Below, one piece after another: positions 1 to 64,000 of a stretch of 64,000 nucleotides of DNA. Below the pieces are notes generated by a model. That model was not told the origin of the DNA. It saw only the letters and a program-made list of their open reading frames with translations, and did not search any database. The DNA lies in the sequence record OK272482.1. The stretch is one strand, 5' to 3'. The DNA comes from Escherichia phage JLBYU08. Position numbers and translations under genes: made by a program. Every line of letters begins with the position of its first letter. Positions within the stretch are counted from its first letter, which is position 1.

Positions 1-309
1 ATGTACAAGCATTCCAGAGATCTTGAAAAAGATGCTGTGTTTGGCGACCAGATGAAGGAGCTGATCAAACTTATAGGTAGAATGGAAGATAAGTTTGACA
101 CTAAAATCTACATCGATAGCAAGATCTTCAACCACAAAATATGGACAAATGTGTGTGTTGGGCTACATGGTGATAAAGATATTGTAAATTTGGTTGTAAT
201 AAAGTTCATAGTGTGGCAGAATAGGACTATACGTTATTCCGATCCACACTTACTTGTTTATCCTATAAAAGACCTACTACAGAAGGAGGACTGCAATGCC
301 GTTATTTAA
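1..309 (+). CDS. hypothetical protein (may be 5'-truncated at window edge)
   Basis: Open frame from position 1, co-directional with downstream genes; no recognisable motif. Confidence 0.35.
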   Translation: MYKHSRDLEKDAVFGDQMKELIKLIGRMEDKFDTKIYIDSKIFNHKIWTNVCVGLHGDKDIVNLVVIKFIVWQNRTIRYSDPHLLVYPIKDLLQKEDCNAVI

Positions 310-565
310 TCTTGCTAAACCTGTAGAAGCACACCAGTTTGATGGAAGCTCTTCATCAGTATCTGATCTGCAACGGTGGATTGATACAGGTGTGTTTACA
401 TCGTCACCTGTTCGGACCAGAGATATTCGTCGCATGTGTGAGCTTGTTGAGCCGTTTGGCAACTTGGTTTTGTACCAGGGAGATTGGTTAGTTGACTTTA
501 TGGGAGACTGGTTGGTAATGAGTAAAGAAGAGATGTTTAAAATTTTTAAGGAAGAGGCCGAGTAA
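296..565 (+). CDS. hypothetical protein
   Basis: 89-aa ORF, stop overlaps ligase start (ATGA-type coupling). Confidence 0.4.
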   Translation: MPLFNLAKPVEAHQFDGSSSSVSDLQRWIDTGVFTSSPVRTRDIRRMCELVEPFGNLVLYQGDWLVDFMGDWLVMSKEEMFKIFKEEAE

Positions 566-1848
566 TGCATCAAATCAAAACAACACTGTACGCACTGAAC
601 AAAGATGGCAGCTACCAACAGTGGAAAGTATTCACTGATGGCGAAAAGGTTATCGTAGAGTTTGGCAAGCTTGACGGTAAATTGCAGTACAAAGAGACGG
701 TATGTACACCTAAAAACGTAGGTCGTGCCAACGAGACTACAGCTGAGCAACAGGCCGAGCTTGAGGCTATCAGCAAGTGGGAAAAACAAGTCCGTCTGGG
801 GTATGTTGAAAACATGGAAGATTGCGAGCAGGGTGTTGATCTTTTACCTATGCTGGTGCATGACTACCTGAAGCGTGGCAAGGCACTTAAATTACCTTGC
901 TGGATCTTGCGTAAGTTAGATGGCCTTCGTCTGCTTGTTGTTTTCCAAAATGGTGAGCCTAAATTTATTTCCCGTGGTAATAAGTCCTACCCTATTCAAG
1001 GAAAGCTTTTAGAGCAACTTCGTTCTTTCCATTCTACCACTGGGATTAAACAACTTGATGGGGAACTATACATTCATGGTCTTCCTTTGCAGAAAATAGT
1101 GTCTCTTGCTAAACGGTGGCGCACACAGGAAGAGATTCAGGCCGAGATCGATAAAGACTATGAGGCAGATAAAAAACGCCGTCATGCAGCAATTAAGGCA
1201 GGCTTATCAACATACAAAAACTTCAACAAGGTAGATATTCCTGTCGATGTTGAGCCTGTTCGTGATGATTTGCGTTACGGTGGATACTGTAGCTACGATC
1301 TGGAGTATCACATTTTTGATATTCCTAGCGACAAGGTGTGGTGGGATCCAGAAACAGAGTCTGGACGCTGCAAGGATCTTATGGATGCAGAGGATACCGT
1401 TACCACTCTGATGCTTGATCATATCAAGGTTGTTGACGCAGAGCTTGCGTACACAGTTGATCATTGCGAAGAATCTGTTGGTATATTCATGTCCGAAGGA
1501 TATGAAGGTACTATCATGCGTAATTTCTGCGGTAAATATGAGTATGGTCAGCGAACATCTGAAGCATTGAAATGGAAAAAGTTCAACGACGCAGAGGTGA
1601 AAGTTATTGACGTTGAGAAAGATAAGAATGATGAAGGTGTTCTTATCTGTGTTGACAAGGAAGGTGTTGTTGTTAAAATGAAGATGAAAGGCACGCACGA
1701 GGAGCGTAGCTATGACAGGATGCAGGAAATGATCGGCAAGTTTGTCACCTTCAAATACCAAGCAAGGACAGAAGACAACAACTACCAATTCCCTGTCGGT
1801 ATCTGCGTCCGAAATGTTAACCCAGACACTTGGGAGGTGCTTGAATGA
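565..1848 (+). CDS. ATP-dependent DNA ligase
   Basis: Adenylation motif I KxDGxR (LRKLDGLRLL); size and layout like T4/T7 ligases. Confidence 0.85.
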   Translation: MHQIKTTLYALNKDGSYQQWKVFTDGEKVIVEFGKLDGKLQYKETVCTPKNVGRANETTAEQQAELEAISKWEKQVRLGYVENMEDCEQGVDLLPMLVHDYLKRGKALKLPCWILRKLDGLRLLVVFQNGEPKFISRGNKSYPIQGKLLEQLRSFHSTTGIKQLDGELYIHGLPLQKIVSLAKRWRTQEEIQAEIDKDYEADKKRRHAAIKAGLSTYKNFNKVDIPVDVEPVRDDLRYGGYCSYDLEYHIFDIPSDKVWWDPETESGRCKDLMDAEDTVTTLMLDHIKVVDAELAYTVDHCEESVGIFMSEGYEGTIMRNFCGKYEYGQRTSEALKWKKFNDAEVKVIDVEKDKNDEGVLICVDKEGVVVKMKMKGTHEERSYDRMQEMIGKFVTFKYQARTEDNNYQFPVGICVRNVNPDTWEVLE

Positions 1849-1971
1849 TGTAGGAAGGTTCAGTAGGTAACGGTAGCCAATTGAATGATGGTTTTCAATC
1901 GGCACCTACATAACCACACTGTGTAGTGTTGTTGATCGTGTTAGTTATGAGTAAACTGGAGAGTATGAAAA

Positions 1972-2442
1972 ATGAAACTTGATAAAAATGTTCAACGAAA
2001 AGCTTTCTTGGACATGATCGCATATTCGGAAGGCACAGATAATGGTAGGCAACCCACTAAGGATCGGGGATACGATGTCATAGTTGGTGGCAAGCTGTTT
2101 AGCGATTACAGCAAGCATCCAGGTGTGTACGTTAAGCTAAATGCTAAACTTACCTCCTCCGCTGCTGGTCGTTACCAGGTTTTGGAGAAGTTTGCTAAAC
2201 ACTACATGGAACAGTTAGGATTGCCAGATTTTGGCCCCGCCAGTCAGGACAAGATTGCGTTGCAACTGATCCGTGAGTGCAAGGCTCTCGCCGACATTGA
2301 CGAAGGGCGTATCCACGAGGCTATCCATAAATGCCGTTCCCGCTGGGCTTCGTTACCTGGTGCTGGATATGGTCAGCATGAACAGAAGATCGAGAAGTTG
2401 ATCGAGGTGTTTAAAAAGGCAGGCGGTGTTGTCCTTGATTGA
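1972..2442 (+). CDS. endolysin, lambda R-like lytic transglycosylase
   Basis: Blocks QRKAFLDMIAYSEGTDNGRQ, GYDVIVGG, AGRYQVL, WASLPGAGYGQ match phage lambda R almost residue for residue. Confidence 0.9.
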   Translation: MKLDKNVQRKAFLDMIAYSEGTDNGRQPTKDRGYDVIVGGKLFSDYSKHPGVYVKLNAKLTSSAAGRYQVLEKFAKHYMEQLGLPDFGPASQDKIALQLIRECKALADIDEGRIHEAIHKCRSRWASLPGAGYGQHEQKIEKLIEVFKKAGGVVLD

Positions 2443-2505
2443 TCATTGACATAACCACACGGACGTGGTATTGTTACCTCATAAAATGTTTAGGAGGGCT
2501 TAACC

Positions 2506-2712
2506 ATGAAAGATTTTCTGTTGGCAATTTTGTTCATGGTAGCATGTCTGTCCTGTGGTGTCGTGTTTGCAGGTGAAACAGCGTATCTTGTCGATGTATA
2601 TCGGGACAATGGTAAACGTATTTGCCTTTATGAGACAAGTCAAGGTGAGCTCTACGAGCTTGTGAAACAAGGTGAGGCAGGTTCCTGCCCTCGCACCCAT
2701 TTCTTTGAATGA
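2506..2712 (+). CDS. small membrane/secreted protein next to endolysin (holin or spanin candidate)
   Basis: N-terminal hydrophobic segment LLAILFMVACLSCGVVFAG; immediately downstream of endolysin. Confidence 0.4.
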   Translation: MKDFLLAILFMVACLSCGVVFAGETAYLVDVYRDNGKRICLYETSQGELYELVKQGEAGSCPRTHFFE

Positions 2713-2740
2713 GGGAGAACACGTGGAAGACGGACGTTTA

Positions 2741-3187
2741 ATGAAGTCTGAACGCAGGCTTATTGTGCAACTGATCCCAGAAACAGCTTGGTATAATAAC
2801 CTCCGAAACGCTGTGAAGAAGAGTGAGTGGGATAAGATACGTAAGAAGTGCTATAGAGAAGCCAACTACACTTGTGAGGTGTGCGGCGGTAAAGGCAGCA
2901 AACACCCAGTGGAGTGTCATGAACTTTACACTTTCGAAGAGGGAGTGATCCGGCTTGTCGGACTGATAGCACTGTGCCCGGATTGTCACACATCGGTGCA
3001 TCCTGGGTTAGCAAATATCCGTGGAAAGTATGCTCAGGCAGTTAATCAGTTGGCTAAGGTGAATAAGATCACCAAGAGTATGGCAGAGGCGTATTACCGA
3101 GACTGCTTTGCAGAGTGGCGTGAGCTTAGTAAAGTTCCAGAATGGAAGACTGACTTTTCGTGGATAGAGGGTTACCTTGATGGCTAA
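2741..3187 (+). CDS. HNH-like zinc-finger endonuclease
   Basis: CxxC ... H ... CxxCH arrangement (CEVCGG, ECHE, CPDCHTSVH); start chosen at ATG 2741 to avoid overlap. Confidence 0.5.
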   Translation: MKSERRLIVQLIPETAWYNNLRNAVKKSEWDKIRKKCYREANYTCEVCGGKGSKHPVECHELYTFEEGVIRLVGLIALCPDCHTSVHPGLANIRGKYAQAVNQLAKVNKITKSMAEAYYRDCFAEWRELSKVPEWKTDFSWIEGYLDG

Positions 3188-3470
3188 GAGACCTGTAAAA
3201 GAGAAATTCGATAAGACAGCTTTTGTATTCGATACACCTCTGGACGACATCATTAGAGGTATGCAATCATTGTATCGGAAGGCTGAATCTGAGCAGCTGT
3301 CGGAATCAGAACTTTACTGGCTCGGTTGGTGGGAGTTAAACCTGCCTAAAGCTGAAAGTTCTTCTCTGAGAACTGTTAAAACGTGCGCCCAAGAAAACGC
3401 TGCACTTGGAATCTACCACAAAAGGAAAAGATCAACAAAAAGCTCTCCAAGAAAGACTAAAAAGTCTTGA
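3177..3470 (+). CDS. hypothetical protein, basic C-terminus
   Basis: 97-aa ORF, lysine/arginine-rich tail. Confidence 0.4.
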   Translation: MMAKRPVKEKFDKTAFVFDTPLDDIIRGMQSLYRKAESEQLSESELYWLGWWELNLPKAESSSLRTVKTCAQENAALGIYHKRKRSTKSSPRKTKKS

Positions 3471-3496
3471 CAAAAGTGTTATTAATCTGATATTAT
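3467..3496 (+). promoter_or_regulatory. sigma70-like promoter (TTGACA-N18-TATTAT)
   Basis: Consensus -35 and -10 hexamers upstream of RBS AGGAG and ATG 3530. Confidence 0.55.
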
Positions 3497-3529
3497 CGGT
3501 CAGATATCTATAAACTAGGAGAACTAGAT

Positions 3530-3838
3530 ATGCTTAAAATTTTTATTGTTGAAGATAAAGATATTGTCCAGTTGTATGCAAACGAGAATCATAAAGGTAT
3601 GATTCTGAAGAAGGCAAGCAACCTTCATGAAAACACAATTCAACCTGGCGATGTAATTAAGATCTGTGGTTATATGATACCAGACTCCTTGATGAAAATA
3701 ACCCACCACTGGGGGTCTAATCCGTTCCTTTTTGAAAAGTATTGGGATGTTGAGTCACTTATTGCAGAGAGTGATGATGCATTCCATTACAGCATCCAAC
3801 CATCTTGCAGAATAACTAACAGGAGGGTCTTTGAGTAG
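3530..3838 (+). CDS. hypothetical protein
   Basis: ORF with RBS (ctaggagaactagatATG) downstream of promoter. Confidence 0.5.
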   Translation: MLKIFIVEDKDIVQLYANENHKGMILKKASNLHENTIQPGDVIKICGYMIPDSLMKITHHWGSNPFLFEKYWDVESLIAESDDAFHYSIQPSCRITNRRVFE

Positions 3839-4970
3839 AGAATATCCACTTATTGAGTCCATAGATTGTCTGGCTGATCTTCTTGAACCTGACGCTATAG
3901 TTTATTATGACTTCGATCAGGTTGCATATCAAGCTGCAGCAAGTTGTGAAAAAAGGACAATTGAGGTAACACACAAAGCCTCCGGACGTAAGAAGATGTT
4001 TAAAACACGAACAGAGTTCTGGGGGCGGCAGAAGAACACAGTTGGTGGTTGGTTAAAAGCTGAGAATACCAACCGTGAAGCTGCATGTAAAAAGGCTGGC
4101 AAGGAGTTTATTCCGTGGACACGAGAAGATTTCGATGTCTTGGATATCCAAACCCCTGATCCTGTAGAGAACTGCTTGCACACAATTAAGTGTAAAGCGA
4201 ATGCAGTCCTTAATTATCTCGGTATTCCGGAAGATCGGTGCGTGGGGGTACTTGGAGGCACAGGTAATTTCAGACTAGATCTTCCCATGCCGGAAAGATA
4301 TAAAGCCAACCGTAACAATACTCTTCGACCACTGCTGCTTGGAGATGCAAGACAGTATCTCCAAAAGCAGTATAATGCTCAAGTGATCAACGGTATCGAG
4401 GCTGACGACTGGTTAGCTATCCAGCAATTTGAAGGTTGGAACCACTACCAAAAAACAGGTAAGTTCAACAAGTTTATTATCTCTATTGATAAGGACCAAA
4501 GAACACTGCCGGGGCTTGTGTTCGATCCCATGCGAAACGATAAGGGAGATTTTGTAAGGGAAACCCCCATGCTGATCGATAACGGTATGGGGAACATCTT
4601 CATGAAGCCTAATGGAGAGGTTGGTGGTTACGGAATGCTGTTCTTCGGATACCAAATGCTGTGTGGTGACTCTGCCGACAATATCAAGCCGTATCAAGGA
4701 CTTATCGGTAAGGGTAAGTTCGGGGATGCCTCAGCATTCTACCTACTGTCTCAGTGCAGCACTCCAAAGGAGATGTGGGTGGCTATTATTGATCAGTACA
4801 AGAAGTGGTTCCCGAAAGGTGTTGTTAAGTATACTGACTTCAATGGTGTTGATCGTAGAATTTCCGTAGGTCAATGGATGAGTATAATTTTTGACTGTTT
4901 GTATATGAAGCGAACATTCAATGATCAAACAAAACTTGTTAACGTTCTTAGAAATGTTGGAGCAATTTGA
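3831..4970 (+). CDS. 5'-3' exonuclease / flap endonuclease (T7 gp6 / T5 D15-like)
   Basis: FEN-family acidic motifs GIEADDW, ISIDKD, CGDSADNIKP. Confidence 0.75.
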   Translation: MSREYPLIESIDCLADLLEPDAIVYYDFDQVAYQAAASCEKRTIEVTHKASGRKKMFKTRTEFWGRQKNTVGGWLKAENTNREAACKKAGKEFIPWTREDFDVLDIQTPDPVENCLHTIKCKANAVLNYLGIPEDRCVGVLGGTGNFRLDLPMPERYKANRNNTLRPLLLGDARQYLQKQYNAQVINGIEADDWLAIQQFEGWNHYQKTGKFNKFIISIDKDQRTLPGLVFDPMRNDKGDFVRETPMLIDNGMGNIFMKPNGEVGGYGMLFFGYQMLCGDSADNIKPYQGLIGKGKFGDASAFYLLSQCSTPKEMWVAIIDQYKKWFPKGVVKYTDFNGVDRRISVGQWMSIIFDCLYMKRTFNDQTKLVNVLRNVGAI

Positions 4971-5302
4971 TGACTAAAAATTCTGTAGATAGTGCAATTA
5001 TGGAAGCTGTTTTTGAGGATGATCATACAACAGGGACACTTAAAACAAAAAATACATTCGTTGTTGCCACAGGTATGTGGCGGTTGTATGAAGATGACAC
5101 CATTTCATACATCCTGTACACTGATGATTACGCAGATGACCGTGTATGGTCTGCTGTTTTAAAAGAGGATTGTGAACTGATTGAGGGCGAGCGGTTATGC
5201 ATGTTCACCAGTGTGGAAACAGATGTTAAGCTTTGCTCTCTCGTCTTGTTCAAAGATAAGGCTTATGCTCCTGATGAAGGAGAGGAGGATGAGGAAGTAT
5301 GA
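4967..5302 (+). CDS. hypothetical acidic protein
   Basis: 111-aa ORF, acidic C-terminus (EGEEDEEV). Confidence 0.45.
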   Translation: MMTKNSVDSAIMEAVFEDDHTTGTLKTKNTFVVATGMWRLYEDDTISYILYTDDYADDRVWSAVLKEDCELIEGERLCMFTSVETDVKLCSLVLFKDKAYAPDEGEEDEEV

Positions 5303-5928
5303 GAGAGCGTCTATTATCCATAGACCAGTCGTTGACACACACAGCTTGCGTTGTATGGGACGATGGAAAGCCTGTTCATAAGGTTGTGTTACGAACTCAA
5401 AGCTCATCTGCAAAAGAGAAGAAACCAGGGACGGTTTCTTTTGCAACAGCTGCTGAGCGTATTGACTGGATCTGCAAACAGGTCAGATATTATATCCACA
5501 CGCACGGAGTTGACACCGTGGTTATGGAAGGACTTTCCTTCGGATCTCGCGGGGATGCCACACGTGAACTGGCTGGGTTGTTTTACGGTCTCGAAGTTAT
5601 GCTTTGGGATGCTTTAGCTGATTGTGAAAATGACGGCCTGTTTAAGGTTCACACAGTGACACCAACAACTGCCAAAAAGTTTGCTCGTAGTCATCTTCCT
5701 GAAGAACTTGCTTTTGAGGAGAAGAAAAAGCTTGACAAAAAGACAGGTAAAGAGCATACTGTGAAGAAACCTGTTACGATGGATAAAAAGTTGATGGTTA
5801 AGGCCTGCGAAGTATCTGAACCAGGGTTCCTAGATGGGATCAATTTGGTACAAGGTAAGGCCGATCTCGCAGATGCTTATTGGATAGGCAGGGCGCATCT
5901 GGAGGGGTTATCGCAAAGCGTAAAATAA
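5299..5928 (+). CDS. RuvC-like Holliday junction resolvase (putative)
   Basis: N-terminal LSIDQSLTHTA (catalytic Asp), VVMEGLSFG (Glu), ADAYWIG (Asp) in RuvC-like order. Confidence 0.5.
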   Translation: MRERLLSIDQSLTHTACVVWDDGKPVHKVVLRTQSSSAKEKKPGTVSFATAAERIDWICKQVRYYIHTHGVDTVVMEGLSFGSRGDATRELAGLFYGLEVMLWDALADCENDGLFKVHTVTPTTAKKFARSHLPEELAFEEKKKLDKKTGKEHTVKKPVTMDKKLMVKACEVSEPGFLDGINLVQGKADLADAYWIGRAHLEGLSQSVK

Positions 5929-6485
5929 GAAAGAAAGCTGTCAAAGCCCCCGTTCATAGCGGGTGGCTAAAAGATTCTAAGGACATAGCCAACTTTCGAA
6001 AAGAATTGTCAGAGGAGCAGGATGGTCTTGATCCGATCTTGTGCGAGCCACTTCGTAAGCCTTGTTTAGATCATGATCATCTGACTGGTCGTTGCAGGGG
6101 TGTTTTGTCTCAGTGCACTAATACCTTTGAGGGGTATGTGCTTAAATACTGGATGAAATACTGTAACGAGTATACAGATTGCAGTTTATCAGAGGCGTTG
6201 CGCCGGATGGCTGACTATCTGGAGAAAGACTACAGCGACTTCCCGCTCCACAAAAACTACAGAGATGATATGACAAAGTTCTTGAGGAGATGCTCTAAAG
6301 CTACGATTATTGCACGAGCAGAATCAGATCTCAATCTTGTCATTAATCCAGAGTGCACCAAGCATGAGGCTATTGAGTCCTACATGCAGGAGTTTATAAA
6401 GAAAACTGAGGAGAGAGATTTCTATGGGGATGAAAAAGGTATTCAATCCTTGCGACTCAGTCCTGATCAGGATGAAATACCGTAA
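5880..6485 (+). CDS. recombination endonuclease VII family protein
   Basis: CLDHDHLTGRCRGVL..CTN..EG zinc/His motif typical of T4 endo VII; true start uncertain (overlaps upstream gene). Confidence 0.7.
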   Translation: MDRQGASGGVIAKRKIRKKAVKAPVHSGWLKDSKDIANFRKELSEEQDGLDPILCEPLRKPCLDHDHLTGRCRGVLSQCTNTFEGYVLKYWMKYCNEYTDCSLSEALRRMADYLEKDYSDFPLHKNYRDDMTKFLRRCSKATIIARAESDLNLVINPECTKHEAIESYMQEFIKKTEERDFYGDEKGIQSLRLSPDQDEIP

Positions 6486-6645
6486 CTGGAAAGGTGTTGT
6501 TGCAGATCGCTGCGTTACTGAGCCTAATTTATGGTTTGGCTCTACAGAGTATCATAAAGAAGAGCAGTGGTTGATGCATGCCTTTGATGTAGACAAGGGC
6601 GAATATCGTGACTTCGCTTTAAAAGACATTCTTCAGTTTTACTAA
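6424..6645 (+). CDS. hypothetical protein
   Basis: 73-aa ORF, overlaps endo VII 3' end in another frame; may be spurious. Confidence 0.3.
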   Translation: MGMKKVFNPCDSVLIRMKYRNWKGVVADRCVTEPNLWFGSTEYHKEEQWLMHAFDVDKGEYRDFALKDILQFY

Positions 6646-6651
6646 GGAATT

Positions 6652-7641
6652 TTGACGATGATGACAAAGTTAACTCTTGAGCAAATTTTAACACTAAAGC
6701 AGCAGGGATACACTAATAGACAAATTGCTCGTGAATTTTTAGGCCGTGAGTCACGTGAGAGTTGGATCCGACTACAGCTTAAACGTGCACAAGAGAATAT
6801 GTCAGAGATTGTAGGAGAAGCAACGGAGCGCTTCCTTGAAGAACACAAAGGAGCTAAAGTTTGGGTGTATGATACAGAAACATCACCAACAAACGGCTGG
6901 TTCTTTGGGCACTATAAGACCAACATTCAAACCTGCGGTATTGAAATTATGCCCTATATGCTAACTTTCGCAGGTAAGTGGTTAGACAGTCCTAGTGTGG
7001 TTGACTGCGCTCTTCCCGATTACAAAATGTGGGATGAGGATATTCACAATGACCTCGAATTGATTCAGGACTTGTGGTATTATCTGGATAAATGTGATGT
7101 CGCAGTAGCCCACAATTCAGGTTTTGACTGTGGGTGGGCAAACCAACGATTTGCATTTCACGGGTTGCCTCCAACAAGCCCATACAAAGAGGTTGACACC
7201 CTTAAAATGATCAAGAAGGCATTCCGTTTGAATGCAAACACTTTGGAGTATGCATGCAAATACTTCCAACTTGCCAGACAGAAACTGATTGACCACACAT
7301 TTGAAATGTGGATCAAGTGTGTTCATGGTGATCTTGAGGCGTTTAAACAGATGCGGGAGTACAATGTTGGTGATATCCTATCTCTGGAAGGCCTGTATTT
7401 GCTGGCACGCCCGTTTGCTAAGCAGCACCCCAACATGTCATTGTACTACCAGGATGAGGAGCCAAAAGTTCGTTGCCCACGCTGCGGTGGAGAACACCTT
7501 CACGAGGAAGAAGCTTTGGCGTATACTCAACTGAGTGCATTTAAAACATATCGCTGCGAAGGTTGTGGATCTGTTGTTCGTGACCGTAACAACATCCGTA
7601 CCAGAGAAGAAATGAAAAACACCCTGATTAAGATAATCTAA
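6652..7641 (+). CDS. DnaQ-like 3'-5' exonuclease with C-terminal zinc ribbon
   Basis: VYDTETS (Exo I), VAHNSGFDCGW (Exo II), C-terminal CPRCGG...CEGCGS. Confidence 0.6.
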   Translation: MTMMTKLTLEQILTLKQQGYTNRQIAREFLGRESRESWIRLQLKRAQENMSEIVGEATERFLEEHKGAKVWVYDTETSPTNGWFFGHYKTNIQTCGIEIMPYMLTFAGKWLDSPSVVDCALPDYKMWDEDIHNDLELIQDLWYYLDKCDVAVAHNSGFDCGWANQRFAFHGLPPTSPYKEVDTLKMIKKAFRLNANTLEYACKYFQLARQKLIDHTFEMWIKCVHGDLEAFKQMREYNVGDILSLEGLYLLARPFAKQHPNMSLYYQDEEPKVRCPRCGGEHLHEEEALAYTQLSAFKTYRCEGCGSVVRDRNNIRTREEMKNTLIKII

Positions 7642-7650
7642 TCAAGTATA

Positions 7651-7678
7651 GGGAGGCTTGCGCCTCCCTTTTCCTTTT
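7651..7678 (+). terminator. rho-independent terminator
   Basis: Hairpin GGGAGGC-TTGC-GCCTCCC followed by TTTTCCTTTT. Confidence 0.7.
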
Positions 7679-7687
7679 GGAGGCACT

Positions 7688-8506
7688 TTGAGCAAGAAAG
7701 AGTCCAACGACAAATATTACACAAACCCTGAGTATGCAGAATATCTTGTTGGTAAAGTAAAAGATAAGTATGGAAATTGTGCATACGTTGAGCCTTCTGC
7801 TGGAAGGGGTTCTTTTTCAAAACTATTTTCAGAGATACTGTCTTACGATCTAGTACCAGATCCTGAATTTGAAGGACCAACACCGTGCATTCAGGCAAAC
7901 TTCTTGGAGGTGCATCCCAAGGCAGATGTCTTCATAGGTAACCCACCATTTGGCAAGAATTCATCTTTAGCTTGCAAATTCTTTAACCATTGTGCATCAT
8001 TGCTAGAGCTTGGAGGGGCTATAGCCTTCATCTTGCCACGGACATTTGAAAAAATATTTTTTGCAAACAAACTGGACATGTCGATGCACCTTGTCTACAG
8101 TGAAAGGTGCCCTAAGAACTCGTTTCTACTTAATGGCAAACCTTATGACGTGCCGTGTGTTTTCCAAATTTGGGAGAAAAAGGCGTGCAACAGGGATCCT
8201 GTAGAGATTGGGGAGAATAAGTTATTTTCTTTTAGCACTCCAGATGACTACGACTTCTGTGTAAGACGTGTTGGGTATAATGCTGGAAAAGTATTGGGGG
8301 AGGATGACCCAAAATCTGAAGAATCAACATATTTCATAAAATCTTTAGTTGACGGTGTTGACAGAGTGTTTGCTGAATGCTATTCTTCTTTTCAAGAAGA
8401 AGCAGGTAAGACTGCCGGAATGAAGAGTATAGGTAAGAAAGAACTACAATACATTTTGGAGACTAGGTATGATCAAAAGCATAGACTTGACCAAAGAACT
8501 TACTGA
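7688..8506 (+). CDS. DNA N6-adenine methyltransferase
   Basis: Motif I VEPSAGRGSF then motif IV FIGNPPFG; start set at TTG 7688 after GGAGG (track start 7658 lies inside terminator hairpin). Confidence 0.6.
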   Translation: MSKKESNDKYYTNPEYAEYLVGKVKDKYGNCAYVEPSAGRGSFSKLFSEILSYDLVPDPEFEGPTPCIQANFLEVHPKADVFIGNPPFGKNSSLACKFFNHCASLLELGGAIAFILPRTFEKIFFANKLDMSMHLVYSERCPKNSFLLNGKPYDVPCVFQIWEKKACNRDPVEIGENKLFSFSTPDDYDFCVRRVGYNAGKVLGEDDPKSEESTYFIKSLVDGVDRVFAECYSSFQEEAGKTAGMKSIGKKELQYILETRYDQKHRLDQRTY

Positions 8507-8927
8507 TGCAAAAGCTTTTGGTGAGACAGCGGTACAAAGGGGGCAGGCGATGGGACTGGCACTACCTTTCGTATTAAAAGAGCACTTTACAGATTTTCAA
8601 CTTATCAAGGGTGATAAGGGAATGCTTATCCTGGAGCATAAGTTGAGTAAGAAACGCTATAAAGTTGTTTTTAATTCTAAAGCTCCAACAAAACTGGGAT
8701 TCAGAACTTACAATCTTAACCCATCCTACACTAAGGGTGTTGGAAGGGTAGAACAACAGCATTTCAGTGCCAGAGCTTCTTTAGCCCCTTTGATGCTAAA
8801 TTTCTCAGGGGTGGCTTTAGGATACCTTGATAAGAAAAGAGTTCTTCATGTCCGTTTAACAGACTTTGTAACGCTTCTAGCCAACAACGAGGTTGATGAA
8901 AAGGGACGTGTAAAAACAAACTTCTAA
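8469..8927 (+). CDS. hypothetical protein
   Basis: 152-aa ORF, no recognisable motif. Confidence 0.4.
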   Translation: MIKSIDLTKELTDAKAFGETAVQRGQAMGLALPFVLKEHFTDFQLIKGDKGMLILEHKLSKKRYKVVFNSKAPTKLGFRTYNLNPSYTKGVGRVEQQHFSARASLAPLMLNFSGVALGYLDKKRVLHVRLTDFVTLLANNEVDEKGRVKTNF

Positions 8928-8954
8928 TAACGCATAGTATGATTGGAGAACGCA

Positions 8955-9146
8955 ATGACACTAAAGTTAACAATTCCAGACAGCTTTTCAGAAGACTTTA
9001 TCCCAGAAATGATGGGTAAGATGCGATCATTGCTTGATCAGATCGAGGAAGCTGTTTGGGAAGACGATGCTGTAGTGGCTAACGAGCTGGTAGATAAGTG
9101 TAAAAGTATTATTGATGCAGTTGAAGAATACCACGGAGGTTTTTGA
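8955..9146 (+). CDS. hypothetical acidic protein
   Basis: ATG 8955 in frame with track ORF 8943. Confidence 0.4.
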   Translation: MTLKLTIPDSFSEDFIPEMMGKMRSLLDQIEEAVWEDDAVVANELVDKCKSIIDAVEEYHGGF

Positions 9147-9760
9147 TGGATATTATTGTTCTTAACGCCCCACCCAGCAGTGGTAAGGATCACATTGCAG
9201 ATCTCTTGTTGGAAGCTATTCCTAACTCACACCACCGTGAGGTTAAGGAGATGCTCTTCAGTGTGGCAATTAAGGCAGCTGGTGTAACTCCTCAACTCTG
9301 GAATGCACTTTATGACCGCCACTACAAAGAAGAGCCTTGCCCTTTCTTAATGATAGACGGCAAGCATGTTTCTCCGCGAGAATGGATGATCCATTGTAGT
9401 GAAAATCTGATTAAACCTATCTTTGGTGAAGATGCTTTCGGTAAAGCCGCAGTCGCATCTTTGAAGAAAGATTTCCCTAAAGGTAAAGGGGTTGTTGTTT
9501 ACTCCGATGGTGGATTCAAAGAGGAGCTGGCATGCCTTAGCGAGTACGCGTACAGCACAGGTGGAGATCTGTTGTTGTTCCGTATTCACCGTGTCGGATA
9601 TGACTGGGGAAATGATTCCAGAACCTATCTAAGTCTGGAAAAGAACGGAATAAAAGGAATTGAGTTCGATGTTGTAAACCCTGAAGGTGCACCTTGGGAA
9701 TGTGCATCGGAGATTGTGTGCAAGTATATTGATGCTAAAGAGGCCCAAGAAGAATGTTAA
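9143..9760 (+). CDS. P-loop kinase, dNMP kinase-like
   Basis: N-terminal NAPPSSGKDHIADLL resembles T4 gp1 LSGVKRSGKDTTADF. Confidence 0.5.
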   Translation: MMDIIVLNAPPSSGKDHIADLLLEAIPNSHHREVKEMLFSVAIKAAGVTPQLWNALYDRHYKEEPCPFLMIDGKHVSPREWMIHCSENLIKPIFGEDAFGKAAVASLKKDFPKGKGVVVYSDGGFKEELACLSEYAYSTGGDLLLFRIHRVGYDWGNDSRTYLSLEKNGIKGIEFDVVNPEGAPWECASEIVCKYIDAKEAQEEC

Positions 9761-10347
9761 TCGGTATTGATGTAGATTTGACACTGGTAGATTCAGGAAC
9801 AGCATGGTGGGAGTGGTTGGAGCGTTTATATGGTCCAGCCAGTAAGACAGTCACTAAACCTTCTAATGGGTTAATGTATTACGATCTGTCAAAGTATTGG
9901 CCTGATCGCCCCAAAGAAAACATCATAGGGCCTTTTGATTTCTGGAGTGACCCGTTCCTCTACGACTTTCTTAAGCCTGAAGAGGGGGCTATTGAGGTTA
10001 TGAAAGATTTGGTGGCTCGTGGTCACAAGCTTGCATTTATCTCGGTATGCAAGAAAGGTCACCTTGCATCTAAATCAAGGTTCTTAAAGCGTTGGACTAG
10101 TGATTTTATGGATCTGGACGATCACACCCAGGGTCACGGCTTCTACGCCACGCATTTCAAGGGAAATGTGGCTGTAGATGTTATAATTGACGACAGGCAT
10201 GAATACCTGAACCAATTCGCTTCACGCCCTGAAGTTATTAAAATCCTAAAAGATACGCCTTATGAGCAATTTGAGGAGTTAAAGGTTAGTGTTGACTATA
10301 CCGCTAATAGCTGGTATAAAATAGGAAAGTTTTTAGAAGGTATTTGA
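9754..10347 (+). CDS. HAD-superfamily phosphatase, 5'(3')-deoxyribonucleotidase-like
   Basis: HAD motif I GIDVDLTLV at N-terminus, IIDDR motif near C-terminus. Confidence 0.6.
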   Translation: MLIGIDVDLTLVDSGTAWWEWLERLYGPASKTVTKPSNGLMYYDLSKYWPDRPKENIIGPFDFWSDPFLYDFLKPEEGAIEVMKDLVARGHKLAFISVCKKGHLASKSRFLKRWTSDFMDLDDHTQGHGFYATHFKGNVAVDVIIDDRHEYLNQFASRPEVIKILKDTPYEQFEELKVSVDYTANSWYKIGKFLEGI

Positions 10348-10348
10348 A

Positions 10349-10549
10349 ATGGGCAGATGTTCTAAAGGTGGCGATCCTGTAGTCAGATACGGTGACTGGC
10401 TAGAGGTGTATGATCTGGGAGGTAAGCTGGTGTATGCCTCCAGGATCACCCAAGACATGTGCTCCGATATGTTCAACAGATACCTTGCATTTAAGGCCAA
10501 CATAAACCCAGACGAAATTTCCAAAATTAAAACAAGGAGAGCTAAATAA
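10349..10549 (+). CDS. hypothetical protein
   Basis: 66-aa ORF, stop overlaps thyX start. Confidence 0.4.
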   Translation: MGRCSKGGDPVVRYGDWLEVYDLGGKLVYASRITQDMCSDMFNRYLAFKANINPDEISKIKTRRAK

Positions 10550-11532
10550 TGCTAAAACTGTGCACTGCAAAGATCATTGCTGACAGCATTTCCGAGAAAG
10601 GTAAGCGCATCACAACTTTTGAGCTAGAGTATCCTCGAATTATTCACTCAGAGCTTATGACGCACCGAGTGTTCAGCCGAAACGCCATGTCTTCCCGTGC
10701 AGTGCCTGTCGGAAAGATGCTACAACAGATTGTGGAGAATCCGGCAATGCCAGTTCGCTTCGGTGTAAATAAGCGAGGAATGGAAGATGGTGGGGAACAC
10801 GATCAAAAGATCCGTGTAGAGTACACTGATATGGAGCTAACTCCGGAAGAGTTTTGGAAAGAAGCTGCAAAAAACGCCGCTTGGCATGCAGAGAAGTTTG
10901 CCCTTGCTGGTTACCATAAGCAAGTATGTAACCGCTTAGTGGAGCCTTTTCAGCGCATGAAAACAGTTGTAACAAGCACCGAGTGGAATAATTTTTTCCA
11001 CCTCCGTTGCTGGCACGATGCGGATCCTACGATTCAGATGTTAGCTAATTGTATGTGGGAGGCTCTTGTGAATAGCACTCCTGAAATCCTTAAACCGGGT
11101 CAATGGCACACTCCATATGTAGAGCACGTTTATTTGGACGGGGAGTTTAACTACGCTGTACGTGACACAGAAGGAAAGCTCTGCATTCTCGATACTAAAG
11201 AAGCTCTGTCTATCAGTGCTAGTTGCTGTGCACAAGTATCTTATCGAAATATTGACAGCACGTTTGAAAAGGCAGACAGTGTGGCTAAAAAATTGATTGG
11301 TGGGGATCGTATTCATGCAAGCCCTTACGAGCACCAGGCAACACCTATGGATCACGATAACGCAATGGAACGTTTAAACTACTACCTGTCTTCATGTGAA
11401 ATCACACAAGACATCAGTACTTGGCAGGAAGGTGTAACCCATCAAGACCGTGATGGTAAATTCTGGTCTGCCAACTTTTGTGGGTGGGTTCAGCACAGAC
11501 AACTGCTTAATAACCACTTCGTGAAAGGTTAA
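10549..11532 (+). CDS. thyX: flavin-dependent thymidylate synthase
   Basis: ThyX signature RHRxxxxxxxS (ELMTHRVFSRNAMSSRA). Confidence 0.8.
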   Translation: MLKLCTAKIIADSISEKGKRITTFELEYPRIIHSELMTHRVFSRNAMSSRAVPVGKMLQQIVENPAMPVRFGVNKRGMEDGGEHDQKIRVEYTDMELTPEEFWKEAAKNAAWHAEKFALAGYHKQVCNRLVEPFQRMKTVVTSTEWNNFFHLRCWHDADPTIQMLANCMWEALVNSTPEILKPGQWHTPYVEHVYLDGEFNYAVRDTEGKLCILDTKEALSISASCCAQVSYRNIDSTFEKADSVAKKLIGGDRIHASPYEHQATPMDHDNAMERLNYYLSSCEITQDISTWQEGVTHQDRDGKFWSANFCGWVQHRQLLNNHFVKG

Positions 11533-11561
11533 TCCTATCACAGCGATAGGTAACTTTTGTG

Positions 11562-11590
11562 TTGACTAATAGTATTAGATAATCTATAAT
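11562..11590 (+). promoter_or_regulatory. sigma70-like promoter (TTGACT-N17-TATAAT)
   Basis: Consensus hexamers in thyX-downstream intergenic. Confidence 0.55.
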
Positions 11591-11618
11591 AATGGCTCAC
11601 TTTGTTGGTGAGCCAGAA

Positions 11619-12092
11619 ATGGAGACAGATATGAGTAATGTTATGATTCCTAAAAAGACATTTATTTCAGTTACTTTGGATTTCCTATCTACCGTTCCCG
11701 GGTTTAACGTTCGCACACGAAACGGTCTCCGAGCTGCACTCTTTGCCGTAGGGTTTGATTTAAAAAGTATTGATGTTCTTCGTGGAAAAAACGTTCGATG
11801 CAAAAATAAGCCAACACATTATCGAAAGGCAGATGTATTTGCTGGTGTCATGCGTGCAGACTTTAGATACCCGCAAATGTATAACGGTGTAGATATTTTA
11901 GATGTGGATAAAGCACCTGGTGAGGCAATGCTTGTTCAAGATCTTCCGTATGATATTCCTGTAGAGGATCGTGTTAATGTAAGAAAGTATACAAAACAAT
12001 CTGAAAAGGCTGAAGATATTCATATTGTTGATGAACCTTTCAATTTTGAAGATCTGCATCGCCTGGAAAAATTATTCGGTATTGAAAGCTAA
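11619..12092 (+). CDS. hypothetical protein
   Basis: ORF; start set at first ATG downstream of promoter (alternative 11631). Confidence 0.45.
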   Translation: METDMSNVMIPKKTFISVTLDFLSTVPGFNVRTRNGLRAALFAVGFDLKSIDVLRGKNVRCKNKPTHYRKADVFAGVMRADFRYPQMYNGVDILDVDKAPGEAMLVQDLPYDIPVEDRVNVRKYTKQSEKAEDIHIVDEPFNFEDLHRLEKLFGIES

Positions 12093-12102
12093 GGTGGTGA
12101 AG

Positions 12103-12333
12103 ATGAGTCATAACTCCAAGTGGAAGGATCTTGGTTTTGCAAGTCGGTCAGAGTATGTTGGTTGGCTTTGGTTCAACGGCCTGACAAACGATATTAAAAT
12201 GTATGATGATGTTTATTATGACGAGTATACAGGCAAAATTATAAATATCTCTGTAGAAGAGGATACCTTTATCCAGCAAGATACTGATACCTGCCTTGAT
12301 AAATACGTTGATGAAGTGGAGGAAGCAAATTGA
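12103..12333 (+). CDS. hypothetical acidic protein
   Basis: ATG 12103 preceded by GGTGGTGAAG. Confidence 0.4.
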   Translation: MSHNSKWKDLGFASRSEYVGWLWFNGLTNDIKMYDDVYYDEYTGKIINISVEEDTFIQQDTDTCLDKYVDEVEEAN

Positions 12334-14645
12334 TCACCAAGGTAATTAAAAGCAACGGATGTGAAGTGGCATTCGATCCAGAACGTTTAAATAAGGCAGC
12401 TATTTTCGGTGACGACGGTAACGGCAATTGGTCACATATTGCACTGGATGCATACAAACGACTGTATGATGGATGTACAACCAAAGAAGTTAACCAAGCT
12501 ATCATAGACTCCTGTGTTAGCCGTAAAGACGAAGCACATTCCCGTATGGCTGGTCGTGTTCTTATTGGTCAGATTTATAAAGAGGCTTTTGGAGGGTTTA
12601 CAAAGATCCCTTCCTTACCATCATTTTACAACGACATGGTTGAGAAAGGGTATTGGGAGGATATGGGATATAGCTTTACCGAGCTAAACACTTTAGACGC
12701 TGTTATTGACCACAGTAAAGATCTCGGTTATGGCTATGCAGTCCTTAAACAGTTTCGCGACAAATACGGGATCAAGGATACTCTTAAAGACACCTTGTTT
12801 GAATCTCCCCAGATGATGTTTATGGGGATAGCAATGGCTGTCATGAAGAATATGCCGAAAGAACGTCGTATCAACGATGTTGTAAAATTATACACTTATC
12901 TGTCCGACTTAAAGATCAATGCCCCGACACCGTACTTAAACGGGCTGCGCACAGGTAAGACAGGGTATGCATCTTGTTGTGTAATAAAAGCTGACGATAC
13001 AGCAAAATCTATTGGTGTGGCACGTGAAGTTGCGTACACAATGACGGTTAACCAAGCAGGTATCGGCTACTATTTATCATCAAGATCTGCAGGTGATGGT
13101 GTTCGCGGTAACACTATTAAACACATGGGTAAGATTCCATATTATCGAGGTATTGATGCTGGTGTTAAGGAGAACAGACAACAATCACGTGGCGGTTCTG
13201 CAACAGTATCATTCCTTGCACTGGACCCGCAGATTGATGAGCTAATCCGTTTGAGAAACCCTATGACTGTTGCTTCAAAAAGAATCAACACCATGGACTA
13301 CTCCATCGGTATTAATAGGTCGTTTATCAACCGTGTGGCTAAGAATTTAGATTGGATGCTTGTTTCTTATAAGCACGCTCCTCAACTGCATGAGGGTATC
13401 TTCACCATGTCTATGGAGGAGTTCGATGCAGAGGTTGAGCGTATTGCTAAAGATGACAGTATTCCTAAGACATGGATCCGGGCTAGAGATCTTGCTGTTG
13501 AGCTGATCACGCAGCGTACTGAGGTGGGAAGGCTGTACGTATACTGGACAGATGAGATGAATAGACATACACCTTTTAAAGATGTGATCTATTCAAGCAA
13601 CCTGTGTGCAGAAATAGCCCTCCCGACAAAAGGCTATTCAGATATGCGTAATATCTTCAAGTACGATGTTGATGATGGTGAGGTTGCATTGTGCTTCCTG
13701 TCATCTCTTGTAGCTGGAAGGGTTACCCCAGAGGAGTATGAGGATGTTGCATACTACACGGTGCTTATGATTGACAATGTTATGGAAATCATGACATATC
13801 CGTATGAAAACATGGAGAGTACTGTTAAAAAACGCAGATCCATCGGGGTTGGCCTTACCAATGTTGCACATTTTATTGCCAGCCACAAGGTTACTTACGG
13901 ATCTCCTGAAAGTAAACAGCTTGTTCACGATCTTGCAGAACTTCACAGCTACAGCTTGCATAAGGCAAGTTTACGGTTGGCAAAAGAGCGTGGTGTCTGC
14001 GAGTGGATGTATAAAACAAAATATCCAGAAGGTTGGTTACCAATCGACACTTATAACAAAGAGGTCGATAGTGTGGTGAAAGATCCTTCTCTTAAACAGG
14101 ATTGGGAAGGGTTACGTAAAGAAATCATTGAAAATGGTGGGCTACGTAATAGCGTTCTTGAAGCATATATGCCTAATGAAAGCTCTTCGCTGGCAACAAA
14201 CACCACTAACGGGGTTTATCCTGTCCGTGAGCACATTATCTTTAAAAAGTCGCCACAAGGGCAGGTGCTGTTTATCGTTCCTGAATACGATGAGTTGAAA
14301 GAGTATTACACTTCGGCTTGGGACGTTGATACTAACGACATGATCGATATGTATGCTGTGATTCAAAAATTCACAGGTCAGGCAATCAGCGCGGATTTAT
14401 ACATAGACTACACCAAGTTGAAAGATGGTAAAATTTCAATGAAGGAGCAGCTAGGGTACCTTATCCGTGCCACTAAATTCGGGATGAAGACATGGTATTA
14501 TTTAAACTCTAGGGTTGGTGCTGGTGACTCCTTGGCAGAGGAACTTCATGCCAAGAAACAGGCTGAAGATGAAACCAGAAAGAACTATCCTTTGATTGCA
14601 GATAGTTCAGTTGAAGATCCGTATTGCGAAAGCTGTGCACTATAA
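12330..14645 (+). CDS. nrdA: ribonucleotide reductase class Ia large subunit
   Basis: ATP-cone at N-terminus, NLCAEI active-site block, C-terminal tail with Cys pair (CESCAL). Confidence 0.9.
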   Translation: MITKVIKSNGCEVAFDPERLNKAAIFGDDGNGNWSHIALDAYKRLYDGCTTKEVNQAIIDSCVSRKDEAHSRMAGRVLIGQIYKEAFGGFTKIPSLPSFYNDMVEKGYWEDMGYSFTELNTLDAVIDHSKDLGYGYAVLKQFRDKYGIKDTLKDTLFESPQMMFMGIAMAVMKNMPKERRINDVVKLYTYLSDLKINAPTPYLNGLRTGKTGYASCCVIKADDTAKSIGVAREVAYTMTVNQAGIGYYLSSRSAGDGVRGNTIKHMGKIPYYRGIDAGVKENRQQSRGGSATVSFLALDPQIDELIRLRNPMTVASKRINTMDYSIGINRSFINRVAKNLDWMLVSYKHAPQLHEGIFTMSMEEFDAEVERIAKDDSIPKTWIRARDLAVELITQRTEVGRLYVYWTDEMNRHTPFKDVIYSSNLCAEIALPTKGYSDMRNIFKYDVDDGEVALCFLSSLVAGRVTPEEYEDVAYYTVLMIDNVMEIMTYPYENMESTVKKRRSIGVGLTNVAHFIASHKVTYGSPESKQLVHDLAELHSYSLHKASLRLAKERGVCEWMYKTKYPEGWLPIDTYNKEVDSVVKDPSLKQDWEGLRKEIIENGGLRNSVLEAYMPNESSSLATNTTNGVYPVREHIIFKKSPQGQVLFIVPEYDELKEYYTSAWDVDTNDMIDMYAVIQKFTGQAISADLYIDYTKLKDGKISMKEQLGYLIRATKFGMKTWYYLNSRVGAGDSLAEELHAKKQAEDETRKNYPLIADSSVEDPYCESCAL

Positions 14646-14652
14646 TTTTAAA

Positions 14653-14672
14653 GGGGCTTCGGCCCCATTTTA
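14653..14672 (+). terminator. weak terminator/attenuator between nrdA and nrdB
   Basis: Hairpin GGGGC-TTCG-GCCCC then ATTTTA. Confidence 0.4.
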
Positions 14673-14683
14673 GAGGTAGAATA

Positions 14684-15772
14684 ATGGCTGTATTTAATGC
14701 TGAGAACACCGCTCATAAAACTGGTGACTATCCGCTGTTTCTGGGACAGCAAATGGGTATGTACGACTCTATCAACAAAAAATATCCACAACTGTTTGAA
14801 CTATACAAAAAACAAAAAGAGCAAGATTGGGCAGAGGATGAAGTGGATTTGTCGCAATCTATTTCAGATTTTGTAACATGCTCAAAGTCAACTTATGACG
14901 TGATGGTGCAGACCTTGATGTGGCAATGGGAGGCTGATAGCGTTGCGGCAAGATCGATCATCTGCCTCTTTTCACCATTCATCACTAATAGTGAGCTTTT
15001 CACTCTATTGATGAAACAGTCAGAGATTGAAGTTCTTCACGCACTAACTTACTCAGAGATTGTTAGACAATGCCTCCCCAATGCCCGTGAGATTATAGAA
15101 GAGATTCAGGAAAACCAAAACGTTCTGAGCAGATCCGGCGTTATTGTCAAATACATGCAAGAGCTTGAGGTTATTGGTGCAAAATACCGACTGGATCCTT
15201 CTAGTGTTGAAGAAGATATTGTGCGGAAATGCATTCTTAGAGCGCTTTTTGCACTTTTAGCCCTGGAAAGTATTGAGTTTATTGCAAGTTTTGCATGCAC
15301 TTTCGCAGTAGCTGAACAGGGTATTTTTGTTCAGGTGGCGCAGCTTGTTCAAAAAATCATGCTTGACGAAATGCTACATTCGAAAGGTGATTTTGCCATC
15401 ATTGATATCTTGCTTAACGATCCCGCATGGGAGAAAAGCTTCCTGGAGATAAAAGGGGAGTTAAAAGAGATTCTTGATGAAGTACGAACCAAAGAGTACG
15501 GTTGGAGTGACTATATTTTCAGCGAAGGAAGAGCGATTATAGGTCTTAACTCACCGTTGCTTAAAGAATGGGTTGACTATAACTGTTCACCGATTTATGA
15601 TTACTACGACATCGACAAAGACTTTGTGCCGCCAACAAAGGACCCGCTACCGTTTATGCAGGTGTGGATGAAACCTTCATTGCAACAGACGGCGAACCAA
15701 GAAATGTCGAACACTGACTACCGCGTCAACACAACTGTTAACGACGCTGAAGAAGAAATTTGGGAGTTTTAA
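14684..15772 (+). CDS. nrdB: ribonucleotide reductase class Ia small subunit
   Basis: Ferritin-like di-iron protein follows nrdA; RBS GAGG before ATG 14684; C-terminal acidic tail (EEEIWEF). Confidence 0.85.
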   Translation: MAVFNAENTAHKTGDYPLFLGQQMGMYDSINKKYPQLFELYKKQKEQDWAEDEVDLSQSISDFVTCSKSTYDVMVQTLMWQWEADSVAARSIICLFSPFITNSELFTLLMKQSEIEVLHALTYSEIVRQCLPNAREIIEEIQENQNVLSRSGVIVKYMQELEVIGAKYRLDPSSVEEDIVRKCILRALFALLALESIEFIASFACTFAVAEQGIFVQVAQLVQKIMLDEMLHSKGDFAIIDILLNDPAWEKSFLEIKGELKEILDEVRTKEYGWSDYIFSEGRAIIGLNSPLLKEWVDYNCSPIYDYYDIDKDFVPPTKDPLPFMQVWMKPSLQQTANQEMSNTDYRVNTTVNDAEEEIWEF

Positions 15773-15775
15773 TAT

Positions 15776-16054
15776 ATGAGCTGCGAAAAATCTTTTTTCA
15801 TCATCATTTACGGTAAGGATAACTGCCCACATTGTGTCAGAGCAAAAGAATTTGCAATCAGCAAAGGTCTGCCTTTTGTATATAAGACACTTGGCGAGGG
15901 ATACACAAAAGAAGAGCTTATTGAGAAGTGTAGTCCAATCGTCCCCAGAACGTTGCCGCAGATCTTCTTAGAAAGCGATCTTGACAGTATCCATATAGGC
16001 GGTGCCGACGATTTCATCTCTTTTGTTAAGAATGGTTTTGGAGAGAAAAAGTGA
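15776..16054 (+). CDS. glutaredoxin/thioredoxin-like redoxin
   Basis: CPHC active site in MSCEKSFFIIIYGKDNCPHCVRAKE; sits between nrdB and nrdD. Confidence 0.75.
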   Translation: MSCEKSFFIIIYGKDNCPHCVRAKEFAISKGLPFVYKTLGEGYTKEELIEKCSPIVPRTLPQIFLESDLDSIHIGGADDFISFVKNGFGEKK

Positions 16055-18174
16055 AAGTTGTAAAACGGGACGGTAGAGAAGAGTTCTATAACGGAATTAA
16101 GGTGATCAAGGCGGCAGAGTCCGCCTTACTTGAGTCTGGACATACTGAAGAAGAAGCTTACCGGATCGCTTGTGCGGTTAATGAAGTTGTTGCTAACAAT
16201 CTACCAACCGACCAGTGCACGATCTCTGTAAAAAATATCCATATCCTTGTTGAAGATGCTCTTATGGATATGGGTTTAAAATGTGCAGCCAGAGAATACA
16301 TCCAGTATAGACAGACAAGAGATAATAACAGAGAGGCAGGTGGAAAACTGCTTGCAGATATTAGTGGCTTCTTGGATCGAACTTGTGATGAATTTACAAA
16401 AGAAAACGCAAATAAGCCTACCAATCATGTACACACTCATCGTGACCTGCTTGCAGGCATCCTTAGCAAACACCTTGCATCAACACAGATCCTGCCAGAC
16501 CGTGTCTCAGAAGAGCACAATAAAGGCTTCATCCATGTGCATGATCTTGACTACTTGATCAGTCCGTTAACAAACTGTTGTTTGGTAAATTATCCAGATA
16601 TGTTGGAAAACGGATTCAACATTGGTAACGCCCATGTCAGTAAGCCGAAGTCAATAGGGGTTGCAACAACAATCCTTAGCCAAATCTCTAGTGCGGTAGC
16701 TAGTGCTCAATATGGGGGTCAGACTATGAGCCATATTGATCATTATCTGGCACAGTATGCTGAGGCGACTTATGAGAAGAACCTTAAATTTTGCCAGGAA
16801 CATTGGTTGCCAGATGCTGAGACTGTTGCAATGCAGATGACAGATAAAGACGTATTTGACAGCATGCAGACTTTACTCTATCAAATCAATACGTTAACTT
16901 CTGTCAACGGGCAAACCCCATTCATCACATTAAGTTTAGGTCTGGACACCTCAGTCTTTGGTAGAATGATTACCAAAAACTACTTGAAAGTCCACAAAAT
17001 GGGTCTTGGTGAAGAACGTATCACACCTGTGTTCCCTAAAGTGTTGTTCTTCCTAGAAGAGGGTGTCAACATGAACCCTGGAGATCCTAACTATGATTTG
17101 AAACGATTAGCTCTGGAATGCTCTGCAGAGCGGATTTATCCTGACTTTGTTTCTGTTCCACTAAATCGTAAAGTGACAGGCTCGACAGATGGTAAAGTAA
17201 CGAGCATGGGTTGCCGGAGTTTTCTTAGCAAATACAATGACTTGGAAACAGGCGAGGAGAAATACCTTGGCAGATTTAACTTAGGCGTTGTTAGCCTTAA
17301 TCTGCCAATGATTGCGGCAAAAGCTAAAACGGAAGGTGTTGATTTCTTTGCAGTTCTTGACGAATACCTAGATCTTGCATACGAGGCTCACCTTGTAAGG
17401 GTTGATCGTCTAAAAGGGACAAAGGCAGGGCAGAACCCTATCATGTGGTGTGAAGGCGCTCTTGCTCGCCTGGACCCTGAAGAGAGTATTGATAAACTCT
17501 TCTACGACGGGTACGCTTCCATCAGTATTGGGTATATTGGTGTGTATGAAACCTGTCAGATTTTGGGCAGGGAGGGTGACAAGGCTTTAGCTCTTGGAAT
17601 ACTTCAGCACATGAGAGATGCTTGTGAGAGATACAAGAAGGAAAGTAGACTAGCGTTTAGCTTGTACGGCACCCCTTCTGAGAGTCTATGCTATAAAGCT
17701 GCAACCTGTCTGGATCGTGAATATCCTGAAGTGTTGAAGCACGAGCATGAATATCTCACCAACAGTTTCCATCAGCCAGTATGGATCAATAGCTCTCCTT
17801 TTGATAAGTGGGAGTATGAGGAAGGTTTTGCTATGATCTCCTCTGGTGGCAACATCGGATACGTAGAGACACCAAATCTGAAAAAAAACTTAGATGCTTT
17901 GGAAGCTCTTGTTGATTTCGGATATAAACACATTATGTATTTTGGTATCAACCAGCCTGTGGATAAATGTCTCAAGTGTGGTTTCTCTGGTGAGTTCAGT
18001 GCAACAGCTAAAGGCTTTGTATGCCCAGAGTGTGGAAACCATGAAGAGGGAACGATCAGCGTAATTCGACGTGTGTCTGGATACCTTTCCAGTCCTAACT
18101 CTCGTCCTTACAATAAAGGTAAGCAAGCGGAAGTTATCGAGCGAGTTAAGCACTACGGAAGTTGTGGTTGCTGA
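16051..18174 (+). CDS. nrdD: anaerobic ribonucleotide reductase class III
   Basis: N-terminal ATP-cone, C-terminal glycyl-radical motif RRVSGYL and zinc ribbon CLKCG...CPECG. Confidence 0.9.
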   Translation: MKVVKRDGREEFYNGIKVIKAAESALLESGHTEEEAYRIACAVNEVVANNLPTDQCTISVKNIHILVEDALMDMGLKCAAREYIQYRQTRDNNREAGGKLLADISGFLDRTCDEFTKENANKPTNHVHTHRDLLAGILSKHLASTQILPDRVSEEHNKGFIHVHDLDYLISPLTNCCLVNYPDMLENGFNIGNAHVSKPKSIGVATTILSQISSAVASAQYGGQTMSHIDHYLAQYAEATYEKNLKFCQEHWLPDAETVAMQMTDKDVFDSMQTLLYQINTLTSVNGQTPFITLSLGLDTSVFGRMITKNYLKVHKMGLGEERITPVFPKVLFFLEEGVNMNPGDPNYDLKRLALECSAERIYPDFVSVPLNRKVTGSTDGKVTSMGCRSFLSKYNDLETGEEKYLGRFNLGVVSLNLPMIAAKAKTEGVDFFAVLDEYLDLAYEAHLVRVDRLKGTKAGQNPIMWCEGALARLDPEESIDKLFYDGYASISIGYIGVYETCQILGREGDKALALGILQHMRDACERYKKESRLAFSLYGTPSESLCYKAATCLDREYPEVLKHEHEYLTNSFHQPVWINSSPFDKWEYEEGFAMISSGGNIGYVETPNLKKNLDALEALVDFGYKHIMYFGINQPVDKCLKCGFSGEFSATAKGFVCPECGNHEEGTISVIRRVSGYLSSPNSRPYNKGKQAEVIERVKHYGSCGC

Positions 18175-18237
18175 TTCTTGACAAAAGCCACAAGGATGTG
18201 GCATATTATTGACACACAGTGAGCTAGGAGGTGCAGT

Positions 18238-18354
18238 ATGTCATCAGGTATTTATAAAATTTGCAAGTGCGGCTGTAGTTGTAATCTTCGTTGGTGCAAG
18301 GCACTAGACGATTTTATTTGGCATTGCCCTAAATGTGATGCGGAGTATCTATGA
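18238..18354 (+). CDS. 38-aa zinc-ribbon micro-protein
   Basis: Strong RBS AGGAGG 8 nt before ATG; CKCGCSC...CPKCD; stop overlaps nrdG start (ATGA). Confidence 0.45.
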   Translation: MSSGIYKICKCGCSCNLRWCKALDDFIWHCPKCDAEYL

Positions 18355-18824
18355 ACATTGCTGGATACACAGAAATATCTTACACCGAAGGACCAGGTAT
18401 TAGAACTGCCTTGTGGGTATCTGGGTGCCCACACGCTTGCCATGGTTGCTTTAATCAGGCATTTTGGTCAAAAGATAAGGGGAGGAAGTTCACTGAAGAA
18501 GACTTGCAAAAAATCTTGTCAGATTTAGATAACCCGTTTGTGTGCGGTATCTCTCTACTGGGTGGAGAACCCTTAGCATACTATAATGAGCCAGATATTA
18601 TTAGCCTGATGGAGAAAATTAAGGAAAAATTTGGTGACAAGAAAACTATTCTTGTATATACTGGGTTCACATTTGACCATATCTCTAGTGATGTTCTTAA
18701 ACTGGCTGATATCATCATTGACGGTAAGTATGTAAAAGATTTACCAACCAAGAAACCGTTCCGAGGCAGTGATAACCAAAGAATGTTTAAAAAAGTATCA
18801 GGCGGTTGGGTTCAGGTAGACTAG
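18351..18824 (+). CDS. nrdG: anaerobic RNR activating enzyme (radical SAM)
   Basis: CPHACHGCFN cluster motif; directly after nrdD. Confidence 0.85.
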   Translation: MNIAGYTEISYTEGPGIRTALWVSGCPHACHGCFNQAFWSKDKGRKFTEEDLQKILSDLDNPFVCGISLLGGEPLAYYNEPDIISLMEKIKEKFGDKKTILVYTGFTFDHISSDVLKLADIIIDGKYVKDLPTKKPFRGSDNQRMFKKVSGGWVQVD

Positions 18825-18827
18825 TTG

Positions 18828-18857
18828 TTGACAAAGCTTTGTTGAGTTGGTTATAAT
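18828..18857 (+). promoter_or_regulatory. sigma70-like promoter (TTGACA-N17/18-TATAAT)
   Basis: AGTTGTTGACA -35 context shared with promoter at 20219. Confidence 0.55.
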
Positions 18858-18886
18858 TGCCGTAATGAAAGCAGAGGAGGTGCCAA

Positions 18887-19000
18887 ATGGCTAAAAAAGC
18901 CTTGAAGAAGGCGTACAAGAAAGAGATTGCGCTTGAGCTTAAGAAAAAACACAAGCGCGAAAAGAAACATCATGAAGATGAAGAGGGGGTGCAACAGTGA
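18887..19000 (+). CDS. small basic protein (37 aa)
   Basis: RBS GAGGAGG before ATG 18887; MAKKALKKAYKK... Confidence 0.4.
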   Translation: MAKKALKKAYKKEIALELKKKHKREKKHHEDEEGVQQ

Positions 19001-19347
19001 CACAAGAACGTATCGATTTGGCTAATAAGTTTGTAGATCTCATTTTGCCACGGTTAGTTACTCAACATGCAGATGCTATTTCTACTAATCTTGATGGCTT
19101 ACGCCTAATGCTGAATCGCACAGATGACCCTCGTATTCGGGCTGATTTAGAAGCCTCTGCCAACAAACTGGAAAAGTTCTTGCAAGTAGACACGCAAGAA
19201 GCCTTGCACAAGATTATGGTGGAAGGTTTCTCTAAAGAATTTACCATTAAAGAGCTTAAGGAGCTGATCCACCAAGAAGAGATGAATATCCGAGTTCAGG
19301 CTGTTGCAAGCAGCATGGAAGCGGCTATTGAAAAACTGTTGCAGTAA
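18997..19347 (+). CDS. hypothetical protein
   Basis: 116-aa ORF, predicted helical. Confidence 0.45.
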   Translation: MTQERIDLANKFVDLILPRLVTQHADAISTNLDGLRLMLNRTDDPRIRADLEASANKLEKFLQVDTQEALHKIMVEGFSKEFTIKELKELIHQEEMNIRVQAVASSMEAAIEKLLQ

Positions 19348-19385
19348 AAGTACTTGGCACATCTCAATCTGAAAGGAGTCCCAAC

Positions 19386-20174
19386 ATGGGTCGAGCTAAA
19401 GAAACAAAACGCATGCGTGATGAAGCTAGAGAGGCTCGCAAATCTGATCGCCTGCGTAAGGCTGCTGAGAAATTTGCTGACGAAAGAGAGCACACCGCTC
19501 CAGCTCTCCGACCAATGAATAAGAAGCAGCAAAAGTATCTTGATTATCTAGGGTCACGTAAGATTATTATTGTAAACGGTGTGTTTGGATCCGGTAAGAC
19601 ATTCATGGCATCTGCATATGCAGGTGATCTTCTGCGTAAGAACGAGATTGATAAGATTATTGTTGCACGTCCTTACGTTCAGACAGGAAAGACTTCAGGA
19701 TTTAAACCTGGAAATGCAATGCAGAAACTGTGGCCCTATCTTCGAAGCATGATGGACACGATTTGTCGTCGTGTTGGCAAAGGTGCTTTTGCCGCAATGC
19801 TGGGAGACGGTCAGAACAGCCGTATCGAGATTTGTGAAGTTGAAAGCATTCGTGGTCGTAGTTTCGATGAGCGATGCTTTGTCCTGATTGACGAGGCACA
19901 GCAAACTAACCCTGAAGAAATGTTGTCAATTATCACAAGGATCTCTGATCAAGCCACCCTTGTAATTATGGGTGATAATAGCCAACGTGACATCCCTGGT
20001 AAATCTGGCCTTGCATGGGTGACGGATTTCTTTACTCGTCATCCAGATCCTGAGGTTGGAATGATCAGCTTTGATAGTCCAGACGATGTCGTTCGTTCTG
20101 GGTTGGGTCGTCAGATCGCACTCAATCTTATTGAGGATCGTGCAAATCATATTTGGACCCCTGTTTCCGAGTAA
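19386..20174 (+). CDS. phoH: PhoH-like ATPase
   Basis: Walker A GVFGSGKTF and PhoH-like layout. Confidence 0.85.
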   Translation: MGRAKETKRMRDEAREARKSDRLRKAAEKFADEREHTAPALRPMNKKQQKYLDYLGSRKIIIVNGVFGSGKTFMASAYAGDLLRKNEIDKIIVARPYVQTGKTSGFKPGNAMQKLWPYLRSMMDTICRRVGKGAFAAMLGDGQNSRIEICEVESIRGRSFDERCFVLIDEAQQTNPEEMLSIITRISDQATLVIMGDNSQRDIPGKSGLAWVTDFFTRHPDPEVGMISFDSPDDVVRSGLGRQIALNLIEDRANHIWTPVSE

Positions 20175-20218
20175 TACAGAAGGGTGGTTATTCCACCCTT
20201 AAATATCTAAAACAGTTG

Positions 20219-20247
20219 TTGACAAATAGGTAAGCTTTAGATATTAT
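20219..20247 (+). promoter_or_regulatory. sigma70-like promoter (TTGACA-N17-TATTAT)
   Basis: Consensus hexamers after PhoH stop and hairpin 20181-20199. Confidence 0.55.
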
Positions 20248-20275
20248 TATCGGACAAAACAGAGAGAAGGACAGT

Positions 20276-20587
20276 ATGGCTACAATACAAGAGAAACTGA
20301 ATAAAATATACTGCCTGTTTGTCTATAACGGCGAGACAATTTTGGCAAATAAGGGATCCAAGAATGTGTGGACCAAGGACAGCGGTGGTAATATAATTAA
20401 CTTAGCGTTGCTACGTGAGCGCCGACACAGATTCTTTATCGAGTCTCGAATTATTGAAAGCAGCACTTGCTACAGAACAGGCGATAAAGTAATTGTTGAC
20501 AATGATACGTGGTATGTGGTAGACTGGCAATCATTGAGTTGTGATGCTTCTGACAATCGTAAGTATTCCATAGTGATTGCTAAATAA
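20276..20587 (+). CDS. hypothetical protein
   Basis: 103-aa ORF downstream of promoter. Confidence 0.5.
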   Translation: MATIQEKLNKIYCLFVYNGETILANKGSKNVWTKDSGGNIINLALLRERRHRFFIESRIIESSTCYRTGDKVIVDNDTWYVVDWQSLSCDASDNRKYSIVIAK

Positions 20588-20647
20588 AGGTAAATGTGAA
20601 TCAGGTTTAAATAAATAGCTTTCAACTTCCAATATTAAGGATTTCTC

Positions 20648-21697
20648 ATGAATTTAACACCTCGCAGAACCATGGTACACGGCATGAAAGAAAAACAGAA
20701 CGGTTTCGAACCTATGAGTAATAAAATGTTTGGTATGCCGGGCGGTATCATGGAAACATACAGCTACCCAACACCTGTTGTTGACCACGTTCTTTATATC
20801 GACGATTTGGAAGACTTACAAGATCATATGTCTCGTCTGCAGACGATCCGTATGGCTCAGCCGGAAGAAAGCATTCGGGTGATCATCAATAGCACTGGGG
20901 GTTGCGTGCACATTGCAATGGCTTATCTGCAGGCATTCCGAGAGTCTCAGGCAAGCGTTGTTGCACATGCTGAAGGGATGTGCTGCTCTGCTGGAACAAT
21001 CTTATGGCTTGGTTGTAAAGAACGTACTGTGGCTCCGGACACAGAGTTTATGTTCCACTACTATCAAGGTGGCACTTATGGTAACGGTGTGAACATGAAT
21101 ACTCAGGTCAGCTACTGGAAAAAACGTTTTGAACGCCTGATCGAAAAATACTACGGTGGGGTGCTGACAGAAGATGAGATCGCATCCATCACAGCTGGTG
21201 GCGAAGTGTGGTTGGACGGAGAAGAGCTGGCAGCACGCACTGGAGCTATTATTCTGGATGAAGGCAACATACAACGCATCCAGAACGGACAAAAACCGAA
21301 AAATCTTCTGGCAAAAGGTGATGAAGAAGGCGTGTTAGGTGAAGCAGGTCTTCCGGAGATTCACCAGTGCACATCTTTAGATGAGTTAGTTCATGCTGTT
21401 GAATCTGCAAAAGCGGGTGGTTCGAAAGGTGATGTTCACACTGTGTTCCTGAATCTGCAGATGGAAAGTGGCGAGACCGTCAGAATTGCCCTGAGTGAGA
21501 TTACTTCAGAAGATCTGCAGAGATTCTCTGTCGTTGAACTTCAGGATATTCTGTCTCAATTGAAGACTACTCTGAACGGCGGTGAAGAGGTTAAGGTGAA
21601 AGATAAGACTCGCAAGCGTCTGGTGGACAATATTATTAAAACAGCAAAAGAGCTCAATGAAAAAATCCTGGGTGCAGGAATTGTCGAAGAAGCTTAA
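20648..21697 (+). CDS. ClpP-like serine protease with C-terminal extension
   Basis: GMCCSAGT (ClpP Ser block GQAASMG analogue) and FMFHYYQGG (His block); about 150 aa acidic C-terminal extension. Confidence 0.6.
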   Translation: MNLTPRRTMVHGMKEKQNGFEPMSNKMFGMPGGIMETYSYPTPVVDHVLYIDDLEDLQDHMSRLQTIRMAQPEESIRVIINSTGGCVHIAMAYLQAFRESQASVVAHAEGMCCSAGTILWLGCKERTVAPDTEFMFHYYQGGTYGNGVNMNTQVSYWKKRFERLIEKYYGGVLTEDEIASITAGGEVWLDGEELAARTGAIILDEGNIQRIQNGQKPKNLLAKGDEEGVLGEAGLPEIHQCTSLDELVHAVESAKAGGSKGDVHTVFLNLQMESGETVRIALSEITSEDLQRFSVVELQDILSQLKTTLNGGEEVKVKDKTRKRLVDNIIKTAKELNEKILGAGIVEEA

Positions 21698-21748
21698 ACA
21701 TTAATTCTAAAGCCCTCTTCGGAGGGCTTTTATGATCTGGAGATTTGC

Positions 21749-22282
21749 ATGACTTGTGCTAGAAAACCTGATGAACAACGTAACGCCTACGATGAGTATG
21801 TGACACCGGAGTGGTGTGCAGAAGGGCTGTATGACCTTATTCCGTTCCCAGAAGACTGGACCTACTTAGAGCCTTGCAGGAATAGTGCCTCAGGTGTGTT
21901 CTACTCCCGTATGCCGTTAGGATCTGCATGGGGAGAAATACAAGAAGGTGTTGACTATCTGAATACAGAATACAACCATGTTGACTGTATTATCACCAAC
22001 CCACCATACAGCCTGGCTCGTGAGTTTGTAGACAAGGCGTTGAAAGATGCTGACGTAGTTATTATGCTTTTGCGTCTTAATTTTCTGGAAAGCAAAGCCA
22101 GATTTGAATGGTGGCTTGATAATGCACCTACTACTGTGATCACAATATCTAAGCGTCCATCATTTCAATCAAACGGCAGAACTGACGGGCAAGCATATGC
22201 ATATTTTGTGTGGGATAAGAAAAACCGTTTAGACTTGCCGCCGTTTATGTGGTTGGCACCCCCAGAGGTAGACCTGAAATGA
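21749..22282 (+). CDS. phage-type DNA N6-adenine methyltransferase
   Basis: DCIITNPPYS catalytic motif in a small (177 aa) protein. Confidence 0.6.
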   Translation: MTCARKPDEQRNAYDEYVTPEWCAEGLYDLIPFPEDWTYLEPCRNSASGVFYSRMPLGSAWGEIQEGVDYLNTEYNHVDCIITNPPYSLAREFVDKALKDADVVIMLLRLNFLESKARFEWWLDNAPTTVITISKRPSFQSNGRTDGQAYAYFVWDKKNRLDLPPFMWLAPPEVDLK

Positions 22283-22563
22283 AAATGAGTGCTAAGGACA
22301 AATTACACCAGTTAGCGCTAAAACGCCCTGTAACGCTCCCTGACGAGCTTAACTCCATTTATGATGCGATTGTAGGGGAGATACAAAATAAAGCGTTAGC
22401 AGGCTTTCTGGGGTGCGGATTTTCGATAAATCTACCCTCGCATCTCTCAGATTACTTCCCGCACATTGTTGGAGATTTAAGGGCAGGAGGTCTGCAGGTA
22501 GATGTTGTTGGCATCTCCCCAGAGAAAAATAATACGGTTGCCTACTTGACAGTAACCTGGTAG
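22279..22563 (+). CDS. hypothetical protein
   Basis: ATG 22279 overlaps MTase stop (ATGA). Confidence 0.45.
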   Translation: MKMSAKDKLHQLALKRPVTLPDELNSIYDAIVGEIQNKALAGFLGCGFSINLPSHLSDYFPHIVGDLRAGGLQVDVVGISPEKNNTVAYLTVTW

Positions 22564-22599
22564 TTGTGTATTGTTGTTTTCAACAAGAGGGGGTCATTT

Positions 22600-22839
22600 A
22601 TGTACAAGTCATTTTCAATCTACTCAAGACAGGCGAAACACTACACAGAGATCCTGATCACTCAGAAAAAATCTGTGGAAGGTGAGTGGGAATATCACCA
22701 TAAAATGTTGCGTCCAGACTGGGTTTTTGATAGACTTATTGCTATGATCCCTCTCGGAGAAGTATACCCTCTGACAGCCCATCGCGATGCTTGGGATTTA
22801 ATTGATTACATAGATTCATTTAAGGAGCCTAGATTATGA
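22600..22839 (+). CDS. hypothetical protein
   Basis: ATG 22600 after GAGGGGG. Confidence 0.45.
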   Translation: MYKSFSIYSRQAKHYTEILITQKKSVEGEWEYHHKMLRPDWVFDRLIAMIPLGEVYPLTAHRDAWDLIDYIDSFKEPRL

Positions 22840-23234
22840 AGATTGAGATTACTAAAGAAGGTAAGAAAGTGTCCGGCAACTATGCAACAGTAATTCGGGA
22901 TTTAATGTTTGAAGCCACCAAGATCGGTACATCTAAAGTTGGTCAAACTGTTAGTGTGAAAAGTAATATCTCCACAGGAGAGAAGGTATTCATTGTGGTC
23001 AAAGGGCAGGATCCCGTGGAAGGAACAGTGGGCCGAGGTGGCTACCTGTGCATTTCTGAAGAGCCGCGTATGTTAGTGGCTGACGCTACTATGGGTGGGA
23101 AACGTGTGTGCGAGGCGGATGAGGTAATGATTATCCAACCTGTTGATCCAGATGACCCAGCAACTTGGGTGGTAGGAAATGAAATCTTCTCTTTAGAAGA
23201 GTTATCCTTCCCAGCACCGCGCTCTGTTCAGTAA
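22836..23234 (+). CDS. hypothetical protein (MKIEIT family-like N-terminus)
   Basis: 132-aa ORF; N-terminus MKIEITKEG resembles the small acidic paralog family. Confidence 0.45.
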   Translation: MKIEITKEGKKVSGNYATVIRDLMFEATKIGTSKVGQTVSVKSNISTGEKVFIVVKGQDPVEGTVGRGGYLCISEEPRMLVADATMGGKRVCEADEVMIIQPVDPDDPATWVVGNEIFSLEELSFPAPRSVQ

Positions 23235-23271
23235 TAATTTATCTTACCAGGGACGGTAGGTAGGAGGTAGC

Positions 23272-23505
23272 ATGAAAGTTAAATTTCTTACAGATTTAGG
23301 GTACCCTTCCTTGGTTGACTGTGTTGGTAAAATTGTGGAAGCAAAACGGCTATCTGCAAACGAGAATGTTGTCCTGGTTAAAGGGAAGGATTTACTAGCT
23401 GCAGGTGCAGAGTCTGGCAGGATCTCTCCTGATTATATGTATTACCTATCTTTAAGTAATCTGCCAGAGCGAGGCGGTAAAGGCCTTGAAGTTGTGGAGG
23501 AGTGA
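23272..23505 (+). CDS. small acidic protein, MKVK paralog family
   Basis: MKVKFLTDLGYP...GKDLLAAGA...EVVEE; same pattern as 26922 and 27139. Confidence 0.5.
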   Translation: MKVKFLTDLGYPSLVDCVGKIVEAKRLSANENVVLVKGKDLLAAGAESGRISPDYMYYLSLSNLPERGGKGLEVVEE

Positions 23506-23510
23506 CAGGT

Positions 23511-24047
23511 ATGCTTCTGATTAACTGGGAAGACCTCTATGGGGACAAAGACCCTGTTGCGTTTGTTGATCGTAGGTGGAGATACACTGAAGAACAACTG
23601 GCGGCAAAAAATTTAACTGCAAAACGCAGAAAGATCATCCAGTGCAAGTACAAATACGCACAGTTTGCTGCAAAAGTGTCTCCACAAATCGAGAGCTTTG
23701 TGCTTAAATTGTATGACGAGTACCTCAAATTCAAATTGGATTTTGTGCAGGTGTACCGTGCACAGGTACGACCAGATACCAACATATGTAGATGGAAGGT
23801 TGTTTGTGAAGGTAAAGATTTGCCGCTCAGCTTGACAATTGAGTGGCGTTATGGGTATCATGAGTGTGGTCTGTATGATATTTGGGATGTCATTGTAGAT
23901 CCTGCTAAGCATCTGAACACAGAGGAGCTGGAATATATCAATAAGGTTATTCTCGATATGTTTTTCAGCTACACACATGAAAACTCTGAGAAAGAACGGG
24001 ATAATTTTCTTGACACCCTCAGCGACCATTTGCAGTGTACAATTTAA
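23511..24047 (+). CDS. hypothetical protein
   Basis: ATG 23511 in frame with track ORF. Confidence 0.45.
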   Translation: MLLINWEDLYGDKDPVAFVDRRWRYTEEQLAAKNLTAKRRKIIQCKYKYAQFAAKVSPQIESFVLKLYDEYLKFKLDFVQVYRAQVRPDTNICRWKVVCEGKDLPLSLTIEWRYGYHECGLYDIWDVIVDPAKHLNTEELEYINKVILDMFFSYTHENSEKERDNFLDTLSDHLQCTI

Positions 24048-24065
24048 CCTACAAAGGGAGGACCA

Positions 24066-24293
24066 ATGAGTATAAATGTTGTGCTAATAGCTTACCTGGT
24101 AATGTCCGTTATAACAGCGGTATTCTTGACAGGTGTATGCATCGTGTCCAGACGAAGGGTGAAGTTTGATGATTTTATCACCATCATTACTGCTGCACCT
24201 TTTTGGCCTGTTGTTATCTTCATCGTAATAATGTGCCTAGTTTATTACTACAAGAATATCAGGAAGGAGAGTAGAGATGGAGACCGCACCTAA
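24066..24293 (+). CDS. small membrane protein (2 TM)
   Basis: Two hydrophobic segments. Confidence 0.45.
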   Translation: MSINVVLIAYLVMSVITAVFLTGVCIVSRRRVKFDDFITIITAAPFWPVVIFIVIMCLVYYYKNIRKESRDGDRT

Positions 24294-24512
24294 AACTATC
24301 TATACTGTTCTTAAAGAGATTGCGTTCTACGCAGATCTTAGCCAGGCACCTTTATGGGAAAAGAGCATGTATTTAAAATGGTGCGTTAATTTAGGGAGAC
24401 CTTCTAGTGTTTCAAGCCATGTTTATTGAGATGCTATCTGGGATATTGTTACTGGTAGCCATCTTAGGTGGTGCAGTTCTGATGTATAACTATCTTGAAA
24501 AAGGAGACAGCA

Positions 24513-24698
24513 ATGGCAAAAAATAAATCTTTAGAGCAGGCTGAAAACCTTCTCCACGAGCTGGTAAAGGAGTGGAAAGTTGAATACTTAGATTTTAATG
24601 CACGAGAGGGTGAAGATTATTGGCCTACGGAGCGCTCAGAGGGCGAATGGTATCAAGATTTCATAGAGTGGTTATATCAGACGTGCGATGAGGGGTGA
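24513..24698 (+). CDS. hypothetical protein
   Basis: RBS AAGGAGA before ATG 24513. Confidence 0.45.
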   Translation: MAKNKSLEQAENLLHELVKEWKVEYLDFNAREGEDYWPTERSEGEWYQDFIEWLYQTCDEG

Positions 24699-25156
24699 CG
24701 ATGTTTGTTAAATATGTAAAAACGTGCCTCAACAATCTTGGTAGAGAGCATTGGTACACCTTGCTTGAAAAAGGAGAAATTTTAACAAAATCTGGAAAGA
24801 TAACTTTAATACCCTTGGACGATAAAGACCCGTCACTACTTATCATAGATGATTACGTTACAGGTGTGTCGTACGAGGTCTCTGTGGGGAGGTTAATACG
24901 CAGATCTGGAGGTCCTTATGACCGAAGAGAGTATGTTTTCGATTCTATTACAGAGAAGGAAGATCCGTCTCTAATGTTTAGGATGGTAATCAGAGATATG
25001 AAATCATCTATAAATAGGATCGTAAAGGACATTAAGGAACCTTTTAGAGTAAAAGTTAAGAAGTTTTTCGATTCTAAGATTAACATACTCGCCGTTGCAC
25101 TAGGTGTAGTTCAACTTCTGTTAATTTTGCACTATTTTGGACTACTATTTAAGTAG
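24695..25156 (+). CDS. hypothetical protein with C-terminal TM anchor
   Basis: 153 aa; C-terminal hydrophobic segment. Confidence 0.45.
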   Translation: MTMFVKYVKTCLNNLGREHWYTLLEKGEILTKSGKITLIPLDDKDPSLLIIDDYVTGVSYEVSVGRLIRRSGGPYDRREYVFDSITEKEDPSLMFRMVIRDMKSSINRIVKDIKEPFRVKVKKFFDSKINILAVALGVVQLLLILHYFGLLFK

Positions 25157-25218
25157 TGGTTGAGATATGGCACAAAGGATGTGCCATAGTGAAATAAACT
25201 AAGAAAGAGGTAGAGAGA

Positions 25219-25566
25219 ATGCCAAAGATTAAAACGTTATTAATGTGGGTAGCTGTTTTAGCTTTTATAGGGTACTGGACTTGGGAAACTGAATTAAAAG
25301 ATATCGGATATACCAGTCTTGAGAGCAAGGCGTGCATTGGTATAACCGATGCATTCAGGCAAAATGCTATGGATCACGAATGTGTTGATGCAGATATAGA
25401 TGAGAAACTGTCTAAGGACAAGGATTTTTACCATGGGCATGCTTTGCTTGATAGTGGTGACACTGTAGAGTTCTGGTCGTGGTTCCGTGAAGATGGAACA
25501 ATAAAAACAGCAGTAAAGATCTCTAACAAAGAGTTAATGCTGTTGCAGCAGAAGGAGGCTCAATGA
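25219..25566 (+). CDS. hypothetical membrane-anchored protein
   Basis: N-terminal TM (LMWVAVLAFIGYW). Confidence 0.45.
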   Translation: MPKIKTLLMWVAVLAFIGYWTWETELKDIGYTSLESKACIGITDAFRQNAMDHECVDADIDEKLSKDKDFYHGHALLDSGDTVEFWSWFREDGTIKTAVKISNKELMLLQQKEAQ

Positions 25567-25850
25567 TCTGGATATCCTATACTGATGGCACCATGCTGTA
25601 TACTGCAGGTACCCGATATGAGGTTCAGGAGGACGATAAAAAATTTATCGTAAAAACATTTGACAAGGACGACAACCTTTTGCTAGAATTGACTTACAAG
25701 GTTGGAGAGGTATCCGATATCCAATTGGATTGTGGTCATAAAGATAATCCACTCAAAAAACCTGGAATAGGCAAGGCTTCAGAAGAACGTTTGTCTCGTA
25801 TTGCAGAAAGCGTTTCTCCCCAAAAATCTAAGAAGAGGAGTAGAAAATGA
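25563..25850 (+). CDS. hypothetical protein
   Basis: 95-aa ORF, overlapping stop/start with neighbours. Confidence 0.45.
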   Translation: MIWISYTDGTMLYTAGTRYEVQEDDKKFIVKTFDKDDNLLLELTYKVGEVSDIQLDCGHKDNPLKKPGIGKASEERLSRIAESVSPQKSKKRSRK

Positions 25851-26047
25851 GTGACAAAATTCTTAAATTTAATACCTACTATGAGAATGATTTGAACGAT
25901 CTGTATTATATAGTGCGTAGCGAAAACCCGAATGTAGTACTGTTTTGCCGAGAACCTTTCAAAGGAGAGGAGATTGAATCTACCATGAATGTGGATCAGA
26001 TTTCACACCTGCTGCTCCTTGGATCATTAAAAGAGGCAGTATTCTAA
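25847..26047 (+). CDS. hypothetical protein
   Basis: 66-aa ORF. Confidence 0.4.
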   Translation: MSDKILKFNTYYENDLNDLYYIVRSENPNVVLFCREPFKGEEIESTMNVDQISHLLLLGSLKEAVF

Positions 26048-26066
26048 ACCAGGATGGAGGGTTTTT

Positions 26067-26252
26067 ATGAAGCACTATTGTCTGTCTGGTAGGATGGGTG
26101 CAGATTGTGATTGGGTTTTCTTAAAACTTGTCAGTATTCGAGAGTTCATTCCAGAGGAAGAGCAAGAAAGTGAGCTGATGTCATGGATCAACCATTACGG
26201 TAACACTTTTCGGCATGTTAAGGTGGAAGAGTTGCCAAGCGAGGCTGATTGA
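26067..26252 (+). CDS. hypothetical protein
   Basis: 61-aa ORF. Confidence 0.4.
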   Translation: MKHYCLSGRMGADCDWVFLKLVSIREFIPEEEQESELMSWINHYGNTFRHVKVEELPSEAD

Positions 26253-26347
26253 CTATGATTGCATCAATATTAACGTTTATGGGTGGCGTGGCATTCGGAT
26301 TCATTGTTTGCCTGTTTATAGTGATTATGTCTATGCGAGGCTGAATT

Positions 26348-26641
26348 ATGAAACTTTTTGAGTGGTTTAAAAAGTTTAAATATAAAGCTGTAGCCATCGT
26401 GCCGTGGTCCATTCAGTGGGTGGACGATGATGGATTACCAATTCCAGGTGATAAAGACACGGGATACTGGATCATGCTTGAGAACGGGTTCGGTAAACGG
26501 AAATATTCCTGCACGGATACCTCAGGAGCATCTTTTAGGAGAATTCCTGGGTATAAATGTATGATTGTGTGGAAGATGTCTGGTGTACCTCCGGCCAATG
26601 CACAATATCTTACTACCAATCCAACCACAGAAGAGGACTAG
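26348..26641 (+). CDS. hypothetical protein
   Basis: 97-aa ORF. Confidence 0.45.
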   Translation: MKLFEWFKKFKYKAVAIVPWSIQWVDDDGLPIPGDKDTGYWIMLENGFGKRKYSCTDTSGASFRRIPGYKCMIVWKMSGVPPANAQYLTTNPTTEED

Positions 26642-26643
26642 TA

Positions 26644-26925
26644 ATGAAAAAGATTTGCGATACAGATGTGGAGTTCAAGGTGTGTAGTAAGGAGACCTAT
26701 TGGGAAGTGAGACAAAAGGTATATTTGTTTGGACTTATCCCATATTGGTCTAAATTCTACTGGGGAGCAGATGAATTAGGGAGATATGCCACCAAAGCTA
26801 TGGCGCTTATAGGTATAGCTGAATATATTGCTGCTAGGGACAGGGCTGGAAAAACCTGCTACTACACTGCTGACGAGATTCGTAACAGTGTTTACGTCCC
26901 ACAACCACCTGATGGAGACCGTTGA
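26644..26925 (+). CDS. hypothetical protein
   Basis: ATG 26644 right after upstream stop. Confidence 0.45.
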   Translation: MKKICDTDVEFKVCSKETYWEVRQKVYLFGLIPYWSKFYWGADELGRYATKAMALIGIAEYIAARDRAGKTCYYTADEIRNSVYVPQPPDGDR

Positions 26926-27149
26926 TGAAAGTTAAAGTTTTAGATTCAAGCTTCTATATTGGTCAGGAGCCTTTAGTAGGGAAAGTGTTTACTGCTGTCC
27001 CTAACGAAGATTACCCTGACCTTTTAAAAATAAAAGGGGCAGATCTTATTGCCGCTGGTGCATCTCAGGACTGCTTTGACAGCCAGTGGGACTACAACTT
27101 TGCCCTAGGTGAGGATGTAGAGATAGTGGAGGACGATCATGAAGGTTAA
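26922..27149 (+). CDS. small acidic protein, MKVK paralog family
   Basis: MMKVKVLDSSFYIGQ...LIAAGA...VEIVEDD. Confidence 0.5.
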   Translation: MMKVKVLDSSFYIGQEPLVGKVFTAVPNEDYPDLLKIKGADLIAAGASQDCFDSQWDYNFALGEDVEIVEDDHEG

Positions 27150-27393
27150 AATTCTTGATTCTAACGTCTACTTGGGGCAATCCTTCCTGAAAGGAAAGGT
27201 CGTCCCTGCGGTATACTTTGAAGGGTTGCCGTGGGATGATCCTGTGCGGCAACATCACAGTTATGTAGGCCACAACGTGGTGTTTATTTTAGGATCAGAC
27301 CTGATCACCGCTGGTGCACCTGAATATTATTTCGGGGAAGAGTCCTATTATGCCTTTGGGGTAGGGTCAGATGCAGATATTGTAGAGCTGTGA
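27139..27393 (+). CDS. small acidic protein, MKVK paralog family
   Basis: MKVKILDSNVYLGQ...LITAGAPE...DIVEL; paralog of 26922. Confidence 0.5.
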   Translation: MKVKILDSNVYLGQSFLKGKVVPAVYFEGLPWDDPVRQHHSYVGHNVVFILGSDLITAGAPEYYFGEESYYAFGVGSDADIVEL

Positions 27394-27405
27394 TGGGTAA
27401 CCGTT

Positions 27406-27804
27406 GTGAAAAATAAACTGTTCAAAGTTACAATGAAAATTCGCGGAGCTTGGAGCGTAAAGCAAGGGCGTATCCCAGAATTTGAGAAAGACTTCTACGT
27501 AGTCTCCACCTCGGAGGAGGCTGCATGCTGGCAGGCTGGCTATGCCTATGCAAGAACCTGGTACGAAGGATACCAGACTGGGGGCTATGACGGAGAAATT
27601 GTCAGCAAGGGTGTAGAAGAAATTAATGTGTTGACAAGTGAAAAAGTTTTTGTTATAGTGCATCCAGATTCCAGAGTGAAGCATTACTGGAATGCCAGAA
27701 CAAAAACTTGGACACCGTTTGCAGATTCTGCTACTCCACTTTTAAACCAGAAAGCTCTTGACTCTACCCCAAGTTATGGGGTTGTTGAAGAAAAGCTAAA
27801 CTGA
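27406..27804 (+). CDS. hypothetical protein, paralog of 29615..30010
   Basis: Shares HPDSRVKHYWNARTKTWTP versus HPHSNIAYYWDVLNNEWTP; GTG start assumed. Confidence 0.45.
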   Translation: MKNKLFKVTMKIRGAWSVKQGRIPEFEKDFYVVSTSEEAACWQAGYAYARTWYEGYQTGGYDGEIVSKGVEEINVLTSEKVFVIVHPDSRVKHYWNARTKTWTPFADSATPLLNQKALDSTPSYGVVEEKLN

Positions 27805-27821
27805 AACAGTGAGGTGTCACC

Positions 27822-28112
27822 ATGATGGATTTAATTCTAAATATTGATAACGCAGGAGAGTTTAAAGACGATGGTGTAACAAGCATGGACAAACCCTGCT
27901 CTGCTAAGGTTGACTCAAAATGGACCTATAAGTTTGATGGAGAGATCTTCGCAAATGATGAGAAGGTTGTAGATGCTGCAGCCATTTTGAACGCTCTAGG
28001 TTACGACCCTGTGAATTCTTTGATCAAGGATCCTGTTGAGTTTGCGGAGTATGTTCGAAAAATGGCAGATCTTGCTGTAGATATTTTAAAAACTATCGAC
28101 AACAAGCTATAA
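27822..28112 (+). CDS. hypothetical acidic protein
   Basis: 96-aa ORF. Confidence 0.45.
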   Translation: MMDLILNIDNAGEFKDDGVTSMDKPCSAKVDSKWTYKFDGEIFANDEKVVDAAAILNALGYDPVNSLIKDPVEFAEYVRKMADLAVDILKTIDNKL

Positions 28113-28117
28113 AACTG

Positions 28118-28146
28118 TTGACACAATGCTTCAGCTATAGTATTAT
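28118..28146 (+). promoter_or_regulatory. sigma70-like promoter (TTGACA-N17-TATTAT)
   Basis: Consensus hexamers immediately upstream of the HPF homolog. Confidence 0.55.
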
Positions 28147-28198
28147 TGTTTTCAAAGAGAGATGGTTGTTACTCTCTCTTCCTTAAAAGGAGCACGTT

Positions 28199-28516
28199 AT
28201 GCAAATTGAAATCACTGGCAACGTAGAAATCACTGAAGGTATGGTGTCTTTCATTTCCCACAAAATGTCTAAGCTGGAGCGTTTGCACCCCTCTGCCAAC
28301 TATGCACGTGTGAGTGTAAAAGTTGAAAATGATCACCAGGAAGTTATGGCGTTCATTTTTGACAATTCTGGAAAAGAAGTTATTGCCAAGGCTAAAGGCA
28401 GTGATGCTTACGAGGCAACTGACCGTATGGTAGATGTTGCAGCACGTCAGCTGGCTAAATGCGGTGGAAAGAAAGGTAAGGGGAAAGGCAAAGTAAAGAT
28501 TGACTTTGGAGAATGA
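28199..28516 (+). CDS. hpf: ribosome hibernation promoting factor / RaiA-like protein (S30AE family)
   Basis: MQIEITGNVEITEGM...KLERL...VKVEN...GKEVIAKAKGSDAYEATDRMVDVAARQLAK aligns along its length with E. coli HPF; own promoter and RBS AAAGGAG. Confidence 0.7.
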   Translation: MQIEITGNVEITEGMVSFISHKMSKLERLHPSANYARVSVKVENDHQEVMAFIFDNSGKEVIAKAKGSDAYEATDRMVDVAARQLAKCGGKKGKGKGKVKIDFGE

Positions 28517-28653
28517 GGTGCTACAATGGGTGTGATTAAGAAATTAGCCCCAAATGTAGAGATTGCATGCTTTGAAATTATGTTTGCAATCGCAGTTGTA
28601 GTTAATGTGTTAGGTTACGGCTATTAATATCAAATAATTGAGGAGACCTCTAA

Positions 28654-28923
28654 ATGAAAATTAAATTATTCCAAACTGAGCTGGCAGACAAAAATTGTGG
28701 ACTGGTTGAAGGCATGATTGTTGAAGCACAACCAGTGGACTATATGAAGGTGGTTCGTGATGCCCTAGGTGAAGGTTTTGATCTGATGGAGCCAGCTCTG
28801 CGAGAAGATGTTATCGAGATGGCTAAAAAGCACACACCTGAAGGTTTGGTGGTGTTTGTTGCACCGGGTAACGGAGAAGAGTTGATTGTAACTCCCGATG
28901 TGTATGAGATTGTAGAGGAATAA
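28654..28923 (+). CDS. small acidic protein, MKxK paralog family
   Basis: MKIKLFQTEL...YEIVEE. Confidence 0.5.
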   Translation: MKIKLFQTELADKNCGLVEGMIVEAQPVDYMKVVRDALGEGFDLMEPALREDVIEMAKKHTPEGLVVFVAPGNGEELIVTPDVYEIVEE

Positions 28924-29014
28924 TCCTGCTTGGATTAGCATACTTCCTCGCTAAGGAAGATTTGTAATTATTTGTGGGAAAGGAGTCCCAATCTCTTACC
29001 AGAGGTGATACTAT

Positions 29015-29278
29015 ATGATTGTTTATTTTAAAACTTCAGGTGGATACCCTGATTCTCAAAGCTTGATCGGAAAAACGTGCACAGCATACTCACCTCTTGA
29101 TGAGGAGGTAAGCGATATTTTACGAAATATGTATCGGATTGACCCCCAAGAAGCCTTTGATCAAAACCTTGTATTTGTCAAGGGCTCGGATATGAAGTCT
29201 TTGGGAGCATTCCCTGAAGCAGATGATGATGCCGTTTATTCGTTCATGACTCCTTTTGAAGCTATGGTTGTTGGGTGA
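29015..29278 (+). CDS. small acidic protein, paralog family
   Basis: ...FVKGSDMKSLGAFPEADDD...; related to 23272 and 26922. Confidence 0.45.
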   Translation: MIVYFKTSGGYPDSQSLIGKTCTAYSPLDEEVSDILRNMYRIDPQEAFDQNLVFVKGSDMKSLGAFPEADDDAVYSFMTPFEAMVVG

Positions 29279-29282
29279 TAAT

Positions 29283-29615
29283 ATGAAAGTACGCTTTATT
29301 GGTGAAACAATTCCTGTGCATCTCCGGTCGCCTGAGGATTCTGCAGATCTTGCATCTCAAAAGGCGAGAGGTTATGATAAGAAAGTAACCTCAACCGATG
29401 TAGTGCTTGAGGCTACTAGTCTACCTGACCCTGCTGCATTCTTTAATCATTATGGGTACTATTTCAGCAATCTGATGAATATCGGTGAGCTTGTGTTTAT
29501 TAGTGGTGGAGAAATTGTTAGCAAGCTTGGCGGCGATCCGGATATCTTTCATGAAACCTGTCCTTTTGCATTTGTGGTAGGTTCAGATGTGGAAGTTATT
29601 GAGGAGGTGCGGTAA
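29283..29615 (+). CDS. small acidic protein, paralog family
   Basis: MKVRFIGE...VEVIEEVR; ATG 29283 chosen. Confidence 0.45.
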   Translation: MKVRFIGETIPVHLRSPEDSADLASQKARGYDKKVTSTDVVLEATSLPDPAAFFNHYGYYFSNLMNIGELVFISGGEIVSKLGGDPDIFHETCPFAFVVGSDVEVIEEVR

Positions 29616-30010
29616 TGGTAAGCCTATACCGTGTTGAGTATAGCTCAGATACTGTATACAACGTAAGAAGCAAAGATCGCAGCGACAGAGTGCAAGAAAT
29701 GTATGTTCTTGCCGACAGTCCGTTATCTGCAGCGTTCAAGGCAGGGGCTCTTGCATCTCGTTGGAAATTTGAAGGTGGATCTTCCTATGAAGAAACCCTT
29801 GAAGATTCTGTTGTTATTTCTTCTGTAGAGGTTTCAGATGACTACGAAGGGAAAAAGTTCGTAATGCGGCACCCACACAGCAACATTGCGTACTACTGGG
29901 ATGTTCTGAACAACGAGTGGACCCCAGATCTTCAGAAGGCTACTGTGCTAACACCGTTTTTGGCAGATAAGTTCCCACCAGAAGGTAATTTATCCGCACT
30001 GTTTCAGTAA
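29615..30010 (+). CDS. hypothetical protein, paralog of 27406..27804
   Basis: Shared HPxS...YYW...WTP block. Confidence 0.45.
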   Translation: MVSLYRVEYSSDTVYNVRSKDRSDRVQEMYVLADSPLSAAFKAGALASRWKFEGGSSYEETLEDSVVISSVEVSDDYEGKKFVMRHPHSNIAYYWDVLNNEWTPDLQKATVLTPFLADKFPPEGNLSALFQ

Positions 30011-30089
30011 TTTTCTTGCACACAGGTGTTGACAACGCCAACCCTGTGTGAAATAATACCTTCATCTTAATAAGACAGGGGACCGATTG

Positions 30090-30347
30090 ATGAAGATTAA
30101 ATTGAAAAACCTTGAAACGGCAGAGATTCAGGACGGTGTTGATTTCCGTTCTAAAGATGGTGACATCTTAGAGGTAAATATTCCAACCTACGAGCTGATT
30201 AAAGGTTTTGGCAACGTTCCGGAAGAGGATATTACAGAAATTCTTATGATGTTGATTCTTGACGGAACTGTGTTTGTAGGTGAAGGTGAGAACGCTATTG
30301 CAATCCCAGGCCATTTTTATGAAGTAGTTGACGAAGAGGTGCTGTAA
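30090..30347 (+). CDS. small acidic protein, MKxK paralog family
   Basis: MKIKLKNLE...YEVVDEEVL. Confidence 0.5.
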   Translation: MKIKLKNLETAEIQDGVDFRSKDGDILEVNIPTYELIKGFGNVPEEDITEILMMLILDGTVFVGEGENAIAIPGHFYEVVDEEVL

Positions 30348-30698
30348 ATGAAAGTAGAAATTACCGGTTTTGATGTGAATGTGGTTCCGGAAGATATTTT
30401 AGCTAAACTTCCAGAAGGTTTTGGTAACGGCGTTGTGGTGGATGCTGTTCCTCCTACCAAAGACATTCTGCTGCAGTATGGTGTAGCAGAGGAAGATGTC
30501 GATAAAGTTCTTACAATGATGGCAATCGATCGTGTTGTCGTTGTTAAAGGTCTCGATAATTTTGAGAGTGATCCCCTGATTATTCGTGGAGATGACTACA
30601 AAATCATCGATAATGAAGGCCAAGAGTTCTATGAACCTTGTGCAGAAGATATTCTTAACTTATTACTGGAAGCAGGTACCGAAGAGGAGGACGAATAA
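30348..30698 (+). CDS. small highly acidic protein, paralog family
   Basis: MKVEITGFD...; C-terminal EAGTEEEDE. Confidence 0.5.
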   Translation: MKVEITGFDVNVVPEDILAKLPEGFGNGVVVDAVPPTKDILLQYGVAEEDVDKVLTMMAIDRVVVVKGLDNFESDPLIIRGDDYKIIDNEGQEFYEPCAEDILNLLLEAGTEEEDE

Positions 30699-31027
30699 TG
30701 AAGATTGACCCGTTACTGAAGGCTCGTGCAGAAAAAGCGTACACCATTAAGCTGACCAACCTGGTTCCTACTTGTCATCCAGATGTAGGTTGGCCTGAAG
30801 GTCTGGTAGAGGGGACTGTAACAGCTGCATACCTCCCTAACATCAAATACCTTATGGAAATCTTGGAGCTGGATGAGGAAACGGCAGAAGAGTTCCAGTT
30901 GGACATGAAACAAAGTGGGACTCTGGTTATTCACGGGTGGTATAATACTAAAGACGCAGAAGACCCTCTTGTAACTTCTAATCTGGCATATGAAATCTTA
31001 GGACCTTTGAACCTGGGGGAAGACTAA
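30698..31027 (+). CDS. hypothetical acidic protein
   Basis: 109-aa ORF. Confidence 0.45.
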   Translation: MKIDPLLKARAEKAYTIKLTNLVPTCHPDVGWPEGLVEGTVTAAYLPNIKYLMEILELDEETAEEFQLDMKQSGTLVIHGWYNTKDAEDPLVTSNLAYEILGPLNLGED

Positions 31028-31314
31028 TGAAAGATCTGGTTAAGATTAAGATTAAAGATACCAACGGCGAACTCAGCCATTTTGGAATTAATGATGGTGA
31101 CGAGCTGATCGCACACCTGCCTACCAAGGAAGTTGTAAGCAAAGCAGTTGCCGGAGAAGAAGATGCAATGCAGGCTGCAGGTGTGGATGAAAACTATGTA
31201 GCCATGTGCATGTGCCGAGACCAGGTTGTTCTGTATAAAGCGTATCGACCAAACGGAGCCACGGAGTGGCTTGTATTCCGACCCGAAGGATATGAAATCT
31301 TAGAGGCACTATGA
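31027..31314 (+). CDS. hypothetical protein
   Basis: MKDLVKIKIKD...YEILEAL. Confidence 0.45.
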   Translation: MKDLVKIKIKDTNGELSHFGINDGDELIAHLPTKEVVSKAVAGEEDAMQAAGVDENYVAMCMCRDQVVLYKAYRPNGATEWLVFRPEGYEILEAL

Positions 31315-31403
31315 TAAATCTTGCCAAGGTTGCAACGGCACTGTTAATTATTTGCTGGTCAGTAACCTTAACACTGTGTCTTGTATTTCAGTAAGGTGCT
31401 TAT

Positions 31404-31667
31404 ATGAACATCCTGATGTGGGTTGTAGCAGTGGCGTTTGTTGCATGTTTTTGCTGCTGGGTTGCGGTGAGGATTTCTGTAGCTACCCTTCGGAAGTTGG
31501 GGTTCTCAGAGTGGGATATTAATATCCTTTCTTTTCGCAATGAAACAATCTCAGCCGCCCTGCTCTGTAAGAAATTCAAGTGGGAACCTTGCGAGGTCAT
31601 GAACTATCTAAGAACGGGAGATATCCCTGAAAGATTTAAAAAAGTTCTTGACGACAAGGATAAATGA
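31404..31667 (+). CDS. small membrane protein
   Basis: N-terminal TM MNILMWVVAVAFVACFCCWVAV. Confidence 0.45.
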   Translation: MNILMWVVAVAFVACFCCWVAVRISVATLRKLGFSEWDINILSFRNETISAALLCKKFKWEPCEVMNYLRTGDIPERFKKVLDDKDK

Positions 31668-31822
31668 TAGTATAGTGACTAACAAGAGGTGAGGAATGAC
31701 TGATTTTACTGAAGCTTTAATGATGGCCTTGTCTGTTTTAGCGCTATCGGTGTGTTTTGGGGCGTTATTCACATCTCTGGTTAAAGTTTTACATACAGTA
31801 TTATTACCCAAGGAGCGCAGTA

Positions 31823-32074
31823 ATGATGAAGATTGACTTAAATGCCGGAGACCATGTTGTTGTCAAATGCATCGGAGATTATCTTGGATTCACAATCGGC
31901 AATACTTACGAGGCGGTAGTGGCGAAGGTTTACCATGATAAAGTCCTCAGTCTTGTATTTGACTGCGATGATGATGGGGATGACCGATACGTCTGTGAGG
32001 TGCTGGCACGAGACGATAGTGAAGACCAGAAATTCCTGGTTATTGAACTGAACGGTATTTTTGTAGAACGTTAA
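31823..32074 (+). CDS. hypothetical acidic protein
   Basis: RBS AAGGAG before ATG 31823. Confidence 0.45.
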   Translation: MMKIDLNAGDHVVVKCIGDYLGFTIGNTYEAVVAKVYHDKVLSLVFDCDDDGDDRYVCEVLARDDSEDQKFLVIELNGIFVER

Positions 32075-32102
32075 TTTAAAACAACATAAGGAGACTCTTA
32101 CT

Positions 32103-32408
32103 ATGGCTAAATCTAAAGTTGAACTGTTCACCTCTCTTCCTTCTGACACTGCAGAACGTGATCGCCTTCGCAAAACAATCGAAGAACTGGTGGAACTCCA
32201 ACTTCAGATTAAAGATCTGAAAGATGCCATCAAGGATATCATTCTTGTTGAGAAGCAGGATCATCTGTATTCTCCTAAATTCATCAAATCTCTGGTGGCT
32301 ACCGAGTTCGATATTCGATATGAGGCTGAAAAACGTCGAGCTAAAATCGAAGAAGAGGTTGAGCACATGTCCGAGGCAGACATTCTGTTCAAACGCTCTG
32401 TAGAATAA
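32103..32408 (+). CDS. hypothetical coiled-coil protein
   Basis: RBS AAGGAGA; helical, charged. Confidence 0.45.
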   Translation: MAKSKVELFTSLPSDTAERDRLRKTIEELVELQLQIKDLKDAIKDIILVEKQDHLYSPKFIKSLVATEFDIRYEAEKRRAKIEEEVEHMSEADILFKRSVE

Positions 32409-32463
32409 TGACAAAGAGAGGGGCTTGGGCCCCTCTTTTTACTATCTATGAAGGAGATTTGAG

Positions 32464-32790
32464 ATGGGTATACCGATCACTGTAAAAGAATTGAATGAAC
32501 GTGATGCAGGCGGTCTATGGCCTGCACGAAAAATACGCTGTGTCTACATGAAAGAGAATCTTGAACATCTTGATCAACAGATCAAGGTCGGTGATATTTT
32601 CGAGGTCTTCTATTCCAATCGTCGCAACTGGGAAACCATTCAACCTTCTGGTTTTGTTCTTGCCAAACTTGACACTGGAGAAGTGATTATCCCAGGGTTG
32701 GATATTGTCTTCGAAATTATCCAGGAGTGGGATCCGGATAAGATTAGATACGAAGAGTTATTCGGTAAAGGTATTATCAAACCTGCGTGA
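32464..32790 (+). CDS. hypothetical protein
   Basis: RBS GAAGGAG before ATG. Confidence 0.45.
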   Translation: MGIPITVKELNERDAGGLWPARKIRCVYMKENLEHLDQQIKVGDIFEVFYSNRRNWETIQPSGFVLAKLDTGEVIIPGLDIVFEIIQEWDPDKIRYEELFGKGIIKPA

Positions 32791-32798
32791 GGTGGATT

Positions 32799-33098
32799 AT
32801 GTCTACAAAGGCGGCTAAATACTCCTACATGCCATCAACCTCTGCAGAGGTAGACTTTAGTTTCGATGTGTTTCCACTGTTTGAGGTGGTTCTGGCATAC
32901 CCAACAATACTATCTACTCCCGAATCACTTGTGCCTGTTAAGTTGCAGAACGCTATGCATTCTATGCACTACAACAATAAATGTAGGCACAGATGGTGTC
33001 AGGACGGGGAAAAAGATCTGGATAGTTTGAGAGATTTTGACAGTCACCTTTTGACACCTTTCAGCTACTCCAACCTTGATAAGCCCTCGTGGGTATAG
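32799..33098 (+). CDS. hypothetical protein
   Basis: ATG 32799 in frame with track ORF. Confidence 0.4.
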   Translation: MSTKAAKYSYMPSTSAEVDFSFDVFPLFEVVLAYPTILSTPESLVPVKLQNAMHSMHYNNKCRHRWCQDGEKDLDSLRDFDSHLLTPFSYSNLDKPSWV

Positions 33099-33123
33099 CA
33101 AAATATCAAATTTAAGACACCTA

Positions 33124-33150
33124 GGACGCTCTGTGGCGTCCTTTTCTTTA
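33124..33150 (+). terminator. rho-independent terminator
   Basis: Hairpin GGACGC-TCTGTG-GCGTCC followed by TTTTCTTTA. Confidence 0.65.
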
Positions 33151-33311
33151 TCTAGTGCACGATTGCATACCTTGGACAGGTAATCTCATTACAGAGCGTT
33201 TAAGAGCTTTCTGCAAACAACTCCATATTTCGAGCGTAGCGAGAACGCACGTCCGTTTTGACCCAAATCACCATACGCTCGGATTTTAACCAAACCCTCG
33301 CGGCGTTTCTG

Positions 33312-33340
33312 TTGACACATTACCGCCCTCGTGATATTAT
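33312..33340 (+). promoter_or_regulatory. sigma70-like promoter (TTGACA-N17-TATTAT)
   Basis: Consensus hexamers. Confidence 0.55.
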
Positions 33341-33458
33341 CCACACATCGTTTAGAGAATATAGGATACACAATGAGAACATTGTCCGAAGTTTTAGTGG
33401 TGATCCTGATGATCATTACGTCCATAGCGGCTGTTGCCGGAATACTCACGGGTGGAAC

Positions 33459-33671
33459 ATGATCAACACACCTGTATCTGAAGAGACATTCAAAGAAGTG
33501 ACCATATGTCCCTTGGCTGAGCCAGGGAAAGAGGAAAACTTCGATTCTGAAGATTCTCCATCTTCGCTACAGGTAGATCCTGAGGCTGATGACCTGACGT
33601 GGGAGGACATCGTAGATATCTGGTTCTCTATTATGCCTGAGCACGAAGAGTTCAGGGGTGGTAGACTATGA
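33459..33671 (+). CDS. hypothetical acidic protein
   Basis: ATG 33459 downstream of promoter; track ORF start lies upstream of promoter. Confidence 0.4.
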   Translation: MINTPVSEETFKEVTICPLAEPGKEENFDSEDSPSSLQVDPEADDLTWEDIVDIWFSIMPEHEEFRGGRL

Positions 33672-33791
33672 AGCACCGAGCACACACAGGTTCCTCATGC
33701 TAAAGCATGGCCTGAAGAGGCAAACGTGCATAATTCCTGTGCATTGTGACGTATAAAACCCGTCCACACTCTCATTTTCAGAGGAGATTTC

Positions 33792-34007
33792 ATGAAGATA
33801 GAAATATTTGGTGGAGCTGACAACACTCGTGGCCTGATTTACCTTGAATTCGATGAATCATACCTGCCAGAGGTGTTAAATATAGACTCTGTTGCGGAGG
33901 CTTTGGGAGTAAACCCTAAAGAACTCCACTCTTGTGCTGAGATCGATGGTTGGGAAGAGACCATGAACATTGATTTCAGTGAAGTAGAGGATGAACCGCT
34001 GGACTGA
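33792..34007 (+). CDS. small acidic protein, MKIEI paralog family; last gene of plus-strand arm
   Basis: RBS AGAGGAGA; MKIEIFGGAD... Confidence 0.5.
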   Translation: MKIEIFGGADNTRGLIYLEFDESYLPEVLNIDSVAEALGVNPKELHSCAEIDGWEETMNIDFSEVEDEPLD

Positions 34008-35536
34008 CACACAATTAGCTGCCCGGCTAAAGTGCTGGAAGCACCTATAACACATCTTTCAACTAAATTTCCTACAACCACAATCACTTACCTCCCACAC
34101 ATGACTGTTTGCTTGTTTAGTGAGCAGTCATGCCTTGACATTCTTGCCTATCCTGATAAAATTAAGTTCTTCTCTTTTCTTTTACCGAGTAATTCGGGTT
34201 TTCTGTTCTCTTCGGTTTGAAGGGGTATGGAGATACACCTGAGTGAACAGGGTGAACAACCGAACATTTGGCTATGGCATTAGCATGGCGAAGCGGACGG
34301 GTGACGAAAGAGGGGCCGGAGGACACCAGTCACTGCCATATGATATATGGGTGATAACCTGAAGAGTCTGAATAAGTGTTTAAGTACCAGTCAGAGGAAA
34401 AGGTGAATGGTAGCCGAAGGGGGAGGGGGGGTTTCTTGTATCTTTAATTTGTATATTATGTATACACTTGTAAACCAATCTCATTTGAATTTGTTTACCA
34501 CACAAAGGGGATAGAGACAAATATTATCTATTAAACTTGAATTATTTATAGAAAATACCACAACACCACTTAAGTCTTTGATTTTACACACAAATCCTAC
34601 AGATATTCACCCTCCATATTTAACATACCTGTAACATATTCCATACCCTACCTGTCTGATCAATTCACCCAACCACACCCTCCATATTTTCCCTGTCTGT
34701 ACCACCCCTGCCCCGCCGGGAGTCCCGTCATATCTGGCTTTCCAGCAAATATCACACCCACAAATATCATTGCCTGAAGAGGGTTTCATCCCATAATACC
34801 TGCCTTACCTGAAGAGCGCTTCATATACCCCGTAAATTTTTTTAATTGACCTCCTCCCCGCCGCCGGAGGGGTCGGCTTTTCCCACACAGGCCTGAAGAG
34901 TCAGCCAGAAATATTTGAACAGGTCCAGTTATACCACGATTTTGACCTGACCGACAGGGAGGCCCGAAGGGTCTAGCTTTCAGCTAGAGTCCTTGCAGGA
35001 CCTACAGGAGCGCTGCCAGGCGGACGAAATGGGAATACTTCTCATTCTTATAACAATTCTCAAATATCAAGGCAGTGAGGCAAATTAATAGGTGAGGCCG
35101 TTCACATAGTGGCACAACATTTGCAATCTATTTTGTGTGGGGGAATGAGAATACATATCATTGTGAGAACCATTATCATTACGGGCAATTTAACATAATA
35201 CCCATTATACGCACCACTGACGATACATACAGGGATTGATAACATGGGTTACTGTTTACGCATATAACAATTATATTTCTTACTATTTGTGTGGGATATA
35301 GTTAGCAGCCGATAGATTAGATATTGACCTGCGGACTTCTGACCGTCTAGACGTCTAAACGCCCACACAACAAGGCTTATACATACATCGCTGAATGTAA
35401 ACAGGGCCGCAAAAATGCTACCATACCAGATTGTAAATTTTTCATGCAGCACTTGACAAAGAGGAGAAAAACTTGTCTGACACAATATGACATACTGGGC
35501 ACATTAAACACACTTTAGACTTAATTGACATGCCTG

Positions 35537-35660
35537 ACTGTTTACGCTGTCACTATTCACGCTATTACTATTCACTCCCTTTACTGTTCACGCTCTTACT
35601 GTTTACATGCTTAATGGTTTACATGCTTAATATACTGCATGTCTAATAGTTTACATAGCT
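35537..35660. repeat. iteron-like array, about 7 tandem copies of CT(G/A)TT(T/C)AC(R) with alternating 14/16-bp spacing
   Basis: ctgtttacgct / ctattcacgct / ctattcactcc / ctgttcacgct / ctgtttacatgcttaat / tggtttacatgcttaat / tagtttacatagc read directly. Confidence 0.6.
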
Positions 35661-36509
35661 AACTATTTATACAGATATGATAAGCCATGCCATTCGTTTG
35701 CATGTTAATAATTTATGACATAATATAAAAGCAGGGCAACTATTAGCAGATCTATAGTTGCCTTGCTTGTCATGTCATGATTAACTAAATACAAGGCAAC
35801 TATGATCTGATTAATAGTTTGCAGACAAACTATCACGGGGGTGATGGTTACTGCTTTTATATTATGTCGCGACTCCGTCGCGCCATGCCATTCGTTTGCA
35901 TAGTTGCCTTATTGTTACAGATAAAATAATTGTATTGTTAATTATTTCTTATCTTTCTCTTAGTCATCTAATGATTCCAGTTAGTATAGTAATGTACAGT
36001 AAACATTAGACGACTAAAGATTTATATGCTTATAATAACTTACAGTGACAATTTCGGACTGTTTACGAAAAATGTTGACACCTGAGCCGATTTATGTTAT
36101 GCAGTTTACACGAATAATTATTTTATGCAGGTATTGACTATTCCGTTATTCCATGGTTGGAATAAATACTTAGCAGTCTATAGAATGGTGACGCTACGTG
36201 AATTCTGGAATTTAGTGGCTATAGTTATACTCGATTTTTCACGTAGAACACGCTTTTGTTAGTGTGTAAGTGTATGACTTATAAAGATTTTTAGTTGTTG
36301 ACAAGATACTGAAGATATGCATCAGGTTAAATTTTGTGCAATAGCGGCATTACGTGCAATTTTGGGAGAGAAAACGGGCAAAAATGGCCTTGCTACCACA
36401 CAATGAAAAATTATGCAATAGTTATTTTCCATGTATATTTGTACAGTGTGTGGGATTAATGGCTAGTCAATTATTCCACTTGCCAGGTAGGGCCGTTTAT
36501 GGTAGGAGA

Positions 36510-36542
36510 AGAGCAGACAAAAAGAAAGGGGCCTAAGCCCCT
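36510..36542 (-). terminator. rho-independent terminator ending the minus-strand arm
   Basis: Hairpin AGGGGC-CTAA-GCCCCT; on minus strand followed by TTTCTTTTTGT. Confidence 0.65.
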
Positions 36543-36561
36543 TGATAATTCAGTTAAAAAA

Positions 36562-36981
36562 TTATAATGATTCGTATATTTCAAAAATCCGATTTGCCAG
36601 GTCGTTACGGTAGCGGAATTTTTCCTCACGTTTGATCATAAGATCTTTATAGCCGTACTCTTTAAGCACTTCATTAACTTTATGGCGGCATACTTTCATA
36701 TTATCCTGCGCGTCACCAATAAATCTGTTGCTATGGTGCATGGCTTTAATTTCTTCTTCCAGGACCAGGGCAACTATGCGGACCGGATCAAGCTGATAGG
36801 CGGTAACATCCATGCGGCATTGTAGACGGCTTTTAACGTCCGCCACCGGATATACTGCAACCTCTTCCCCGTCAACATTGACAATAATTAGTTTACCATC
36901 GATTTCGAATCCTTTCGCCGCCGGACCGTGACAAAAAGCGTTATCAAAGCTATATGCCGGATTATCAGATTTAATGTTCAT
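36562..36981 (-). CDS. hypothetical protein
   Basis: 139-aa ORF with RBS GAGAGG; promoter at 37033-37061. Confidence 0.5.
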   Translation of the reverse strand: MNIKSDNPAYSFDNAFCHGPAAKGFEIDGKLIIVNVDGEEVAVYPVADVKSRLQCRMDVTAYQLDPVRIVALVLEEEIKAMHHSNRFIGDAQDNMKVCRHKVNEVLKEYGYKDLMIKREEKFRYRNDLANRIFEIYESL

Positions 36982-37032
36982 GGTGTTTTTTTACCTCTCA
37001 GTTAATTTTCTTACAACTTCCCTTCAAAAAAG

Positions 37033-37061
37033 AATATAGCAAAACTGCCGATCCCTGTCAA
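37033..37061 (-). promoter_or_regulatory. sigma70-like promoter (TTGACA-N17-TATATT)
   Basis: Read on minus strand: TTGACAgggatcggcagttttgcTATATT. Confidence 0.5.
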
Positions 37062-37127
37062 CCAAGGATAGCATAATTTTTATGTGATCAAGGGGCTTTA
37101 TTGCCCCTGACCATGTAACTTGTTGTA

Positions 37128-37391
37128 TTATTTGTTGCTCATCCAGTTTTCCCAAGCTGCCTGATAATCTGCCTCACTACGGCGGATCTCTTCTTGTTCT
37201 TCAAGTCGGATCTCTTCTTCCAGGTACCCCAAGATGTCAGCCTTTTTGGTCTGGCGTAGCATCCAGTCATCTTTTTTGCGGGTAAAGATCTTATAAGCTT
37301 TCTCGCAAACCTCTTTTTTGCTACCTTTCTGGACTTCCAGAACACGATAAGCCATATATTGAACTAGTTTGAGCTGGTCAAGACGTTTCAT
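37128..37391 (-). CDS. hypothetical protein
   Basis: 87-aa ORF. Confidence 0.45.
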   Translation of the reverse strand: MKRLDQLKLVQYMAYRVLEVQKGSKKEVCEKAYKIFTRKKDDWMLRQTKKADILGYLEEEIRLEEQEEIRRSEADYQAAWENWMSNK

Positions 37392-37453
37392 GATGTTTTT
37401 CCTCTTTATGTGGTTTTTGTTTAGTGGGCCTTTTGGCCCGTGTCATTATCTTA

Positions 37454-37726
37454 TTACTTACGGCGGCAGAATTCAAGCGTTTTTAATTGATAATCTTCCT
37501 CAGCCTGGAGTACAACCGCCTCGATCATTTCGTTGGCATTGTTGAAGCCATACCCTTTAGCGAACTCATCCGCACCACCTTCGTGATCATGTTCTGCGTT
37601 CATCGCTTCCACGAAATGGAATTCAAGATTATTGAGATAAGGGCTTGATGTTCCGTCCTCTTTTTCGATGAGATCCCAAATAGCATTAAAACGTGATTCG
37701 ACTTCTTGATTAATCCAGCTTGACAT
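37454..37726 (-). CDS. hypothetical acidic protein
   Basis: 90-aa ORF. Confidence 0.45.
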   Translation of the reverse strand: MSSWINQEVESRFNAIWDLIEKEDGTSSPYLNNLEFHFVEAMNAEHDHEGGADEFAKGYGFNNANEMIEAVVLQAEEDYQLKTLEFCRRK

Positions 37727-37945
37727 AATGTTTTCCTCTCTTCTGGTTGTTGTGTGGGCACTTTTGCCCCTTCAAGATAAATGTTACCCCACCACCTGGC
37801 AGATGTCAACGGTTTTTATAGTTCTTATATGACAGGCAGGCCCGGTGATTGTCTCCCCCTGTTCCCAAGTGCCGCCCGTTTAATAAGAATAGCAAAAGGG
37901 GCCGAACAAGTCAACCCCCAAAATCAGTACCAAAACACTTTTTAT

Positions 37946-38257
37946 TTATACGGTCCGATCATTGGCCTTTGTCCAGGACCTGGCGATCCGTTTCCCGGTC
38001 ACCTGGAACGGAGACTGCATTGTGTGTAAGGAGTCCAGCGTAAGGGAGGACCGTTTACGGCGTATCTTCAGGATCGCTAACGTATTGTCCATCTCACGGC
38101 CAGGCCCTGGGCGGTATGGTGTGCCTCCAGCGTTAAGGTTGATGATCTCATGTATTGAGATCCGGCGTTGTTTTGCTTCCGCATCTTTGAAGATAGCCAG
38201 CGGAGGAGCTATGCGTTGCCGATACCAATCTAAAACGGTTGGCGTAATAGCGATCAT
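37946..38257 (-). CDS. hypothetical protein
   Basis: 103-aa ORF. Confidence 0.4.
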   Translation of the reverse strand: MIAITPTVLDWYRQRIAPPLAIFKDAEAKQRRISIHEIINLNAGGTPYRPGPGREMDNTLAILKIRRKRSSLTLDSLHTMQSPFQVTGKRIARSWTKANDRTV

Positions 38258-38445
38258 ATTTTACCCCCTATGTAGTCCGGTCGGTTTTTCTCTGTCATGC
38301 GCTTAAGCAATTCTTGCATATGGCTGATAGCTTGTAGCGTGTCTTCTTCCAGGCTTGAATCTACATAATCAGGATCGTCTATGACCTTTCTATGATTATG
38401 ATAACGCAGTACCGCCAATACCTTTCTAACTTGTTCAGTATTCAT
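38254..38445 (-). CDS. hypothetical protein
   Basis: 63-aa ORF. Confidence 0.4.
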   Translation of the reverse strand: MNTEQVRKVLAVLRYHNHRKVIDDPDYVDSSLEEDTLQAISHMQELLKRMTEKNRPDYIGGKI

Positions 38446-38461
38446 TTTACATCTCCCTTAC

Positions 38462-38752
38462 TTATTGTTGGCGGTTTACGTAAGCTTTACCGTTTACGGT
38501 GATGGGCAGATCTTCCAGGTCTGGATCTTCCTTAAGGTCGCGAGCAAGCTCACCGCACCGGATACCCTCAAATCCGTAGTACTCTGTTGTACCGTCATTA
38601 AAAGTTTTAGTGGCAAGGCATAAGCGATAAGTAACCCCGATTCGATTGACGGCATGAATATCCGTTAGATTAACCTCTTTTGCCAGCTCATTAGCCATTG
38701 CAGGCGCACTAAGTCCAACAACCAGGGCAACCACTGCGATCATCTTTTTCAT
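38462..38752 (-). CDS. secreted/periplasmic protein
   Basis: Signal peptide MKKMIAVVALVVGLSAPAMA. Confidence 0.5.
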   Translation of the reverse strand: MKKMIAVVALVVGLSAPAMANELAKEVNLTDIHAVNRIGVTYRLCLATKTFNDGTTEYYGFEGIRCGELARDLKEDPDLEDLPITVNGKAYVNRQQ

Positions 38753-38843
38753 TGTGTCTATCCTCTTTCTGCTACGTTTAAGGCGGCGGTAACCGCCTGT
38801 TTATGCTTTGTTGGTTAATTTTCGGGTATCGGTATAAATTAAA

Positions 38844-39059
38844 CTATGCTGTACGCTCAACTATAACAACGGTTTGGGGGATCTCCCCTTCCACCACTAG
38901 TAAGGCCTTTTTCTGCGTGATAGATATCTTTACCCGTTGCAGCGTGGCGGTGAAGTCTTTCATTTCGTCACGCGGTGTTTTAGTGCAGTACCAGATCTCA
39001 GGCTTGCCGATCTGTAAGTTGCGTAAAAATTCTGTTTTGCCTGTTTTGTTAGTGATCAT
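38844..39059 (-). CDS. hypothetical protein
   Basis: 71-aa ORF. Confidence 0.4.
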   Translation of the reverse strand: MITNKTGKTEFLRNLQIGKPEIWYCTKTPRDEMKDFTATLQRVKISITQKKALLVVEGEIPQTVVIVERTA

Positions 39060-39068
39060 TTGCCAACC

Positions 39069-39173
39069 TCACCCGATACCGTTGGAAGACAAGATCATAT
39101 TAGACATGGTTGCAATCAGGCCAATACCCAGGGCAATAACCAAGATCACTGCATCGATTAATTTCTGTTTCAT
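39069..39173 (-). CDS. 34-aa hydrophobic micro-protein (putative)
   Basis: MKQKLIDAVILVIALGIGLIATMSNMILSSNGIG; below ORF-track cutoff. Confidence 0.3.
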   Translation of the reverse strand: MKQKLIDAVILVIALGIGLIATMSNMILSSNGIG

Positions 39174-39250
39174 AGTGTTTATTCTCTTCTGTTAGTAACC
39201 TTATTCATGGGGCCGCTACCACAGCCCCAGGGTAAGGCGGCTATGTGCTT

Positions 39251-39496
39251 TTAGTGTTTCATTCCAACCATCGCGGCACGGATCGCCGTAGTGCTGTACT
39301 TGAAGCCGTCCGGGGTCTTATCTTGTCCGGTTAGCTCCAGAAAAAGCATCATATCCCGCGCCGCATCATTACGATCAGCATTAGCGTTAATAAATCCTTG
39401 GGCCAACCGGTACAATGACTCATCGTTATTAATCCAAAGGCTTACATTCCAATGAGTTTTGTTTTTGTAACCGTTATAACCTTTATTGCTTTTCAT
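39251..39496 (-). CDS. hypothetical protein
   Basis: 81-aa ORF. Confidence 0.45.
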   Translation of the reverse strand: MKSNKGYNGYKNKTHWNVSLWINNDESLYRLAQGFINANADRNDAARDMMLFLELTGQDKTPDGFKYSTTAIRAAMVGMKH

Positions 39497-39587
39497 GGTG
39501 TTTACCTCTTCTTTGTTCCGGGTGGCGGATCATTCCACCACCTTATGTATTATGCTTTGTTAGATGGTTGTTTGTTGTCAAACTATT

Positions 39588-39767
39588 TTAACGATAATCA
39601 TCGTACGCTTTATTAACCTGGCGAATATAACATTCAAAAGCTAGATCAATAGATTCATATTCACGGATATACTCACCATAGGAAACCACATACATTTCTA
39701 TAACTTCCTCATATGCGAGGAGAATAGAATCTAAGCCTACGATCTCGGTCTTTGCAATAATAGCCAT
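39588..39767 (-). CDS. hypothetical protein (59 aa)
   Basis: ORF just below track cutoff, preceded by promoter-like TTGACA and hairpin. Confidence 0.35.
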   Translation of the reverse strand: MAIIAKTEIVGLDSILLAYEEVIEMYVVSYGEYIREYESIDLAFECYIRQVNKAYDDYR

Positions 39768-39843
39768 GATTTTTTATCCTCTTTGTGGTTGGTGGGGCTT
39801 GTTGCCCCCTTTGATTTATATACTACAGTTTTATATGGTCATG

Positions 39844-40077
39844 TCAACTATTTTCAAAAAATTTTTCTGCTGTAATATTTTTCCCGGTAGGGTTCGCTAC
39901 TTTCAAAATTTTATCATGCACTGGACGCCCAAAAGAATAAGCGCCGTACACAGTGCACCAATAATCGCCGTCAGGCTGTACTATTACAGCCGCATAGGGT
40001 ACGCCTTTTTCGTTTTTGCTGACAAAATAGATCACGTTGCCATTAATAGCCTCGGCGCGTTTAATTTGTTCCATCAT
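39844..40077 (-). CDS. hypothetical protein
   Basis: 77-aa ORF. Confidence 0.45.
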   Translation of the reverse strand: MMEQIKRAEAINGNVIYFVSKNEKGVPYAAVIVQPDGDYWCTVYGAYSFGRPVHDKILKVANPTGKNITAEKFFENS

Positions 40078-40132
40078 GATGATTTGCCTCTCTTTATTTT
40101 CATAATTGGGGGCCTTTTCGGCCCCGCCAGGT

Positions 40133-40417
40133 TTATTTATTGATAGCGTGCAGCGGGAAAGGTACGCCAGGTTGATAGATAACTTTTACAACCTCATCAG
40201 AGCAAAAGAAATTACAAAATTCACCCTGATAAGCCTCATCCTCTTTTAATTCTTCATCAACATACTGGAAAAAGTAGTCAATGCTTGGATAATCCTGACC
40301 GGGATTATATTCAACCATGGTTAATAACAATTCTTGATCATTCCGTATGATATGCATACCAGCTTTTAAGTATTTGGCTTCCATTTCTACTACATCGCCA
40401 ACGGTAACAATAGCCAT
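40133..40417 (-). CDS. hypothetical acidic protein
   Basis: 94-aa ORF. Confidence 0.45.
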   Translation of the reverse strand: MAIVTVGDVVEMEAKYLKAGMHIIRNDQELLLTMVEYNPGQDYPSIDYFFQYVDEELKEDEAYQGEFCNFFCSDEVVKVIYQPGVPFPLHAINK

Positions 40418-40547
40418 GGTTTTAACTCCTATCTATCCGGTTAATGATTGGAGGCCTCACCGCCCCCGACACCCTTTATTATCCATATTGTAGGACTTGA
40501 TGCAAGTACTTCTTTAAAAATTTTTTAAGCGCCTTGGGGGCCGCTGT

Positions 40548-40587
40548 AACGCCAAAATAATAAAGGCTATGCAACCGCATAGCCTTT
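40548..40587 (-). terminator. rho-independent terminator
   Basis: Hairpin AAAGGCTATGC-AACC-GCATAGCCTTT; minus strand followed by ATTATTTTGG. Confidence 0.55.
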
Positions 40588-40622
40588 ATGTGATTATATC
40601 GCTGCAGGCCCTGCCAGGGACC

Positions 40623-40973
40623 TTATTTTGCATTCTTTCCTATATTGCCGCTACGGTACCAGCGTTTACGGTGAAAATGGTAATAATCACCATCGGCATT
40701 GAACATCAGATGATTTTCAATAACCAGCTTACGAAGGTGGGCCGGATCTTGTTCCATTCTTGCCAGATTCTGGCGGCTGTTACGTAAGCGGATAAATTCT
40801 ATATTCAGGCCGTTGATTGCAGCATGGATGTCAAAGTAACCACCTTTGAGACGTTCACGCATGGCGTTAAGCTCAACACAATATACAGATTTCTCACAAA
40901 TCAAGGTATTAGCCAGGGCGCGGACCTGGGCAAGGGGGTTAAGCTCATTAAGGTAATATAGTTTTACTTTCAT
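40623..40973 (-). CDS. hypothetical protein
   Basis: 116-aa ORF. Confidence 0.45.
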   Translation of the reverse strand: MKVKLYYLNELNPLAQVRALANTLICEKSVYCVELNAMRERLKGGYFDIHAAINGLNIEFIRLRNSRQNLARMEQDPAHLRKLVIENHLMFNADGDYYHFHRKRWYRSGNIGKNAK

Positions 40974-40990
40974 AAAATCACCTGCTGAAA

Positions 40991-41296
40991 TTAGTTTGAG
41001 AAAACATCGTTCACAATAGCGATCACAATGCCGCCCACCTTGTCACGGTCAACAATGCACAAATCACCATAGATCATGTGGTAGTCTGGATGATCTTTGA
41101 CGGAATAGTCGATAAGTGTTTTCTTGTCATCCAGCTTACTAACTTCCATTCTCATAACGATATGAGAATCATCAAAGGCATTATTCCGAAAAGTCATAAC
41201 CTGACCGCCAGGGCACCCGGTGATTTCCACCTCCACGCCGTCTACGATCTGACCATCAAAGAAATAAAGATTATTAGCCTGGATAAACATGATCAT
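40991..41296 (-). CDS. hypothetical protein
   Basis: RBS AAAAAGGAG before ATG 41296. Confidence 0.45.
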   Translation of the reverse strand: MIMFIQANNLYFFDGQIVDGVEVEITGCPGGQVMTFRNNAFDDSHIVMRMEVSKLDDKKTLIDYSVKDHPDYHMIYGDLCIVDRDKVGGIVIAIVNDVFSN

Positions 41297-41334
41297 TACT
41301 CCTTTTTGCACTGATTATTTTAACAAGGTTTAAA

Positions 41335-41378
41335 TTTACTTTATTGATGGCCCTGGAGTCAAGGCCATCTAAAAATAA
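41335..41378. repeat. 44-bp intergenic palindromic element, copy 1 of 3
   Basis: TTTACTTTATTGATGGCCCTGGAGTCAAGGCCATCTAAAAATAA. Confidence 0.7.
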
Positions 41379-41381
41379 ATT

Positions 41382-41582
41382 TTACAGGCCTACAATCTCT
41401 TTAATTCGTTTTACTGCTGCCTCAGCGCCTTGAGGGTAAAAATTATGGTAACCAATCACGCGAGTGATACTAATCGCCGTTTGATGATCTTCATAATCAC
41501 CTTTAAAGATTTCTTGACCGTCAATCAGCACGGCAATTTTTTCTTCTTTTTTGAAGTTAATAACGCGGATATTGTTGCTCAT
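41382..41582 (-). CDS. hypothetical protein
   Basis: 66-aa ORF. Confidence 0.4.
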   Translation of the reverse strand: MSNNIRVINFKKEEKIAVLIDGQEIFKGDYEDHQTAISITRVIGYHNFYPQGAEAAVKRIKEIVGL

Positions 41583-42063
41583 TTTGTTTCTCCTTTTGGA
41601 ACTTTGTCTATGCGGTGGGGAGTGTCTCCCCGTTGATTGTTATTATCCATATTCTGGATCGGATTGCAACACTCAGGGAGAAAAAAATTTGAAAAGTTAG
41701 GCCCCCATGATCGGGGGGCCGTTCTTAGTTACTTACAGCGATAAAGTACATCCCTACGCCTAGCAATATTTCAAGGGCGATAATCTCAAGCCATACCATA
41801 ACGCGGCGCACCTTATCGGTGCATGGCTTATCCTTGGTTGTCATCGTCTCCCCCTTTCCTTCTGGTAGTAGTGACGCGATCTACAATGGCCCCCAGGAGT
41901 CCTATCCCGACACACACCACAAGAAAAATTATCTCCGCTGTTGTTCGATCCATTGTTATAAAATTCCTCAAGATCAGGCCTGAAAATAAAGCGTTCGTTA
42001 TTGAATCCATCCCGCCAGGCGGCTGGCTTCAAATCTTCACTAAAGGGATTAATTAACGTGGCA

Positions 42064-42435
42064 TTATTTAAACGGCTGGTCCACATATTTTCTATTCCTC
42101 TCAAATAGGCGATCCGCCTCAGTTAAACAAATCTCATGGGCGTGATCTCTGGTTTTAGCTTCATCGAAAACCTGTTGTGCAAGGCTGCAACGTAGGGAGA
42201 CTGGAAGATCACTATAATAGGCGTTGACAAACGTTTGAGCGTCGTACAGGTCTGAAAATACTTTACCCTTTCTATTATTCCCCTTGTCAACAATTGCAAG
42301 GATAACCAATACAATAGTTGCAACCACCCCCAGGAAAATAGATATAATAAACCATAAAAAGGCGGATCTTCCCATCTTGCCAGCGATCCAGGCGTTAAAC
42401 AAGGCAACCAATACAGCCAAAATAATAAATTCCAT
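42064..42435 (-). CDS. membrane protein
   Basis: Two TM segments; RBS AAGAGG before ATG 42435. Confidence 0.45.
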   Translation of the reverse strand: MEFIILAVLVALFNAWIAGKMGRSAFLWFIISIFLGVVATIVLVILAIVDKGNNRKGKVFSDLYDAQTFVNAYYSDLPVSLRCSLAQQVFDEAKTRDHAHEICLTEADRLFERNRKYVDQPFK

Positions 42436-42499
42436 TCTATGTACCTCTTTTACAGTTCTGATTAACAATAAGGCGGCAAATATGCCGCCTGCTACCTGA

Positions 42500-42880
42500 T
42501 TAAAAATTATCGCCGTAAATCTTTCCGCTTTCTACCCATACCACCACGCGAGGCATACTATCCCACACGTCTTGTTTTAGATTGAGCGCGTGCAATTCTT
42601 CGGTGGTGCTCATACCGGGCACGGGCTGATTGTATACTGCAAAACGACCGCCTGCATAATCATAGGCCAGGGTTAAATCACACTGGATCATCTTTTTGAT
42701 CATGGTATTAAGCATGGCGTTAGCCGCATATTGATCACGTTTTAAAGGCAACTCTTTGATTAGTTTGCGATAGTTTTCGATATGGTCGCACACTGTTTCA
42801 CGAGGAAGATCTTTCATATCTTCACGGAATGTAACCAGGTTAAACATAACGGTGTCAATAGCCTTGGTAGTGTTTTTCAT
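42500..42880 (-). CDS. hypothetical protein
   Basis: 126-aa ORF. Confidence 0.45.
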   Translation of the reverse strand: MKNTTKAIDTVMFNLVTFREDMKDLPRETVCDHIENYRKLIKELPLKRDQYAANAMLNTMIKKMIQCDLTLAYDYAGGRFAVYNQPVPGMSTTEELHALNLKQDVWDSMPRVVVWVESGKIYGDNF

Positions 42881-42970
42881 GATGTTATCCTCTTTGTTTT
42901 GTGTTGGGGCAAACGTCTTGCCCCCTTGAGTTTTAATATAGCAGGTTTTTAGGTTATTGCAACACTTTAT

Positions 42971-43594
42971 TTATGAAAAAGTCATCTCACCATATTCATC
43001 GACATCAAACCGCCAATCATTGGCCTCGATAAGGCCGATCAGGTTTTCTGCGGTGAACTGTTCTAGATAGGCCTCCTCCAGGTCTACGTAAACCTTGCGG
43101 GATAGCTCCCGTACCGTCTCGGTGATCAGTTCTTCCAGGTCTTCCACTTTGTTTTCTTGTTTGGCGGTCAGATCTAGCCAAGTGGTATCAATGTACCCGC
43201 TTACAGTGTTTTCATGGCTGTAATGGCTGTACTTGTCGCGTTCAACACTGGCTGATAACTCGCCATCGTGCATTGTGCCGAACAAGTGACGAATTGATCG
43301 GAACTTGGTCAGGGCCTTTACTTTACGCAAAAATTTTTCTAAATCCACGTTTTCAGCACTGATTGACGCGCCGTCACCCTGGCACCAAAAGCCTGACCAA
43401 TGTACTTCGGTATCTTCAAGGCCATACTCTGGAAAAACATATTCTTTATAGTATTCAATTACACTTTCTGCAAAAAAGTTATCCCCGCTGTGTTCTTCTC
43501 TTTCGCGGACCATTTCAACGGCTTTTTCTTTTTGTTCGTCGGTCAGCACGTCGAAAGATAAATTGTAACCTGCGGTAATGTTAACGGTGGTCAT
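42971..43594 (-). CDS. hypothetical acidic protein
   Basis: 207-aa ORF; promoter and hairpin upstream. Confidence 0.5.
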   Translation of the reverse strand: MTTVNITAGYNLSFDVLTDEQKEKAVEMVREREEHSGDNFFAESVIEYYKEYVFPEYGLEDTEVHWSGFWCQGDGASISAENVDLEKFLRKVKALTKFRSIRHLFGTMHDGELSASVERDKYSHYSHENTVSGYIDTTWLDLTAKQENKVEDLEELITETVRELSRKVYVDLEEAYLEQFTAENLIGLIEANDWRFDVDEYGEMTFS

Positions 43595-43651
43595 GATATT
43601 TTCTCCTATTTTCTTTGTTAGTGGCGGGAAGTTTTCCCGCCTGTGTGTTTA

Positions 43652-43679
43652 AGTATACTTATTGAGGCTTACTTGTCAA
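43652..43679 (-). promoter_or_regulatory. sigma70-like promoter (TTGACA-N16-TATACT)
   Basis: Minus-strand hexamers followed by hairpin GGCGGGAAAACTTCCCGCC in the leader. Confidence 0.45.
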
Positions 43680-43929
43680 CACTATTTTTTAAATTATTGT
43701 GGCGCAAAATGTTTAAAATCTCCTCAACGTCATCAACACGGCGGCAATTTTTAAACGCTACCAATTGCCCCATGATTTTAATCACTGGGCGGCCTTGCCA
43801 GTGCCCTTGAATAAAGCGCGCCTTAACCTTATCGGTGGAACTATCCCGCCACCAAACGGCTTTATTATTGCAGTAGTAAAAATTATTTAGGACAACATCG
43901 ACTTTATCAAAATTTTTCAATTTACGCAT
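43669..43929 (-). CDS. hypothetical protein
   Basis: 86-aa ORF. Confidence 0.4.
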   Translation of the reverse strand: MRKLKNFDKVDVVLNNFYYCNNKAVWWRDSSTDKVKARFIQGHWQGRPVIKIMGQLVAFKNCRRVDDVEEILNILRHNNLKNSVDK

Positions 43930-44112
43930 GGCGTTTACCCCCCTTACTTCTCGCTTTGATGTGATTAGTATAGCTAACCTGTTGACGATGTCAATGATAT
44001 TTTTAACGCCATGAAACGGCCCTGGGCGATGTTTTCAGGTTAAAGGGGGCGATTGCATAGGTGGGGGCCTTTTTGGCGCTTACAGGGCCAACCAGGGGCG
44101 CTATTCGTAGGA

Positions 44113-44144
44113 TAGAAATAAAAAGCCCCGCACAATGGCGGGGC
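44113..44144 (-). terminator. rho-independent terminator
   Basis: Hairpin GCCCCG-CACAATGG-CGGGGC; minus strand followed by TTTTTATTT. Confidence 0.7.
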
Positions 44145-44152
44145 GTTGGTTG

Positions 44153-44374
44153 TTATTTGTCTTTATGGCGGTATCGTTCTGCCTGTCGTTCACGTTCCAA
44201 AAGTAGGCCGGGCAATTTACGATCATAATGATTACGCCAGATCTTCCCAAACCTTTTTGGCTTATTCAGTTTATTGTTACGCTGGCGGCGTTCTGGCAGC
44301 TCTTCGGAATCATGAGGGCGCTTTACAATTTTCTCGAAATTAATTTTCATATATTCCCCCCTTGCTAACTTCAA
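44153..44374 (-). CDS. small basic protein
   Basis: 73 aa, Arg/Lys-rich. Confidence 0.4.
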   Translation of the reverse strand: MKLARGEYMKINFEKIVKRPHDSEELPERRQRNNKLNKPKRFGKIWRNHYDRKLPGLLLERERQAERYRHKDK

Positions 44375-44693
44375 TATTGGCCTGAATAGCCCGGATACGG
44401 CGCTTTATAACTTCCTGATCTGTGTGGTCGTATCCCCAAAAGTCTACAATTTTTGCGCCCCCCGCCTCCAGGCGGTATAGTGTTTCCTGCATTTTGTAAG
44501 CCGGGATCGGTCGCGGTGTTACTTGGTCACCTTCTTTATTTTTATACTTTATAATATAATCTTCGTTATCGTTGAATGCCCAAAATGGATATTCTGCAAG
44601 GGCGGTACTTCCTCTTTCCTTTTTATCCTGGATCTTATTTACAATTAAAGCCGTAGCAATAGCGCCAATAATAAAACTTGCCCCGCTGATCAT
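44340..44693 (-). CDS. membrane-anchored protein
   Basis: N-terminal TM ISGASFIIGAIATALIV. Confidence 0.45.
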   Translation of the reverse strand: MISGASFIIGAIATALIVNKIQDKKERGSTALAEYPFWAFNDNEDYIIKYKNKEGDQVTPRPIPAYKMQETLYRLEAGGAKIVDFWGYDHTDQEVIKRRIRAIQANIEVSKGGIYEN

Positions 44694-44767
44694 GTACTTT
44701 CTCCTTTCATGGTGTTAATAAATTATCTTTATAGATGGCCCTGCAACCAGGACCACCGAAAAAATAA

Positions 44768-45013
44768 CTATTTCACAATGCCTACAAAACAGATCCCGCC
44801 TTCACCTATATAAGCAATATCGGTCACTTTATAACTTGTCAAGATCTGCTTATTTAGTTCATTAATAAAATCGGTCATTGCGTTGGTGTAGTTGTCTTCC
44901 GTGTCTAAGGCATAATCCCAGGTGTACACCTTTTTACGTCCGAAGCCTTTTACCATGATACGGGCGCTTTTGGTGTTGGTAGGGGCATAATATTTGGTGA
45001 TTAGTGCTGCCAT
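44768..45013 (-). CDS. hypothetical protein
   Basis: 81-aa ORF. Confidence 0.45.
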   Translation of the reverse strand: MAALITKYYAPTNTKSARIMVKGFGRKKVYTWDYALDTEDNYTNAMTDFINELNKQILTSYKVTDIAYIGEGGICFVGIVK

Positions 45014-45046
45014 GGTTTTAACTCCTATGCATTAGTTCAGTGTTAA

Positions 45047-45090
45047 CAGTATAAAGTTTACTTTATTGATGGCCCTGGTGTCAAGGCCAT
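45047..45090. repeat. 44-bp intergenic palindromic element, copy 2 of 3
   Basis: TTTACTTTATTGATGGCCCTGGTGTCAAGGCCATCTAAAAATAA. Confidence 0.7.
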
Positions 45091-45102
45091 CTAAAAATAA
45101 GC

Positions 45103-45444
45103 TTACTCGTTTTCTTCCAGCTCCGCAAGCTCTTCTTTTGCTTCTTCTAACTCTGTCTGTAATTCCTGGTATTCTTCATCGTCCTCAATATCCAGGCTGT
45201 CGATGTAGTCGCTAAATCCGCAGCGGTAAGCGATAGGATCTAGCTCCTTGAGGATACGCGACGGAAGAAAAGAAATGTTTCCGATCATAATTTCGCCGTA
45301 GATCTCGTCTAACCATTCATCATAGTTTTCGTCGTACTTGTCCTCGTCGATTTCAAAGTTATCGATCTTATTCTCAAGGTCTGCGATCTGTTTTTTCAGT
45401 TCAGCGATCTGCATAGCTTTTTCTGAGGCGGTCATAGTAGTCAT
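45103..45444 (-). CDS. highly acidic coiled-coil protein
   Basis: 113 aa, strongly acidic (DIEDDEEYQELQTELEEAKEELAELEENE). Confidence 0.5.
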   Translation of the reverse strand: MTTMTASEKAMQIAELKKQIADLENKIDNFEIDEDKYDENYDEWLDEIYGEIMIGNISFLPSRILKELDPIAYRCGFSDYIDSLDIEDDEEYQELQTELEEAKEELAELEENE

Positions 45445-45495
45445 GGTGTTTTTCTCCTTTTGTGTGTTCTGGGAAGTTTTCCCGTTTATGTGCTT

Positions 45496-45523
45496 ATTAT
45501 ATCGATTTAAGTTAGCTTGTCAA
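45496..45523 (-). promoter_or_regulatory. sigma70-like promoter (TTGACA-N16-TATAAT)
   Basis: Minus-strand consensus hexamers; hairpin GGGAAGTTTTCCC in leader. Confidence 0.5.
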
Positions 45524-45643
45524 TTAAAAGTTTAAGAAAAATTTTGCGACACCGTTGGCGCTACCCATCAACATTTGCGCCAGGATGTACCCAATGATGC
45601 AAACGATGATGGTTACCTTTGTGTGCTGGCGTGTAGTGCTCAT
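45524..45643 (-). CDS. 39-aa hydrophobic micro-protein (putative)
   Basis: MSTTRQHTKVTIIVCIIGYILAQMLMGSANGVAKFFLNF. Confidence 0.3.
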   Translation of the reverse strand: MSTTRQHTKVTIIVCIIGYILAQMLMGSANGVAKFFLNF

Positions 45644-45677
45644 CTTTAAGCCTCCTTTTCCGCTCAACTGTGGTTAG

Positions 45678-45721
45678 TTTACTTTATTGATGGCCCTGGT
45701 GTCAAGGCCATCTAAAAATAA
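45678..45721. repeat. 44-bp intergenic palindromic element, copy 3 of 3
   Basis: Identical to copy 2. Confidence 0.7.
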
Positions 45722-45723
45722 AC

Positions 45724-46119
45724 TCAATAAGTTTTTAGTACTTTCCCGTCCAATCTGTCAAGCTGGATCTCGATAGCTGCAGAAAACCTATTGTAAACCA
45801 CATCGCCCAGGGAGTCCAGCCAATCTATGACGTTATATACCTGCTCTTTATTCTTGCAAGTCCGGATCCGTTTCATTACGTAAGACGGATCAATATTAGC
45901 GCTCTCGTTGTTGTGGTCCTGCGCCTGGCCTGCTGCGCTAGTTATAGATTTTACAACCACCTGAAAGGGCTTTAAGGTGCCTTTTGCGTTCATCTCACGC
46001 GCTTTTGCGGCGCGGTTGTTATATGTTACACAACGGCGGCAAATGTTGACCAAATGCATATCAATAATTTTTTCATCGTTTGCCAGTTCGTTCATGATGC
46101 GGCGTACGTTCTTATTCAT
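45724..46119 (-). CDS. hypothetical protein
   Basis: 131-aa ORF. Confidence 0.45.
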   Translation of the reverse strand: MNKNVRRIMNELANDEKIIDMHLVNICRRCVTYNNRAAKAREMNAKGTLKPFQVVVKSITSAAGQAQDHNNESANIDPSYVMKRIRTCKNKEQVYNVIDWLDSLGDVVYNRFSAAIEIQLDRLDGKVLKTY

Positions 46120-46201
46120 GATCTTTTTCCTTTGTGCTGGCGGGAAACATTCCAGCCTTTTGTGTCTAGTTTACTTAAATTTTGCAGCGTGTCAATGATT
46201 T

Positions 46202-46600
46202 TTATTCGTGGGCGCATGTTACAATGTGTTTTTTATAGCCCAGGTGGTCAGCAAGTGCCGACAAAAACTCTTCTTCGTAGATCCAGCCGTCGGCAGTGAT
46301 CCCCATAGCATTTAATGCGCTCTCAAGTGCTGCGTTAGCTTTATCGTAACCGTGACCGCTCGCCTTGCCGCCAGTATAACCGTACTTATTGTTCTTGTTG
46401 TCGTGAATCCAAAACACGCAGTAGTGAGTGTTCCCGCTGGCGGCGGCATAATACCGGATCTCAGCTACTTCGTGCAAATTATTGTCATCGTCCAGGCCCA
46501 CCAGATTATAAGCCTTGTAAAATCCACGATCACGGCGGCAGTTCTTGACATCAGAAAAAGAAAAGTCTGCATTATCAAAATTAAAGGTAGTGGTTTTCAT
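46202..46600 (-). CDS. hypothetical protein
   Basis: 132-aa ORF. Confidence 0.45.
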   Translation of the reverse strand: MKTTTFNFDNADFSFSDVKNCRRDRGFYKAYNLVGLDDDNNLHEVAEIRYYAAASGNTHYCVFWIHDNKNNKYGYTGGKASGHGYDKANAALESALNAMGITADGWIYEEEFLSALADHLGYKKHIVTCAHE

Positions 46601-46664
46601 GATTTTATCCTCTTAGTGTCTTTTGTGCTTTTAGTGTATTTGGTGTCGGACTGTATGTCAATAC

Positions 46665-46862
46665 TTATTTTTTATTAAACCAGTGGTTGATCTGACCTTT
46701 TGTCAGGGCGCAACGATTAAGCTGTTGCAGGGTATAGCTATGACCGCGACGAAATTTATAAAGGCCTTGCCCGTTGTTGATGGTTACATCCACCCGGCAA
46801 ATCACTTGATTGGTGACCACCTGGCGAGTGTTGCGACGTACTTTGATCCCGTATGCGTTCAT
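46665..46862 (-). CDS. small basic protein (possible DNA-binding)
   Basis: ATG 46862 with RBS AAAGAGGA; first gene after the 47-48 kb gap. Confidence 0.4.
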   Translation of the reverse strand: MNAYGIKVRRNTRQVVTNQVICRVDVTINNGQGLYKFRRGHSYTLQQLNRCALTKGQINHWFNKK

Positions 46863-46912
46863 AAATTTATCCTCTTTACTGGTTAGTGCGGTGTTGTTCA
46901 CCTTGTAGGGTA

Positions 46913-46940
46913 ATAATACCATGATTAACCTTGTTGTCAA
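46913..46940 (-). promoter_or_regulatory. sigma70-like promoter (TTGACA-N16-TATTAT)
   Basis: Minus-strand consensus hexamers. Confidence 0.5.
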
Positions 46941-47257
46941 CGACTATTTTAAATTATTTTTATGATAGAATCCACCTGCCGTCCCCGCCAGGTTAACCAC
47001 CATTTTTCGTACTCTTCTTTATGTTCCAACGCTCCCGCCATAGCCTTTTCAACCAGGGCGATAGCCTCAGAGTCATTAATAGCTACATTTTCCAGGGGGG
47101 ATCATATCATTTTTGTACCTCCTCTTCAATTGTTACCTATCCTGTAGCATAGGCCCACCAGGTTTACAAGCCTTCATTCTCCCCTACCTGGTCAGTTAGG
47201 TCCTGCCAGGCTGGCCCCGCCAGGTGGCACAATATACCTATCGAAAGGACGGCAGGC

Positions 47258-47475
47258 ACCGGTGACGGGGGAGACAACCACCGGGGATGGGCGCTGCATA
47301 AAATGAGAACGGTTATCATTATCATTTAAAAATTTATGCAAAAAAAAAAATCCTTGCTTTCTTTGTCCTGTGTGATACTATAATAACAAGCCGGGGCAAC
47401 AGGGGCCGGGAGACAATCACCGGGCCTGCCCGTTATTCTGCAAACGAGAATGATTATCATTCAAAATTCTAAATG
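47258..47475. repeat. two about 75-bp direct repeats sharing core GGGAGACAAYCACCGGG and GAGAAYGRTTATCATT
   Basis: Copies at about 47258-47335 and 47399-47475; inverted core copy at 37838-37872. Confidence 0.55.
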
Positions 47476-47578
47476 AGAACTCCTCGCATTTAATAAATTT
47501 AATTAGCACGCTAATTACCCTCCGTAACAATTTACTATAAAATAGTATCCACTAAAATATTCCCATATAGAAATTTTA

Positions 47579-47761
47579 AAAATCCATTTCTGAAAACGAA
47601 AAATCGATTTCGTCCCCAAAAATTTCAGGTTGAGAGCCGGAACGATTTCCAGAAAATCCGATTCAGAAAACGAAAAACAGATCGAGTACTGAGAAATTTA
47701 TCGAGAAAAATTTTCAGAAAATCCAAGCCCTGAAATGAAAAGTAGATCGAGTACCTGGAAA
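47579..47761. repeat. degenerate tandem repeats (CAGAAAAYCC ... AGATCGAGTAC units)
   Basis: TTCAGAAAA(C/T) four times and AGATCGAGTAC twice at about 65-bp spacing. Confidence 0.5.
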
Positions 47762-48066
47762 GCTGCACCGCAACTTCAAGATAGCGGTTAGATTGTTACC
47801 ATAGAAGGTCAAGGGTAAGTGGAGGAAGTTCTAGTAGAGAGAGGTTAGCATGTGTGGGAAATCTATAATGGTGGCCTGGAATATGGTGCAAACGATAGGA
47901 TGAGTTATTCAGCTTGTCGCGCCTACTCTGAAAAATCCATTTTAGTTTTCGATCCATTTTCTGATTTTCTAAGAATTTTAAAATATCCAGCCCGGTGAAA
48001 TATCAAAAGGAGGAAATCCATTTTAGAAATCCCCCTTATACTTGATATGCCAGAAATTTTCAAGTA

Positions 48067-48396
48067 TCAGTTGTCTTTGTTTTTAGGTTTGTACATGCGC
48101 AGAGGTATGGTCTTTGTAACATTCCATTTCCTCAACCCTTCCCAGCTCCAGTTGTGGGCGTGGTATCCGGTTATGCATGCACTACTGGAGTGATCGTAAG
48201 CATAAGAGAACGCTAAGCGCACCAGGTGGGGCCAGTCCTTCCATGGTTGTGGACCGTAAGCTTTTCTCCAACACCGACACAAACTAAATGTCTCAAGGAT
48301 AGGAAGGATAACAAACCCATACACTGTCACCAAAATAGCCAGTGCAATGATTGTCAGGAATACATACCCTGCAGTTGAAATGATGATCTCTGTCAT
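48067..48396 (-). CDS. membrane protein
   Basis: N-terminal TM. Confidence 0.45.
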   Translation of the reverse strand: MTEIIISTAGYVFLTIIALAILVTVYGFVILPILETFSLCRCWRKAYGPQPWKDWPHLVRLAFSYAYDHSSSACITGYHAHNWSWEGLRKWNVTKTIPLRMYKPKNKDN

Positions 48397-48656
48397 TTGT
48401 CCTCCCCTTTCTTACGAATATAGATGTGAGATCCTGCCTGTATATAAATTTCTCGACCATCTTCTGCAAAGATATGAAATACACGATCACCTTCGTACTC
48501 GATACGAGATATTTTCATAATGGTCTTTCCACCTGGGATACGGATCTCGTCCCCCACAGCGATGTTCCATGCAGATTTAAGCTTAAACATCTGCACCTTC
48601 CTTTGGGAGCTCGAACTCTGGCATAGCCATATACGCCACAACAGGGTTGTAATCAA
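48393..48656 (-). CDS. hypothetical protein
   Basis: 87-aa ORF. Confidence 0.4.
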   Translation of the reverse strand: MITTLLWRIWLCQSSSSQRKVQMFKLKSAWNIAVGDEIRIPGGKTIMKISRIEYEGDRVFHIFAEDGREIYIQAGSHIYIRKKGEDK

Positions 48657-48828
48657 AGTAGAAATGACCGTTAATTATCCCAGTTTTGTGAGCATAGTCA
48701 CCAGATCCTGCAAGAACAACCTCGCAAACTCCGAAATCAACCTTGCCATTCTCATCTGCCATGGCTACAATATACTTTCCTAGAGGCATGTTTTTAACGC
48801 CGTCTACAAATGTCCACCCTTTGTTCAT
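48583..48828 (-). CDS. hypothetical protein
   Basis: 81-aa ORF, overlaps neighbour; start uncertain. Confidence 0.35.
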   Translation of the reverse strand: MNKGWTFVDGVKNMPLGKYIVAMADENGKVDFGVCEVVLAGSGDYAHKTGIINGHFYFDYNPVVAYMAMPEFELPKEGADV

Positions 48829-48849
48829 AACTTTATCTCCTGGACTTTC

Positions 48850-49182
48850 TTAAGGTAACCAGTAAACAATTTCGCCTTTCAGTTCCATGTCGTTACCGAC
48901 ATAGATTTTCCAGCCATCCATTTTAGCCACTGCAGGAGTGAAGTCCGAAGAACCACTAACCTCTTTCCAAGTCCCGTAGTCAGGTTGCCAGATATAGAAT
49001 CCACCTTCCTTGTCCCATGCTCCATATACCACATCGAGCAGGTTGCCCATTGCAACAATAGTAGGCCGTGGGAATAATACACCTACAGATGCACCACAAT
49101 TTCGGGTAGATTTTAAATTACAATCCCAAAAGATGTCTGCCAGTGTGGCGGCAATAGCTTTACGTCTTTCCAATGTTACCAT
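48850..49182 (-). CDS. hypothetical protein
   Basis: 110-aa ORF. Confidence 0.45.
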   Translation of the reverse strand: MVTLERRKAIAATLADIFWDCNLKSTRNCGASVGVLFPRPTIVAMGNLLDVVYGAWDKEGGFYIWQPDYGTWKEVSGSSDFTPAVAKMDGWKIYVGNDMELKGEIVYWLP

Positions 49183-49192
49183 GGCACGATAC

Positions 49193-49384
49193 TCACTTGT
49201 TGTTAAGAAGTTCTAAAACTTTCTGTTTTACTTTGTCAAGGTCTGTGGATTCAAAAACTGTACGATATCCCCAACTTTGCCCATAGGAGTGACTGCAATC
49301 CCCGTAGCACCATTGCTCAATTTGATAGTATTCAAGGAAGGGGTGCTGTCTAACTATGATACCATCCCGGTTAAAAATTACCAT
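49193..49384 (-). CDS. hypothetical protein
   Basis: 63-aa ORF. Confidence 0.4.
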   Translation of the reverse strand: MVIFNRDGIIVRQHPFLEYYQIEQWCYGDCSHSYGQSWGYRTVFESTDLDKVKQKVLELLNNK

Positions 49385-49447
49385 AATACATCACTCTCTG
49401 TTAGTTTATGCATATATTATACACTGCAGTTTTCAGATGTCAATCTT

Positions 49448-49699
49448 TTACAGGTTACTCCAGTATAATCGGCATTTACATTTTGGGCAATGAGGTTCTT
49501 TTATGTAATAACCATCAGTCTTTGGAACACTTTTTGGTGCAGTTTTAAGATTGTACCTGGTAAAACATCGGAAGCAGGTTACCTCTCCCACCTGTTGATC
49601 GTTGATCCACTCACCAGAGTAAAGCTCTTTCTTGTTTCTCATAATTCTCTCCCAAATCCTCTGCAATCTTATACCAAAATCTCCAGCCAGAAAGCACAC
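49448..49699 (-). CDS. zinc-ribbon protein
   Basis: CFRC ... CPKCKC Cys pairs. Confidence 0.4.
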   Translation of the reverse strand: MCFLAGDFGIRLQRIWERIMRNKKELYSGEWINDQQVGEVTCFRCFTRYNLKTAPKSVPKTDGYYIKEPHCPKCKCRLYWSNL

Positions 49700-49893
49700 G
49701 GGAACACCTTGAGGATTGAATCTTTACTTGGCTCGGAAGTTCTTTTTCCGTATGGTAGGTAGAAATACCCCCCTGCAGATTCGAATATAGCTCCTTCGGT
49801 TGTATCTACCACAGCAAGAATTAAGATTTTAGTCTCCACAGTGCTCTCCTCTCTTAGTTGTTGTGGAAACTATATCACCTCAGAAGATGGTCG

Positions 49894-50352
49894 TCAACAC
49901 TTTTTGTACTCTACTACAACCACATCAATATCTGTGGTTGCAAGATTAATTACATCTTCTACATGTTCCCACTTTAGACCGCCAATACCGCATCCAATTT
50001 TAGGAATGTAGAACGGCAATGACACACCTTTGAATACCTCGTTGACTCGCTCAAAACCTTTCATTATTGAGAAGTATTCAGCATTGGGCCCTGGGTAGAA
50101 CTGGGTATACAGGTTGATTCCATATACGACCCTGTTCTTGGCAAAATGCTCCCAACAAGAAAACATACCCAGCTTGTCCAGATTACCATAGGCAGTCTCT
50201 TTGTCGGCTGCCAGTGCTTGAGGGAACTCACGGGCAATATCTTTCGCTATGCCTGCACCCATTGTATGAAAGCAGTTACAACCGTGGATCAGGTGACCAG
50301 CACCGCTCTTAAAAAGGGAGATTAAATCTCCCGCTACAGTATCAATAATCAC
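49894..50352 (-). CDS. macro-domain protein (ADP-ribose binding/hydrolase-like)
   Basis: IHGCNCFHTMGAGIAKDI and IPKIGCGIGGL blocks fit macro-domain glycine-rich motifs. Confidence 0.55.
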   Translation of the reverse strand: MIIDTVAGDLISLFKSGAGHLIHGCNCFHTMGAGIAKDIAREFPQALAADKETAYGNLDKLGMFSCWEHFAKNRVVYGINLYTQFYPGPNAEYFSIMKGFERVNEVFKGVSLPFYIPKIGCGIGGLKWEHVEDVINLATTDIDVVVVEYKKC

Positions 50353-50767
50353 GGTATGTTAGCTCCTCTTCCGCAATTTCAAAAAACTCATCCCAACCTT
50401 GTGGCATATTTGAGTTGCCGAAGTGGCTTTCATAGTAAAGGTTCTCACCACTTGGGAGATAGAAATCTGTTACCTCGTAGAATCCACAATCGTCGCACTC
50501 GCCTTCTTCAAACTTGGCCTCAACCTTAATACCTAGGAAGGTGAAAAGTTTATGGATATCTTCAGTTTCGAACTCCCAGAAGATATTGTTTTCCGCATCG
50601 GTGTAGAACTGGATCAGCAGACCATTATCCAGTTTACCAAAATATTCTGTGAAGTAACTACCTTCCCAGAAATCTTTATGACAAATAATATCCATGCGCT
50701 TGCCCATGATAAAGGTGTGGGCGTTTTGGGCATCGTCACGAATCAGTTTTGGCATTTCATAGATCAT
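50342..50767 (-). CDS. hypothetical acidic protein
   Basis: 141-aa ORF. Confidence 0.45.
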   Translation of the reverse strand: MIYEMPKLIRDDAQNAHTFIMGKRMDIICHKDFWEGSYFTEYFGKLDNGLLIQFYTDAENNIFWEFETEDIHKLFTFLGIKVEAKFEEGECDDCGFYEVTDFYLPSGENLYYESHFGNSNMPQGWDEFFEIAEEELTYRDY

Positions 50768-50835
50768 CTTAGTTCTCCGGGTTCAACAGGTGGGGGTGCT
50801 ACAGGAAGATCATAAAACATAGCTATCACAGTCTC

Positions 50836-51033
50836 TTACACAGGAATTGCTTCAAACAGGCCGTTATCTATACCGTCCTTCAGATAGAGATTATATTCTA
50901 TGTCGGTATCTGTATAAAGGGCAGCATCCAGCATTCTATCTGTGAGTCCATCCATTGGGTGGAGAAACCACCACCCACGCCAGTCAAAGTAACAGCCTGG
51001 TGCATCTTCTCTTACACGGATTCGATAAATCAT
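50836..51033 (-). CDS. hypothetical protein
   Basis: 65-aa ORF. Confidence 0.4.
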   Translation of the reverse strand: MIYRIRVREDAPGCYFDWRGWWFLHPMDGLTDRMLDAALYTDTDIEYNLYLKDGIDNGLFEAIPV

Positions 51034-51129
51034 GGGCAGTGGCCTCCTGTTAGTTATACATCCCAGTTTTCTTCGTTCATCACGTCCTCCCGTTCTATGA
51101 AGTTATAATTGCACACCTTTCCACCTGTG

Positions 51130-51546
51130 TCAACAGAAAACTTCAACAAACTCTTCCACAGTTTTAATGTCGTGGGAAAAAGGTTTACGGCTATAACGGG
51201 CAATAGCACTATCAACCACCGCCCGGTACTCCAAATCTTCAGAATATTTCATGAAGCATTGCAGCGTCTCTGGGCAGATAGCTAAATAGCTCCACCACCC
51301 TTCTTCAGATTGGTAGTCGAATCCCATACTTTCCAACCATGAAGCATATACTCCTGCACCCTCAAGCCAGTGAGTATTTTCATCCAGAAACTTGTTAATA
51401 GACATGTGAGCTTCTAAGCATTTATCCAGCTCTTTTCCGTTAACCAGCCACGCACTGACCGTGGCGCATCCAAGGTCTACAGATTGAGTTGACAGGTTGT
51501 ATTGGTCATAGTTCTCAGGTTTAACAATGATATCTTCTAATGTCAT
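51130..51546 (-). CDS. hypothetical protein
   Basis: 138-aa ORF. Confidence 0.45.
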   Translation of the reverse strand: MTLEDIIVKPENYDQYNLSTQSVDLGCATVSAWLVNGKELDKCLEAHMSINKFLDENTHWLEGAGVYASWLESMGFDYQSEEGWWSYLAICPETLQCFMKYSEDLEYRAVVDSAIARYSRKPFSHDIKTVEEFVEVFC

Positions 51547-51608
51547 TTTTTAGATCTCCTTATACAAAAATGCCCCACCCTTTCGGGCAGGGCTATGTTA
51601 ACTAAATG

Positions 51609-52835
51609 TTAAAATGGGATGTCATCATCAAAGACGTACTGTGCTGGATTCTGATCCATTGGGTCATCTTCCGCATCATTTACAGGAGGAGCGTCTACAG
51701 TGTTTTGCTGTGGAGCTGCTTCCTGTTTGGCAGCCTGAGGTTCTTGATGGTCAGTGGACTCAGCACCGTTCTTGATCCAATCGTACAACGGCTCAGCTAG
51801 ATTAGTCAAGACATCTTTTGCTTCTGCAGTAATTGCCACTGCAAAATCATCAACTTTCGTTTTCTTGTCAATACGGCGACAAGCGTTCAACACCGCATTA
51901 CCGACACTGGCACCTACTTCATCTTCAGTTCGGTTGGTGGCTTGAGCATACTCTTTCTTAAGCTCAATGGTGACTACGTGCAGTGTTTTAGCCACGCCCA
52001 GTGGGTCGTCTACCTTAAACCCGCGATCCAGGATGATCTGCAACGCATTGATGCTATGCCCCGTTTCCACACCGATAGGGTCGTAAGAGGATTTACGCTT
52101 GCCACCAGAGCCTTGAGTGCCGTTCTCTGCCTTAGGGGGATAGGCCTTGAAACCACTGATAATGTTTCCGGTGTCTTTGTCAACAATGGCTGCAACACGA
52201 CCACCTACCACCAGGTCTTTAAGCTGCTCATCAGTTACAACCATAGCACCTTCGCCAATCTTGTGGTCATTAACAGTAACCACGTTGCCAACAATCTGAG
52301 TCACATCACCATAGATGCGTAAAACGTCCTGATTGGCATTCTGCTGAGGTTTCTGCTTCTGGCCTTGTGATTGTGCACCTTGTTGCTGTTTTTGCTGCTG
52401 AGTCGCTGCTGGAGCCTCTCCTGCACCCAGCTTAACCATCTTAGCCAGTGAGCCCTTGTAATAGGTCTTACCGTTATGCTCGTTTGCCTTCAAAGGGATA
52501 TTTACGATCCATCCTGGCGTTACGGTTTCCCACTTGTCATCAATCTTAACAGAGACAGAGTCTTGATGACCTGGTTTAAGCAGCTTATCACCCATGCTGA
52601 TCCAGACTTCTTCACCACCTTGAAGCAGGTTATCAGAGGAATCCAGTTCAGAAATCAGTAAAGAGATGGTGTGGCTGGATTCAATTTTCTTACCTTGCCA
52701 CACAGTGGTTTTAATACCTGTTGTAGGATCAGCACCTTTGATAGGCTTAATGCTAACACGTTTAATCATGCCGTGAGCCAGTAAAACAGTTTCACGCGGA
52801 TTCATTGGGTTAGCGAATTGTTGAATAACGCTCAT
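51609..52835 (-). CDS. ssDNA-binding protein-like, with bacterial SSB C-terminal tip DDDIPF
   Basis: Gln/Gly-rich linker, acidic tail ending ...FDDDIPF identical to the E. coli SSB tip; sits beside Pol A and primase-helicase. Confidence 0.5.
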   Translation of the reverse strand: MSVIQQFANPMNPRETVLLAHGMIKRVSIKPIKGADPTTGIKTTVWQGKKIESSHTISLLISELDSSDNLLQGGEEVWISMGDKLLKPGHQDSVSVKIDDKWETVTPGWIVNIPLKANEHNGKTYYKGSLAKMVKLGAGEAPAATQQQKQQQGAQSQGQKQKPQQNANQDVLRIYGDVTQIVGNVVTVNDHKIGEGAMVVTDEQLKDLVVGGRVAAIVDKDTGNIISGFKAYPPKAENGTQGSGGKRKSSYDPIGVETGHSINALQIILDRGFKVDDPLGVAKTLHVVTIELKKEYAQATNRTEDEVGASVGNAVLNACRRIDKKTKVDDFAVAITAEAKDVLTNLAEPLYDWIKNGAESTDHQEPQAAKQEAAPQQNTVDAPPVNDAEDDPMDQNPAQYVFDDDIPF

Positions 52836-53200
52836 TATTTATCTCCTTGTTCTTCGTTAGTGTTTGCCGTGTGTGCAAACCCTGCTTGAATTAATTTGTC
52901 CTGAACTTGAGCCAACAGGCCCATTGCAAAACTTGTGGTCCCAGAGAGGGCCATTAGCATATCTCGTTGTTGAGCTACCCAACCTAAGGCATAGTCCAAA
53001 CGACGATATTTTTCTTCTTCGCGCAGAGCCTGAAATAATTGTTCAGCCTCCGGTTGTTGTGTGAGCTCCTGAAGTCTTCCCATGAAAGAAGAAAGCACTA
53101 GCAAAAGAGACACTTGATCTTTACTTAACCCTAAGAAAAATTCTTGAGGTTGTTCTTGCTCGTTCATCGCAACCGACTCTTGATCGTTCATTTGTTCCAT
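52835..53200 (-). CDS. hypothetical acidic protein
   Basis: 121-aa ORF. Confidence 0.45.
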   Translation of the reverse strand: MEQMNDQESVAMNEQEQPQEFFLGLSKDQVSLLLVLSSFMGRLQELTQQPEAEQLFQALREEEKYRRLDYALGWVAQQRDMLMALSGTTSFAMGLLAQVQDKLIQAGFAHTANTNEEQGDK

Positions 53201-53283
53201 TATGGAATCTCCGATTTTATTTGAACAACATAGAAGGAGACACTATTTTAGCATCCCCTTCTGTAAATTACAATAGGTATTTG

Positions 53284-53529
53284 TTAGTCAATCACTTCAA
53301 AAGTTCCCCAATTCCCGTCCAGCAGGCAGGTGATCGGATCCCCATCGTCGTCAAAGATTTCAAAGTTCTCAGCATCCAGGATGTGGCCCTCGAACACAAT
53401 ACTTTCGTCGCCACCACCAGAAATAACAGCGTATTCCTTACCTTGAGTCAAGTTTTGACATCCTTTGCCACCAAAACCTACTTCAACACAACGTACTTTC
53501 TGTCCTGCGCGAGCAACTACTTCAGTCAT
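53284..53529 (-). CDS. hypothetical protein
   Basis: 81-aa ORF. Confidence 0.45.
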   Translation of the reverse strand: MTEVVARAGQKVRCVEVGFGGKGCQNLTQGKEYAVISGGGDESIVFEGHILDAENFEIFDDDGDPITCLLDGNWGTFEVID

Positions 53530-53546
53530 CTTAAGGTCTCCTGATA

Positions 53547-53867
53547 TTAATCGTCAAGTTCAAAATAGATTTTAACAGCTTCATCAAAGATTGGAATCCC
53601 GATGTTGTTGATAAGCTGCCAAACTACCATATCTTTGCCTGGGTCTGGGAGAATGTCAACCTTTCTCCATGCGCTGTATATCCAGTTTGGACCACCTTCT
53701 GCACTAACTGGCAGATTTTCACCAGCCTCCTGCAGATACTTATACAGCAAAAGATATTCTGGATACTCTAGAACACTGTCCTCTGTAGTATATAGCAGTT
53801 CACGGTATACTTTTAAGAACCCTGCTGGGGTGATGTTTTCAGTCTTCATTTGCTGCTTCTCCCGCAT
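53547..53867 (-). CDS. hypothetical protein
   Basis: 106-aa ORF. Confidence 0.45.
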   Translation of the reverse strand: MREKQQMKTENITPAGFLKVYRELLYTTEDSVLEYPEYLLLYKYLQEAGENLPVSAEGGPNWIYSAWRKVDILPDPGKDMVVWQLINNIGIPIFDEAVKIYFELDD

Positions 53868-54231
53868 TCATCAGATCTGCCATAGCGTCACCCACGAAGA
53901 GAACAACCACATCGTTTACCGCGTCAGCATCATCTTTGTTGACGTTGCTGAATTTAGGACACACAGCAATAATCATATAGACACCGTTACCAACCTGAAC
54001 TGTCCGTGTGGTGCACATCATGGTGGTATTTGTGCCTTCTTTGAAGGCGAAGCCTTGAAGACGCTCCTCTAAAGTGTTACCGGTAGATTTCAGAAGCGCC
54101 AGCTCGTCCAAGGCATAGATGATATCTCCGGAAGTTAGTGTTGCCTTGCCATCAGACACCATAATAACTCCATCAGCACCGTCAAGCTTAGAGGCTTCAA
54201 AGATATCAATATCCCAAATATTTTTCATCAC
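53839..54231 (-). CDS. hypothetical protein
   Basis: 130-aa ORF. Confidence 0.45.
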   Translation of the reverse strand: MMKNIWDIDIFEASKLDGADGVIMVSDGKATLTSGDIIYALDELALLKSTGNTLEERLQGFAFKEGTNTTMMCTTRTVQVGNGVYMIIAVCPKFSNVNKDDADAVNDVVVLFVGDAMADLMNAGEAANED

Positions 54232-54548
54232 GCTTCCTCGTCGTCTAAAGAGTTGAAGATTTCACCGAAGTATTCTAAGACTTCTAGCTCCCGTGTGGTG
54301 CAGAAAACACAGTCACCGTTGTCATCCTCGATAACGGCCTCTTTACCCAGCACATCTACTTCAAGTTTATCGTTCAACAGGACAGCCCCTGTGTAAACTT
54401 TGTCGGCTGTGCAGTCCCGAAAAGCAGAGTCTTTCTCCAGATAGTCTGGCTTAACCTTGGCTTTAATTCGTTGGTATTGTTTGGTCATTGCTGTGGTCCC
54501 CTTTCGTTTTGATAGGGCCATTATATTAGGCTCCATCACTGTTGTCAA
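54228..54548 (-). CDS. hypothetical protein
   Basis: 106-aa ORF. Confidence 0.45.
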   Translation of the reverse strand: MTTVMEPNIMALSKRKGTTAMTKQYQRIKAKVKPDYLEKDSAFRDCTADKVYTGAVLLNDKLEVDVLGKEAVIEDDNGDCVFCTTRELEVLEYFGEIFNSLDDEEA

Positions 54549-54551
54549 GTA

Positions 54552-54779
54552 TTAATGTTCAGGTTTTACAAAAACTACTTCATTAACAGTGCACCAGACA
54601 GAGTCTCCTTCATCATCTTTAAAGGTAAGGCACTGTGCTGAGTTTTCCAGCTCATCGATCTCTTCTTGTGATAAAGGGGCCCCTTCTTCCAGGAGGGCTT
54701 TTACCAGGGGGGTTCTCACAAAACTCTGCTTCATAAATTGCACCGACTGTGCAATCTTTAAAAGCTCGGTCATTTGCAA
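54552..54779 (-). CDS. hypothetical protein
   Basis: 75-aa ORF. Confidence 0.4.
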   Translation of the reverse strand: MQMTELLKIAQSVQFMKQSFVRTPLVKALLEEGAPLSQEEIDELENSAQCLTFKDDEGDSVWCTVNEVVFVKPEH

Positions 54780-54883
54780 CGCATTCTGACTTCAAAGTAA
54801 TTTTCATCTTGGCAGTCTCCTTAGTTATTTAAAAATCAACGCTCTGTTTGTGTGAAACATCTTATATCTAATCTTACTTCTTG

Positions 54884-55282
54884 TCAATGACTATTTTCAA
54901 TCAGCCACACAGGGTCGAGGTAAATTTGTTGGCGTGTTGCCCAATGACAAACTTCATTGTACATCTGAACCTCTTTGTCTGTCAATTCACGAATAGGCTC
55001 ATCTATACCCTCATTTTTGTGGTAATCCCAGTCGGCATCGATTTCCCACAGCCATGACTTGTTGTCACCACGCTTACGCACACAGAAGTCACCAGGACGG
55101 CCTGCCAGTGCATTTAAGAACTCGTTCTCTGCTCGCTCCTGAAGAATGCTAAGGAGCAAAACGTTAGAACATGACCGTAGAATATGCTTCAGCTCACAAT
55201 CATCAATCTCAACTTCAATACGCTGTTTGACTGTGTGAGTACCTTTTACTAACATCCTGCCTCCCCTATACAAACTCTGCAA
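54884..55282 (-). CDS. hypothetical protein
   Basis: 132-aa ORF. Confidence 0.45.
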   Translation of the reverse strand: MQSLYRGGRMLVKGTHTVKQRIEVEIDDCELKHILRSCSNVLLLSILQERAENEFLNALAGRPGDFCVRKRGDNKSWLWEIDADWDYHKNEGIDEPIRELTDKEVQMYNEVCHWATRQQIYLDPVWLIENSH

Positions 55283-55460
55283 GTGTTGTGTTGTTCACTG
55301 CACCGCAGTAAATGGAGTATCCCAGCCCATTAAAGTGCAGAAACCACGGCGTGCCGGAATTATCTTTCACGTAGACATCGCCGTTGCTTGTAAAGGGCCA
55401 ATATTCTTCACCAAGGGTGAAATACCTACTCATACCCTCAGCCAGATACTTTACTTTCAT
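55266..55460 (-). CDS. hypothetical protein, member of a three-gene paralog run
   Basis: GTPWFLHFNGLGYSIY block. Confidence 0.45.
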   Translation of the reverse strand: MKVKYLAEGMSRYFTLGEEYWPFTSNGDVYVKDNSGTPWFLHFNGLGYSIYCGAVNNTTLAEFV

Positions 55461-55684
55461 AGGCCCTCTTCAACAGCTACAAACTTGGCAAGCAGGGTGG
55501 TTCCGTAGATATGATACTCACCGTTTGCCAGATGGGAGATAAACCAGGCAATCCCTTCCTCGTCTTTAATCATCTTGTTTGCACGATTTTTATCGTAATA
55601 AACCTCGTAGGTCTTTCCTTCTTTAAAGAATGACAGGTCTGTCATCTTTTCTTCTACAAAGGTAGCTTTAACCAAAGTCGTCAT
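55457..55684 (-). CDS. hypothetical protein, paralog
   Basis: GIAWFISHLANGEYHIY block. Confidence 0.45.
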   Translation of the reverse strand: MTTLVKATFVEEKMTDLSFFKEGKTYEVYYDKNRANKMIKDEEGIAWFISHLANGEYHIYGTTLLAKFVAVEEGL

Positions 55685-55998
55685 TGATCGGTCTCCTTCT
55701 TGTTAAGTCTGAATACTGCAATAATAGCATTCCCAAGGTGCAGTGTCAAGTCATTTCCAAGATACCACAGCATCCCACGGTCATCTTTAATGAAAGGGTA
55801 ACAATCTGGTGCCTTCCAGACATTGTACACTTTCCCAACCTGAAAGAAATCAGGCCCTGTTGGGATTTTGGTGCCAGGCCACACTTGAGATACCTGAACA
55901 CACTCCACCTGCATAATAACAGGAATGGTCATGGATGTAAATGTTTTTGTTGGCTCTACTACCATAAAAGTCTCCTCTTTGCTCAACAACACTTCCAT
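55681..55998 (-). CDS. hypothetical protein, paralog
   Basis: GMLWYLGNDLTLHLGNAI block; start moved to ATG 55998 to clear Pol A exon 2. Confidence 0.4.
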   Translation of the reverse strand: MEVLLSKEETFMVVEPTKTFTSMTIPVIMQVECVQVSQVWPGTKIPTGPDFFQVGKVYNVWKAPDCYPFIKDDRGMLWYLGNDLTLHLGNAIIAVFRLNKKETDQ

Positions 55999-56014
55999 GT
56001 GTTGATAGTTTACA

Positions 56015-56368
56015 TTAGTGACAATCACCCCAATTACGACCACACAAGTATTCACCTGTGATCTGGAACGGGACTCCCATCATTTTAGAAGCTTGCCAGA
56101 AGCAATGTACCACCATTTCGCCCACAGGACTCCAGATAAGTTCAAGCTTTCCGTCATCGTTCAAGATAGGATCGTACACCGTGTTTCCGTCTCTGTCAAC
56201 CACTTCGTTTCCGTTTTCATCCTTGCGTGCCTTTTTGTACTTATGACCGTCGAACACATGAAGTTTGGCCTCCTGCTCTGCCTTAAATGCTTCCAATTCT
56301 TCAATTGTGTCGAAGGTGTACACAGTCTTATACTTCGGTGTGTCAGGTACTTGAAGCTGATATTCATC
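56015..56368 (-). CDS. DNA polymerase family A, exon 2 (C-terminal part including motif C Asp-Glu)
   Basis: Begins DEYQLQV and ends ...GEYLCGRNWGDCH, like the T7 gp5 C-terminus ...TEGKMGPNWAICH. Confidence 0.65.
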   Translation of the reverse strand, partial: DEYQLQVPDTPKYKTVYTFDTIEELEAFKAEQEAKLHVFDGHKYKKARKDENGNEVVDRDGNTVYDPILNDDGKLELIWSPVGEMVVHCFWQASKMMGVPFQITGEYLCGRNWGDCH

Positions 56369-56697
56369 CATCTGTTCAGGTAGGTCGTTAAGCTACCCCG
56401 CACCATTACGTGCATAGCCATACAGTTTCCTGTATGGATCGGACTACCTCACTGCCTTGGTAACAAGGCACCTCCCATTTCGACCGCACTTGCTGGCCTA
56501 CTCTACTCGCTTCTTCACACCAACCTATGTTGGAGCTATGCTTTCGATAGTCTCTGAACGTTCATCCTCTCGGATGCTTCGCTGCGGATTAGCATATTGA
56601 GCTTTTACCATACTCAGGTGTAAAAGTCAACTTAGCTTTCCCGTCAATTAAAGAGGTTATTCGACATAGATCACTCTATGAAGCCACAATGTTATTT
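56369..56697 (-). other. group I self-splicing intron (no internal ORF)
   Basis: Minus-strand core elements P AATTGACGGGAAAGC, Q AATCCGCAGC, R GTTCAGAGACTA, S GTAGTCCGATCC; exon 1 ends in U, intron ends in G; boundaries inferred. Confidence 0.7.
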
Positions 56698-59121
56698 ATG
56701 GTAATAGATAATACGACGGACACCTTCATCGTACCACCCACGCTTCACCATTTGGTGGTGCATGAGTATCCCAACTAAGTCACACAACGATGCACCACCA
56801 TTTTGTTGGTATGCATTAAGTAAAGAGTGTTTAGATCGGGTCCAGATGGCATGACCATCAAAAGAGTATATAAACTTCTTACCAGTTGCTTCCCAGAATT
56901 TCTCCAGATCCTCTTTACGCCCCTTAAGACCAGGGTTGGCATCCCAAAGCGCATCGATTACCCTTTGCCCCAACTCTGGAGAGATATCCAGCATGTCTGC
57001 AACTTTATCTTTTTGTGCCCCGTACATAACCCCATACGTGATAGGTTTACCGTCGTTACGGGACACCTCTCTGCCTGCTACTTTTGTATATGCCTCAGCA
57101 TTGTTTTGGTGTGCGTCCCCGTTACTTACAACATCATAATACAAGCCGTTGTCGAACTCAAAGGCACCCCAAGCCCCGATAAGCTGCTCTAAGTTGGACC
57201 CGTCAATACCGATCTCAAAGTATCCTGGAGGAACACCCCACAGACTACGCATCTCTTTACCCATAACCACTTTAGGAGATGGTTTAGGCATGTTTGCACA
57301 AATACTGTGTTTCTGTCGGGAAGTGTTTGTTAGCCCAGAACTTTTAGCAGGAAGCTTATGGTCAATCTTCAAACGTGGGTGATTAAGAAGACCAGTATCA
57401 ACCTTATCCTCCTTGATTGGATCAAGGACCGATCTGCGGTTTCGCAATGATAACCACAAGACGATATCTTTAGCCATCTCTCCGTTCAATTTTTCAAGAT
57501 TTGGGCATAGGTGTCCAAACGTATCTTTCAGCTGCGGAGAAGTAATAAGTGCTCTGGCTTTTCTACGTATTTTCCCGAATACTTCCTTTTTAATCCTTTC
57601 GGAGTTAGGAAAGCTTCGGAACTTGTGCACGGTTGTCTGAAACTTAGCATCAGTTTTGTTCCAGAAGTTGATAATCAGGTCACAATACTCTGACTCTAAA
57701 AGCTCGTCCATGTATGCATATACTCGTGCATCAACATCTGCATCAGGTAGAGCTTTCTTCTTGCTGTCTTTAGTTACATCCTTAGTTCTCCACATTGTCG
57801 GAAGCCAACCAGCACTGATCAGGTATCGCTTAATGTCGTCCTGATTGCTGATTTTCATAGGTATCTTGCAGTCCGGCATTCGCTTCTGCTGTAGATCACT
57901 TATTGCCTGATCCATCAGCTCTTTAGGTAAAGGTTGTGGTGTGGAAGTGCCCTTAATATAGCCTCTCAAGAAATCAGCCATCTTATCAGGGTCTTTGCAG
58001 CCCATCTCTTCACACCATTTTATCCCCATCTTGCTGACATCTCCTGTGGAGGTAAATGCTCGCTTAGGCGGGGCTTTGAACTCCAAAGCACTCATGTCCA
58101 CAGGATAGCCAAGCTTATCTTTTAACCATTTCCAACCATTGTTGGAGATTGTCCCATCTTGGTTAAACGGCTTTTCAGGGAACTTGGGCCGCTGAGACAT
58201 TGACAGCTCTTTTAAAGGAAGTTGAGGTTCAACACGATCAGCGATTTCTTTCATCCACGCATCGCAACGGTCACGTAAAGCAATAGCTCCATCTATGTCG
58301 AAGTATACACCCTGACGGGCCTGCAGCTCCATCAGGAAGTGCTGCAGCATGCCTCGACGTAGTGCGTTCTTCCAGGTGATCTTCTTGAACCCTTTCGGCT
58401 TCTCTTTGGCTGGATCGTACATAAAGTTCTGCATGTCAGATTTGCCGTAGAATACACCTTTTGATTCCGCTACCAGCTCTTTCCAGAGCAGCTCCTGGAT
58501 GATAACGTCCTCGAATACACGATCCACATACTTCCACAACGGAAGATCGCGCCAGTCATCAATTTGAACTTTCTGGTTACCAAGGGCGTAGCCCCATGCC
58601 ATAAGGCCGTGAGGACCAACAGGCTGCATTTTCTTAGTAACCGGGTTGAATACAGAGTCCGGACAACCTTTTGGTAAAGGGCGATCAGGCCACAAGATTC
58701 GGCTCATCGCCAACGTATCAAACAGGTTAACCTGGTGGTCGTTGATAGTCCCCATACATTTAGGATCACGGAACATATCAAAATGAATACCGGATAATCT
58801 CTCCATCAGCATAAAGTCATAACTGTAGCAGTTATGGCAGTTCAAAGCTGTTGGTGACCAGTCGGAATTGCCTGTAAGCCAACCCTCCAACTCTGAAAAA
58901 TCTGCTATGCGAACTTCAAAATCTTTATAAAAAGTTTTCTTTGCCAGAATAAAGTTCTTAGCCTTCTCTATATCCTCTTCGGAGTAGTGTGTGCGGTCAT
59001 TTAGAGGAAGGAACAGCATAAAACGGTTCTTATTCAGCTCTTTAAACAGGCCGCAGTGATAATAAAGATCTGGGTCTTCCAGCAAACCGGATGACTCAAA
59101 ATCGAACGACCACATGCTCAT
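56698..59121 (-). CDS. DNA polymerase family A, exon 1 (3'-5' exo and polymerase domains to the His of motif C)
   Basis: Exo I DFESSG at N-terminus, motif B KPITYGVMYGAQ; uninterrupted frame would stop 2 codons after the inferred splice site. Confidence 0.8.
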
Positions 59122-59179
59122 ATACAGTTCTCCTTAAAGGGGAGGTGGTTGTACTACCCCTCCCACTCTTTGTTAAACA

Positions 59180-61258
59180 TTAAAAAGGTGTTTCATCATC
59201 CTCAAAACCAGGGACCGGATCAGAGGATGGATCATCGTATTGGAGGTCTTCCTGCGTGTCAATAGGCTTGACAGTGGGTGTTACAACCTTATCAGCCACA
59301 ACCTTGCCCATAGGTGTTTCTACAACTGCATGCTCCTGATCCTCAAACATAGCCTGAGGTCTCCAAACAACCTCCCCACCTTCTCCGTCTGTGAACATCT
59401 GCATTTCTTTGTCCCAGTACCAATTACTGGCATCATAGAACTTACCTGTATGCGGATCCATAACTAAAGTGTCAGCAATACCTAAAGTTTTTGCTGGACG
59501 GTTTTTAAGACCTACCAGACGGACACGTCCACGAGAACGATCCACCATTTCTTCGGCCTCGACACCTATGACTACCCAACTCAACTGTTCAAGCCCAGCC
59601 GATCCTCGCAAATTCTCTTTTCGCACAGGATACCAGAAAGGTAATGGGTTACCATCCTTGTCCTTAGGGGGCACAATCTCTGTACGTTTGAGGTGAGCGA
59701 TCACCAAGATAAACACGTTAAACTGCTTACAAAACGCAGCCAGTTGGGTCATAGCCATGTCCAGTTCTTTTCGCTCATCCTTAACATTAAGCCCTGAAAT
59801 TACCATGGACAGGTGATCCAGCACAATATAACGACAATGGTACAGGCAAACCATTTGCTTAAGCTTGGTAATCAACTCGTCCACTGGAATAGACCCGAAA
59901 TGTTTGAACACTTTGATTTTTCCAGCTTTTGCCCATGATTGGTGAATCTCTGCGTGTTCTTGATCAGTTAAAAACTGGCTAGGATCTTCAACAAACTCTT
60001 TAACATCAAACCCTAACTGGTTTGCATACAAGGAGTTAATTGCTTCCTCTGGGTCCTCCTCAAGATGAATCATGCATAGACGATCATCCTCTTCATAGTC
60101 ATCGGCCTTCGGGCATGTCGGGTCCATTAGGTATCTTGCAATACAGTGTTCCAGTTTTTTAGCCACGGTTGTTTTACCGCCGCCTGATGGACCTGTAAGC
60201 ATTACAAGTGTCCCTTTGTGCAAGCCTTTTAGCATTTTTTGCAGTTTTGGGAACTCTGCACTGATATCTACCCCGTTGGAAGTCTTTTTCCGCAAAGACT
60301 CGATAGAGAAGTCTTCTAAATCCGACACAGCATCAGGCACATATTTAACAGGGTGCCGGAACATGTTGACAATATCTTCCAGCTTTTTAGCCTTCAGCAT
60401 GTCTCGGATATCTTTTACACCGTCAGGGTCATTTACTTCACCAGGGTATTCTACGTGGTAAACGTTATCAGCCATCAAAAATGCTGCGATATTGTGCGTG
60501 GCCTCAACACCTTTAATGACGTGTTTTTGCTTCTCTACCTCGTTAGCTGCATCGTTATCCATTGCCAGCACAACTGTTCCATAGCTACGGATAAACTTCT
60601 CATTGTTTGCAAAAGTATCTACTGCGTTTGCACATCCACAGTTAATTCCAACAAAAGGCAGGCAGGGTTTTCCTGCCAGATCACCACCGTTGATAACTGC
60701 GTCGATCCCGTCCTGGACCTCTTTAGCCCACTGCTTCACCTTTGCCGGGGCTTTAGCGTTGGTGAGAATCCCTTTTACTTGTATCTGATATGCAGCCTGC
60801 CATGCTGCAATAACATCACCTTCTCCCTCACAAACGTTAATCTGCTTACGGTTGTTGGAAGATGCACACAGCTTTTGACCAAACATCTGGGAGTTGGCCT
60901 TTACGATACCAACAACGGAGAAATGGCCCCTTTGCTCTTTAGGAATAGTCCAGTCACGCTTTTTGAAACCAGACAGATTTCCGTAGCGGTCGTAATATGG
61001 GAAATATGTTGCAGTGACTGTCACACCGTCTTCTTGGGACAATGCTGATCGCACACCAAAATATTGTGCAGCCATCAGACCGATATTTTGTTGTGGGACA
61101 GGGACAATTTTAGTATTTTCTAAAACAGTCTCTACAGTTTCAACTTCTTTTTCATCACGATAGTCTCGTTTCACACTTCCCCCACTTTTATACTTAGTTT
61201 CTTTCGGGTTTGGCTCACCGAAACGGTTGTATGCAGATGCCATAAATTTACTTCCCAT
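59180..61258 (-). CDS. DNA primase-helicase (T7 gp4-like)
   Basis: TOPRIM CEGEGD and MDNDAANE, Walker A LTGPSGGGKTT, Walker B IVLDHLSM. Confidence 0.85.
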   Translation of the reverse strand: MGSKFMASAYNRFGEPNPKETKYKSGGSVKRDYRDEKEVETVETVLENTKIVPVPQQNIGLMAAQYFGVRSALSQEDGVTVTATYFPYYDRYGNLSGFKKRDWTIPKEQRGHFSVVGIVKANSQMFGQKLCASSNNRKQINVCEGEGDVIAAWQAAYQIQVKGILTNAKAPAKVKQWAKEVQDGIDAVINGGDLAGKPCLPFVGINCGCANAVDTFANNEKFIRSYGTVVLAMDNDAANEVEKQKHVIKGVEATHNIAAFLMADNVYHVEYPGEVNDPDGVKDIRDMLKAKKLEDIVNMFRHPVKYVPDAVSDLEDFSIESLRKKTSNGVDISAEFPKLQKMLKGLHKGTLVMLTGPSGGGKTTVAKKLEHCIARYLMDPTCPKADDYEEDDRLCMIHLEEDPEEAINSLYANQLGFDVKEFVEDPSQFLTDQEHAEIHQSWAKAGKIKVFKHFGSIPVDELITKLKQMVCLYHCRYIVLDHLSMVISGLNVKDERKELDMAMTQLAAFCKQFNVFILVIAHLKRTEIVPPKDKDGNPLPFWYPVRKENLRGSAGLEQLSWVVIGVEAEEMVDRSRGRVRLVGLKNRPAKTLGIADTLVMDPHTGKFYDASNWYWDKEMQMFTDGEGGEVVWRPQAMFEDQEHAVVETPMGKVVADKVVTPTVKPIDTQEDLQYDDPSSDPVPGFEDDETPF

Positions 61259-62042
61259 TAATTCTGCTCCTTACTGCAGGCTCGTTTGCTAAGAATACGG
61301 CTTTTGCCCAGCCACGTGGTGTGAGGCTTCGGATCATCTTCGTTCTTGCACTCTTTCCACCCAGCTTGGCGTGTTGCATGGAATACCCGCTAACCGCGTC
61401 AACTATTTGCTGGACAGGTTTTGTGGCCGGGATTATAAATCCATTACCTATCCAGCCGCAAGTTATTTTTGGATAGGCATCACGTGGAGCTATAAATTCA
61501 GGAAACCAGGGGTTTACATCATCCTCCGGTAAATACCCGCCATAGTCAGAAGGGTGAAAACGGTAATCAGGTTTGCGCCACAGTGTGGACATAACACCCA
61601 CAGGATTCTCTACATGCCACGGGCAATCGTAAATCTCTCCCAACTCTTCTGCAACCCGAGCATCCTTTACAGCATTAATCTGGATCAGCGGGTCCTTAGC
61701 CAGCTTCTTCTTAAAGTGTGCAGCACCTGACACCGCTAAGTGGGTGCACGGAGGAAATGCAAGAACAAAGTCCGGAGCTGGGTACATGCAGAAAGTTTCC
61801 TGAGGGAACCATGGATCAATCCAATAATCTACATAGTGAATATTTGGATGATCGGTGATCACCTCTGCATAACTGCCGTGGTCAGCACCTTCTGCGTTAA
61901 AGCACAGGCACAGATATCCAGCTTTTGCCCAGTCAATGACTGCACCGCCAGATCCGTCAAATAGACTCCACACAACACCTTTGTGGTAGTGTTCTTTATA
62001 GATAAATTTCAATTTGCTGTCTCCTAATGCAAAAAGCCCCAC
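61248..62042 (-). CDS. DNA cytosine-C5 methyltransferase-like protein
   Basis: Motif I LFDGSGG, PC motif FPPCTHLAVSG, ENP motif VENPVG; short for a C5 MTase so assignment is tentative. Confidence 0.45.
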   Translation of the reverse strand: MGLFALGDSKLKFIYKEHYHKGVVWSLFDGSGGAVIDWAKAGYLCLCFNAEGADHGSYAEVITDHPNIHYVDYWIDPWFPQETFCMYPAPDFVLAFPPCTHLAVSGAAHFKKKLAKDPLIQINAVKDARVAEELGEIYDCPWHVENPVGVMSTLWRKPDYRFHPSDYGGYLPEDDVNPWFPEFIAPRDAYPKITCGWIGNGFIIPATKPVQQIVDAVSGYSMQHAKLGGKSARTKMIRSLTPRGWAKAVFLANEPAVRSRINGK

Positions 62043-62063
62043 CCTTTCGGGCAGGGCCTAGTG

Positions 62064-62546
62064 TTAAACCCGGATACCTATTGTATACTCGGTGGATACC
62101 AATGTCAAATCTAAATTTAAAATTTCTTGCATCTCATAGTATGCATCCAGGGTGAGATACATTTCCCCATCCTTTTCTACATACTTGTCAAGGTGTTTGA
62201 GGCACTTTGGATAACTATTAAGGGCAGCCTTTAGGCACTCAAACTCTGTGCTGTTGATGAATCCTTCCATCTTGGCTACCCGTTCTGGGGTAACGATAGC
62301 ACTGTAGTGAGATTTAGCTTCCTGAATGCAATGGGTCCAAGCATCAACTTTCTCTTCGAAAAGTCCGAAGAACTTCTTTTTGGTGAGCTTCAGATTCTTT
62401 AAGTGCTTAAGCACTCGGTTGCCGATCACAGATACATCACGAAACTTAAAGATCACTTTGTCAATATCCTCGCGGCCTATTTTTACAAAGCAAGCCTCGC
62501 ACATTTCAGGAGAGGCATAACCTACTTTCCACATAAAATCTGACAT
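62064..62546 (-). CDS. hypothetical protein
   Basis: 160-aa ORF. Confidence 0.45.
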   Translation of the reverse strand: MSDFMWKVGYASPEMCEACFVKIGREDIDKVIFKFRDVSVIGNRVLKHLKNLKLTKKKFFGLFEEKVDAWTHCIQEAKSHYSAIVTPERVAKMEGFINSTEFECLKAALNSYPKCLKHLDKYVEKDGEMYLTLDAYYEMQEILNLDLTLVSTEYTIGIRV

Positions 62547-62558
62547 AACACTCTCTCC

Positions 62559-62954
62559 TTATTCCTGAAAAGCAACGATATCATATGCACTTACCAATGA
62601 TTCCGGTGAAGAATGACTCCAGTCCAGGTTATCAGAGTATCCAGCGTGCTGTGCACCGCTACGTAGTTTGTATTTTACCCACTTACCTGGTGCAGGGTTT
62701 TCACCACCTTCCCATGCTTCCCAGTCTTCTGACAGGCCGTCCTGAGAGCAGTCATCCACTTCACTGATAATCTTAGGGTTTGGCACCAAGATCCCTGCAG
62801 GCTCCTCCTTCCGGATAAGTGTCCACACAGCGTAGGTGTCTGAGCAGGCGCATGATAGCAAAGTATATCCACTATTTAGAACTTCTGCAAGCTCTTTTTC
62901 AGCATCTTCCAATTTGGTTAAGTGGTATTGGATAATCTTCACACCTGTAATCAT
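62559..62954 (-). CDS. hypothetical protein
   Basis: 131-aa ORF. Confidence 0.45.
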   Translation of the reverse strand: MITGVKIIQYHLTKLEDAEKELAEVLNSGYTLLSCACSDTYAVWTLIRKEEPAGILVPNPKIISEVDDCSQDGLSEDWEAWEGGENPAPGKWVKYKLRSGAQHAGYSDNLDWSHSSPESLVSAYDIVAFQE

Positions 62955-63298
62955 CAGAAACCTCCCACTTCTTCAGCAAATGCAGCTGCTGTCGTCGCTG
63001 CATCCAGATAGGACTCTAGTTCACGAGCTGCACGTTTGTAAATTGAGTGGCGAATATCGTTTGGCAGTTGGTGGAAGTCCACCTCTTCACCGTTGCGGTA
63101 AACATGCACATCAGTGATCTGTCTAAATCCGTAATAGTCAACATCAGAATCACGGCACTCCGGGTCTGGCAACTGGACAACTGCCTGAGCTTCTACAGTG
63201 AACATATCGTCAAGTTCGAAATCGATTTCAAAAGTGTATGGTTTATAACGTTTCATCATTTGATTGTACTCTTTATTGATCAGACTTATCTTTCGCAA
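62954..63298 (-). CDS. hypothetical protein
   Basis: 114-aa ORF. Confidence 0.45.
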   Translation of the reverse strand: MRKISLINKEYNQMMKRYKPYTFEIDFELDDMFTVEAQAVVQLPDPECRDSDVDYYGFRQITDVHVYRNGEEVDFHQLPNDIRHSIYKRAARELESYLDAATTAAAFAEEVGGF

Positions 63299-64000
63299 TT
63301 AAGGTCGGGGCAAGTTTGTAATAACGGAAGCCACCACCACCTTGCCAGTTTACAGACTTAGAAATACCACCTTGATCTTCACCGTCGATCACTTTTTCCA
63401 AGCGCGGAATAATATGGGTATGACAATGATCACCTAGCTCGATTGAGATCCAACATCTTTTCATCTTGTGAGCTACAGCGGCGGTAGTTCCCGAACCACC
63501 GAATGAATCCAATACCAAATCACCTTCTCGCGTACACATTTCGAAAATCCGCTTCAAAAGCGCTTCCGGTTTTTTCCCATTTTTGAAACTAACGCCGCCT
63601 TCATTTGCTATTCCATTCCAACTAATGTCTGTCCAAACATCAGTTATCAGTTCCGCAGGTTGCATCTCACCATCAATTTCCAAAAGCCTGTTGGAGTAAA
63701 AGACCATTTGCCTACCATTTGCGATATAAAATCCTTCAACATCCTCATTTGGATGTACATAAACCTTATCTCTATCTTTCTTTGACTTCTCTATAGTTTC
63801 TTTTCTCTTTATTTTAGCACCACCACCAATTGCAACAGATTGAAATACACGTTCTGCATTATCAATTGCGAATTGTGCTAATTCATCATCGAATGTATTA
63901 GGCAGTTTTTTCTTGGCTTCTTTTGCATCTTTATAGCCATTGGCCTTTGCAAACGCATCGGCAATACCGCACCACGTCCAATTTTTATAATGGTCGTCCG
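63273..64000 (-). CDS. beta-class DNA methyltransferase (N4-C/N6-A), 5' end beyond window
   Basis: KPEALLKRIF...LVLDSFGGSGTT (motif I at C-terminus); frame stays open to position 64000. Confidence 0.6.
   Translation of the reverse strand, partial: DDHYKNWTWCGIADAFAKANGYKDAKEAKKKLPNTFDDELAQFAIDNAERVFQSVAIGGGAKIKRKETIEKSKKDRDKVYVHPNEDVEGFYIANGRQMVFYSNRLLEIDGEMQPAELITDVWTDISWNGIANEGGVSFKNGKKPEALLKRIFEMCTREGDLVLDSFGGSGTTAAVAHKMKRCWISIELGDHCHTHIIPRLEKVIDGEDQGGISKSVNWQGGGGFRYYKLAPTLIAKDKSDQ

Follow-up and report, generated by a model that had tools for sequence, protein, structure and literature searches.

A conserved 12-nt core downstream of three predicted early promoters in Escherichia phage JLBYU08 and its relatives, most likely part of a transcription-linked control signal

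The window analysed here is a stretch of 64,000 nt from Escherichia phage JLBYU08 (OK272482.1), which belongs to the genus Vequintavirus (rV5-like myoviruses) and shows 94% identity to phage isim over 12.5 kb. All genes between approximately 35.3 and 64 kb are encoded on the minus strand, and the gaps between them hold three copies of a short repeated motif, all of them intergenic (Table 1). One copy (B) is located in the gap at 37727–37945, in agreement with an earlier note on this DNA that had described the inverted copy as intergenic. The other two (A1 and A2) lie in a stretch of about 0.9 kb free of ORFs, bounded by genes whose ends lie near 47.1 kb and at 48067. The direction defined by the motif is antisense to all the neighbouring genes at A1 and A2, where no credible ORF and, by scan, no intrinsic terminator was found downstream, and at B it crosses a second promoter before reaching the genes that close the early unit. 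The proteins encoded in the vicinity match solely PHROGs of unknown function, and no candidate reader protein was found among them. In the rV5 genome paper, the stretch holding the A copies is marked as "non-coding" (PMC3606486). Where GenBank records annotate the motif, they call it a hypothetical ORF or a "terminator"; the annotation is corrected here, since spurious ORFs like ORF198 of rV5 have been placed over the motif in several records.

Table 1. Positions of the motif copies and of the associated features in the 64,000-nt window
Feature	Position	Strand	Description
Copy B, exact 23-mer, inverted	37835–37857	-	core 37844–37855
Copy A1, degenerate (18/23)	47269–47291	+	core GAGACAACCACC at 47271–47282
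Copy A2, exact 23-mer	47408–47430	+	core GAGACAATCACC at 47410–47421, then GGGCC, TGCC
Predicted promoter of B	37886–37914	-	TTGACT-17-TATTCT with extended TG; 10/12 in the tool scan
Second promoter after B	37781–37809	-	TTGACA-17-TAACAT; annotated as P168 in rV5
Predicted leader RNA region of B	37825–37879	-	potential pairing of the 5' end with the GCCTGCCTGT segment
Extended -10-like element upstream of A1	47225–47238	+	TGgCACAAT; -35 lost in the window
Inferred promoter of A2	47354–47384	+	-35 TTGCTT at 47354–47359, 16-nt spacer, extended -10 TGaTACTAT at 47373–47381
GC-rich leader of A2	47388–47445	+	several G-runs; predicted first ~55 nt; core at ~+23 to +34
Fur-box-like site after A1	47305–47323	+	GAGAACGGTTATCATTATC; Fur consensus 16/19 here, 17/19 in C12
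Fur-box-like palindrome after A2	47446–47462	+	GAGAATGATTATCATTC; 16 nt past the 23-mer
Degenerate second box after A2	47475–47490	+	Fur-box-like
Rest of the ORF-free region past the A copies	47463–48066		AT-rich; repeats GAAAATCC(A/G)TTT and AGATCGAGTAC (family D2)

The exact 23-mer, GGGAGACAATCACCGGGCCTGCC, occurs twice in the window, as A2 and B, and a search of the window allowing up to three mismatches returned nothing beyond these two. Copy A1, GGGAGACAACCACCGGGGATGGG, is diverged and retains 18 of the 23 bases. Thus, from the earlier claim that the 23-mer is present at three sites, two exact occurrences stand and the third turns out to be degenerate. The opposite orientation of B with respect to A1 and A2 had been correctly recognised, and its position needs to be amended, as this copy starts 3 nt earlier than the interval 37838–37872 given for it and ends well before 37872. 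The G+C content of the window is 42–45%, and no occurrence of the 23-mer is expected by chance (none in 100 dinucleotide-preserving shuffles with up to three mismatches), which bears out the previous judgement that the repeat was unlikely to be fortuitous. The match between A2 and B reaches 29 nt at 93% (37829–37857 versus 47408–47436; repeat finder, I5), and the central 19 nt of A1 are complementary to 37841–37859 at 95% (repeat finder, I18). A1 and A2 are offset by 139 nt, both representing the core of a tandem duplication of approximately 140 bp (repeat finder, family D14), and the 5' arm of A1, GGCAGGCACCGGTGACGGGG, is nearer to the B copies of rV5 than to A2. A profile built from related phages recognises A1, A2, and B as the sole sites in the window, the three E values being 8e-14, 2e-12, and 2e-5.

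The search of a whole genome for further copies, which had been proposed earlier, was carried out on the complete phage C12 (MG065635, 137.6 kb), used as a proxy that is identical to the window at every mapped 60-nt probe (five of seven), including those beside B and A2. This genome holds A1, A2, and B, with no fourth copy. No copy of the motif was found in the E. coli genomes searched, and the sole full-length match on a plasmid record is in fact the genome of an rV5-like phage deposited under that label. The idea of a mobile element flanked by the inverted copies was discarded, since no transposase was found and the synteny of the copies holds in every genus. Repeats of 36 nt like those of ToxI, suspected because the relative phiTE carries a pseudo-ToxI, were also rejected, as the homologous region of phiTE gives no match; the pseudo-ToxI locus lies elsewhere in that genome, at 106.7 kb (PMC3475682).

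The comparison across related phages, also suggested in the earlier note, revealed syntenic copies in at least six genera, with representatives in Vequintavirus, Certrevirus, Seunavirus, Mydovirus, Phapecoctavirus, and unclassified metagenomic relatives. The distant relatives aligned include CR3, phiTE, and POP17 (Certrevirus), GAP31 and GEC_vB_MG (Seunavirus), KpS8 (Mydovirus), and ESCO13 (Phapecoctavirus), among others. For these phages, BLAST aligns just 55–160 nt, approximately, of this intergenic DNA, always with the motif site within; the island seen in the distant genera measures 55–90 nt, and the intergenic DNA around it cannot be aligned. A core-anchored profile of 34 distinct copies from at least six genera (drawn from the loci retrieved, from IMG/VR, and from metagenomes) attains 2 bits at 10 of the 12 positions of GAGACAA.CACC and 1.6–1.8 bits at a downstream TGC..G, compared to 0.1–0.9 bits in the flanks of both. 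The invariant part is therefore the 12-nt core GAGACAAWCACC, of which the W position varies freely, followed by a nearly invariant TGCS within variable GC-rich flanks. This island of information indicates that the true constraint corresponds to 12 nt plus a short downstream block, and the identity of A2 and B over 23 nt is a within-genome feature. Neither the restriction to 12 nt nor the membership of the motif in a larger module of promoter, GC-rich leader, and Fur-like palindromes had been recognised in the earlier note. Judging from these alignments, the motif is conserved for a function rather than repeated by chance.

The arrangement of the copies is also conserved. In Vequintavirus, Certrevirus, and Seunavirus, the A copies are located in a gap of approximately 1 kb and B in the opposite orientation 8–10.6 kb away. 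The two are divergently oriented in these three genera, at distances of about 9.5–10.6 kb, and Seunavirus and Mydovirus hold a third, diverged copy where transcription units converge. The 3' flanks of A2 and B carry one common allele in most genomes of Vequintavirus, either GGGCC or GGGGG(G). This sharing is not strict, as the alleles are discordant in YP-6, and likewise in the Certrevirus phages CR3 and POP17, so occasional gene conversion or mosaic recombination fits better than an obligatory interaction, and would account for the 23–29 nt of identity between A2 and B in the window. A strict concerted evolution of A2 and B, as expected from pairing in trans, was rejected because of the same discordant phages and because the transcripts would have the same sense and would not be complementary.

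Gene conversion is also the basis of the proposal that the core lacks a specific function, the copies being paralogous promoter cassettes, comparable to the PeSL elements of T4-type phages and homogenised by recombination, of which the core would be simply the best-preserved part. The shared alleles, the resemblance of A1 to the B copy of rV5, and the existence of other hairpin-plus-promoter repeats in the genome (family D1) are consistent with such a scenario. However, neither the persistence of the same 12 nt across subfamilies with unalignable flanks nor the fixed distance to the promoter can be explained by gene conversion, and the discordant alleles also speak against it. A core without a function of its own is consequently regarded as quite improbable.

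Sequences resembling sigma-70 promoters, with -35 and -10 elements spaced by 16–18 nt, precede nearly all copies of the motif (those of A1 and A2 in the window being weaker), and their orientation is always that of the motif. In the 28 distinct copies scored, the -10 element is TG-extended in 25, and the mean promoter score is 9.2 out of 13, versus 5.6 in segments taken at random from these loci, with scores of at least 10 in 54% of the copies and 1.4% of the background. The gap between the -10 element and the core is 27–31 nt (mode 30) in 23 of the 28 copies, even though hardly any constraint is visible on the sequence in between. It extends to 37 nt in the four A1 copies and to 38 nt in a metagenomic copy, L157, which has no convincing promoter. 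According to this spacing, the core would occupy positions ~+24 to +35 of a predicted transcript in the sense of the motif.

In the window, the -35 element of the B promoter falls within the loop of the terminator-like hairpin of the upstream gene (37919–37897), and its -10 element ends 30 nt ahead of the core. The second promoter, 25 nt past the 23-mer of B, is followed by the gene at 37726–37454. The extended -10 element of A2 overlaps a TATAAT sequence (47379–47384), with a predicted start near 47388. This promoter scores 8/13, and its orthologues in other genera are near-consensus promoters at the same distance. The score drops to 6/13 for A1, the equivalent site of which reads TTGACA-17-CA(C/A)AAT in isim, rV5, and A13b. 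Neither the A1 nor the A2 promoter of the window was called by the simple consensus scan of the tool.

The motif is usually accompanied by palindromes that resemble the Fur box, GATAATGATAATCATTATC. Those of A1 and A2 share 15–17 of the 19 consensus positions and the 7-1-7 dyad, which in the A2 box is perfect (GAATGAT-T-ATCATTC, 15 bp, 47448–47462). Unlike in Fur operators covering the -35 and -10 elements, they are located downstream of the predicted starts, at ~+55 to +110. Boxes of this type with up to two mismatches cluster beside the motif in every genus, with up to four in CR3 at a spacing of 29–32 nt, and genome-wide they are almost confined to the motif loci. The 28 nt spanning the A2 box (47441–47468) match at 96% a plasmid-borne bacterial segment that directly precedes a Peripla_BP_2 gene. 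Peripla_BP_2 is a siderophore- or haem-binding family, and the stretch upstream of that gene represents a typical context for a Fur operator. The palindromes could be bound by Fur or by a phage protein of similar specificity.

Beyond the palindromes of the A copies extends the AT-rich region with repeats, which is a possible candidate for the replication origin. The ORF-free gap is kept at 0.9–1 kb in other genera, and in Certrevirus it holds repeats of the type GATCGAGACC. The GC and AT skew profile at 47.5 kb is not interpretable and gives no clear origin signal. The authors of the rV5 genome paper could not place the origin, and described a T7-like replisome with a primase-helicase and Pol A (PMC3606486).

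An alternative role for the motif can be derived from this setting, in which the A promoters would provide a G-rich RNA acting as an R-loop or a primer, or would activate the origin by transcription, the core being a processing signal or a signal for the primase-helicase, and B a second, weaker initiation site. Two tandem promoters aimed at 0.9–1 kb of ORF-free, AT-rich DNA with iteron-like repeats, in a position conserved across genera, would suit this function, as would the G-clusters that the non-template strand carries in its first 45 nt, the type of replisome, and the fact that the origin of rV5 could not be placed by its authors. The complement of the GACAA within the core, TTGTC, resembles a T7-type primase site. 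Nevertheless, what comes within 25 nt of B in Vequintavirus is an ordinary promoter with its gene, and not AT-rich repeats, and the skew profile lends no help, so an origin transcript appears rather unlikely as the explanation for the motif.

With regard to RNA, the search of the whole window against Rfam (release 15) at the gathering threshold returned a group I intron at 56.4 kb and nothing else, permissive scans of 47150–48070 and 37700–37960 gave chance-level matches far below the gathering scores, and the scans of the relatives gave nothing. ARAGORN found neither tRNA nor tmRNA in the window. The folding energies of the 58-nt elements, compared to shuffled sequences, give a mean z of -1.07 in the sense strand and -0.61 in the antisense strand, the sense RNA being slightly more stable. 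In the B copies of Vequintavirus and the A copies of Certrevirus, the 5' end pairs with the TGCC(C/T)G(C/T) arm (p 0.002–0.06), reaching -22 kcal/mol in B of rV5 (p = 0.002), and this pairing is absent in several other lineages. RNAalifold found no consensus fold and no significant covariation across genera, and, for the B lineage by itself, only a weak fold (-9.3 kcal/mol) that lacks compensatory pairs.

A helix of 6 bp (AURGCG/CGYYAU), beginning no more than a few nucleotides from where transcription is predicted to start, shows pairing in 86% of the cells versus 29–57% in slid registers. It includes 16 G-U cells and one A-U/G-U/G-C series, and this is no better than a column-shuffle control. 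B variants with different 3' arms keep the helix through another register of the same 5' arm. A universal RNA fold, approached by a hand-built P1/P2 model, RNAalifold, and pair counting, was thus rejected in favour of lineage-specific helices with no significant covariation. The earlier suggestion of a small structured RNA is upheld in part, since a promoter is predicted at a fixed distance in the sense of the motif, but the structure itself is weakly supported, with a mean z around -1.1 and no consensus fold. According to the folding models, the 5' end of the sense RNA would tend to pair, leaving the 12-mer exposed. Two further candidates were also discarded. A small ORF starting from the core (an SD-like GGGAGA plus AUC) was rejected by eye, because the copies with A at the W position lack the start codon. 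A G-quadruplex with the core as a loop is possible in A2 and B of Vequintavirus, but not in Certrevirus and Phapecoctavirus, which by eye lack the four G-tracts.

An exposed segment of this type could be the seed of trans-acting sRNAs, A1, A2, and B being paralogues whose 12-nt loop would pair with a host or phage RNA, or titrate a host protein, with transcripts that iron status may control through Fur. Such a function would agree with a short invariant segment of single-stranded appearance within variable stems, with several paralogues per genome that have strong predicted promoters and no ORF, and with the Fur-type boxes adjoining those promoters. A freely varying W position is difficult to reconcile with a seed, as is the lack of an intrinsic terminator that defines the 3' end, and a search of the phage genome for complementary targets found only chance-level matches of 11/12. 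The probability granted to sRNAs is low, similar to that of a core devoid of function.

The strict invariance of the core with no covariation is best accounted for, from sequence, by recognition at the sequence level, which may take place on RNA, on the non-template strand, or on duplex DNA. The last of these possibilities corresponds to an operator, in which a phage or host protein would bind GAGACAAWCACC(N5-6)TGC to co-regulate the three promoters, for instance for their shut-off, perhaps acting together with the binder of the adjacent palindromes. The core is not palindromic and is present in one copy per promoter, at ~+24 to +35, which is outside the usual positions of repressors; but 12 invariant bases in variable flanks with no covariation, at a tightly fixed spacing from the -10 element and with classic operator-type palindromes immediately nearby, are also what a protein-binding site in DNA, as suggested in the earlier note, would display. 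The G-U-tolerant complementarity of the flanks in the sense strand would be needless for a DNA site, and no DNA-binding gene was identified nearby. An operator is thus considered somewhat unlikely, albeit with a better chance than the origin transcript.

The position of the core 24–35 bases, approximately, past three predicted early promoters and beside Fur-type sites indicates that the 23-mer is most likely part of a transcription-linked control signal. The specific form proposed for it, which is held tentatively and whose probability falls somewhat short of even, is that the 23-mer represents the centre of a promoter-proximal leader module, a cis-acting signal for a set of special early transcripts. 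This module would consist of a promoter for the host sigma-70, in most cases with an extended -10 element; an initial transcribed region of about 55 nt, GC- and G-rich, whose 5' end can pair with TGCC(C/T)G(C/T); the invariant GAGACAAWCACC at ~+24 to +35; and usually one to four Fur-box-like palindromes. The copies, their conservation, their orientation and fixed spacing relative to the promoters, and the association with the palindromes are observed in the sequences; in the proposed reading, the promoters would fire and the 12-mer would act in cis on its own transcription complex, which would recognise it either in the emerging, still exposed RNA or in the non-template strand before the RNA polymerase has moved farther than approximately 35–50 nt from the start. 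The 12-mer would then function as a pause or recruitment signal that sets the fate of the transcript, through elongation competence, attenuation, or stability, in an orientation-dependent manner that would be common to a small class of early units. The tandem modules A1 and A2 would fire against the neighbouring genes, past the Fur-like palindromes, into the ORF-free AT-rich repeat region, and the B module would head the last early operon.

Several observations count against a signal acting in cis. The promoters are predictions, those of A1 and A2 in the window escaping the simple consensus scan; no secondary structure is common to the genera, and the z-scores are modest. Past the A copies there is neither an intrinsic terminator nor an evident gene that the predicted transcripts could control, and no candidate reader protein emerged from the neighbouring genes. 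The strict invariance with no covariation, together with the fixed distance, fits a site in double-stranded DNA equally well.

The motif is not described in Rfam or in the searchable literature, explored by sequence and by topic, and it is best described as an undescribed promoter-proximal leader signal. It points to three special predicted promoters per genome, a 12-nt signal at a fixed position, Fur-type sites, and a candidate origin region; the Fur-type sites and the candidate origin are unusual company in a strictly lytic phage family. The Vequintavirinae and Stephanstirmvirinae (relatives of rV5, phi92, and PVP-SE1) are among the most used broad-host-range phages in therapy and biocontrol, and small ORFs lacking annotation make up nearly all of their early regions. 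A bolder version, deemed very improbable, would integrate all these elements into an iron-gated switch, where Fur on the palindromes would block or release the GAGACAAWCACC transcripts, the 12-mer, as a new sequence class of ops- or put-like signal, would load a factor onto RNA polymerase, and the transcripts would activate or prime the origin. Were it correct, strictly lytic phages would couple early transcription and replication to the iron status of the host.

Several known systems share part of these features. The origins of T7 (phi1.1A/1.1B) and T4 (oriF/oriG), as well as RNA II of ColE1, also have tandem promoters directed into an AT-rich, gene-free region, as in the case of A1 and A2, and in both instances a G-rich transcript could persist as a hybrid. 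In contrast, the promoters described here are of the host sigma-70 type, the same leader heads an ordinary operon at B, and the origin is a candidate. Similarly, the PeSL elements, mobile promoter/stem-loop cassettes of T4-type phages that Arbiol et al. reportedly described in 2010, consist of early-promoter modules that recur within a hyperplastic early region rich in small ORFs, as observed here. However, PeSL cassettes are direct repeats of a promoter and a terminator hairpin with no conserved leader downstream, whereas in the module of these phages the conserved part is in the predicted transcribed region and is kept across subfamilies.

The put sites of phage HK022 (putL and putR) and, more loosely, the nut sites of lambda are short cis elements just past early promoters, present in two or three paralogous copies, some of them inverted because the promoters are divergent. 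The phage motif has the same kind of location, downstream of predicted early promoters in several paralogous copies including an inverted one, and by analogy with put and nut it may act on the transcribing polymerase. Contrary to put, which folds into two stem-loops, the motif has no conserved two-hairpin fold or covariation, and two of its three copies point into non-coding DNA instead of terminator-bearing operons. When the three copies were compared by BLAST with 12.4 kb of HK022, including the immunity region with PL and PR, only chance matches of up to 11 nt were obtained, in a record where the put sites themselves are not annotated. The boxA sequence (YGCTCTTTA) has three chance-level matches in the window (5748, 45842, and 60933), far from the copies; the nearest likeness at the copies is a sequence of the CGCTATTC type in other genera, with 6/8 positions by eye.

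A further parallel to the core, and together with put and nut one of its closest functional analogues, is ops, the element for the recruitment of RfaH (GGCGGTAGnnTG), which also comprises 12 nt, is orientation-dependent and invariant, is located in leaders, and has no conserved RNA fold, being read on the non-template strand at a pause. By eye, the core also fits the elemental-pause consensus, with G at -10, C at -1, and mostly G at +1. The two elements differ in sequence, ops having no match at or near A1, A2, and B, and no NusG/RfaH-like phage protein has been identified. Membership of the motif in the put, nut, or ops classes was consequently rejected on sequence and structure grounds. If the signal recruits a factor to RNA polymerase, it would constitute a new sequence class beside nut, put, ops, and qut, the few promoter-proximal signals of elongation control.

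The palindromes that follow A1 and A2, the two forward copies of the 23-nt motif, take the form GAATGAT-N-ATCATTC and share 15-17 of the 19 positions of the Fur consensus. Those adjoining the motif are kept in all related genera, and 28 nt across the A2 box recur at 96% identity upstream of a siderophore-type binding-protein gene in bacterial plasmids. Fur operators would be an unusual feature for a phage that is strictly lytic.

Directly 5' of the A module (promoter, GC-rich leader, motif, and usually Fur-box-like palindromes), a non-coding element of 80-95 nt with its own promoter (ACGCCACCCCACGGCGAAAAGGCGGGGCTAACGTACCGGGC...GGTCGGAAGGTGGATCGCCGGTAGTTCG) occurs in Seunavirus, Certrevirus, Mydovirus, and Phapecoctavirus, conserved at 87-94% among them. 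Vequintavirus genomes lack this element and carry A1 in its position. Nothing in Rfam matches the element, which looks like a structured RNA undescribed so far. Just 5' of A1, at window ~46995-47230, numerous megablast alignments with further Vequintavirus genomes break off, and in the window other sequence stands in place of the -35 box TTGACA found at A1 in isim, rV5, and A13b. This marks the segment as a hotspot of recombination or indels. Beyond A2, the AT-rich stretch without ORFs has a counterpart in the Certrevirus relatives CR3 and phiTE, namely a 0.9-1 kb gap with GATCGAGACC repeats, which makes the stretch conserved in position and a candidate for the replication origin of rV5-like phages.

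Features in the window and in loci from related genomes (L-numbers; coordinates internal to each locus)
Feature	Location	Strand	Remarks
Fur-box-like palindrome after A1	window 47305-47323		sequence match to Fur consensus
Fur-box-like palindromes after A2	window 47446-47462, 47475-47490		sequence match to Fur consensus
Weaker Fur-box-like palindromes	window 35033-35047, 35147-35185		35 kb convergence zone
80-95 nt element	L007 2049-2178	-	
80-95 nt element	L002 1389-1467	-	
80-95 nt element	L003 1712-1790	-	
80-95 nt element	L009 14557-14675	+	
80-95 nt element	L006 14200-14294	+	
80-95 nt element	L005 2057-2139	-	in pieces
AT-rich stretch without ORFs	window 47463-48066		units GAAAATCC(A/G)TTT and AGATCGAGTAC; repeat family D2
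Terminator-like hairpin of gene upstream of B	window 37897-37919	-	
Group I intron	window 56419-56707	-	Rfam RF00028, 72.5 bits
49-nt intergenic repeat, four copies	window 41333-41381, 44721-44769, 45055-45103, 45676-45724		

By coordinate arithmetic, the GenBank record of the relative C12 starts near window position 35025, a point within the convergence zone carrying Fur-like boxes, and match coordinates suggest that several further Vequintavirus records may also start nearby. Such starts could mark a physical terminus or simply follow a convention of deposition. The window also holds a group I intron; introns are reported in the large terminase gene of rV5. Among the matches to the A2 region (156 nt, 96.8%) is CP057073.1, a 137,565-bp record from E. 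coli of cattle faeces filed as a non-mobilizable plasmid; it has the length of an rV5-like genome and is probably a lytic phage genome within a bacterial assembly.

At B, the inverted copy of the motif, the promoter has its -35 box in the loop of the upstream gene's terminator-like hairpin and its spacer in the hairpin's T-run. CR3 and POP17 show this compact overlap of terminator and promoter too. The four 49-nt intergenic repeats (69-98% identity to the reference copy) each consist of a GC hairpin, GATGGCCnnnGGCCATC, with a gene-strand TTGACA in the loop and an A/T-rich tail. Combining a terminator with a promoter, these cassettes recall the PeSL elements known from T4-type phages.

Follow-up and report, generated by a model that had tools for sequence, protein, structure and literature searches.

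The window, a stretch of 64,000 nucleotides of Escherichia phage JLBYU08 (OK272482.1), belongs to a Vequintavirus (rV5-like coliphage), and the block considered here is read from the minus strand in units bounded by predicted promoters and terminators, with a repeated intergenic element lying between their cistrons. Eight of the nine ORFs flanking this element have no known function, and most of the other intergenic gaps of the block are promoter-plus-hairpin modules. The core of the element is a 44-mer, TTTACTTTATTGATGGCCCTGG(A/T)GTCAAGGCCATCTAAAAATAA, which contains a perfect 7-bp palindrome (GATGGCC/GGCCATC) and has three exact plus-strand occurrences in the window (41335-41378, 45057-45100, and 45678-45721); the first-pass annotation had given the correct number and the exact first and third positions, while its second, 45047, was off by 10. 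No match to the 44-mer appeared in 100 dinucleotide-preserving shuffles, even when up to three mismatches were allowed. The full repeat unit measures 49 nt and, together with a fourth, diverged copy, all copies lie inside 4.4 kb:

41333-41381, minus strand: copy 1, full 49-nt unit, exact repeat (covariance-model score 82.6 bits; fold -23.6 kcal/mol, z -6.3), upper stem-loop at 41346-41369; ORF66 stop (41382-41384) upstream, ORF101 (ATG 41296 or 41290) downstream
44721-44769, minus strand: copy 4, diverged and hairpin-only (69% identity; covariance model 71.2 bits; fold -24.6 kcal/mol on the minus strand), upper stem-loop at 44734-44757, CTGGTT in place of TTGACA; overlaps the ORF81 stop (44768-44770), ORF117 downstream
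45055-45103, minus strand: copy 2, full 49-nt unit, exact repeat (covariance model 82.4 bits on the minus vs. 40.1 on the plus strand; fold -22.3 kcal/mol, z -5.2), lower helix 45094-45103 with 45055-45064, upper stem-loop 45068-45091; ORF113 stop (45103-45105) at the base of the lower helix
45676-45724, minus strand: copy 3, full 49-nt unit, exact repeat (covariance model 81.3 bits; intergenic fold -30.0 kcal/mol), upper stem-loop at 45689-45712; ORF131 stop (45724-45726) adjoining, ORF39 (ATG 45643) downstream

The units in which the copies lie are delimited by the following features:

45496-45523, minus strand: consensus promoter of ORF113, TTGACA-16-TATAAT (promoter scan; P192 in the rV5 GenBank record)
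45470-45484, minus strand: 5'UTR hairpin after this promoter
44125-44144, minus strand: canonical intrinsic terminator, a GC stem and then TTTTTATTTC (terminator scan; annotated in EdH4 and Alma), ending the unit with copies 2 and 4
40560-40589: second canonical terminator (terminator scan), ending the unit with copy 1

As had been claimed from the first reading, each 44-mer is placed between a minus-strand stop codon, 2-3 nt away on one side, and the Shine-Dalgarno sequence (SD) and start codon of the next ORF on the other. In all four copies the lower helix has its base in the upstream stop, which lies 0-3 nt from the 49-nt unit, and SD and ATG follow 25-45 nt past the unit. Copy 2 sits past the first cistron of the transcription unit driven by the promoter at 45496-45523, and copy 1 lies 3.7 kb away, in a separate transcription unit. 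About 120 GenBank genomes possess the element, in all cases unannotated, and across them the three sites and copy 4 are kept at 90-100% identity while their flanks diverge; a search of Rfam returned no family matching it.

On the coding (minus) strand the 49-nt unit folds as a two-helix hairpin. The upper stem is GC-rich, spans 10 bp including a U·G pair and is closed by a 4-nt loop, the lower helix consists of 10 A/U pairs drawn from the flanks, starting within the upstream stop codon, and an internal loop of 2 x 3-4 nt separates the two. Because the stem reaches 10 bp, the TTG of the -35 hexamer is paired and AC(A/T) alone lies in the loop; of the previously proposed 7-bp stem carrying the -35 in its loop, the palindrome stands and the geometry does not. 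The sense-strand fold has -22 to -24 kcal/mol (z -5 to -6), the plus strand folds less well (in copy 4 just -10.4 kcal/mol, z -1), the covariance model scores ~82 bits on the minus against ~40 on the plus strand, and RNAalifold independently predicted the same two helices. Over 40 distinct copies, taken from 15 genomes and contigs, pairing holds in 97.4% of the cells, as compared to 35-58% when the partners are slid. Substitutions are compensatory, or compatible with G·U on the sense strand only: four pairs of the lower helix changed on both sides, five of the upper helix vary through G·U only, and six substitution events retain pairing only as sense-strand G·U, in a set of closely related sequences with few independent events (~3-4 compensatory and 6 wobble). 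The count of pairs with a change on both sides was not above that of shuffles (173/500), and variants with breaks or indels still fold. Taken as a whole, the folds and the pattern of substitutions show the hairpin to be under selection on the sense strand.

The same DNA carries, in copies 1-3, the arrangement TTGACW-18-TAAAYT, with an AT-rich TTTATTTTTA upstream of the predicted hexamers. The promoter scan gave 10/12 for TTGACA-18-TAAACT (copies 2 and 3) and 9/12 for TTGACT-18-TAAATT (copy 1):

45079-45084 and 45055-45060, minus strand: -35 TTGACA and -10 TAAACT of copy 2 (promoter scan), predicted transcription start near 45048
45700-45705 and 45676-45681, minus strand: -35 and -10 of copy 3, predicted start near 45669
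41357-41362 and 41333-41338, minus strand: -35 TTGACT and -10 TAAATT of copy 1, predicted start near 41326

Copy 4 lost its -35 and does not carry the sigma70-like -35/-10 pair, but kept the hairpin. Of 30 distinct type-A copies, 29 keep TTGAC intact; its A and C are fixed in the loop while the two neighbouring loop positions vary (~9 events, P ~0.02), and in copy 4, which has no -35, three of the four loop positions vary. The homologous site of the phi92-like phages alia and Antha harbors a hairpin-free promoter, TTGCAA-16-TAAACT, with the same -10 block AATAAAGTAAAYT, ahead of the usual 5'UTR hairpin, SD and ATG, and the AAG-TAAACT block is also the -10 of a promoter at 46168-46195. The promoter of the element would be weaker than the neighbouring consensus promoters with 16-bp spacers, because of its 18-bp spacer and a -10 that matches at 4/6 positions. 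Promoter-like matches were common in the scan (49 found vs. 29 expected), the stringent promoter list of the rV5 authors omits the element, and copy 2 of ECML-10 reads TAAACG, with the key T of the -10 lost. Moreover, the lower helix contains both the -10 and the UP-like tract, whose conservation is therefore not cleanly assignable to promoter or hairpin. A literature search found no transcript data for any rV5-like phage.

Comparison among genomes revealed two segments at the copies that differ in their occurrence between phages:

45101-45721, minus strand: 621-bp unit delimited by copies 2 and 3, holding ORF113, the promoter at 45496-45523, ORF39, and one repeat copy
45051-45524, minus strand: 474-bp cassette common to the phi92-like phage KKE7M (93.5% nucleotide identity)

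The 621-bp unit is missing from ECP26, ime and one IMG/VR contig, with the deletion junction inside the repeat: window 39482-45114 aligns with 412-6064 of L005 and window 45676-51000 with 6004-11340 of the same sequence, and L006 behaves likewise. The sole copy left after the deletion is a hybrid with the left flank of copy 3 and the right flank of copy 2. In 5 of 9 lineages (permutation p = 0.005) rare loop variants recur in more than one paralogous copy, a distribution that shows gene conversion between copies. The KKE7M cassette comprises a strong promoter, a 5'UTR hairpin, ORF113 and copy 2, and the relatives alia and Antha have another cassette at the same position; its joints fall in the promoter spacer and in AATAAAGTAAA, the -10 block. 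As judged from this comparison, the 474-bp cassette was transferred into the phi92-like phage. The best-demonstrated property of the copies is thus, on the comparative-genomic evidence, that they recombine, with cassettes deleted or exchanged as the result. A site-specific recombination site of the integron attC type was also considered and rejected: no recombinase-like protein was found among the nine flanking ORFs, and the KKE7M joints lie in ordinary promoter homology rather than at one set position of the hairpin.

Several other explanations of the element have to be weighed. An intrinsic (Rho-independent) terminator was defined as a GC-rich hairpin directly followed by a U-tract (≥5 U in 8 nt). 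After the stem, AAUAAAGU follows on the sense and UAAAAAUA on the antisense strand, with no U-tract in either direction, and the element is therefore not a canonical terminator; neither the terminator scan, which found 25 sites, nor three annotation teams called it one. The terminator or antiterminator envisaged by the first-pass annotation is not borne out by these observations, canonical terminators being those that end the same operons. A hairpin that cuts upstream read-through, coupled to an overlapping promoter that restarts transcription, would draw on the strong GC-rich 10-bp stem, on the geometry of promoter-coupled terminators, in which hairpin DNA serves as the -35 and the -10 directly follows, and on the precedent of the RB49 211/210 PeSL (promoter-early stem-loop), whose stem-loop lowered lacZ to roughly the same extent as the rrnB T1 terminator (PMC2839356; PMC4122927). 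The element does place its -35 in the hairpin and its -10 past the 3' flank, but its spacer is A-rich rather than a T-tract, real U-tract terminators at 44125-44144 and 40560-40589 already end the units, and termination does not need a selected 10-bp A/U lower helix, all of which makes such a coupling quite improbable. The hairpin might instead act alone in mRNA processing, stability or translational insulation, the TTGACW/TAAAYT match being incidental or too weak. Copy 4 retains both helices and the position after the stop without a -35, and hairpin function therefore stands alone there; the abundance of promoter-like matches, the 18-bp spacer, the omission from the rV5 annotation and the TAAACG of ECML-10 point the same way. 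However, TTGAC is fixed although two of its bases, A and C, are unpaired and sit next to freely varying positions, and in copy 4 the loop drifts. At this site alia and Antha have a clean promoter whose -10 region shares homology with the 3' half of the element, and this half has the hexamers of the promoter at 46195. We thus regard a purely RNA-level role as unlikely.

The palindrome could also work in double-stranded DNA, GATGGCC-N10-GGCCATC centred on the -35 being an operator at which a dimeric phage or host regulator switches the internal promoters. A perfect 7-bp inverted repeat over the -35 in three identical copies would suit this, and stem-loop-encoding palindromes can reportedly double as transcription-factor sites. 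Half-site dyad symmetry was nonetheless not kept in evolution: the six events that pair only as sense-strand G·U break it in duplex DNA, and copy 4 has three such changes among 10 positions, all in a single arm. Covariation also reaches the A/U flanks, past a typical operator, and none of the nine flanking ORFs could be recognised as a DNA-binding protein, so that we consider an operator very improbable. Finally, the copies may be functionless duplication scars of cassette insertion, similar by recent common origin only. Copies 2 and 3 indeed flank a unit that only some genomes have, as a target-duplicating insertion predicts, but the persistence of the three sites and of copy 4 in ~120 genomes despite diverging flanks, the obedience of the substitutions to pairing rules, and the remote location of copy 1 in a different transcription unit leave this account hardly credible.

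The element is, in our opinion, probably a PeSL-like, dual-coded promoter/stem-loop cassette in a new phage group, with predicted promoter activity and a putative RNA function. The combined promoter and RNA-structure module of the first-pass annotation is in this respect partly supported, being favoured by selection on the sense strand, the homologous phi92-like promoter and the constraint on the -35 in the loop. The element lies between cistrons in the early region of an rV5-like phage, which is hyperplastic and rich in ORFans. At the DNA level, copies 1-3 would provide a sigma70-type internal promoter (T-rich UP-like tract, TTGACW, 18-bp spacer, TAAAYT), with transcription possibly starting ~25-45 nt upstream of the next ORF. 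As RNA, transcripts from the strong upstream promoters would fold the 49 nt into a ~20-bp interrupted hairpin with the stop codon in its base. Since the 5' flank is rich in U and the 3' flank in A, opposite to the order in a terminator, this hairpin is not expected to terminate transcription; it may rather determine mRNA processing or stability, as an RNase III-type substrate or a barrier to 3'-exonucleases, and the fate of the promoter-proximal cistron would be uncoupled from that of the downstream ones. Such a role is argued from shape, and a processing site, as first suggested, is what we would reasonably infer. As repeats, the identical 44-49-bp copies are substrates for homologous recombination, as comparative genomics shows: copies convert one another, the cassette between them is lost, and cassettes are exchanged with a second phage subfamily. 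The first reading had missed that a diverged fourth copy exists, that there is a lower helix, that the strands are asymmetric and that the copies serve as recombination substrates.

Known systems resemble the element in different respects. The RNase III hairpins of the T7 early genes, such as R1.1, reportedly lie between the cistrons of an early polycistronic mRNA. These sites form a helix of ~20 bp, with upper and lower stems split by a small asymmetric internal loop, and overlap no promoter. The element has the same shape, about two turns of interrupted dsRNA with an internal loop in intercistronic position, and in both cases the hairpin would stay on the 3' end of the upstream message; unlike the T7 sites, with which it has no sequence homology, it overlaps a predicted promoter. 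Intercistronic stabilising hairpins, such as the REP elements in malE-malF and the sites of "selective RNA processing and stabilisation," confer differential stability within an operon. They share with the element the absence of a U-tract and the position after the promoter-proximal cistron, but they are host elements with no embedded promoter, whereas none of 5,426 E. coli genomes contains the element. In promoter-coupled terminators, stem-loop DNA supplies the -35 and couples adjacent transcription units, the T-tract is the spacer, and RNA 3' ends fall 8-11 bp before the transcription start (Fletcher et al., bioRxiv 2026, doi 10.64898/2026.08.19.745784). The element likewise shows dual-purpose DNA, with the -35 in the stem-loop and the -10 past the 3' flank of the hairpin; its spacer is A-rich, unlike theirs, and intrinsic termination is therefore not expected.

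The closest likeness is to the PeSLs of the T4-like phages RB49, phi1, PST, and nt-1 (Arbiol et al., 2010, PMC2839356; Comeau et al., 2014, PMC4122927). These have been described in T4-like phages only, whereas the element is found in Vequintavirinae and reaches into Stephanstirmvirinae, and it has no sequence similarity to the PeSLs of RB49. An RB49-like ORFan does occur in the window, the DNA common to RB49 being coding DNA alone. PeSL stem-loops have been presented as terminators, while the element has two helices with RNA-sense comparative support and no U-tract. Both are intergenic, begin at the upstream stop codon in an AT-rich tract and end with SD and start codon, and both carry sigma70-like -35 and -10 hexamers, predicted in copies 1-3 of the element. 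The stem-loop of a PeSL sits at any of five positions with respect to the promoter, and that of the element overlaps the -35, as in one published subclass; G-T pairs were noted in PeSLs, and G·U pairs occur here too. Several copies cluster in an ORFan-rich hyperplastic region in either case. Recombination between neighbouring PeSL copies forms excised mini-circles (PMC2839356; PMC4122927), and in both systems related phages differ by deletions or replacements with crossovers in the elements.

The exact 44-mer occurred three times on the plus strand of the window (41335-41378, 45057-45100 and 45678-45721), and in 100 shuffles no match to it appeared with up to three mismatches permitted. The first-pass annotation had set the copies at 41335, 45047 and 45678, of which the first and third were placed correctly, while the second was ten nucleotides off and actually begins at 45057. 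Repeat finding extended the unit to 49 nt and added a fourth, diverged copy:

41333-41381, minus strand: copy 1
45055-45103, minus strand: copy 2
45676-45724, minus strand: copy 3
44721-44769, minus strand: copy 4, 69% identity

Only small ORFs, all on the minus strand, surround the copies, each placed 0-3 nt behind a stop codon, with the next Shine-Dalgarno sequence (SD) and ATG following 25-45 nt further on. Eight of the nine flanking ORFs are without known function; the only one given any family is a 65-aa ORF at 44153-44350 (minus strand), assigned to Pfam PF08200 'Bacteriophage 1.1 protein' (T7 gene 1.1; E = 2.6e-11).

Over this region the window shares 98.8% identity with Escherichia phage EdH4 and 90-99% with more than 100 Vequintavirus (rV5-like) genomes. 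A 59-nt query recovered the element from 120 phage records, usually at three places per genome; the repeat and its conservation are well established at the level of sequence. The records of EdH4, Alma and rV5 carry no annotation at the element sites, though adjoining promoters and terminators are annotated, and the 33 promoters and 20 terminators listed in the rV5 genome paper come without any mention of repeats; the element stands without annotation in about 120 deposited genomes. A host REP-like repeat was rejected, the element being absent from 5,426 complete E. coli genomes. Rfam at a permissive threshold gave no match at the elements within 40500-46500, and a covariance-model search of the whole 64 kb with filters off returned no member beyond the four copies. 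In IMG/VR, the 81-aa neighbouring ORF used as an anchor led to two loci only, and a degenerate pattern scan yielded 40 stretches, among which the covariance model accepted as true elements only those of the two rV5-like contigs already located, the others being chance matches or an unrelated family whose upper stem was imposed by the pattern. A two-helix hairpin of the form GATTTCCTC-GATGGCCTTG-GNRA-CAGGGCCATC-CGGAAAATC, without Rfam match, was seen in unrelated viral or prophage contigs immediately 5' of SD and ATG, and has the upper stem of the rV5-like element because the search pattern forces it:

L019, 4890-4967: GNRA hairpin
L024, 2832-2909: GNRA hairpin, with a CsrA-like ORF nearby
L026, L034, L038, L041, L050, L056 and L022: GNRA hairpin

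Two labelling matters emerged from the same searches. The sole 'plasmid' match in PLSDB, CP057073.1 (137,565 bp, E. coli from cattle faeces, 'non-mobilizable plasmid'), has three element copies and evidently represents the genome of an rV5-like phage deposited under a plasmid label. Under the name 'Campylobacter phage' (host C. jejuni; e.g., MG065635.1 'Campylobacter phage C12'), seventeen records show 95-100% identity to rV5-like phages of E. coli across window 40000-47000, further such records match phi92-like phages, and these entries are probably mislabelled or derived from contaminating coliphages.

On the coding (minus) strand each unit reads stop - UUUAUUUU - (UA) - GAUGGCCUUG - ACAC - CAGGGCCAUC - (AAU) - AAAGUAAAYU and folds at -22 to -24 kcal/mol (z -5 to -6). 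The upper stem comprises 10 bp, one U.G pair included, and the flanks pair as a second helix of about 10 bp, which runs from within the stop codon through to the -10 hexamer (strands 45094-45103 and 45055-45064 in copy 2). The plus-strand RNA folds more poorly, copy 4 reaching only the shuffled level (-10.4 kcal/mol, z -1). The flanks are U-rich on the 5' side and A-rich on the 3' side, reading identically on both strands. A bidirectional terminator has the opposite order; here, accordingly, the stem is not followed by a U-tract whichever way it is read. An intrinsic terminator was rejected for want of that U-tract, and a terminator scan, which called canonical terminators at 44125-44144 and 40560-40589, did not call the element, from whose sequence terminator features can be said to be absent.

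To compare the fold, the four sites were taken from the window, two IMG/VR contigs and 11 GenBank phages, which yielded 40 distinct sense-strand sequences from close relatives with few independent events; alignment A1 excludes copy 4 of Alma, which retains the fold despite two 1-nt indels in its upper stem. The two-helix model pairs in 97.4% of cells, and sliding the partners by 1-3 columns lowers this to 35-58%. Four lower-helix pairs changed on both sides (G-C to A-U, U-A to C-G, U-A to A-U and A-U to U-A), and the lower-helix U.G pair is retained in 39/40 sequences. In the upper helix five pairs vary, through wobble only; six of its substitution events keep a pair solely by a sense-strand G.U, and two others disrupt a pair, with the fold retained. 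A duplex-DNA operator was rejected on account of these asymmetric substitutions. RNAalifold, with the helices not supplied, predicted both independently, and the covariance model gave 71-83 bits to the four copies on the minus strand, as against 30-43 bits for their reverse complements. One control measure, 'pairs changed on both sides', did not exceed shuffles among the 40 sequences. These comparisons show the sense-strand two-helix fold to be under selection.

Copies 2 and 3 read TTGACA-18-TAAACT (10/12 in the promoter scan) and copy 1 reads TTGACT-18-TAAATT (9/12). The clean promoter at 46168-46195 has the same hexamers and the same AAG-TAAACT context. Taken alone, the consensus match carries little weight, since 49 promoter-like matches were counted in the region vs. 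29 expected. At the site homologous to the element copy of phage KKE7M, its phi92-like relatives alia and Antha have a hairpin-free promoter, TTGCAA-16-TAAACT, in which the last part of the spacer and the -10 (AAAATAAAGTAAACT) form the block that also makes up the 3' half of the 44-mer. After this promoter come a 5'UTR hairpin, CA-rich leader, SD and ATG, as is typical of other early promoters, and the alia and Antha site is therefore a natural promoter-only version. Among 30 distinct type-A copies (the kind represented by copies 1-3), the unpaired loop A is fixed in 30/30 and the C in 29/30, both completing TTGAC; variation is found at the two loop positions that come next (A/T/G and C/T; roughly nine events, P ~0.02 assuming equal mutability). 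In copy 4, CTGGTT replaces the -35 and three of four loop positions vary, a drift that makes it a natural hairpin-only version. Counting against a promoter are the 18-bp spacer, the TAAACG of one ECML-10 copy, and the double use of the -10 and the UP-like tract as helix strands. An N4-type hairpin promoter was set aside as lacking any basis. The literature searched yielded no mapped transcripts for rV5-like phages. We infer that copies 1-3 probably fire as internal sigma70 promoters.

Most gaps in the block contain a consensus-type promoter, a GC-rich 5'UTR hairpin without U-tract, a CA-rich leader and an SD. Copies 1, 2 and 3 are each separated from such a promoter upstream (41669, 45523 and 46195, respectively) by the first ORF of the unit, copy 4 comes after the second ORF in the 45523 unit, and the transcription units close with canonical terminators. 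Other hairpin modules were also observed. KKE7M (L004) has, at 1190-9780, at least eight modules in 12 kb, consisting of promoter (TTGACA...), 5'UTR hairpin GGCGGGAAATGGTTTCCCGCC, leader and SD, which by their sequence form a dense family resembling the promoter-early stem-loops (PeSLs) of T4-like phages; the window pair 43614-43651 and 45459-45496 (repeat family D10) is related to this module. At 39171-39253 (minus strand) a two-helix intercistronic hairpin of -25.3 kcal/mol directly follows a stop, without U-tract or recognisable promoter, which suggests that the early region generally contains intercistronic hairpins of a non-terminating kind. The 335-bp non-coding gap at 47458-47798 holds three direct repeats of about 57 nt (47566, 47640 and 47705) and long AT-rich hairpins, has an analogue in three 79-nt repeats of KKE7M (L004 10794-11014), and could be an origin or regulatory region. 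A near-identical GC-rich hairpin, AAAA(T/A)GCCCCACCCTTTCGGGCAGGGC, lies at 51567-51593 and 62031-62057, 10.5 kb apart (family D16); on the minus strand the former is followed by a T-run and so resembles a canonical terminator.

Genome comparison also attests that the element serves as a recombination substrate. The genomes of ECP26 and ime have two copies each rather than three; window 39482-45114 and 45676-51000 align there to contiguous sequence and overlap only within one repeat. The 621 bp that separate copies 2 and 3, containing ORF113, promoter 45523 and ORF39, are accordingly missing, and the junction is inside the repeat. One IMG/VR contig has the same hybrid copy, with the left flank of copy 3 and the right flank of copy 2. 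The rare loop variants ACAC and ACTT are common to paralogous copies within a genome in 5/9 lineages (permutation p = 0.005) and phiWec193 has an identical T-to-C change in copies 2 and 3, patterns that point to gene conversion between copies. KKE7M belongs to a different subfamily (Justusliebigvirus, Stephanstirmvirinae), and its one copy sits in a 474-bp block, 93.5% identical to window 45051-45524 and absent from more than 30 of its relatives; alia and Antha have another cassette, of 296 bp, at that position. The joints lie in the spacer of the common upstream promoter and at AATAAAGTAAA, and the event is a promoter-to-promoter cassette replacement via short homology rather than site-specific recombination at the hairpin. 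Separately, ORF63 (49176-49388, minus strand; L057 1497-1709) matches RB49 ORF258c with 90.5% protein and 83% DNA identity and is similar in other Krischvirus phages, which points to a recent exchange of this ORFan between rV5-like and RB49-like phages. The DNA homology with RB49, where PeSLs were found, ends at the ORF limits, so no regulatory DNA is in common.

On balance, we consider the element to be a PeSL-like, dual-coded cassette. Its hairpin may, tentatively, be a processing or stability determinant in read-through mRNA, because selection retains the full 20-bp helix and keeps the A/U flanks in the sole orientation that avoids a U-tract; an attenuator seems unlikely. That the extended hairpin is a specific recognition element beyond generic structure is improbable. 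As an RNA switch, it would be read by RNase III or a phage factor, its folding gated by the ribosome terminating at the basal stop codon, and translation of the first cistron would thereby be coupled both to processing and to how the embedded promoter is used. As a single-stranded DNA fold, it would target recombination, and promoter-to-hairpin ORFan cassettes would be actively mobile across phage subfamilies, as attC is with integron cassettes.

If the proposal of a PeSL-like cassette is true, PeSL-type modular shuffling would extend from T4-like to rV5-like and phi92-like phages, both common components of cocktails for E. coli biocontrol and therapy, and would help to explain the turnover of early ORFan repertoires, including transfer across subfamily boundaries. 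Within 49 nt, the DNA code comprises an UP-like tract, the -35, its spacer and the -10, and the RNA code comprises two helices, a compact dual-coding test system with copy 4 (hairpin-only) and alia/Antha (promoter-only) as natural controls. The element would thus carry the shuffling into two more phage groups and offer a natural overlap of DNA and RNA codes, the principle itself being unsurprising.

By analogy, T7 RNase III sites resemble the element in shape, with two 10-bp helices and a small internal loop between early cistrons. PeSLs are defined by an upstream stop in an AT-rich tract, a sigma70-like promoter, a stem-loop, and SD and start codon; their stem-loops take five positions, one overlapping the -35, and include G-T pairs, and they cluster in ORFan-rich hyperplastic regions where recombination between copies yields indels and mini-circles (Arbiol et al., 2010, PMC2839356; Comeau et al., 2014, PMC4122927). 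All sequence-testable PeSL features were found in the rV5-like element, whereas PeSL reports are confined to T4-like phages and present the stem-loops as terminators, which the sequence of the rV5-like element does not support. In promoter-coupled terminators (Fletcher et al., bioRxiv 2026, doi 10.64898/2026.08.19.745784) hairpin DNA likewise constitutes the -35, but only there does a T-tract serve as the spacer.

Follow-up and report, generated by a model that had tools for sequence, protein, structure and literature searches.

What purpose could a stretch of almost 1 kb without genes serve inside a gene arm of a lytic phage? The question is raised by Escherichia phage JLBYU08 (OK272482.1), of which we analysed a window of 64,000 nt. 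The phage is a Vequintavirus of the rV5-like type, with phage EdH4 as its nearest relative. An earlier note on this DNA had drawn attention to a repeat-rich gap in the minus-strand arm and suggested a second origin, a transcription boundary or a repeat-encoded RNA. We found no paper that describes the locus. A literature search on Fur sites, transcriptomes, 5' ends or origins of Vequintavirinae likewise returned nothing.

The gap is conserved and does not code for protein

The gap proper, free of ORFs, spans positions ~47,111 to 48,066 (just under 1 kb). For this part the previous claim that no credible ORF lies between 46862 and 48067 stands. It does not stand for 46949-47110 on the minus strand, where relatives carry a small conserved gene (Table 1). 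In JLBYU08 the 5' end of this gene is broken (ATG ATA TGA), which leaves a 30-aa ORF at 46949-47041. The remnant is the border of the gap and lies outside the element. A putative promoter for the gene lies at 47141-47169, where most aligned relatives have TATAGG as the -10. On the far side, the gap is bordered by the convergent gene 48067-48396 on the minus strand. For the flanking proteins, the only PHROG matches are to families of unknown function, and in no genus does the gap have a recognisable initiator or DNA-binding gene beside it. Other genera share a conserved neighbour of ~275 aa, for which the JLBYU08 window has no homologue, and a search for related loci with the flanking 109-aa protein recovered two IMG/VR loci only.

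Substitutions in the flanking genes show clear periodicity when counted by codon phase (21/10/51, 6/5/14 and 6/6/34). Within the gap, the counts are 36/37/32 in the variable block, 13/16/10 in the array and 7/10/5 in the repeat units. This lack of 3-periodicity rules out coding on either strand. In the direct-repeat block, 7-8% of the columns vary, compared with 13-25% in the flanking genes. ORFs have been annotated in the gap, yet inconsistently between records (e.g. rV5 ORF198/199, FFH2 ORF179-181), and their frames differ between genomes. The 'MIIIL...' ORFs that start within the Fur boxes of several phages (described below) are not genes; they arise because the Fur box contains an ATG.

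Other origins of the sequence were also considered. One Klebsiella phage record annotates tRNA-Met/Ile/Lys at the locus, but ARAGORN finds none there, nor any tRNA gene in the window or in five related loci (L001-L005). The Rfam 15 covariance models, at gathering and at permissive thresholds, gave a best hit of E = 0.87 in the gap and no match at E <= 1 in five related loci. Host-derived DNA was excluded by a blastn search of 47240-47510 against 5,426 E. coli genomes, which returned no match.

Hence, the gap is real, non-coding and conserved, and is not a decayed gene. The comparison with related phage genomes, which the earlier note had named as a check on its own proposal, revealed no consistent intact gene in the gap, and the objection that a decayed ORF is at hand fails. 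Together with the missing 3-periodicity and the conservation at DNA level across genera, this bears out a functional non-coding element. To read the gap as a decayed gene or neutral spacer, with repeats that are leftover or due to chance, one could point to the ORFs called by some annotators and to the high variability of the central 180 bp. This reading is hardly credible, since it conflicts with the absent codon periodicity, the inconsistent frames, the conservation of some parts above the flanking genes, and a motif order that is held across genera with unrelated flanking genes.

Table 1. Features of the gap, its borders and the related core copy elsewhere in the window.
Feature	Position	Strand	Sequence or evidence
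Small conserved gene remnant	46949..47110	-	PHROG 21957; 57 aa in EdH4 and relatives
Promoter-like site for the PHROG 21957 gene	47141..47169	-	TTGTAA-17-TACAGG; putative, from sequence
68-nt deletion junction	47213..47224		Within direct repeat GGCCCCGCCAGG
P(+)1 -10 hexamer CACAAT	47228..47233	+	TTGACA-17-CACAAT in relatives; -35 deleted in JLBYU08
Unit 1 stem-loop	47252..47297	+	Core GGGAGACAACCACCGG at 47269-47284; -20.1 kcal/mol, z = -2.3
Unit 1 Fur-type operator	47305..47323	-	GATAATGATAACCGTTCTC; 16/19 to Fur consensus
A11 run	47340..47350	+	Just upstream of P(+)2 -35, UP-element-like position; A5-A7 in relatives
P(+)2	47354..47384	+	TTGCTT-19-TATAAT; predicted promoter
Unit 2 stem-loop	47394..47431	+	GGGCA...GGCCGGG-AGACAAUCA-CCGGGCC-UGCCC, core 47408-47423; folds, cross-genus pairing counts
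Unit 2 Fur-type operator cluster	47435..47464	-	47440-58 at 14/19, 47446-64 at 15/19
Half of a further Fur-type palindrome	47470..47480	+	TAAATGAGAAC; from sequence
18-bp palindrome	47500..47517		TAATTAGCACGCTAATTA; conserved within genus, not found in other genera
Weak promoter-like site	47531..47558	+	TTTACT-16-TAAAAT; poorly conserved in genus
Three-unit array	47566..47761	+	Units 47566-47622, 47640-47696, 47705-47761
Variable spacer	47762..47925	+	58% of columns vary, almost no indels, no codon periodicity, G-rich + strand
Conserved distal block	47926..48037	+	AAATCCATTT at 47933 and 48014; AAATATC at 47981-87 and 47998-48004
AT-rich hairpin, then U-rich tract	48038..48087	+	ATACTTGA-N14-TCAAGTAT, then CAGUUGUCUUUGUUUUU; weak candidate terminator
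Third copy of promoter-proximal core, outside the gap	37781..37915	-	No Fur box; same direction as arm

Repeated putative promoters and stem-loops open the locus

The two direct repeats of about 75 bp that had been reported at 47258-47335 and 47399-47475 are confirmed. They share 56 identities in a gapped alignment of 85 columns, with a score of 25.5 against -8.3 +/- 4.2 for shuffled sequences (maximum 6.0), and their similarity reaches ~47224-47331 versus 47370-47474. The A11 run between them, also noted previously, is the sole run of at least nine A in the window.

The motif GTTGAC-N16-19-TAnnnT was found 19 times in the window, compared with 2.3 expected. It follows the gene arms and matches the published Certrevirus early promoter, AAAA(N3-4)TGTTGAC(N17-19)TATAAT (PMC7344957). 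Relatives of JLBYU08 carry a putative early promoter of this GTTGAC type on the + strand ahead of repeat unit 1. This site, P(+)1 (AAAAGTGTTGACA-17-CACAAT), fits the Vequintavirinae early promoter except in its -10, CACAAT. JLBYU08 lacks a 68-nt segment, which includes the UP/-35 part (AAAAGTGTTGACA) of P(+)1 and is present in 12 of 12 aligned relatives and in 114 records. The predicted P(+)2 is invariant within Vequintavirus, bar one spacer substitution in rV5. Its weakness in this genus lies in a 19-bp spacer and a -35 that matches at 4/6 positions. The counterparts in other genera (TTGCAA-17-TATATT, TTGACG-17-CATAAT and similar) are a good fit to the early promoter. Given the poor spacer and -35 of P(+)2 and the lost -35 of P(+)1, + strand transcription may be weak in JLBYU08. 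The promoter-like site at 47531-47558 has better counterparts in PVP-SE1 (TTGACA-18-GAAAAT) and Mydovirus (TTGACT-17-GATACT).

Elsewhere in the window, the third core copy is ordered as a putative early promoter GTTGACT-N17-TATTCT (37915-37886), a GGGAGACAATCACCGG stem-loop (core 37857-37842) and another putative promoter, GTTGACA-N17-TAACAT (37810-37781).

Operators that resemble Fur sites

Both repeat units contain palindromes that resemble Fur operators, as judged against the 19-bp Fur consensus GATAATGATAATCATTATC and its 7-1-7 form TGATAATnATTATCA. The unit 1 operator is the sole match with <=3 mismatches to the consensus in 64 kb, where 0.04 would be expected, and overlapping 7-1-7 sites start at 47304 and 47310. 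Unit 2 holds two overlapping 19-mers, offset by 6 bp, and a 7-1-7 site with 2 mismatches at 47445. The same 6-bp offset is found in related loci L003, L005, L009, L019 and L027, and the operator of rV5 matches the consensus at 17/19 positions. Footprinted Fur clusters of E. coli are made up of overlapping sites with an offset of 6 (or 3) bp, and 83% of them overlap sigma-70 promoters (PMC2189734).

On the minus strand, ATAATCATTCTCGTTT (47442-47457) is identical to 16 contiguous nt of the E. coli K-12 fhuA promoter, a match that blastn had missed and that was found by direct reading of this promoter. Repression of fhuA by Fur is well established. The exact 18-mer occurs in 79 bacterial genomes, and, as a raw count, 13 of the 62 adjacent ORFs belong to metal-uptake families (SBP_bac 5, ZnuA 3, Peripla_BP_2 2, FecCD, FTR1 and PepSY_TM).

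The unit 2 cluster fills the spacer of a possible minus-strand promoter, TTGAAT (47464-47459)-18-CAGAAT (47440-47435), whose hexamers match at 4/6 and 4/6 positions and fall below the threshold of the promoter scan. With respect to the better + strand promoter, the unit 2 operators sit at ~+50 to +75. For Fur repression in E. coli, operators downstream of the start are in a weak position (PMC2189734). The Fur-like palindromes could instead be sites for some phage protein.

The three-unit array and the distal block

The degenerate tandem array previously placed at 47579-47761 is real, in that it consists of three 57-nt units that are 63-74% alike and spaced by 74 and 65 nt, although TRF calls no tandem repeat at 47566-47761. 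Array units 2 and 3 are built from GAAAATCC, ~20 nt and then AGATCGAGTAC; the first array unit has AAAATCC and a degenerate AATCGATTTCG ending. As had been counted, AGATCGAGTAC occurs twice, at 47679 and 47744, and nowhere else in 64 kb. TTCAGAAAAY, said to occur four times, is found exactly twice (47662, 47713). The count of three for AAATCCATTT is correct and all copies are in the gap (47580, 47933, 48014), but only one of them falls within the array to which they had been assigned. The G+C content of the array, 0.33-0.35, is the lowest of the surrounding 3 kb. Further downstream, the distal motif [ACG]AAATATC is present in 1-4 copies in Seunavirus, two Certrevirus phages and the Serratia phage.

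The same order is found in several genera

An ordered architecture in an ORF-free gap, read on the + strand against the gene arm, is shared by several Vequintavirinae genera (Seunavirus, Certrevirus, Mydovirus and a Serratia phage), and in part by Phapecoctavirus and an Aeromonas phage. On the + strand, the order is one or more sigma-70 early-type promoters, a stem-loop with the loop GAGACAAWCACC, 1-4 Fur-type operators, three units that end in GATCGAGTAC, a variable spacer, and AAATATC repeats. The ORF-free gap measures 0.6-1 kb across these genera and 0.38 kb in the Aeromonas phage. Fur sites lie ~90 nt past the -35. The counterparts of the array in other genera read ATACGAT...AAAAnCGATCGAGWACC, and these three GATCGAG units are spaced 63-85 bp apart. 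The architecture is kept although the proteins that flank it are unrelated between genera. A regular expression for the core motif, run over the cross-genus loci, matched in Mydovirus only; core positions were taken from other comparisons.

The earlier note was silent on this cross-genus order, on the Fur-type palindromes in both repeats, on the orientation of the promoters and on the third core copy.

Pairing and composition are strand-biased

Purines are enriched on the + strand of the gap, the reverse of the bias in the arm. The closing helix of the stem-loop is 89.5% paired on the + strand in the alignment across genera, and one of its pairs is realised as AU, GC and GU four times each. 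The covariation score of this helix is 0.235 compared with 0.162 in shuffles (2/500 reach 0.235), and drops to 0.04-0.13 if the pairing partners are shifted. The changes in the helix are mostly one-sided, via G-U, and it has many G-U pairs that would be A-C on the opposite strand.

A strongly structured RNA was nevertheless rejected, as the signal is modest, comes from counting pairs in the named structure, and the folds are near those of shuffled sequence. Stem-loop stabilities give z = -0.2 to -2.6 and single-sequence folds of the repeat block z = -0.9 and -2.0. RNAalifold failed to find the closing helix in the MAFFT alignment. The variable spacer shows a weak + strand RNA-pairing signal for a structure derived from the same alignment. 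Conserved unit spacing and palindromic GATC cores fit protein binding at the DNA level at least as well as an RNA function.

A terminator scan of the gap gave a single match, no more than expected by chance, namely an AT-rich stem of 16 pairs on the minus strand (47623-47586). The hairpin at 48038-48067 has a predicted stability of -7.6 kcal/mol (z = -1.1) and overlaps the stop codon of the gene 48067-48396.

A model for Fur-gated transcription and its alternatives

We tentatively propose that the gap is a conserved, protein-free control locus, with transcription that runs counter to the early-gene arm and is gated by Fur of the host. From the sequence we infer promoter activity, Fur binding, an RNA and a further role for it. 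Here, host sigma-70 polymerase would start at P(+)1 (crippled in JLBYU08 by the 68-nt deletion) and/or P(+)2, and every transcript would open with the conserved stem-loop that displays GAGACAAWCACC. The polymerase would then cross the Fur operator cluster (47305-47323, 47435-47464), followed by a purine-rich, ORF-free stretch of ~0.65 kb with the three GATCGAGTAC-ending units, the length-conserved spacer and the distal AAATATC/AAATCCATTT repeats, and would reach the convergent gene at its 3' end (48067). Fe2+-Fur on the operators would prevent or modulate transcription of this + strand unit. The possible minus-strand promoter that faces it, TTGAAT-18-CAGAAT, has the operator as its spacer and would be repressed as well. 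With Fur acting on both promoters, transcription of the array and its collision with minus-strand early transcripts would depend on host iron. The downstream role may lie in insulating the halves of the arm (a transcription boundary), in a regulatory RNA or in the activation of an origin. The first two had been put forward before, and they fit + strand promoters that face the arm, a purine-rich + strand and a 5' stem-loop. In a bolder form, which is possible but doubtful, lytic Vequintavirinae and some neighbouring phage groups would have a module devoted to iron sensing, in which Fur would gate either a ~0.7-kb non-coding RNA conserved in the subfamily and directed against the early arm, or the transcriptional firing of a phage origin.

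The second origin of the earlier note was kept under consideration because the array is iteron-like and promoters read into it. In such a scenario, the locus would be a replication origin activated or primed by transcription, with the GATCGAGTAC units and the AAATATC/AAATCCATTT repeats as iterons, to be bound by an initiator of the phage or the host. Firing of the tandem promoters on the + strand would open the AT-rich array or supply a primer, and the Fur sites would tie initiation to iron. The three repeats and their spacing are indeed kept across genera while the intervening sequence has diverged, the spacer keeps its length despite its many variable columns, the array has the low G+C content described above, and the promoters are directed into it. 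Moreover, rV5-type phages, with an as yet unmapped origin, encode a primase-helicase that is T7 gp4-like (PMC3606486). However, the GC skew is unchanged at 47-48 kb and flips only once in the window, at 33-34 kb, where gene orientation changes. No recognisable initiator gene is found nearby, GATC is not enriched in this genus (3 sites/967 bp), and a larger repeat-rich gap at 34.3-36.5 kb is an equal or better candidate. An origin would also leave the conserved, RNA-strand-specific pairing unexplained, and we consider this reading rather unlikely.

The position of the operators allows two further readings. Each unit could be a minus-strand promoter that Fur represses from a box in the spacer (TTGAAT-18-CAGAAT in unit 2), an arrangement known from classical iron-regulated genes; scarce iron would then switch on the early genes leftwards of 47110, or a tandem short hairpin RNA of the PrrF1/PrrF2 or RyhB kind. 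Hexamers of the form TTGAAT and NAGAAT flank the operator at 18-bp spacing in most genera, the two units stand in tandem ~140 bp apart, the operator of fhuA, similar to unit 2, overlaps the promoter of that gene, and the frequent overlap of E. coli Fur clusters with sigma-70 promoters would agree. Yet both hexamers are poor, either the -11 A or the -7 T is absent from 4/13 sequences, and unit 1 has no such promoter because its hexamers are spaced by ~20. In PVP-SE1, Serratia, Aeromonas, Mydovirus and Phapecoctavirus phages, a minus transcript would run antisense to the + promoters and to a + strand gene for >400 nt before a minus-strand gene is reached. In addition, the G-U pairs of the stem would turn into A-C mismatches and no U-tract terminator follows the hairpin, all of which makes minus-strand promoters improbable. 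Alternatively, the boxes could have no part in phage transcription and act as a decoy, in which the replicating genome titrates host Fur, as in the Fur titration assay, and derepresses host iron uptake to the benefit of phage enzymes that depend on iron. Each genome has several sites of operator quality (two here plus a cluster at 35048-35183; <=3 in Certrevirus at a two-mismatch threshold), and unrelated phage contigs contain the same 18-mer in tandem arrays. A decoy is very improbable, as these few sites would face thousands of Fur molecules per cell. The site position is also fixed between promoter and array in every genus, which argues for a local role in cis.

Relation to known systems

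With enterobacterial Fur operators such as those of E. coli fhuA and ryhB, the predicted phage sites share the consensus match, the 6-bp overlap, the flanking -35/-10-like hexamers and the 16-nt identity to fhuA. They differ in that they occur in a strictly lytic phage and regulate no iron-uptake gene. Furthermore, they come after the best-supported promoter and precede a repeat array. The tandem PrrF1/PrrF2 genes of Pseudomonas and RyhB resemble the locus in having units ~140 bp apart and a Fur box beside a GC-rich stem-loop with a conserved exposed sequence. In contrast to these, the phage locus has no terminator, sequence similarity or Rfam match, and its pairing points to the strand where the Fur box follows the hairpin rather than sitting in the promoter.

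Promoters that read into an AT-rich, ORF-free stretch are also known from the primary origin of T7 (1.1A/1.1B plus an AT-rich region) and from T4 oriF/oriG, which consist of a promoter and an unwinding element. The likeness to T7 extends to the T7-like replisome (gp4-type primase-helicase) of rV5-type phages. Unlike these origins, the locus has host sigma-70 promoters, iteron-like units and Fur sites, and no skew signal.

A short conserved stem-loop right after early promoters, present in three copies here, is reminiscent of lambda nut boxB and HK022 put. The likeness is positional, and no antiterminator protein is known in these phages. If the minus-strand promoter is real, the locus would resemble the switches of coliphage 186 (pR/pL) and P2 (Pe/Pc), with facing starts ~37 bp apart, interference and one side under repressor control. 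Here, however, the repressor would be host Fur instead of a phage protein, the phage is lytic and both promoters are putative.

Implications

In bacteria and in a few cargo operons of prophages (sit, stx1), Fur boxes are well established. We found no report of conserved, operator-quality Fur sites at a fixed position in a non-coding locus of strictly lytic phages. The co-occurrence of Fur sites, promoters, hairpin and array in a conserved locus suggests that these lytic phages may read the iron status of their host. For the public records, our analysis corrects the hypothetical-protein annotations at the locus and the tRNA calls in the Klebsiella phage. The locus also gives efforts to map the subfamily's origin and early transcription units a concrete target.

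If the model is true, the early programme of the phage or its DNA replication would be tied to the iron status of its host cell. A virulent phage would then be exploiting a host metalloregulator in a new way, and the locus would stand for a new class of non-coding loci in phages. Phages of the rV5-like type are common candidates for therapy and biocontrol, and their hosts are iron-limited in the gut. Should early transcription or replication respond to Fur, iron availability would directly affect the outcome of infection.

Conservation and coding status of the gap

By megablast, 121 phage records match 46900-48100, nearly all of them Escherichia phages of the genus Vequintavirus (rV5-like), with EdH4 the closest at 98.6%. 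The gap sits in a minus-strand arm made of small early-type genes, and gene arms and GC skew switch at ~33-34 kb of the window. A group I catalytic intron lies elsewhere in the window (see table).

The earlier note had seen no credible ORF between 46862 and 48067. This was too broad, as relatives have a 57-aa gene at 46949-47110 (PHROG 21957). In the window phage it is broken by a 6-nt deletion and an extra C (C6 vs C5 in relatives), and the result reads ATG ATA TGA. The putative promoter of this gene has the -10 TACAGG, where most aligned relatives have TATAGG. Taken with the A11 run (A5-7 in relatives), these changes at 46949-47146 point to real decay or else to sequencing errors in homopolymers.

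The gap itself is non-coding, as the earlier note had proposed, and is not a product of decay. ORF calls clash between records: two small ORFs are annotated on the minus strand of EdH4, three over both strands of FFH2, ORF198 and ORF199 in rV5, and none in Alma and V18. In an alignment of 13 Vequintavirus genomes, no gap block shows an excess of third-position substitutions. By codon phase, the variable block has 36/37/32, the array 13/16/10 and the repeat units 7/10/5, compared with 21/10/51, 6/5/14 and 6/6/34 in three neighbouring genes. Conservation is patchy and strong: variable columns make up 7-8% of the repeat-unit block (47220-47484), below the 13-25% of the flanking genes, 20% of the array and 58% of the central block (47750-47930), where indels are almost absent. 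The conserved distal block contains a 32-codon ORF (MDFLLLIFHRAGYFKILRKSENGSKTKMDFSE) with a Shine-Dalgarno-like AAGGGGG. It is probably not a gene, because its substitutions (8/5/7 by codon phase) lack periodicity and other genera have AAATATC repeats at the place of this block.

Repeats and shared architecture

The two ~75-bp direct repeats described earlier hold up (56 of 85 aligned columns identical, score ~8 s.d. over shuffles), and their similarity reaches ~108 nt (47224-47331 vs 47370-47474). They represent a promoter/stem-loop/palindrome module present twice in Vequintavirus, as units 1 and 2. The A11 run and the degenerate array were also recovered, the latter as three units with a mutual likeness of 63-74%. 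TTCAGAAAAY, said to occur four times, has two exact copies. The three reported copies of AAATCCATTT exist, but only one of them is inside the array as it had been delimited.

Outside Vequintavirus, sensitive blastn finds only ~47393-47497 (unit 2) retained, at 72-88% identity, in Phapecoctavirus, Mydovirus, Seunavirus (PVP-SE1), Certrevirus (CR8, PcCB7V) and Serratia and Aeromonas phages. A colinear + strand order, set in an ORF-free gap, is common to six non-Vequintavirus loci (PVP-SE1, CR8, PcCB7V, the Serratia phage, Mydovirus and the Aeromonas phage). This begins with a putative sigma-70 promoter (e.g. TTGCAA-17-TATATT or TTGACG-17-CATAAT), often after A-tracts or TGTAAAGA repeats, followed by ACACAT(A/G)GCG..., predicted to form a stem-loop with GAGACAAWCACC displayed, and by 1-4 palindromes of type TGAGAATnATTCTCA that start ~90 nt past the -35. 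Then come an additional putative + strand promoter in several genera; three units with AAAAnCGATCGAGWACC ends, spaced 63-85 bp apart and in many cases trailed by AAAAATTTTTT; a divergent spacer of ~230-250 bp; and 1-4 copies of [ACG]AAATATC that adjoin the convergent upstream gene at its 3' end. The Mydovirus and Aeromonas loci showed none of these last copies. The Aeromonas version is shortened, with a gap of 0.38 kb vs 0.6-1 kb elsewhere, and Phapecoctavirus retains the promoter, stem-loop and palindromes, with other A/T-rich repeats replacing the GATCGAG units. A separate 18-bp palindrome, TAATTAGCACGCTAATTA, is conserved in Vequintavirus with its centre alone varying; the other genera showed no copy of it.

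All flanking proteins belong to PHROGs of unknown function, and no window homologues of those in other genera were found. Beyond the equivalent gap of PVP-SE1, on its far side and with two small ORFs between, is a gene for an HNH homing endonuclease; Certrevirus has a ~280-aa protein of unknown function in its place. Around the non-coding module, which is conserved, the gene content changes.

We rejected the tRNA calls at this locus. One Klebsiella phage record, OY978796.1, calls the unit 2 counterpart tRNA-Met, and its tRNA-Lys, tRNA-Ile and tRNA-Met calls all overlie the non-coding elements of the locus. None has ARAGORN support, and ARAGORN found no tRNA in the Klebsiella phage locus or the window. 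An Rfam search of the gap and related loci for a known RNA family gave no match.

Features of the gap, the rest of the window and related loci (window positions unless a locus is named)
Feature	Position	Strand	Remark
PHROG 21957 gene, broken	46949-47110	-	57 aa in EdH4
Deletion junction	47213-47224		68 nt lost
Unit 1 putative -10	47228-33	+
Unit 1 stem-loop	47252-97
Unit 1 palindrome	47305-23
Unit 2 A11 tract	47340-47350
Unit 2 putative promoter	47354-84	+	TTGCTT-19-TATAAT
Unit 2 stem-loop	47394-431
Unit 2 palindromes	47435-64
18-bp palindrome	47500-47517
Array units	47566-47622, 47640-47696, 47705-47761
32-codon ORF	47923-48021	-
Third core copy	37842-37857	-
Tandem early promoters around third core	37781-37915	-	consensus
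Fur-like site cluster	35048-35183		7-1-7, 2-3 mismatches; GTAATGATAATGGTTCTCACAATGATATGTATTCTCATTCC on minus strand
Group I intron	56419-56707	-	Rfam RF00028, 72.5 bits, E = 1.9e-16
HNH gene, PVP-SE1 (L052)	2093-2680	-
~90-nt element, related loci	L052 ~1335-1425; L053 ~1340-1420; L055, L003, L005, others	+
tRNA calls, Klebsiella phage (L003)	10349-11044		rejected
Fur-type box arrays, IMG/VR contigs	L031 3763-3824; L012 1543-1666; L019 5101-5152		L012 boxes split by GC-rich hairpins

Putative promoters and a third core copy

GTTGAC-N16-19-TAnnnT occurs 19 times in the window vs 2.3 expected (e.g. at 1651, 11561, 37033, 46913 and 56171). All but one of these copies (18/19) follow gene-arm direction, the exception being 60365-60393 on the + strand. 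This predicted class agrees with the Certrevirus early promoter AAAA(N3-4)TGTTGAC(N17-19)TATAAT, which is concentrated among short hypothetical ORFs (PMC7344957). Ahead of unit 1, a putative + strand early promoter, AAAAGTGTTGACA-17-CACAAT, is found in 12/12 aligned relatives and 114 GenBank records. In the window phage, a deletion between GGCCCCGCCAGG direct repeats removed its UP/-35 part; those 12 relatives and 114 GenBank records all retain the lost segment (GGGGCCGCTGTCAACACTTTTCAAAAAATTTTTCTAACCTGATGCGCTAACCGCTGCAACCTGGC on the minus strand). A third copy of the stem-loop core motif, GGGAGACAATCACCGG, lies between two tandem early promoters upstream of the gene starting at 37726. It is sense relative to its own promoter, as in units 1 and 2, and is without a Fur box.

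Fur-type operators

The unit 1 palindrome matches the 19-bp Fur consensus at 16/19 positions and is the only match with three or fewer mismatches in the 64-kb window (0.04 expected). In unit 2, 47446-64 matches at 15/19 and is overlapped by a 14/19 site 6 bp away. A 6-bp offset of overlapping sites is characteristic of Fur clusters footprinted in E. coli (PMC2189734). Read directly, the fhuA promoter of E. coli K-12 contains ATAATCATTCTCGTTT, an unbroken stretch of 16 bases that is identical to 47442-57. Exact copies of the 18-mer TGAATGATAATCATTCTC are present in 79 bacterial genomes from several phyla; of the 62 ORFs that start no more than 250 nt away, 13 are metal-uptake components (iron-type ABC binding proteins, five; ZnuA-family, three; Peripla_BP_2, two; FecCD, FTR1 and PepSY_TM). 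At the level of sequence, we regard the site class as settled: the palindromes of units 1 and 2 are Fur-type operators.

Fur-like sites also cluster in the window's larger repeat-rich ORF-free region (34.3-36.5 kb), just past the arm and skew switch, and in IMG/VR, phage contigs that are unrelated have the same type of box in tandem arrays of 2-5 copies. In the literature, we found Fur boxes in phages reported in prophage cargo (sit) only, and nothing for Vequintavirinae. They may be commoner in phage genomes than reported.

Strand and RNA structure

Pairing, composition and neighbouring features lend moderate support to the + strand. In a 13-sequence cross-genus alignment, the closing helix of the stem-loop is 89.5% paired on this strand; one pair is AU, GC and GU in four sequences each, and three more alternate GC or UA with GU. 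Since G-U pairs turn to A-C mismatches on the opposite strand, the pairing favours the + strand. The helix has a covariation score of 0.235 vs 0.162 when shuffled (2/500 reach 0.235) and 0.04-0.13 for slid partners. Fold energies are hardly better than those of shuffled sequence, and RNAalifold unaided did not recover the helix. There is a weak structure signal in the variable spacer, the structure being derived from the same alignment on which it was scored.

The gap + strand is purine-rich, with AT skew of +0.12 to +0.28 over 47200-47900 and GC skew of ~+0.3 over 47700-48000. The surrounding arm has skews of opposite sign, and the phage's sense strands are G-rich. Adjoining features in other genera are also on the + strand, including a small gene and a second, apparently promoter-driven ~90-nt element just upstream of the stem-loop promoter. 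This element (ACGCCACCCCACGGCGaAAAGGCGGGGCUAAC..ACCAGG..CCUGGU..GGAAGGUGGAUCGCCGGUAG; 13 distinct copies, all highly conserved) has no Rfam match, is absent from the window and may be an undescribed small RNA.

Discussion

Our best reading, which we put forward tentatively, is iron-dependent early transcription of the + strand with Fur operators in its path. Here, we infer promoter activity, Fur binding and the RNA itself. Host polymerase would initiate at the + strand early promoters, giving an RNA that starts with the conserved stem-loop. It would have to cross the Fur operators and then transcribe the array and spacer toward the convergent gene at 48067, and Fe2+-Fur would block or modulate this passage. 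Repression by Fur would extend to a possible minus-strand promoter, TTGAAT-18-CAGAAT, that faces the + strand one, has the operator as its spacer and would start only ~37 bp from the + strand start. The net outcome would be iron-dependent transcription over the array, opposing incoming early transcripts.

The kept number and spacing of the units, the constant length of the spacer and the low G+C would also be accounted for by a transcription-activated origin, which we consider doubtful given that neither a skew signal nor an initiator gene accompanies it. The rV5 genome paper mentions no more than a single unannotated 'non-coding' box, and skew gave no origin (PMC3606486). A Fur-repressed minus-strand promoter or tandem small RNAs would satisfy classical Fur logic; this is less probable still, as gene orientation in other genera and the G-U pattern both contradict it. 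That the operators serve as a decoy for Fur seems very unlikely, and decay of a gene is scarcely credible.

If the + strand is transcribed as proposed, the transcript could insulate the arm halves, act as a regulatory RNA, or open or prime an origin. The single parts, namely sigma-70 early promoters, Fur operators, iteron-like repeats and 5' stem-loops, are familiar. Their combination in a non-coding module that is fixed across the subfamily, in virulent phages and opposing the arm in which it lies, appears to be undescribed.
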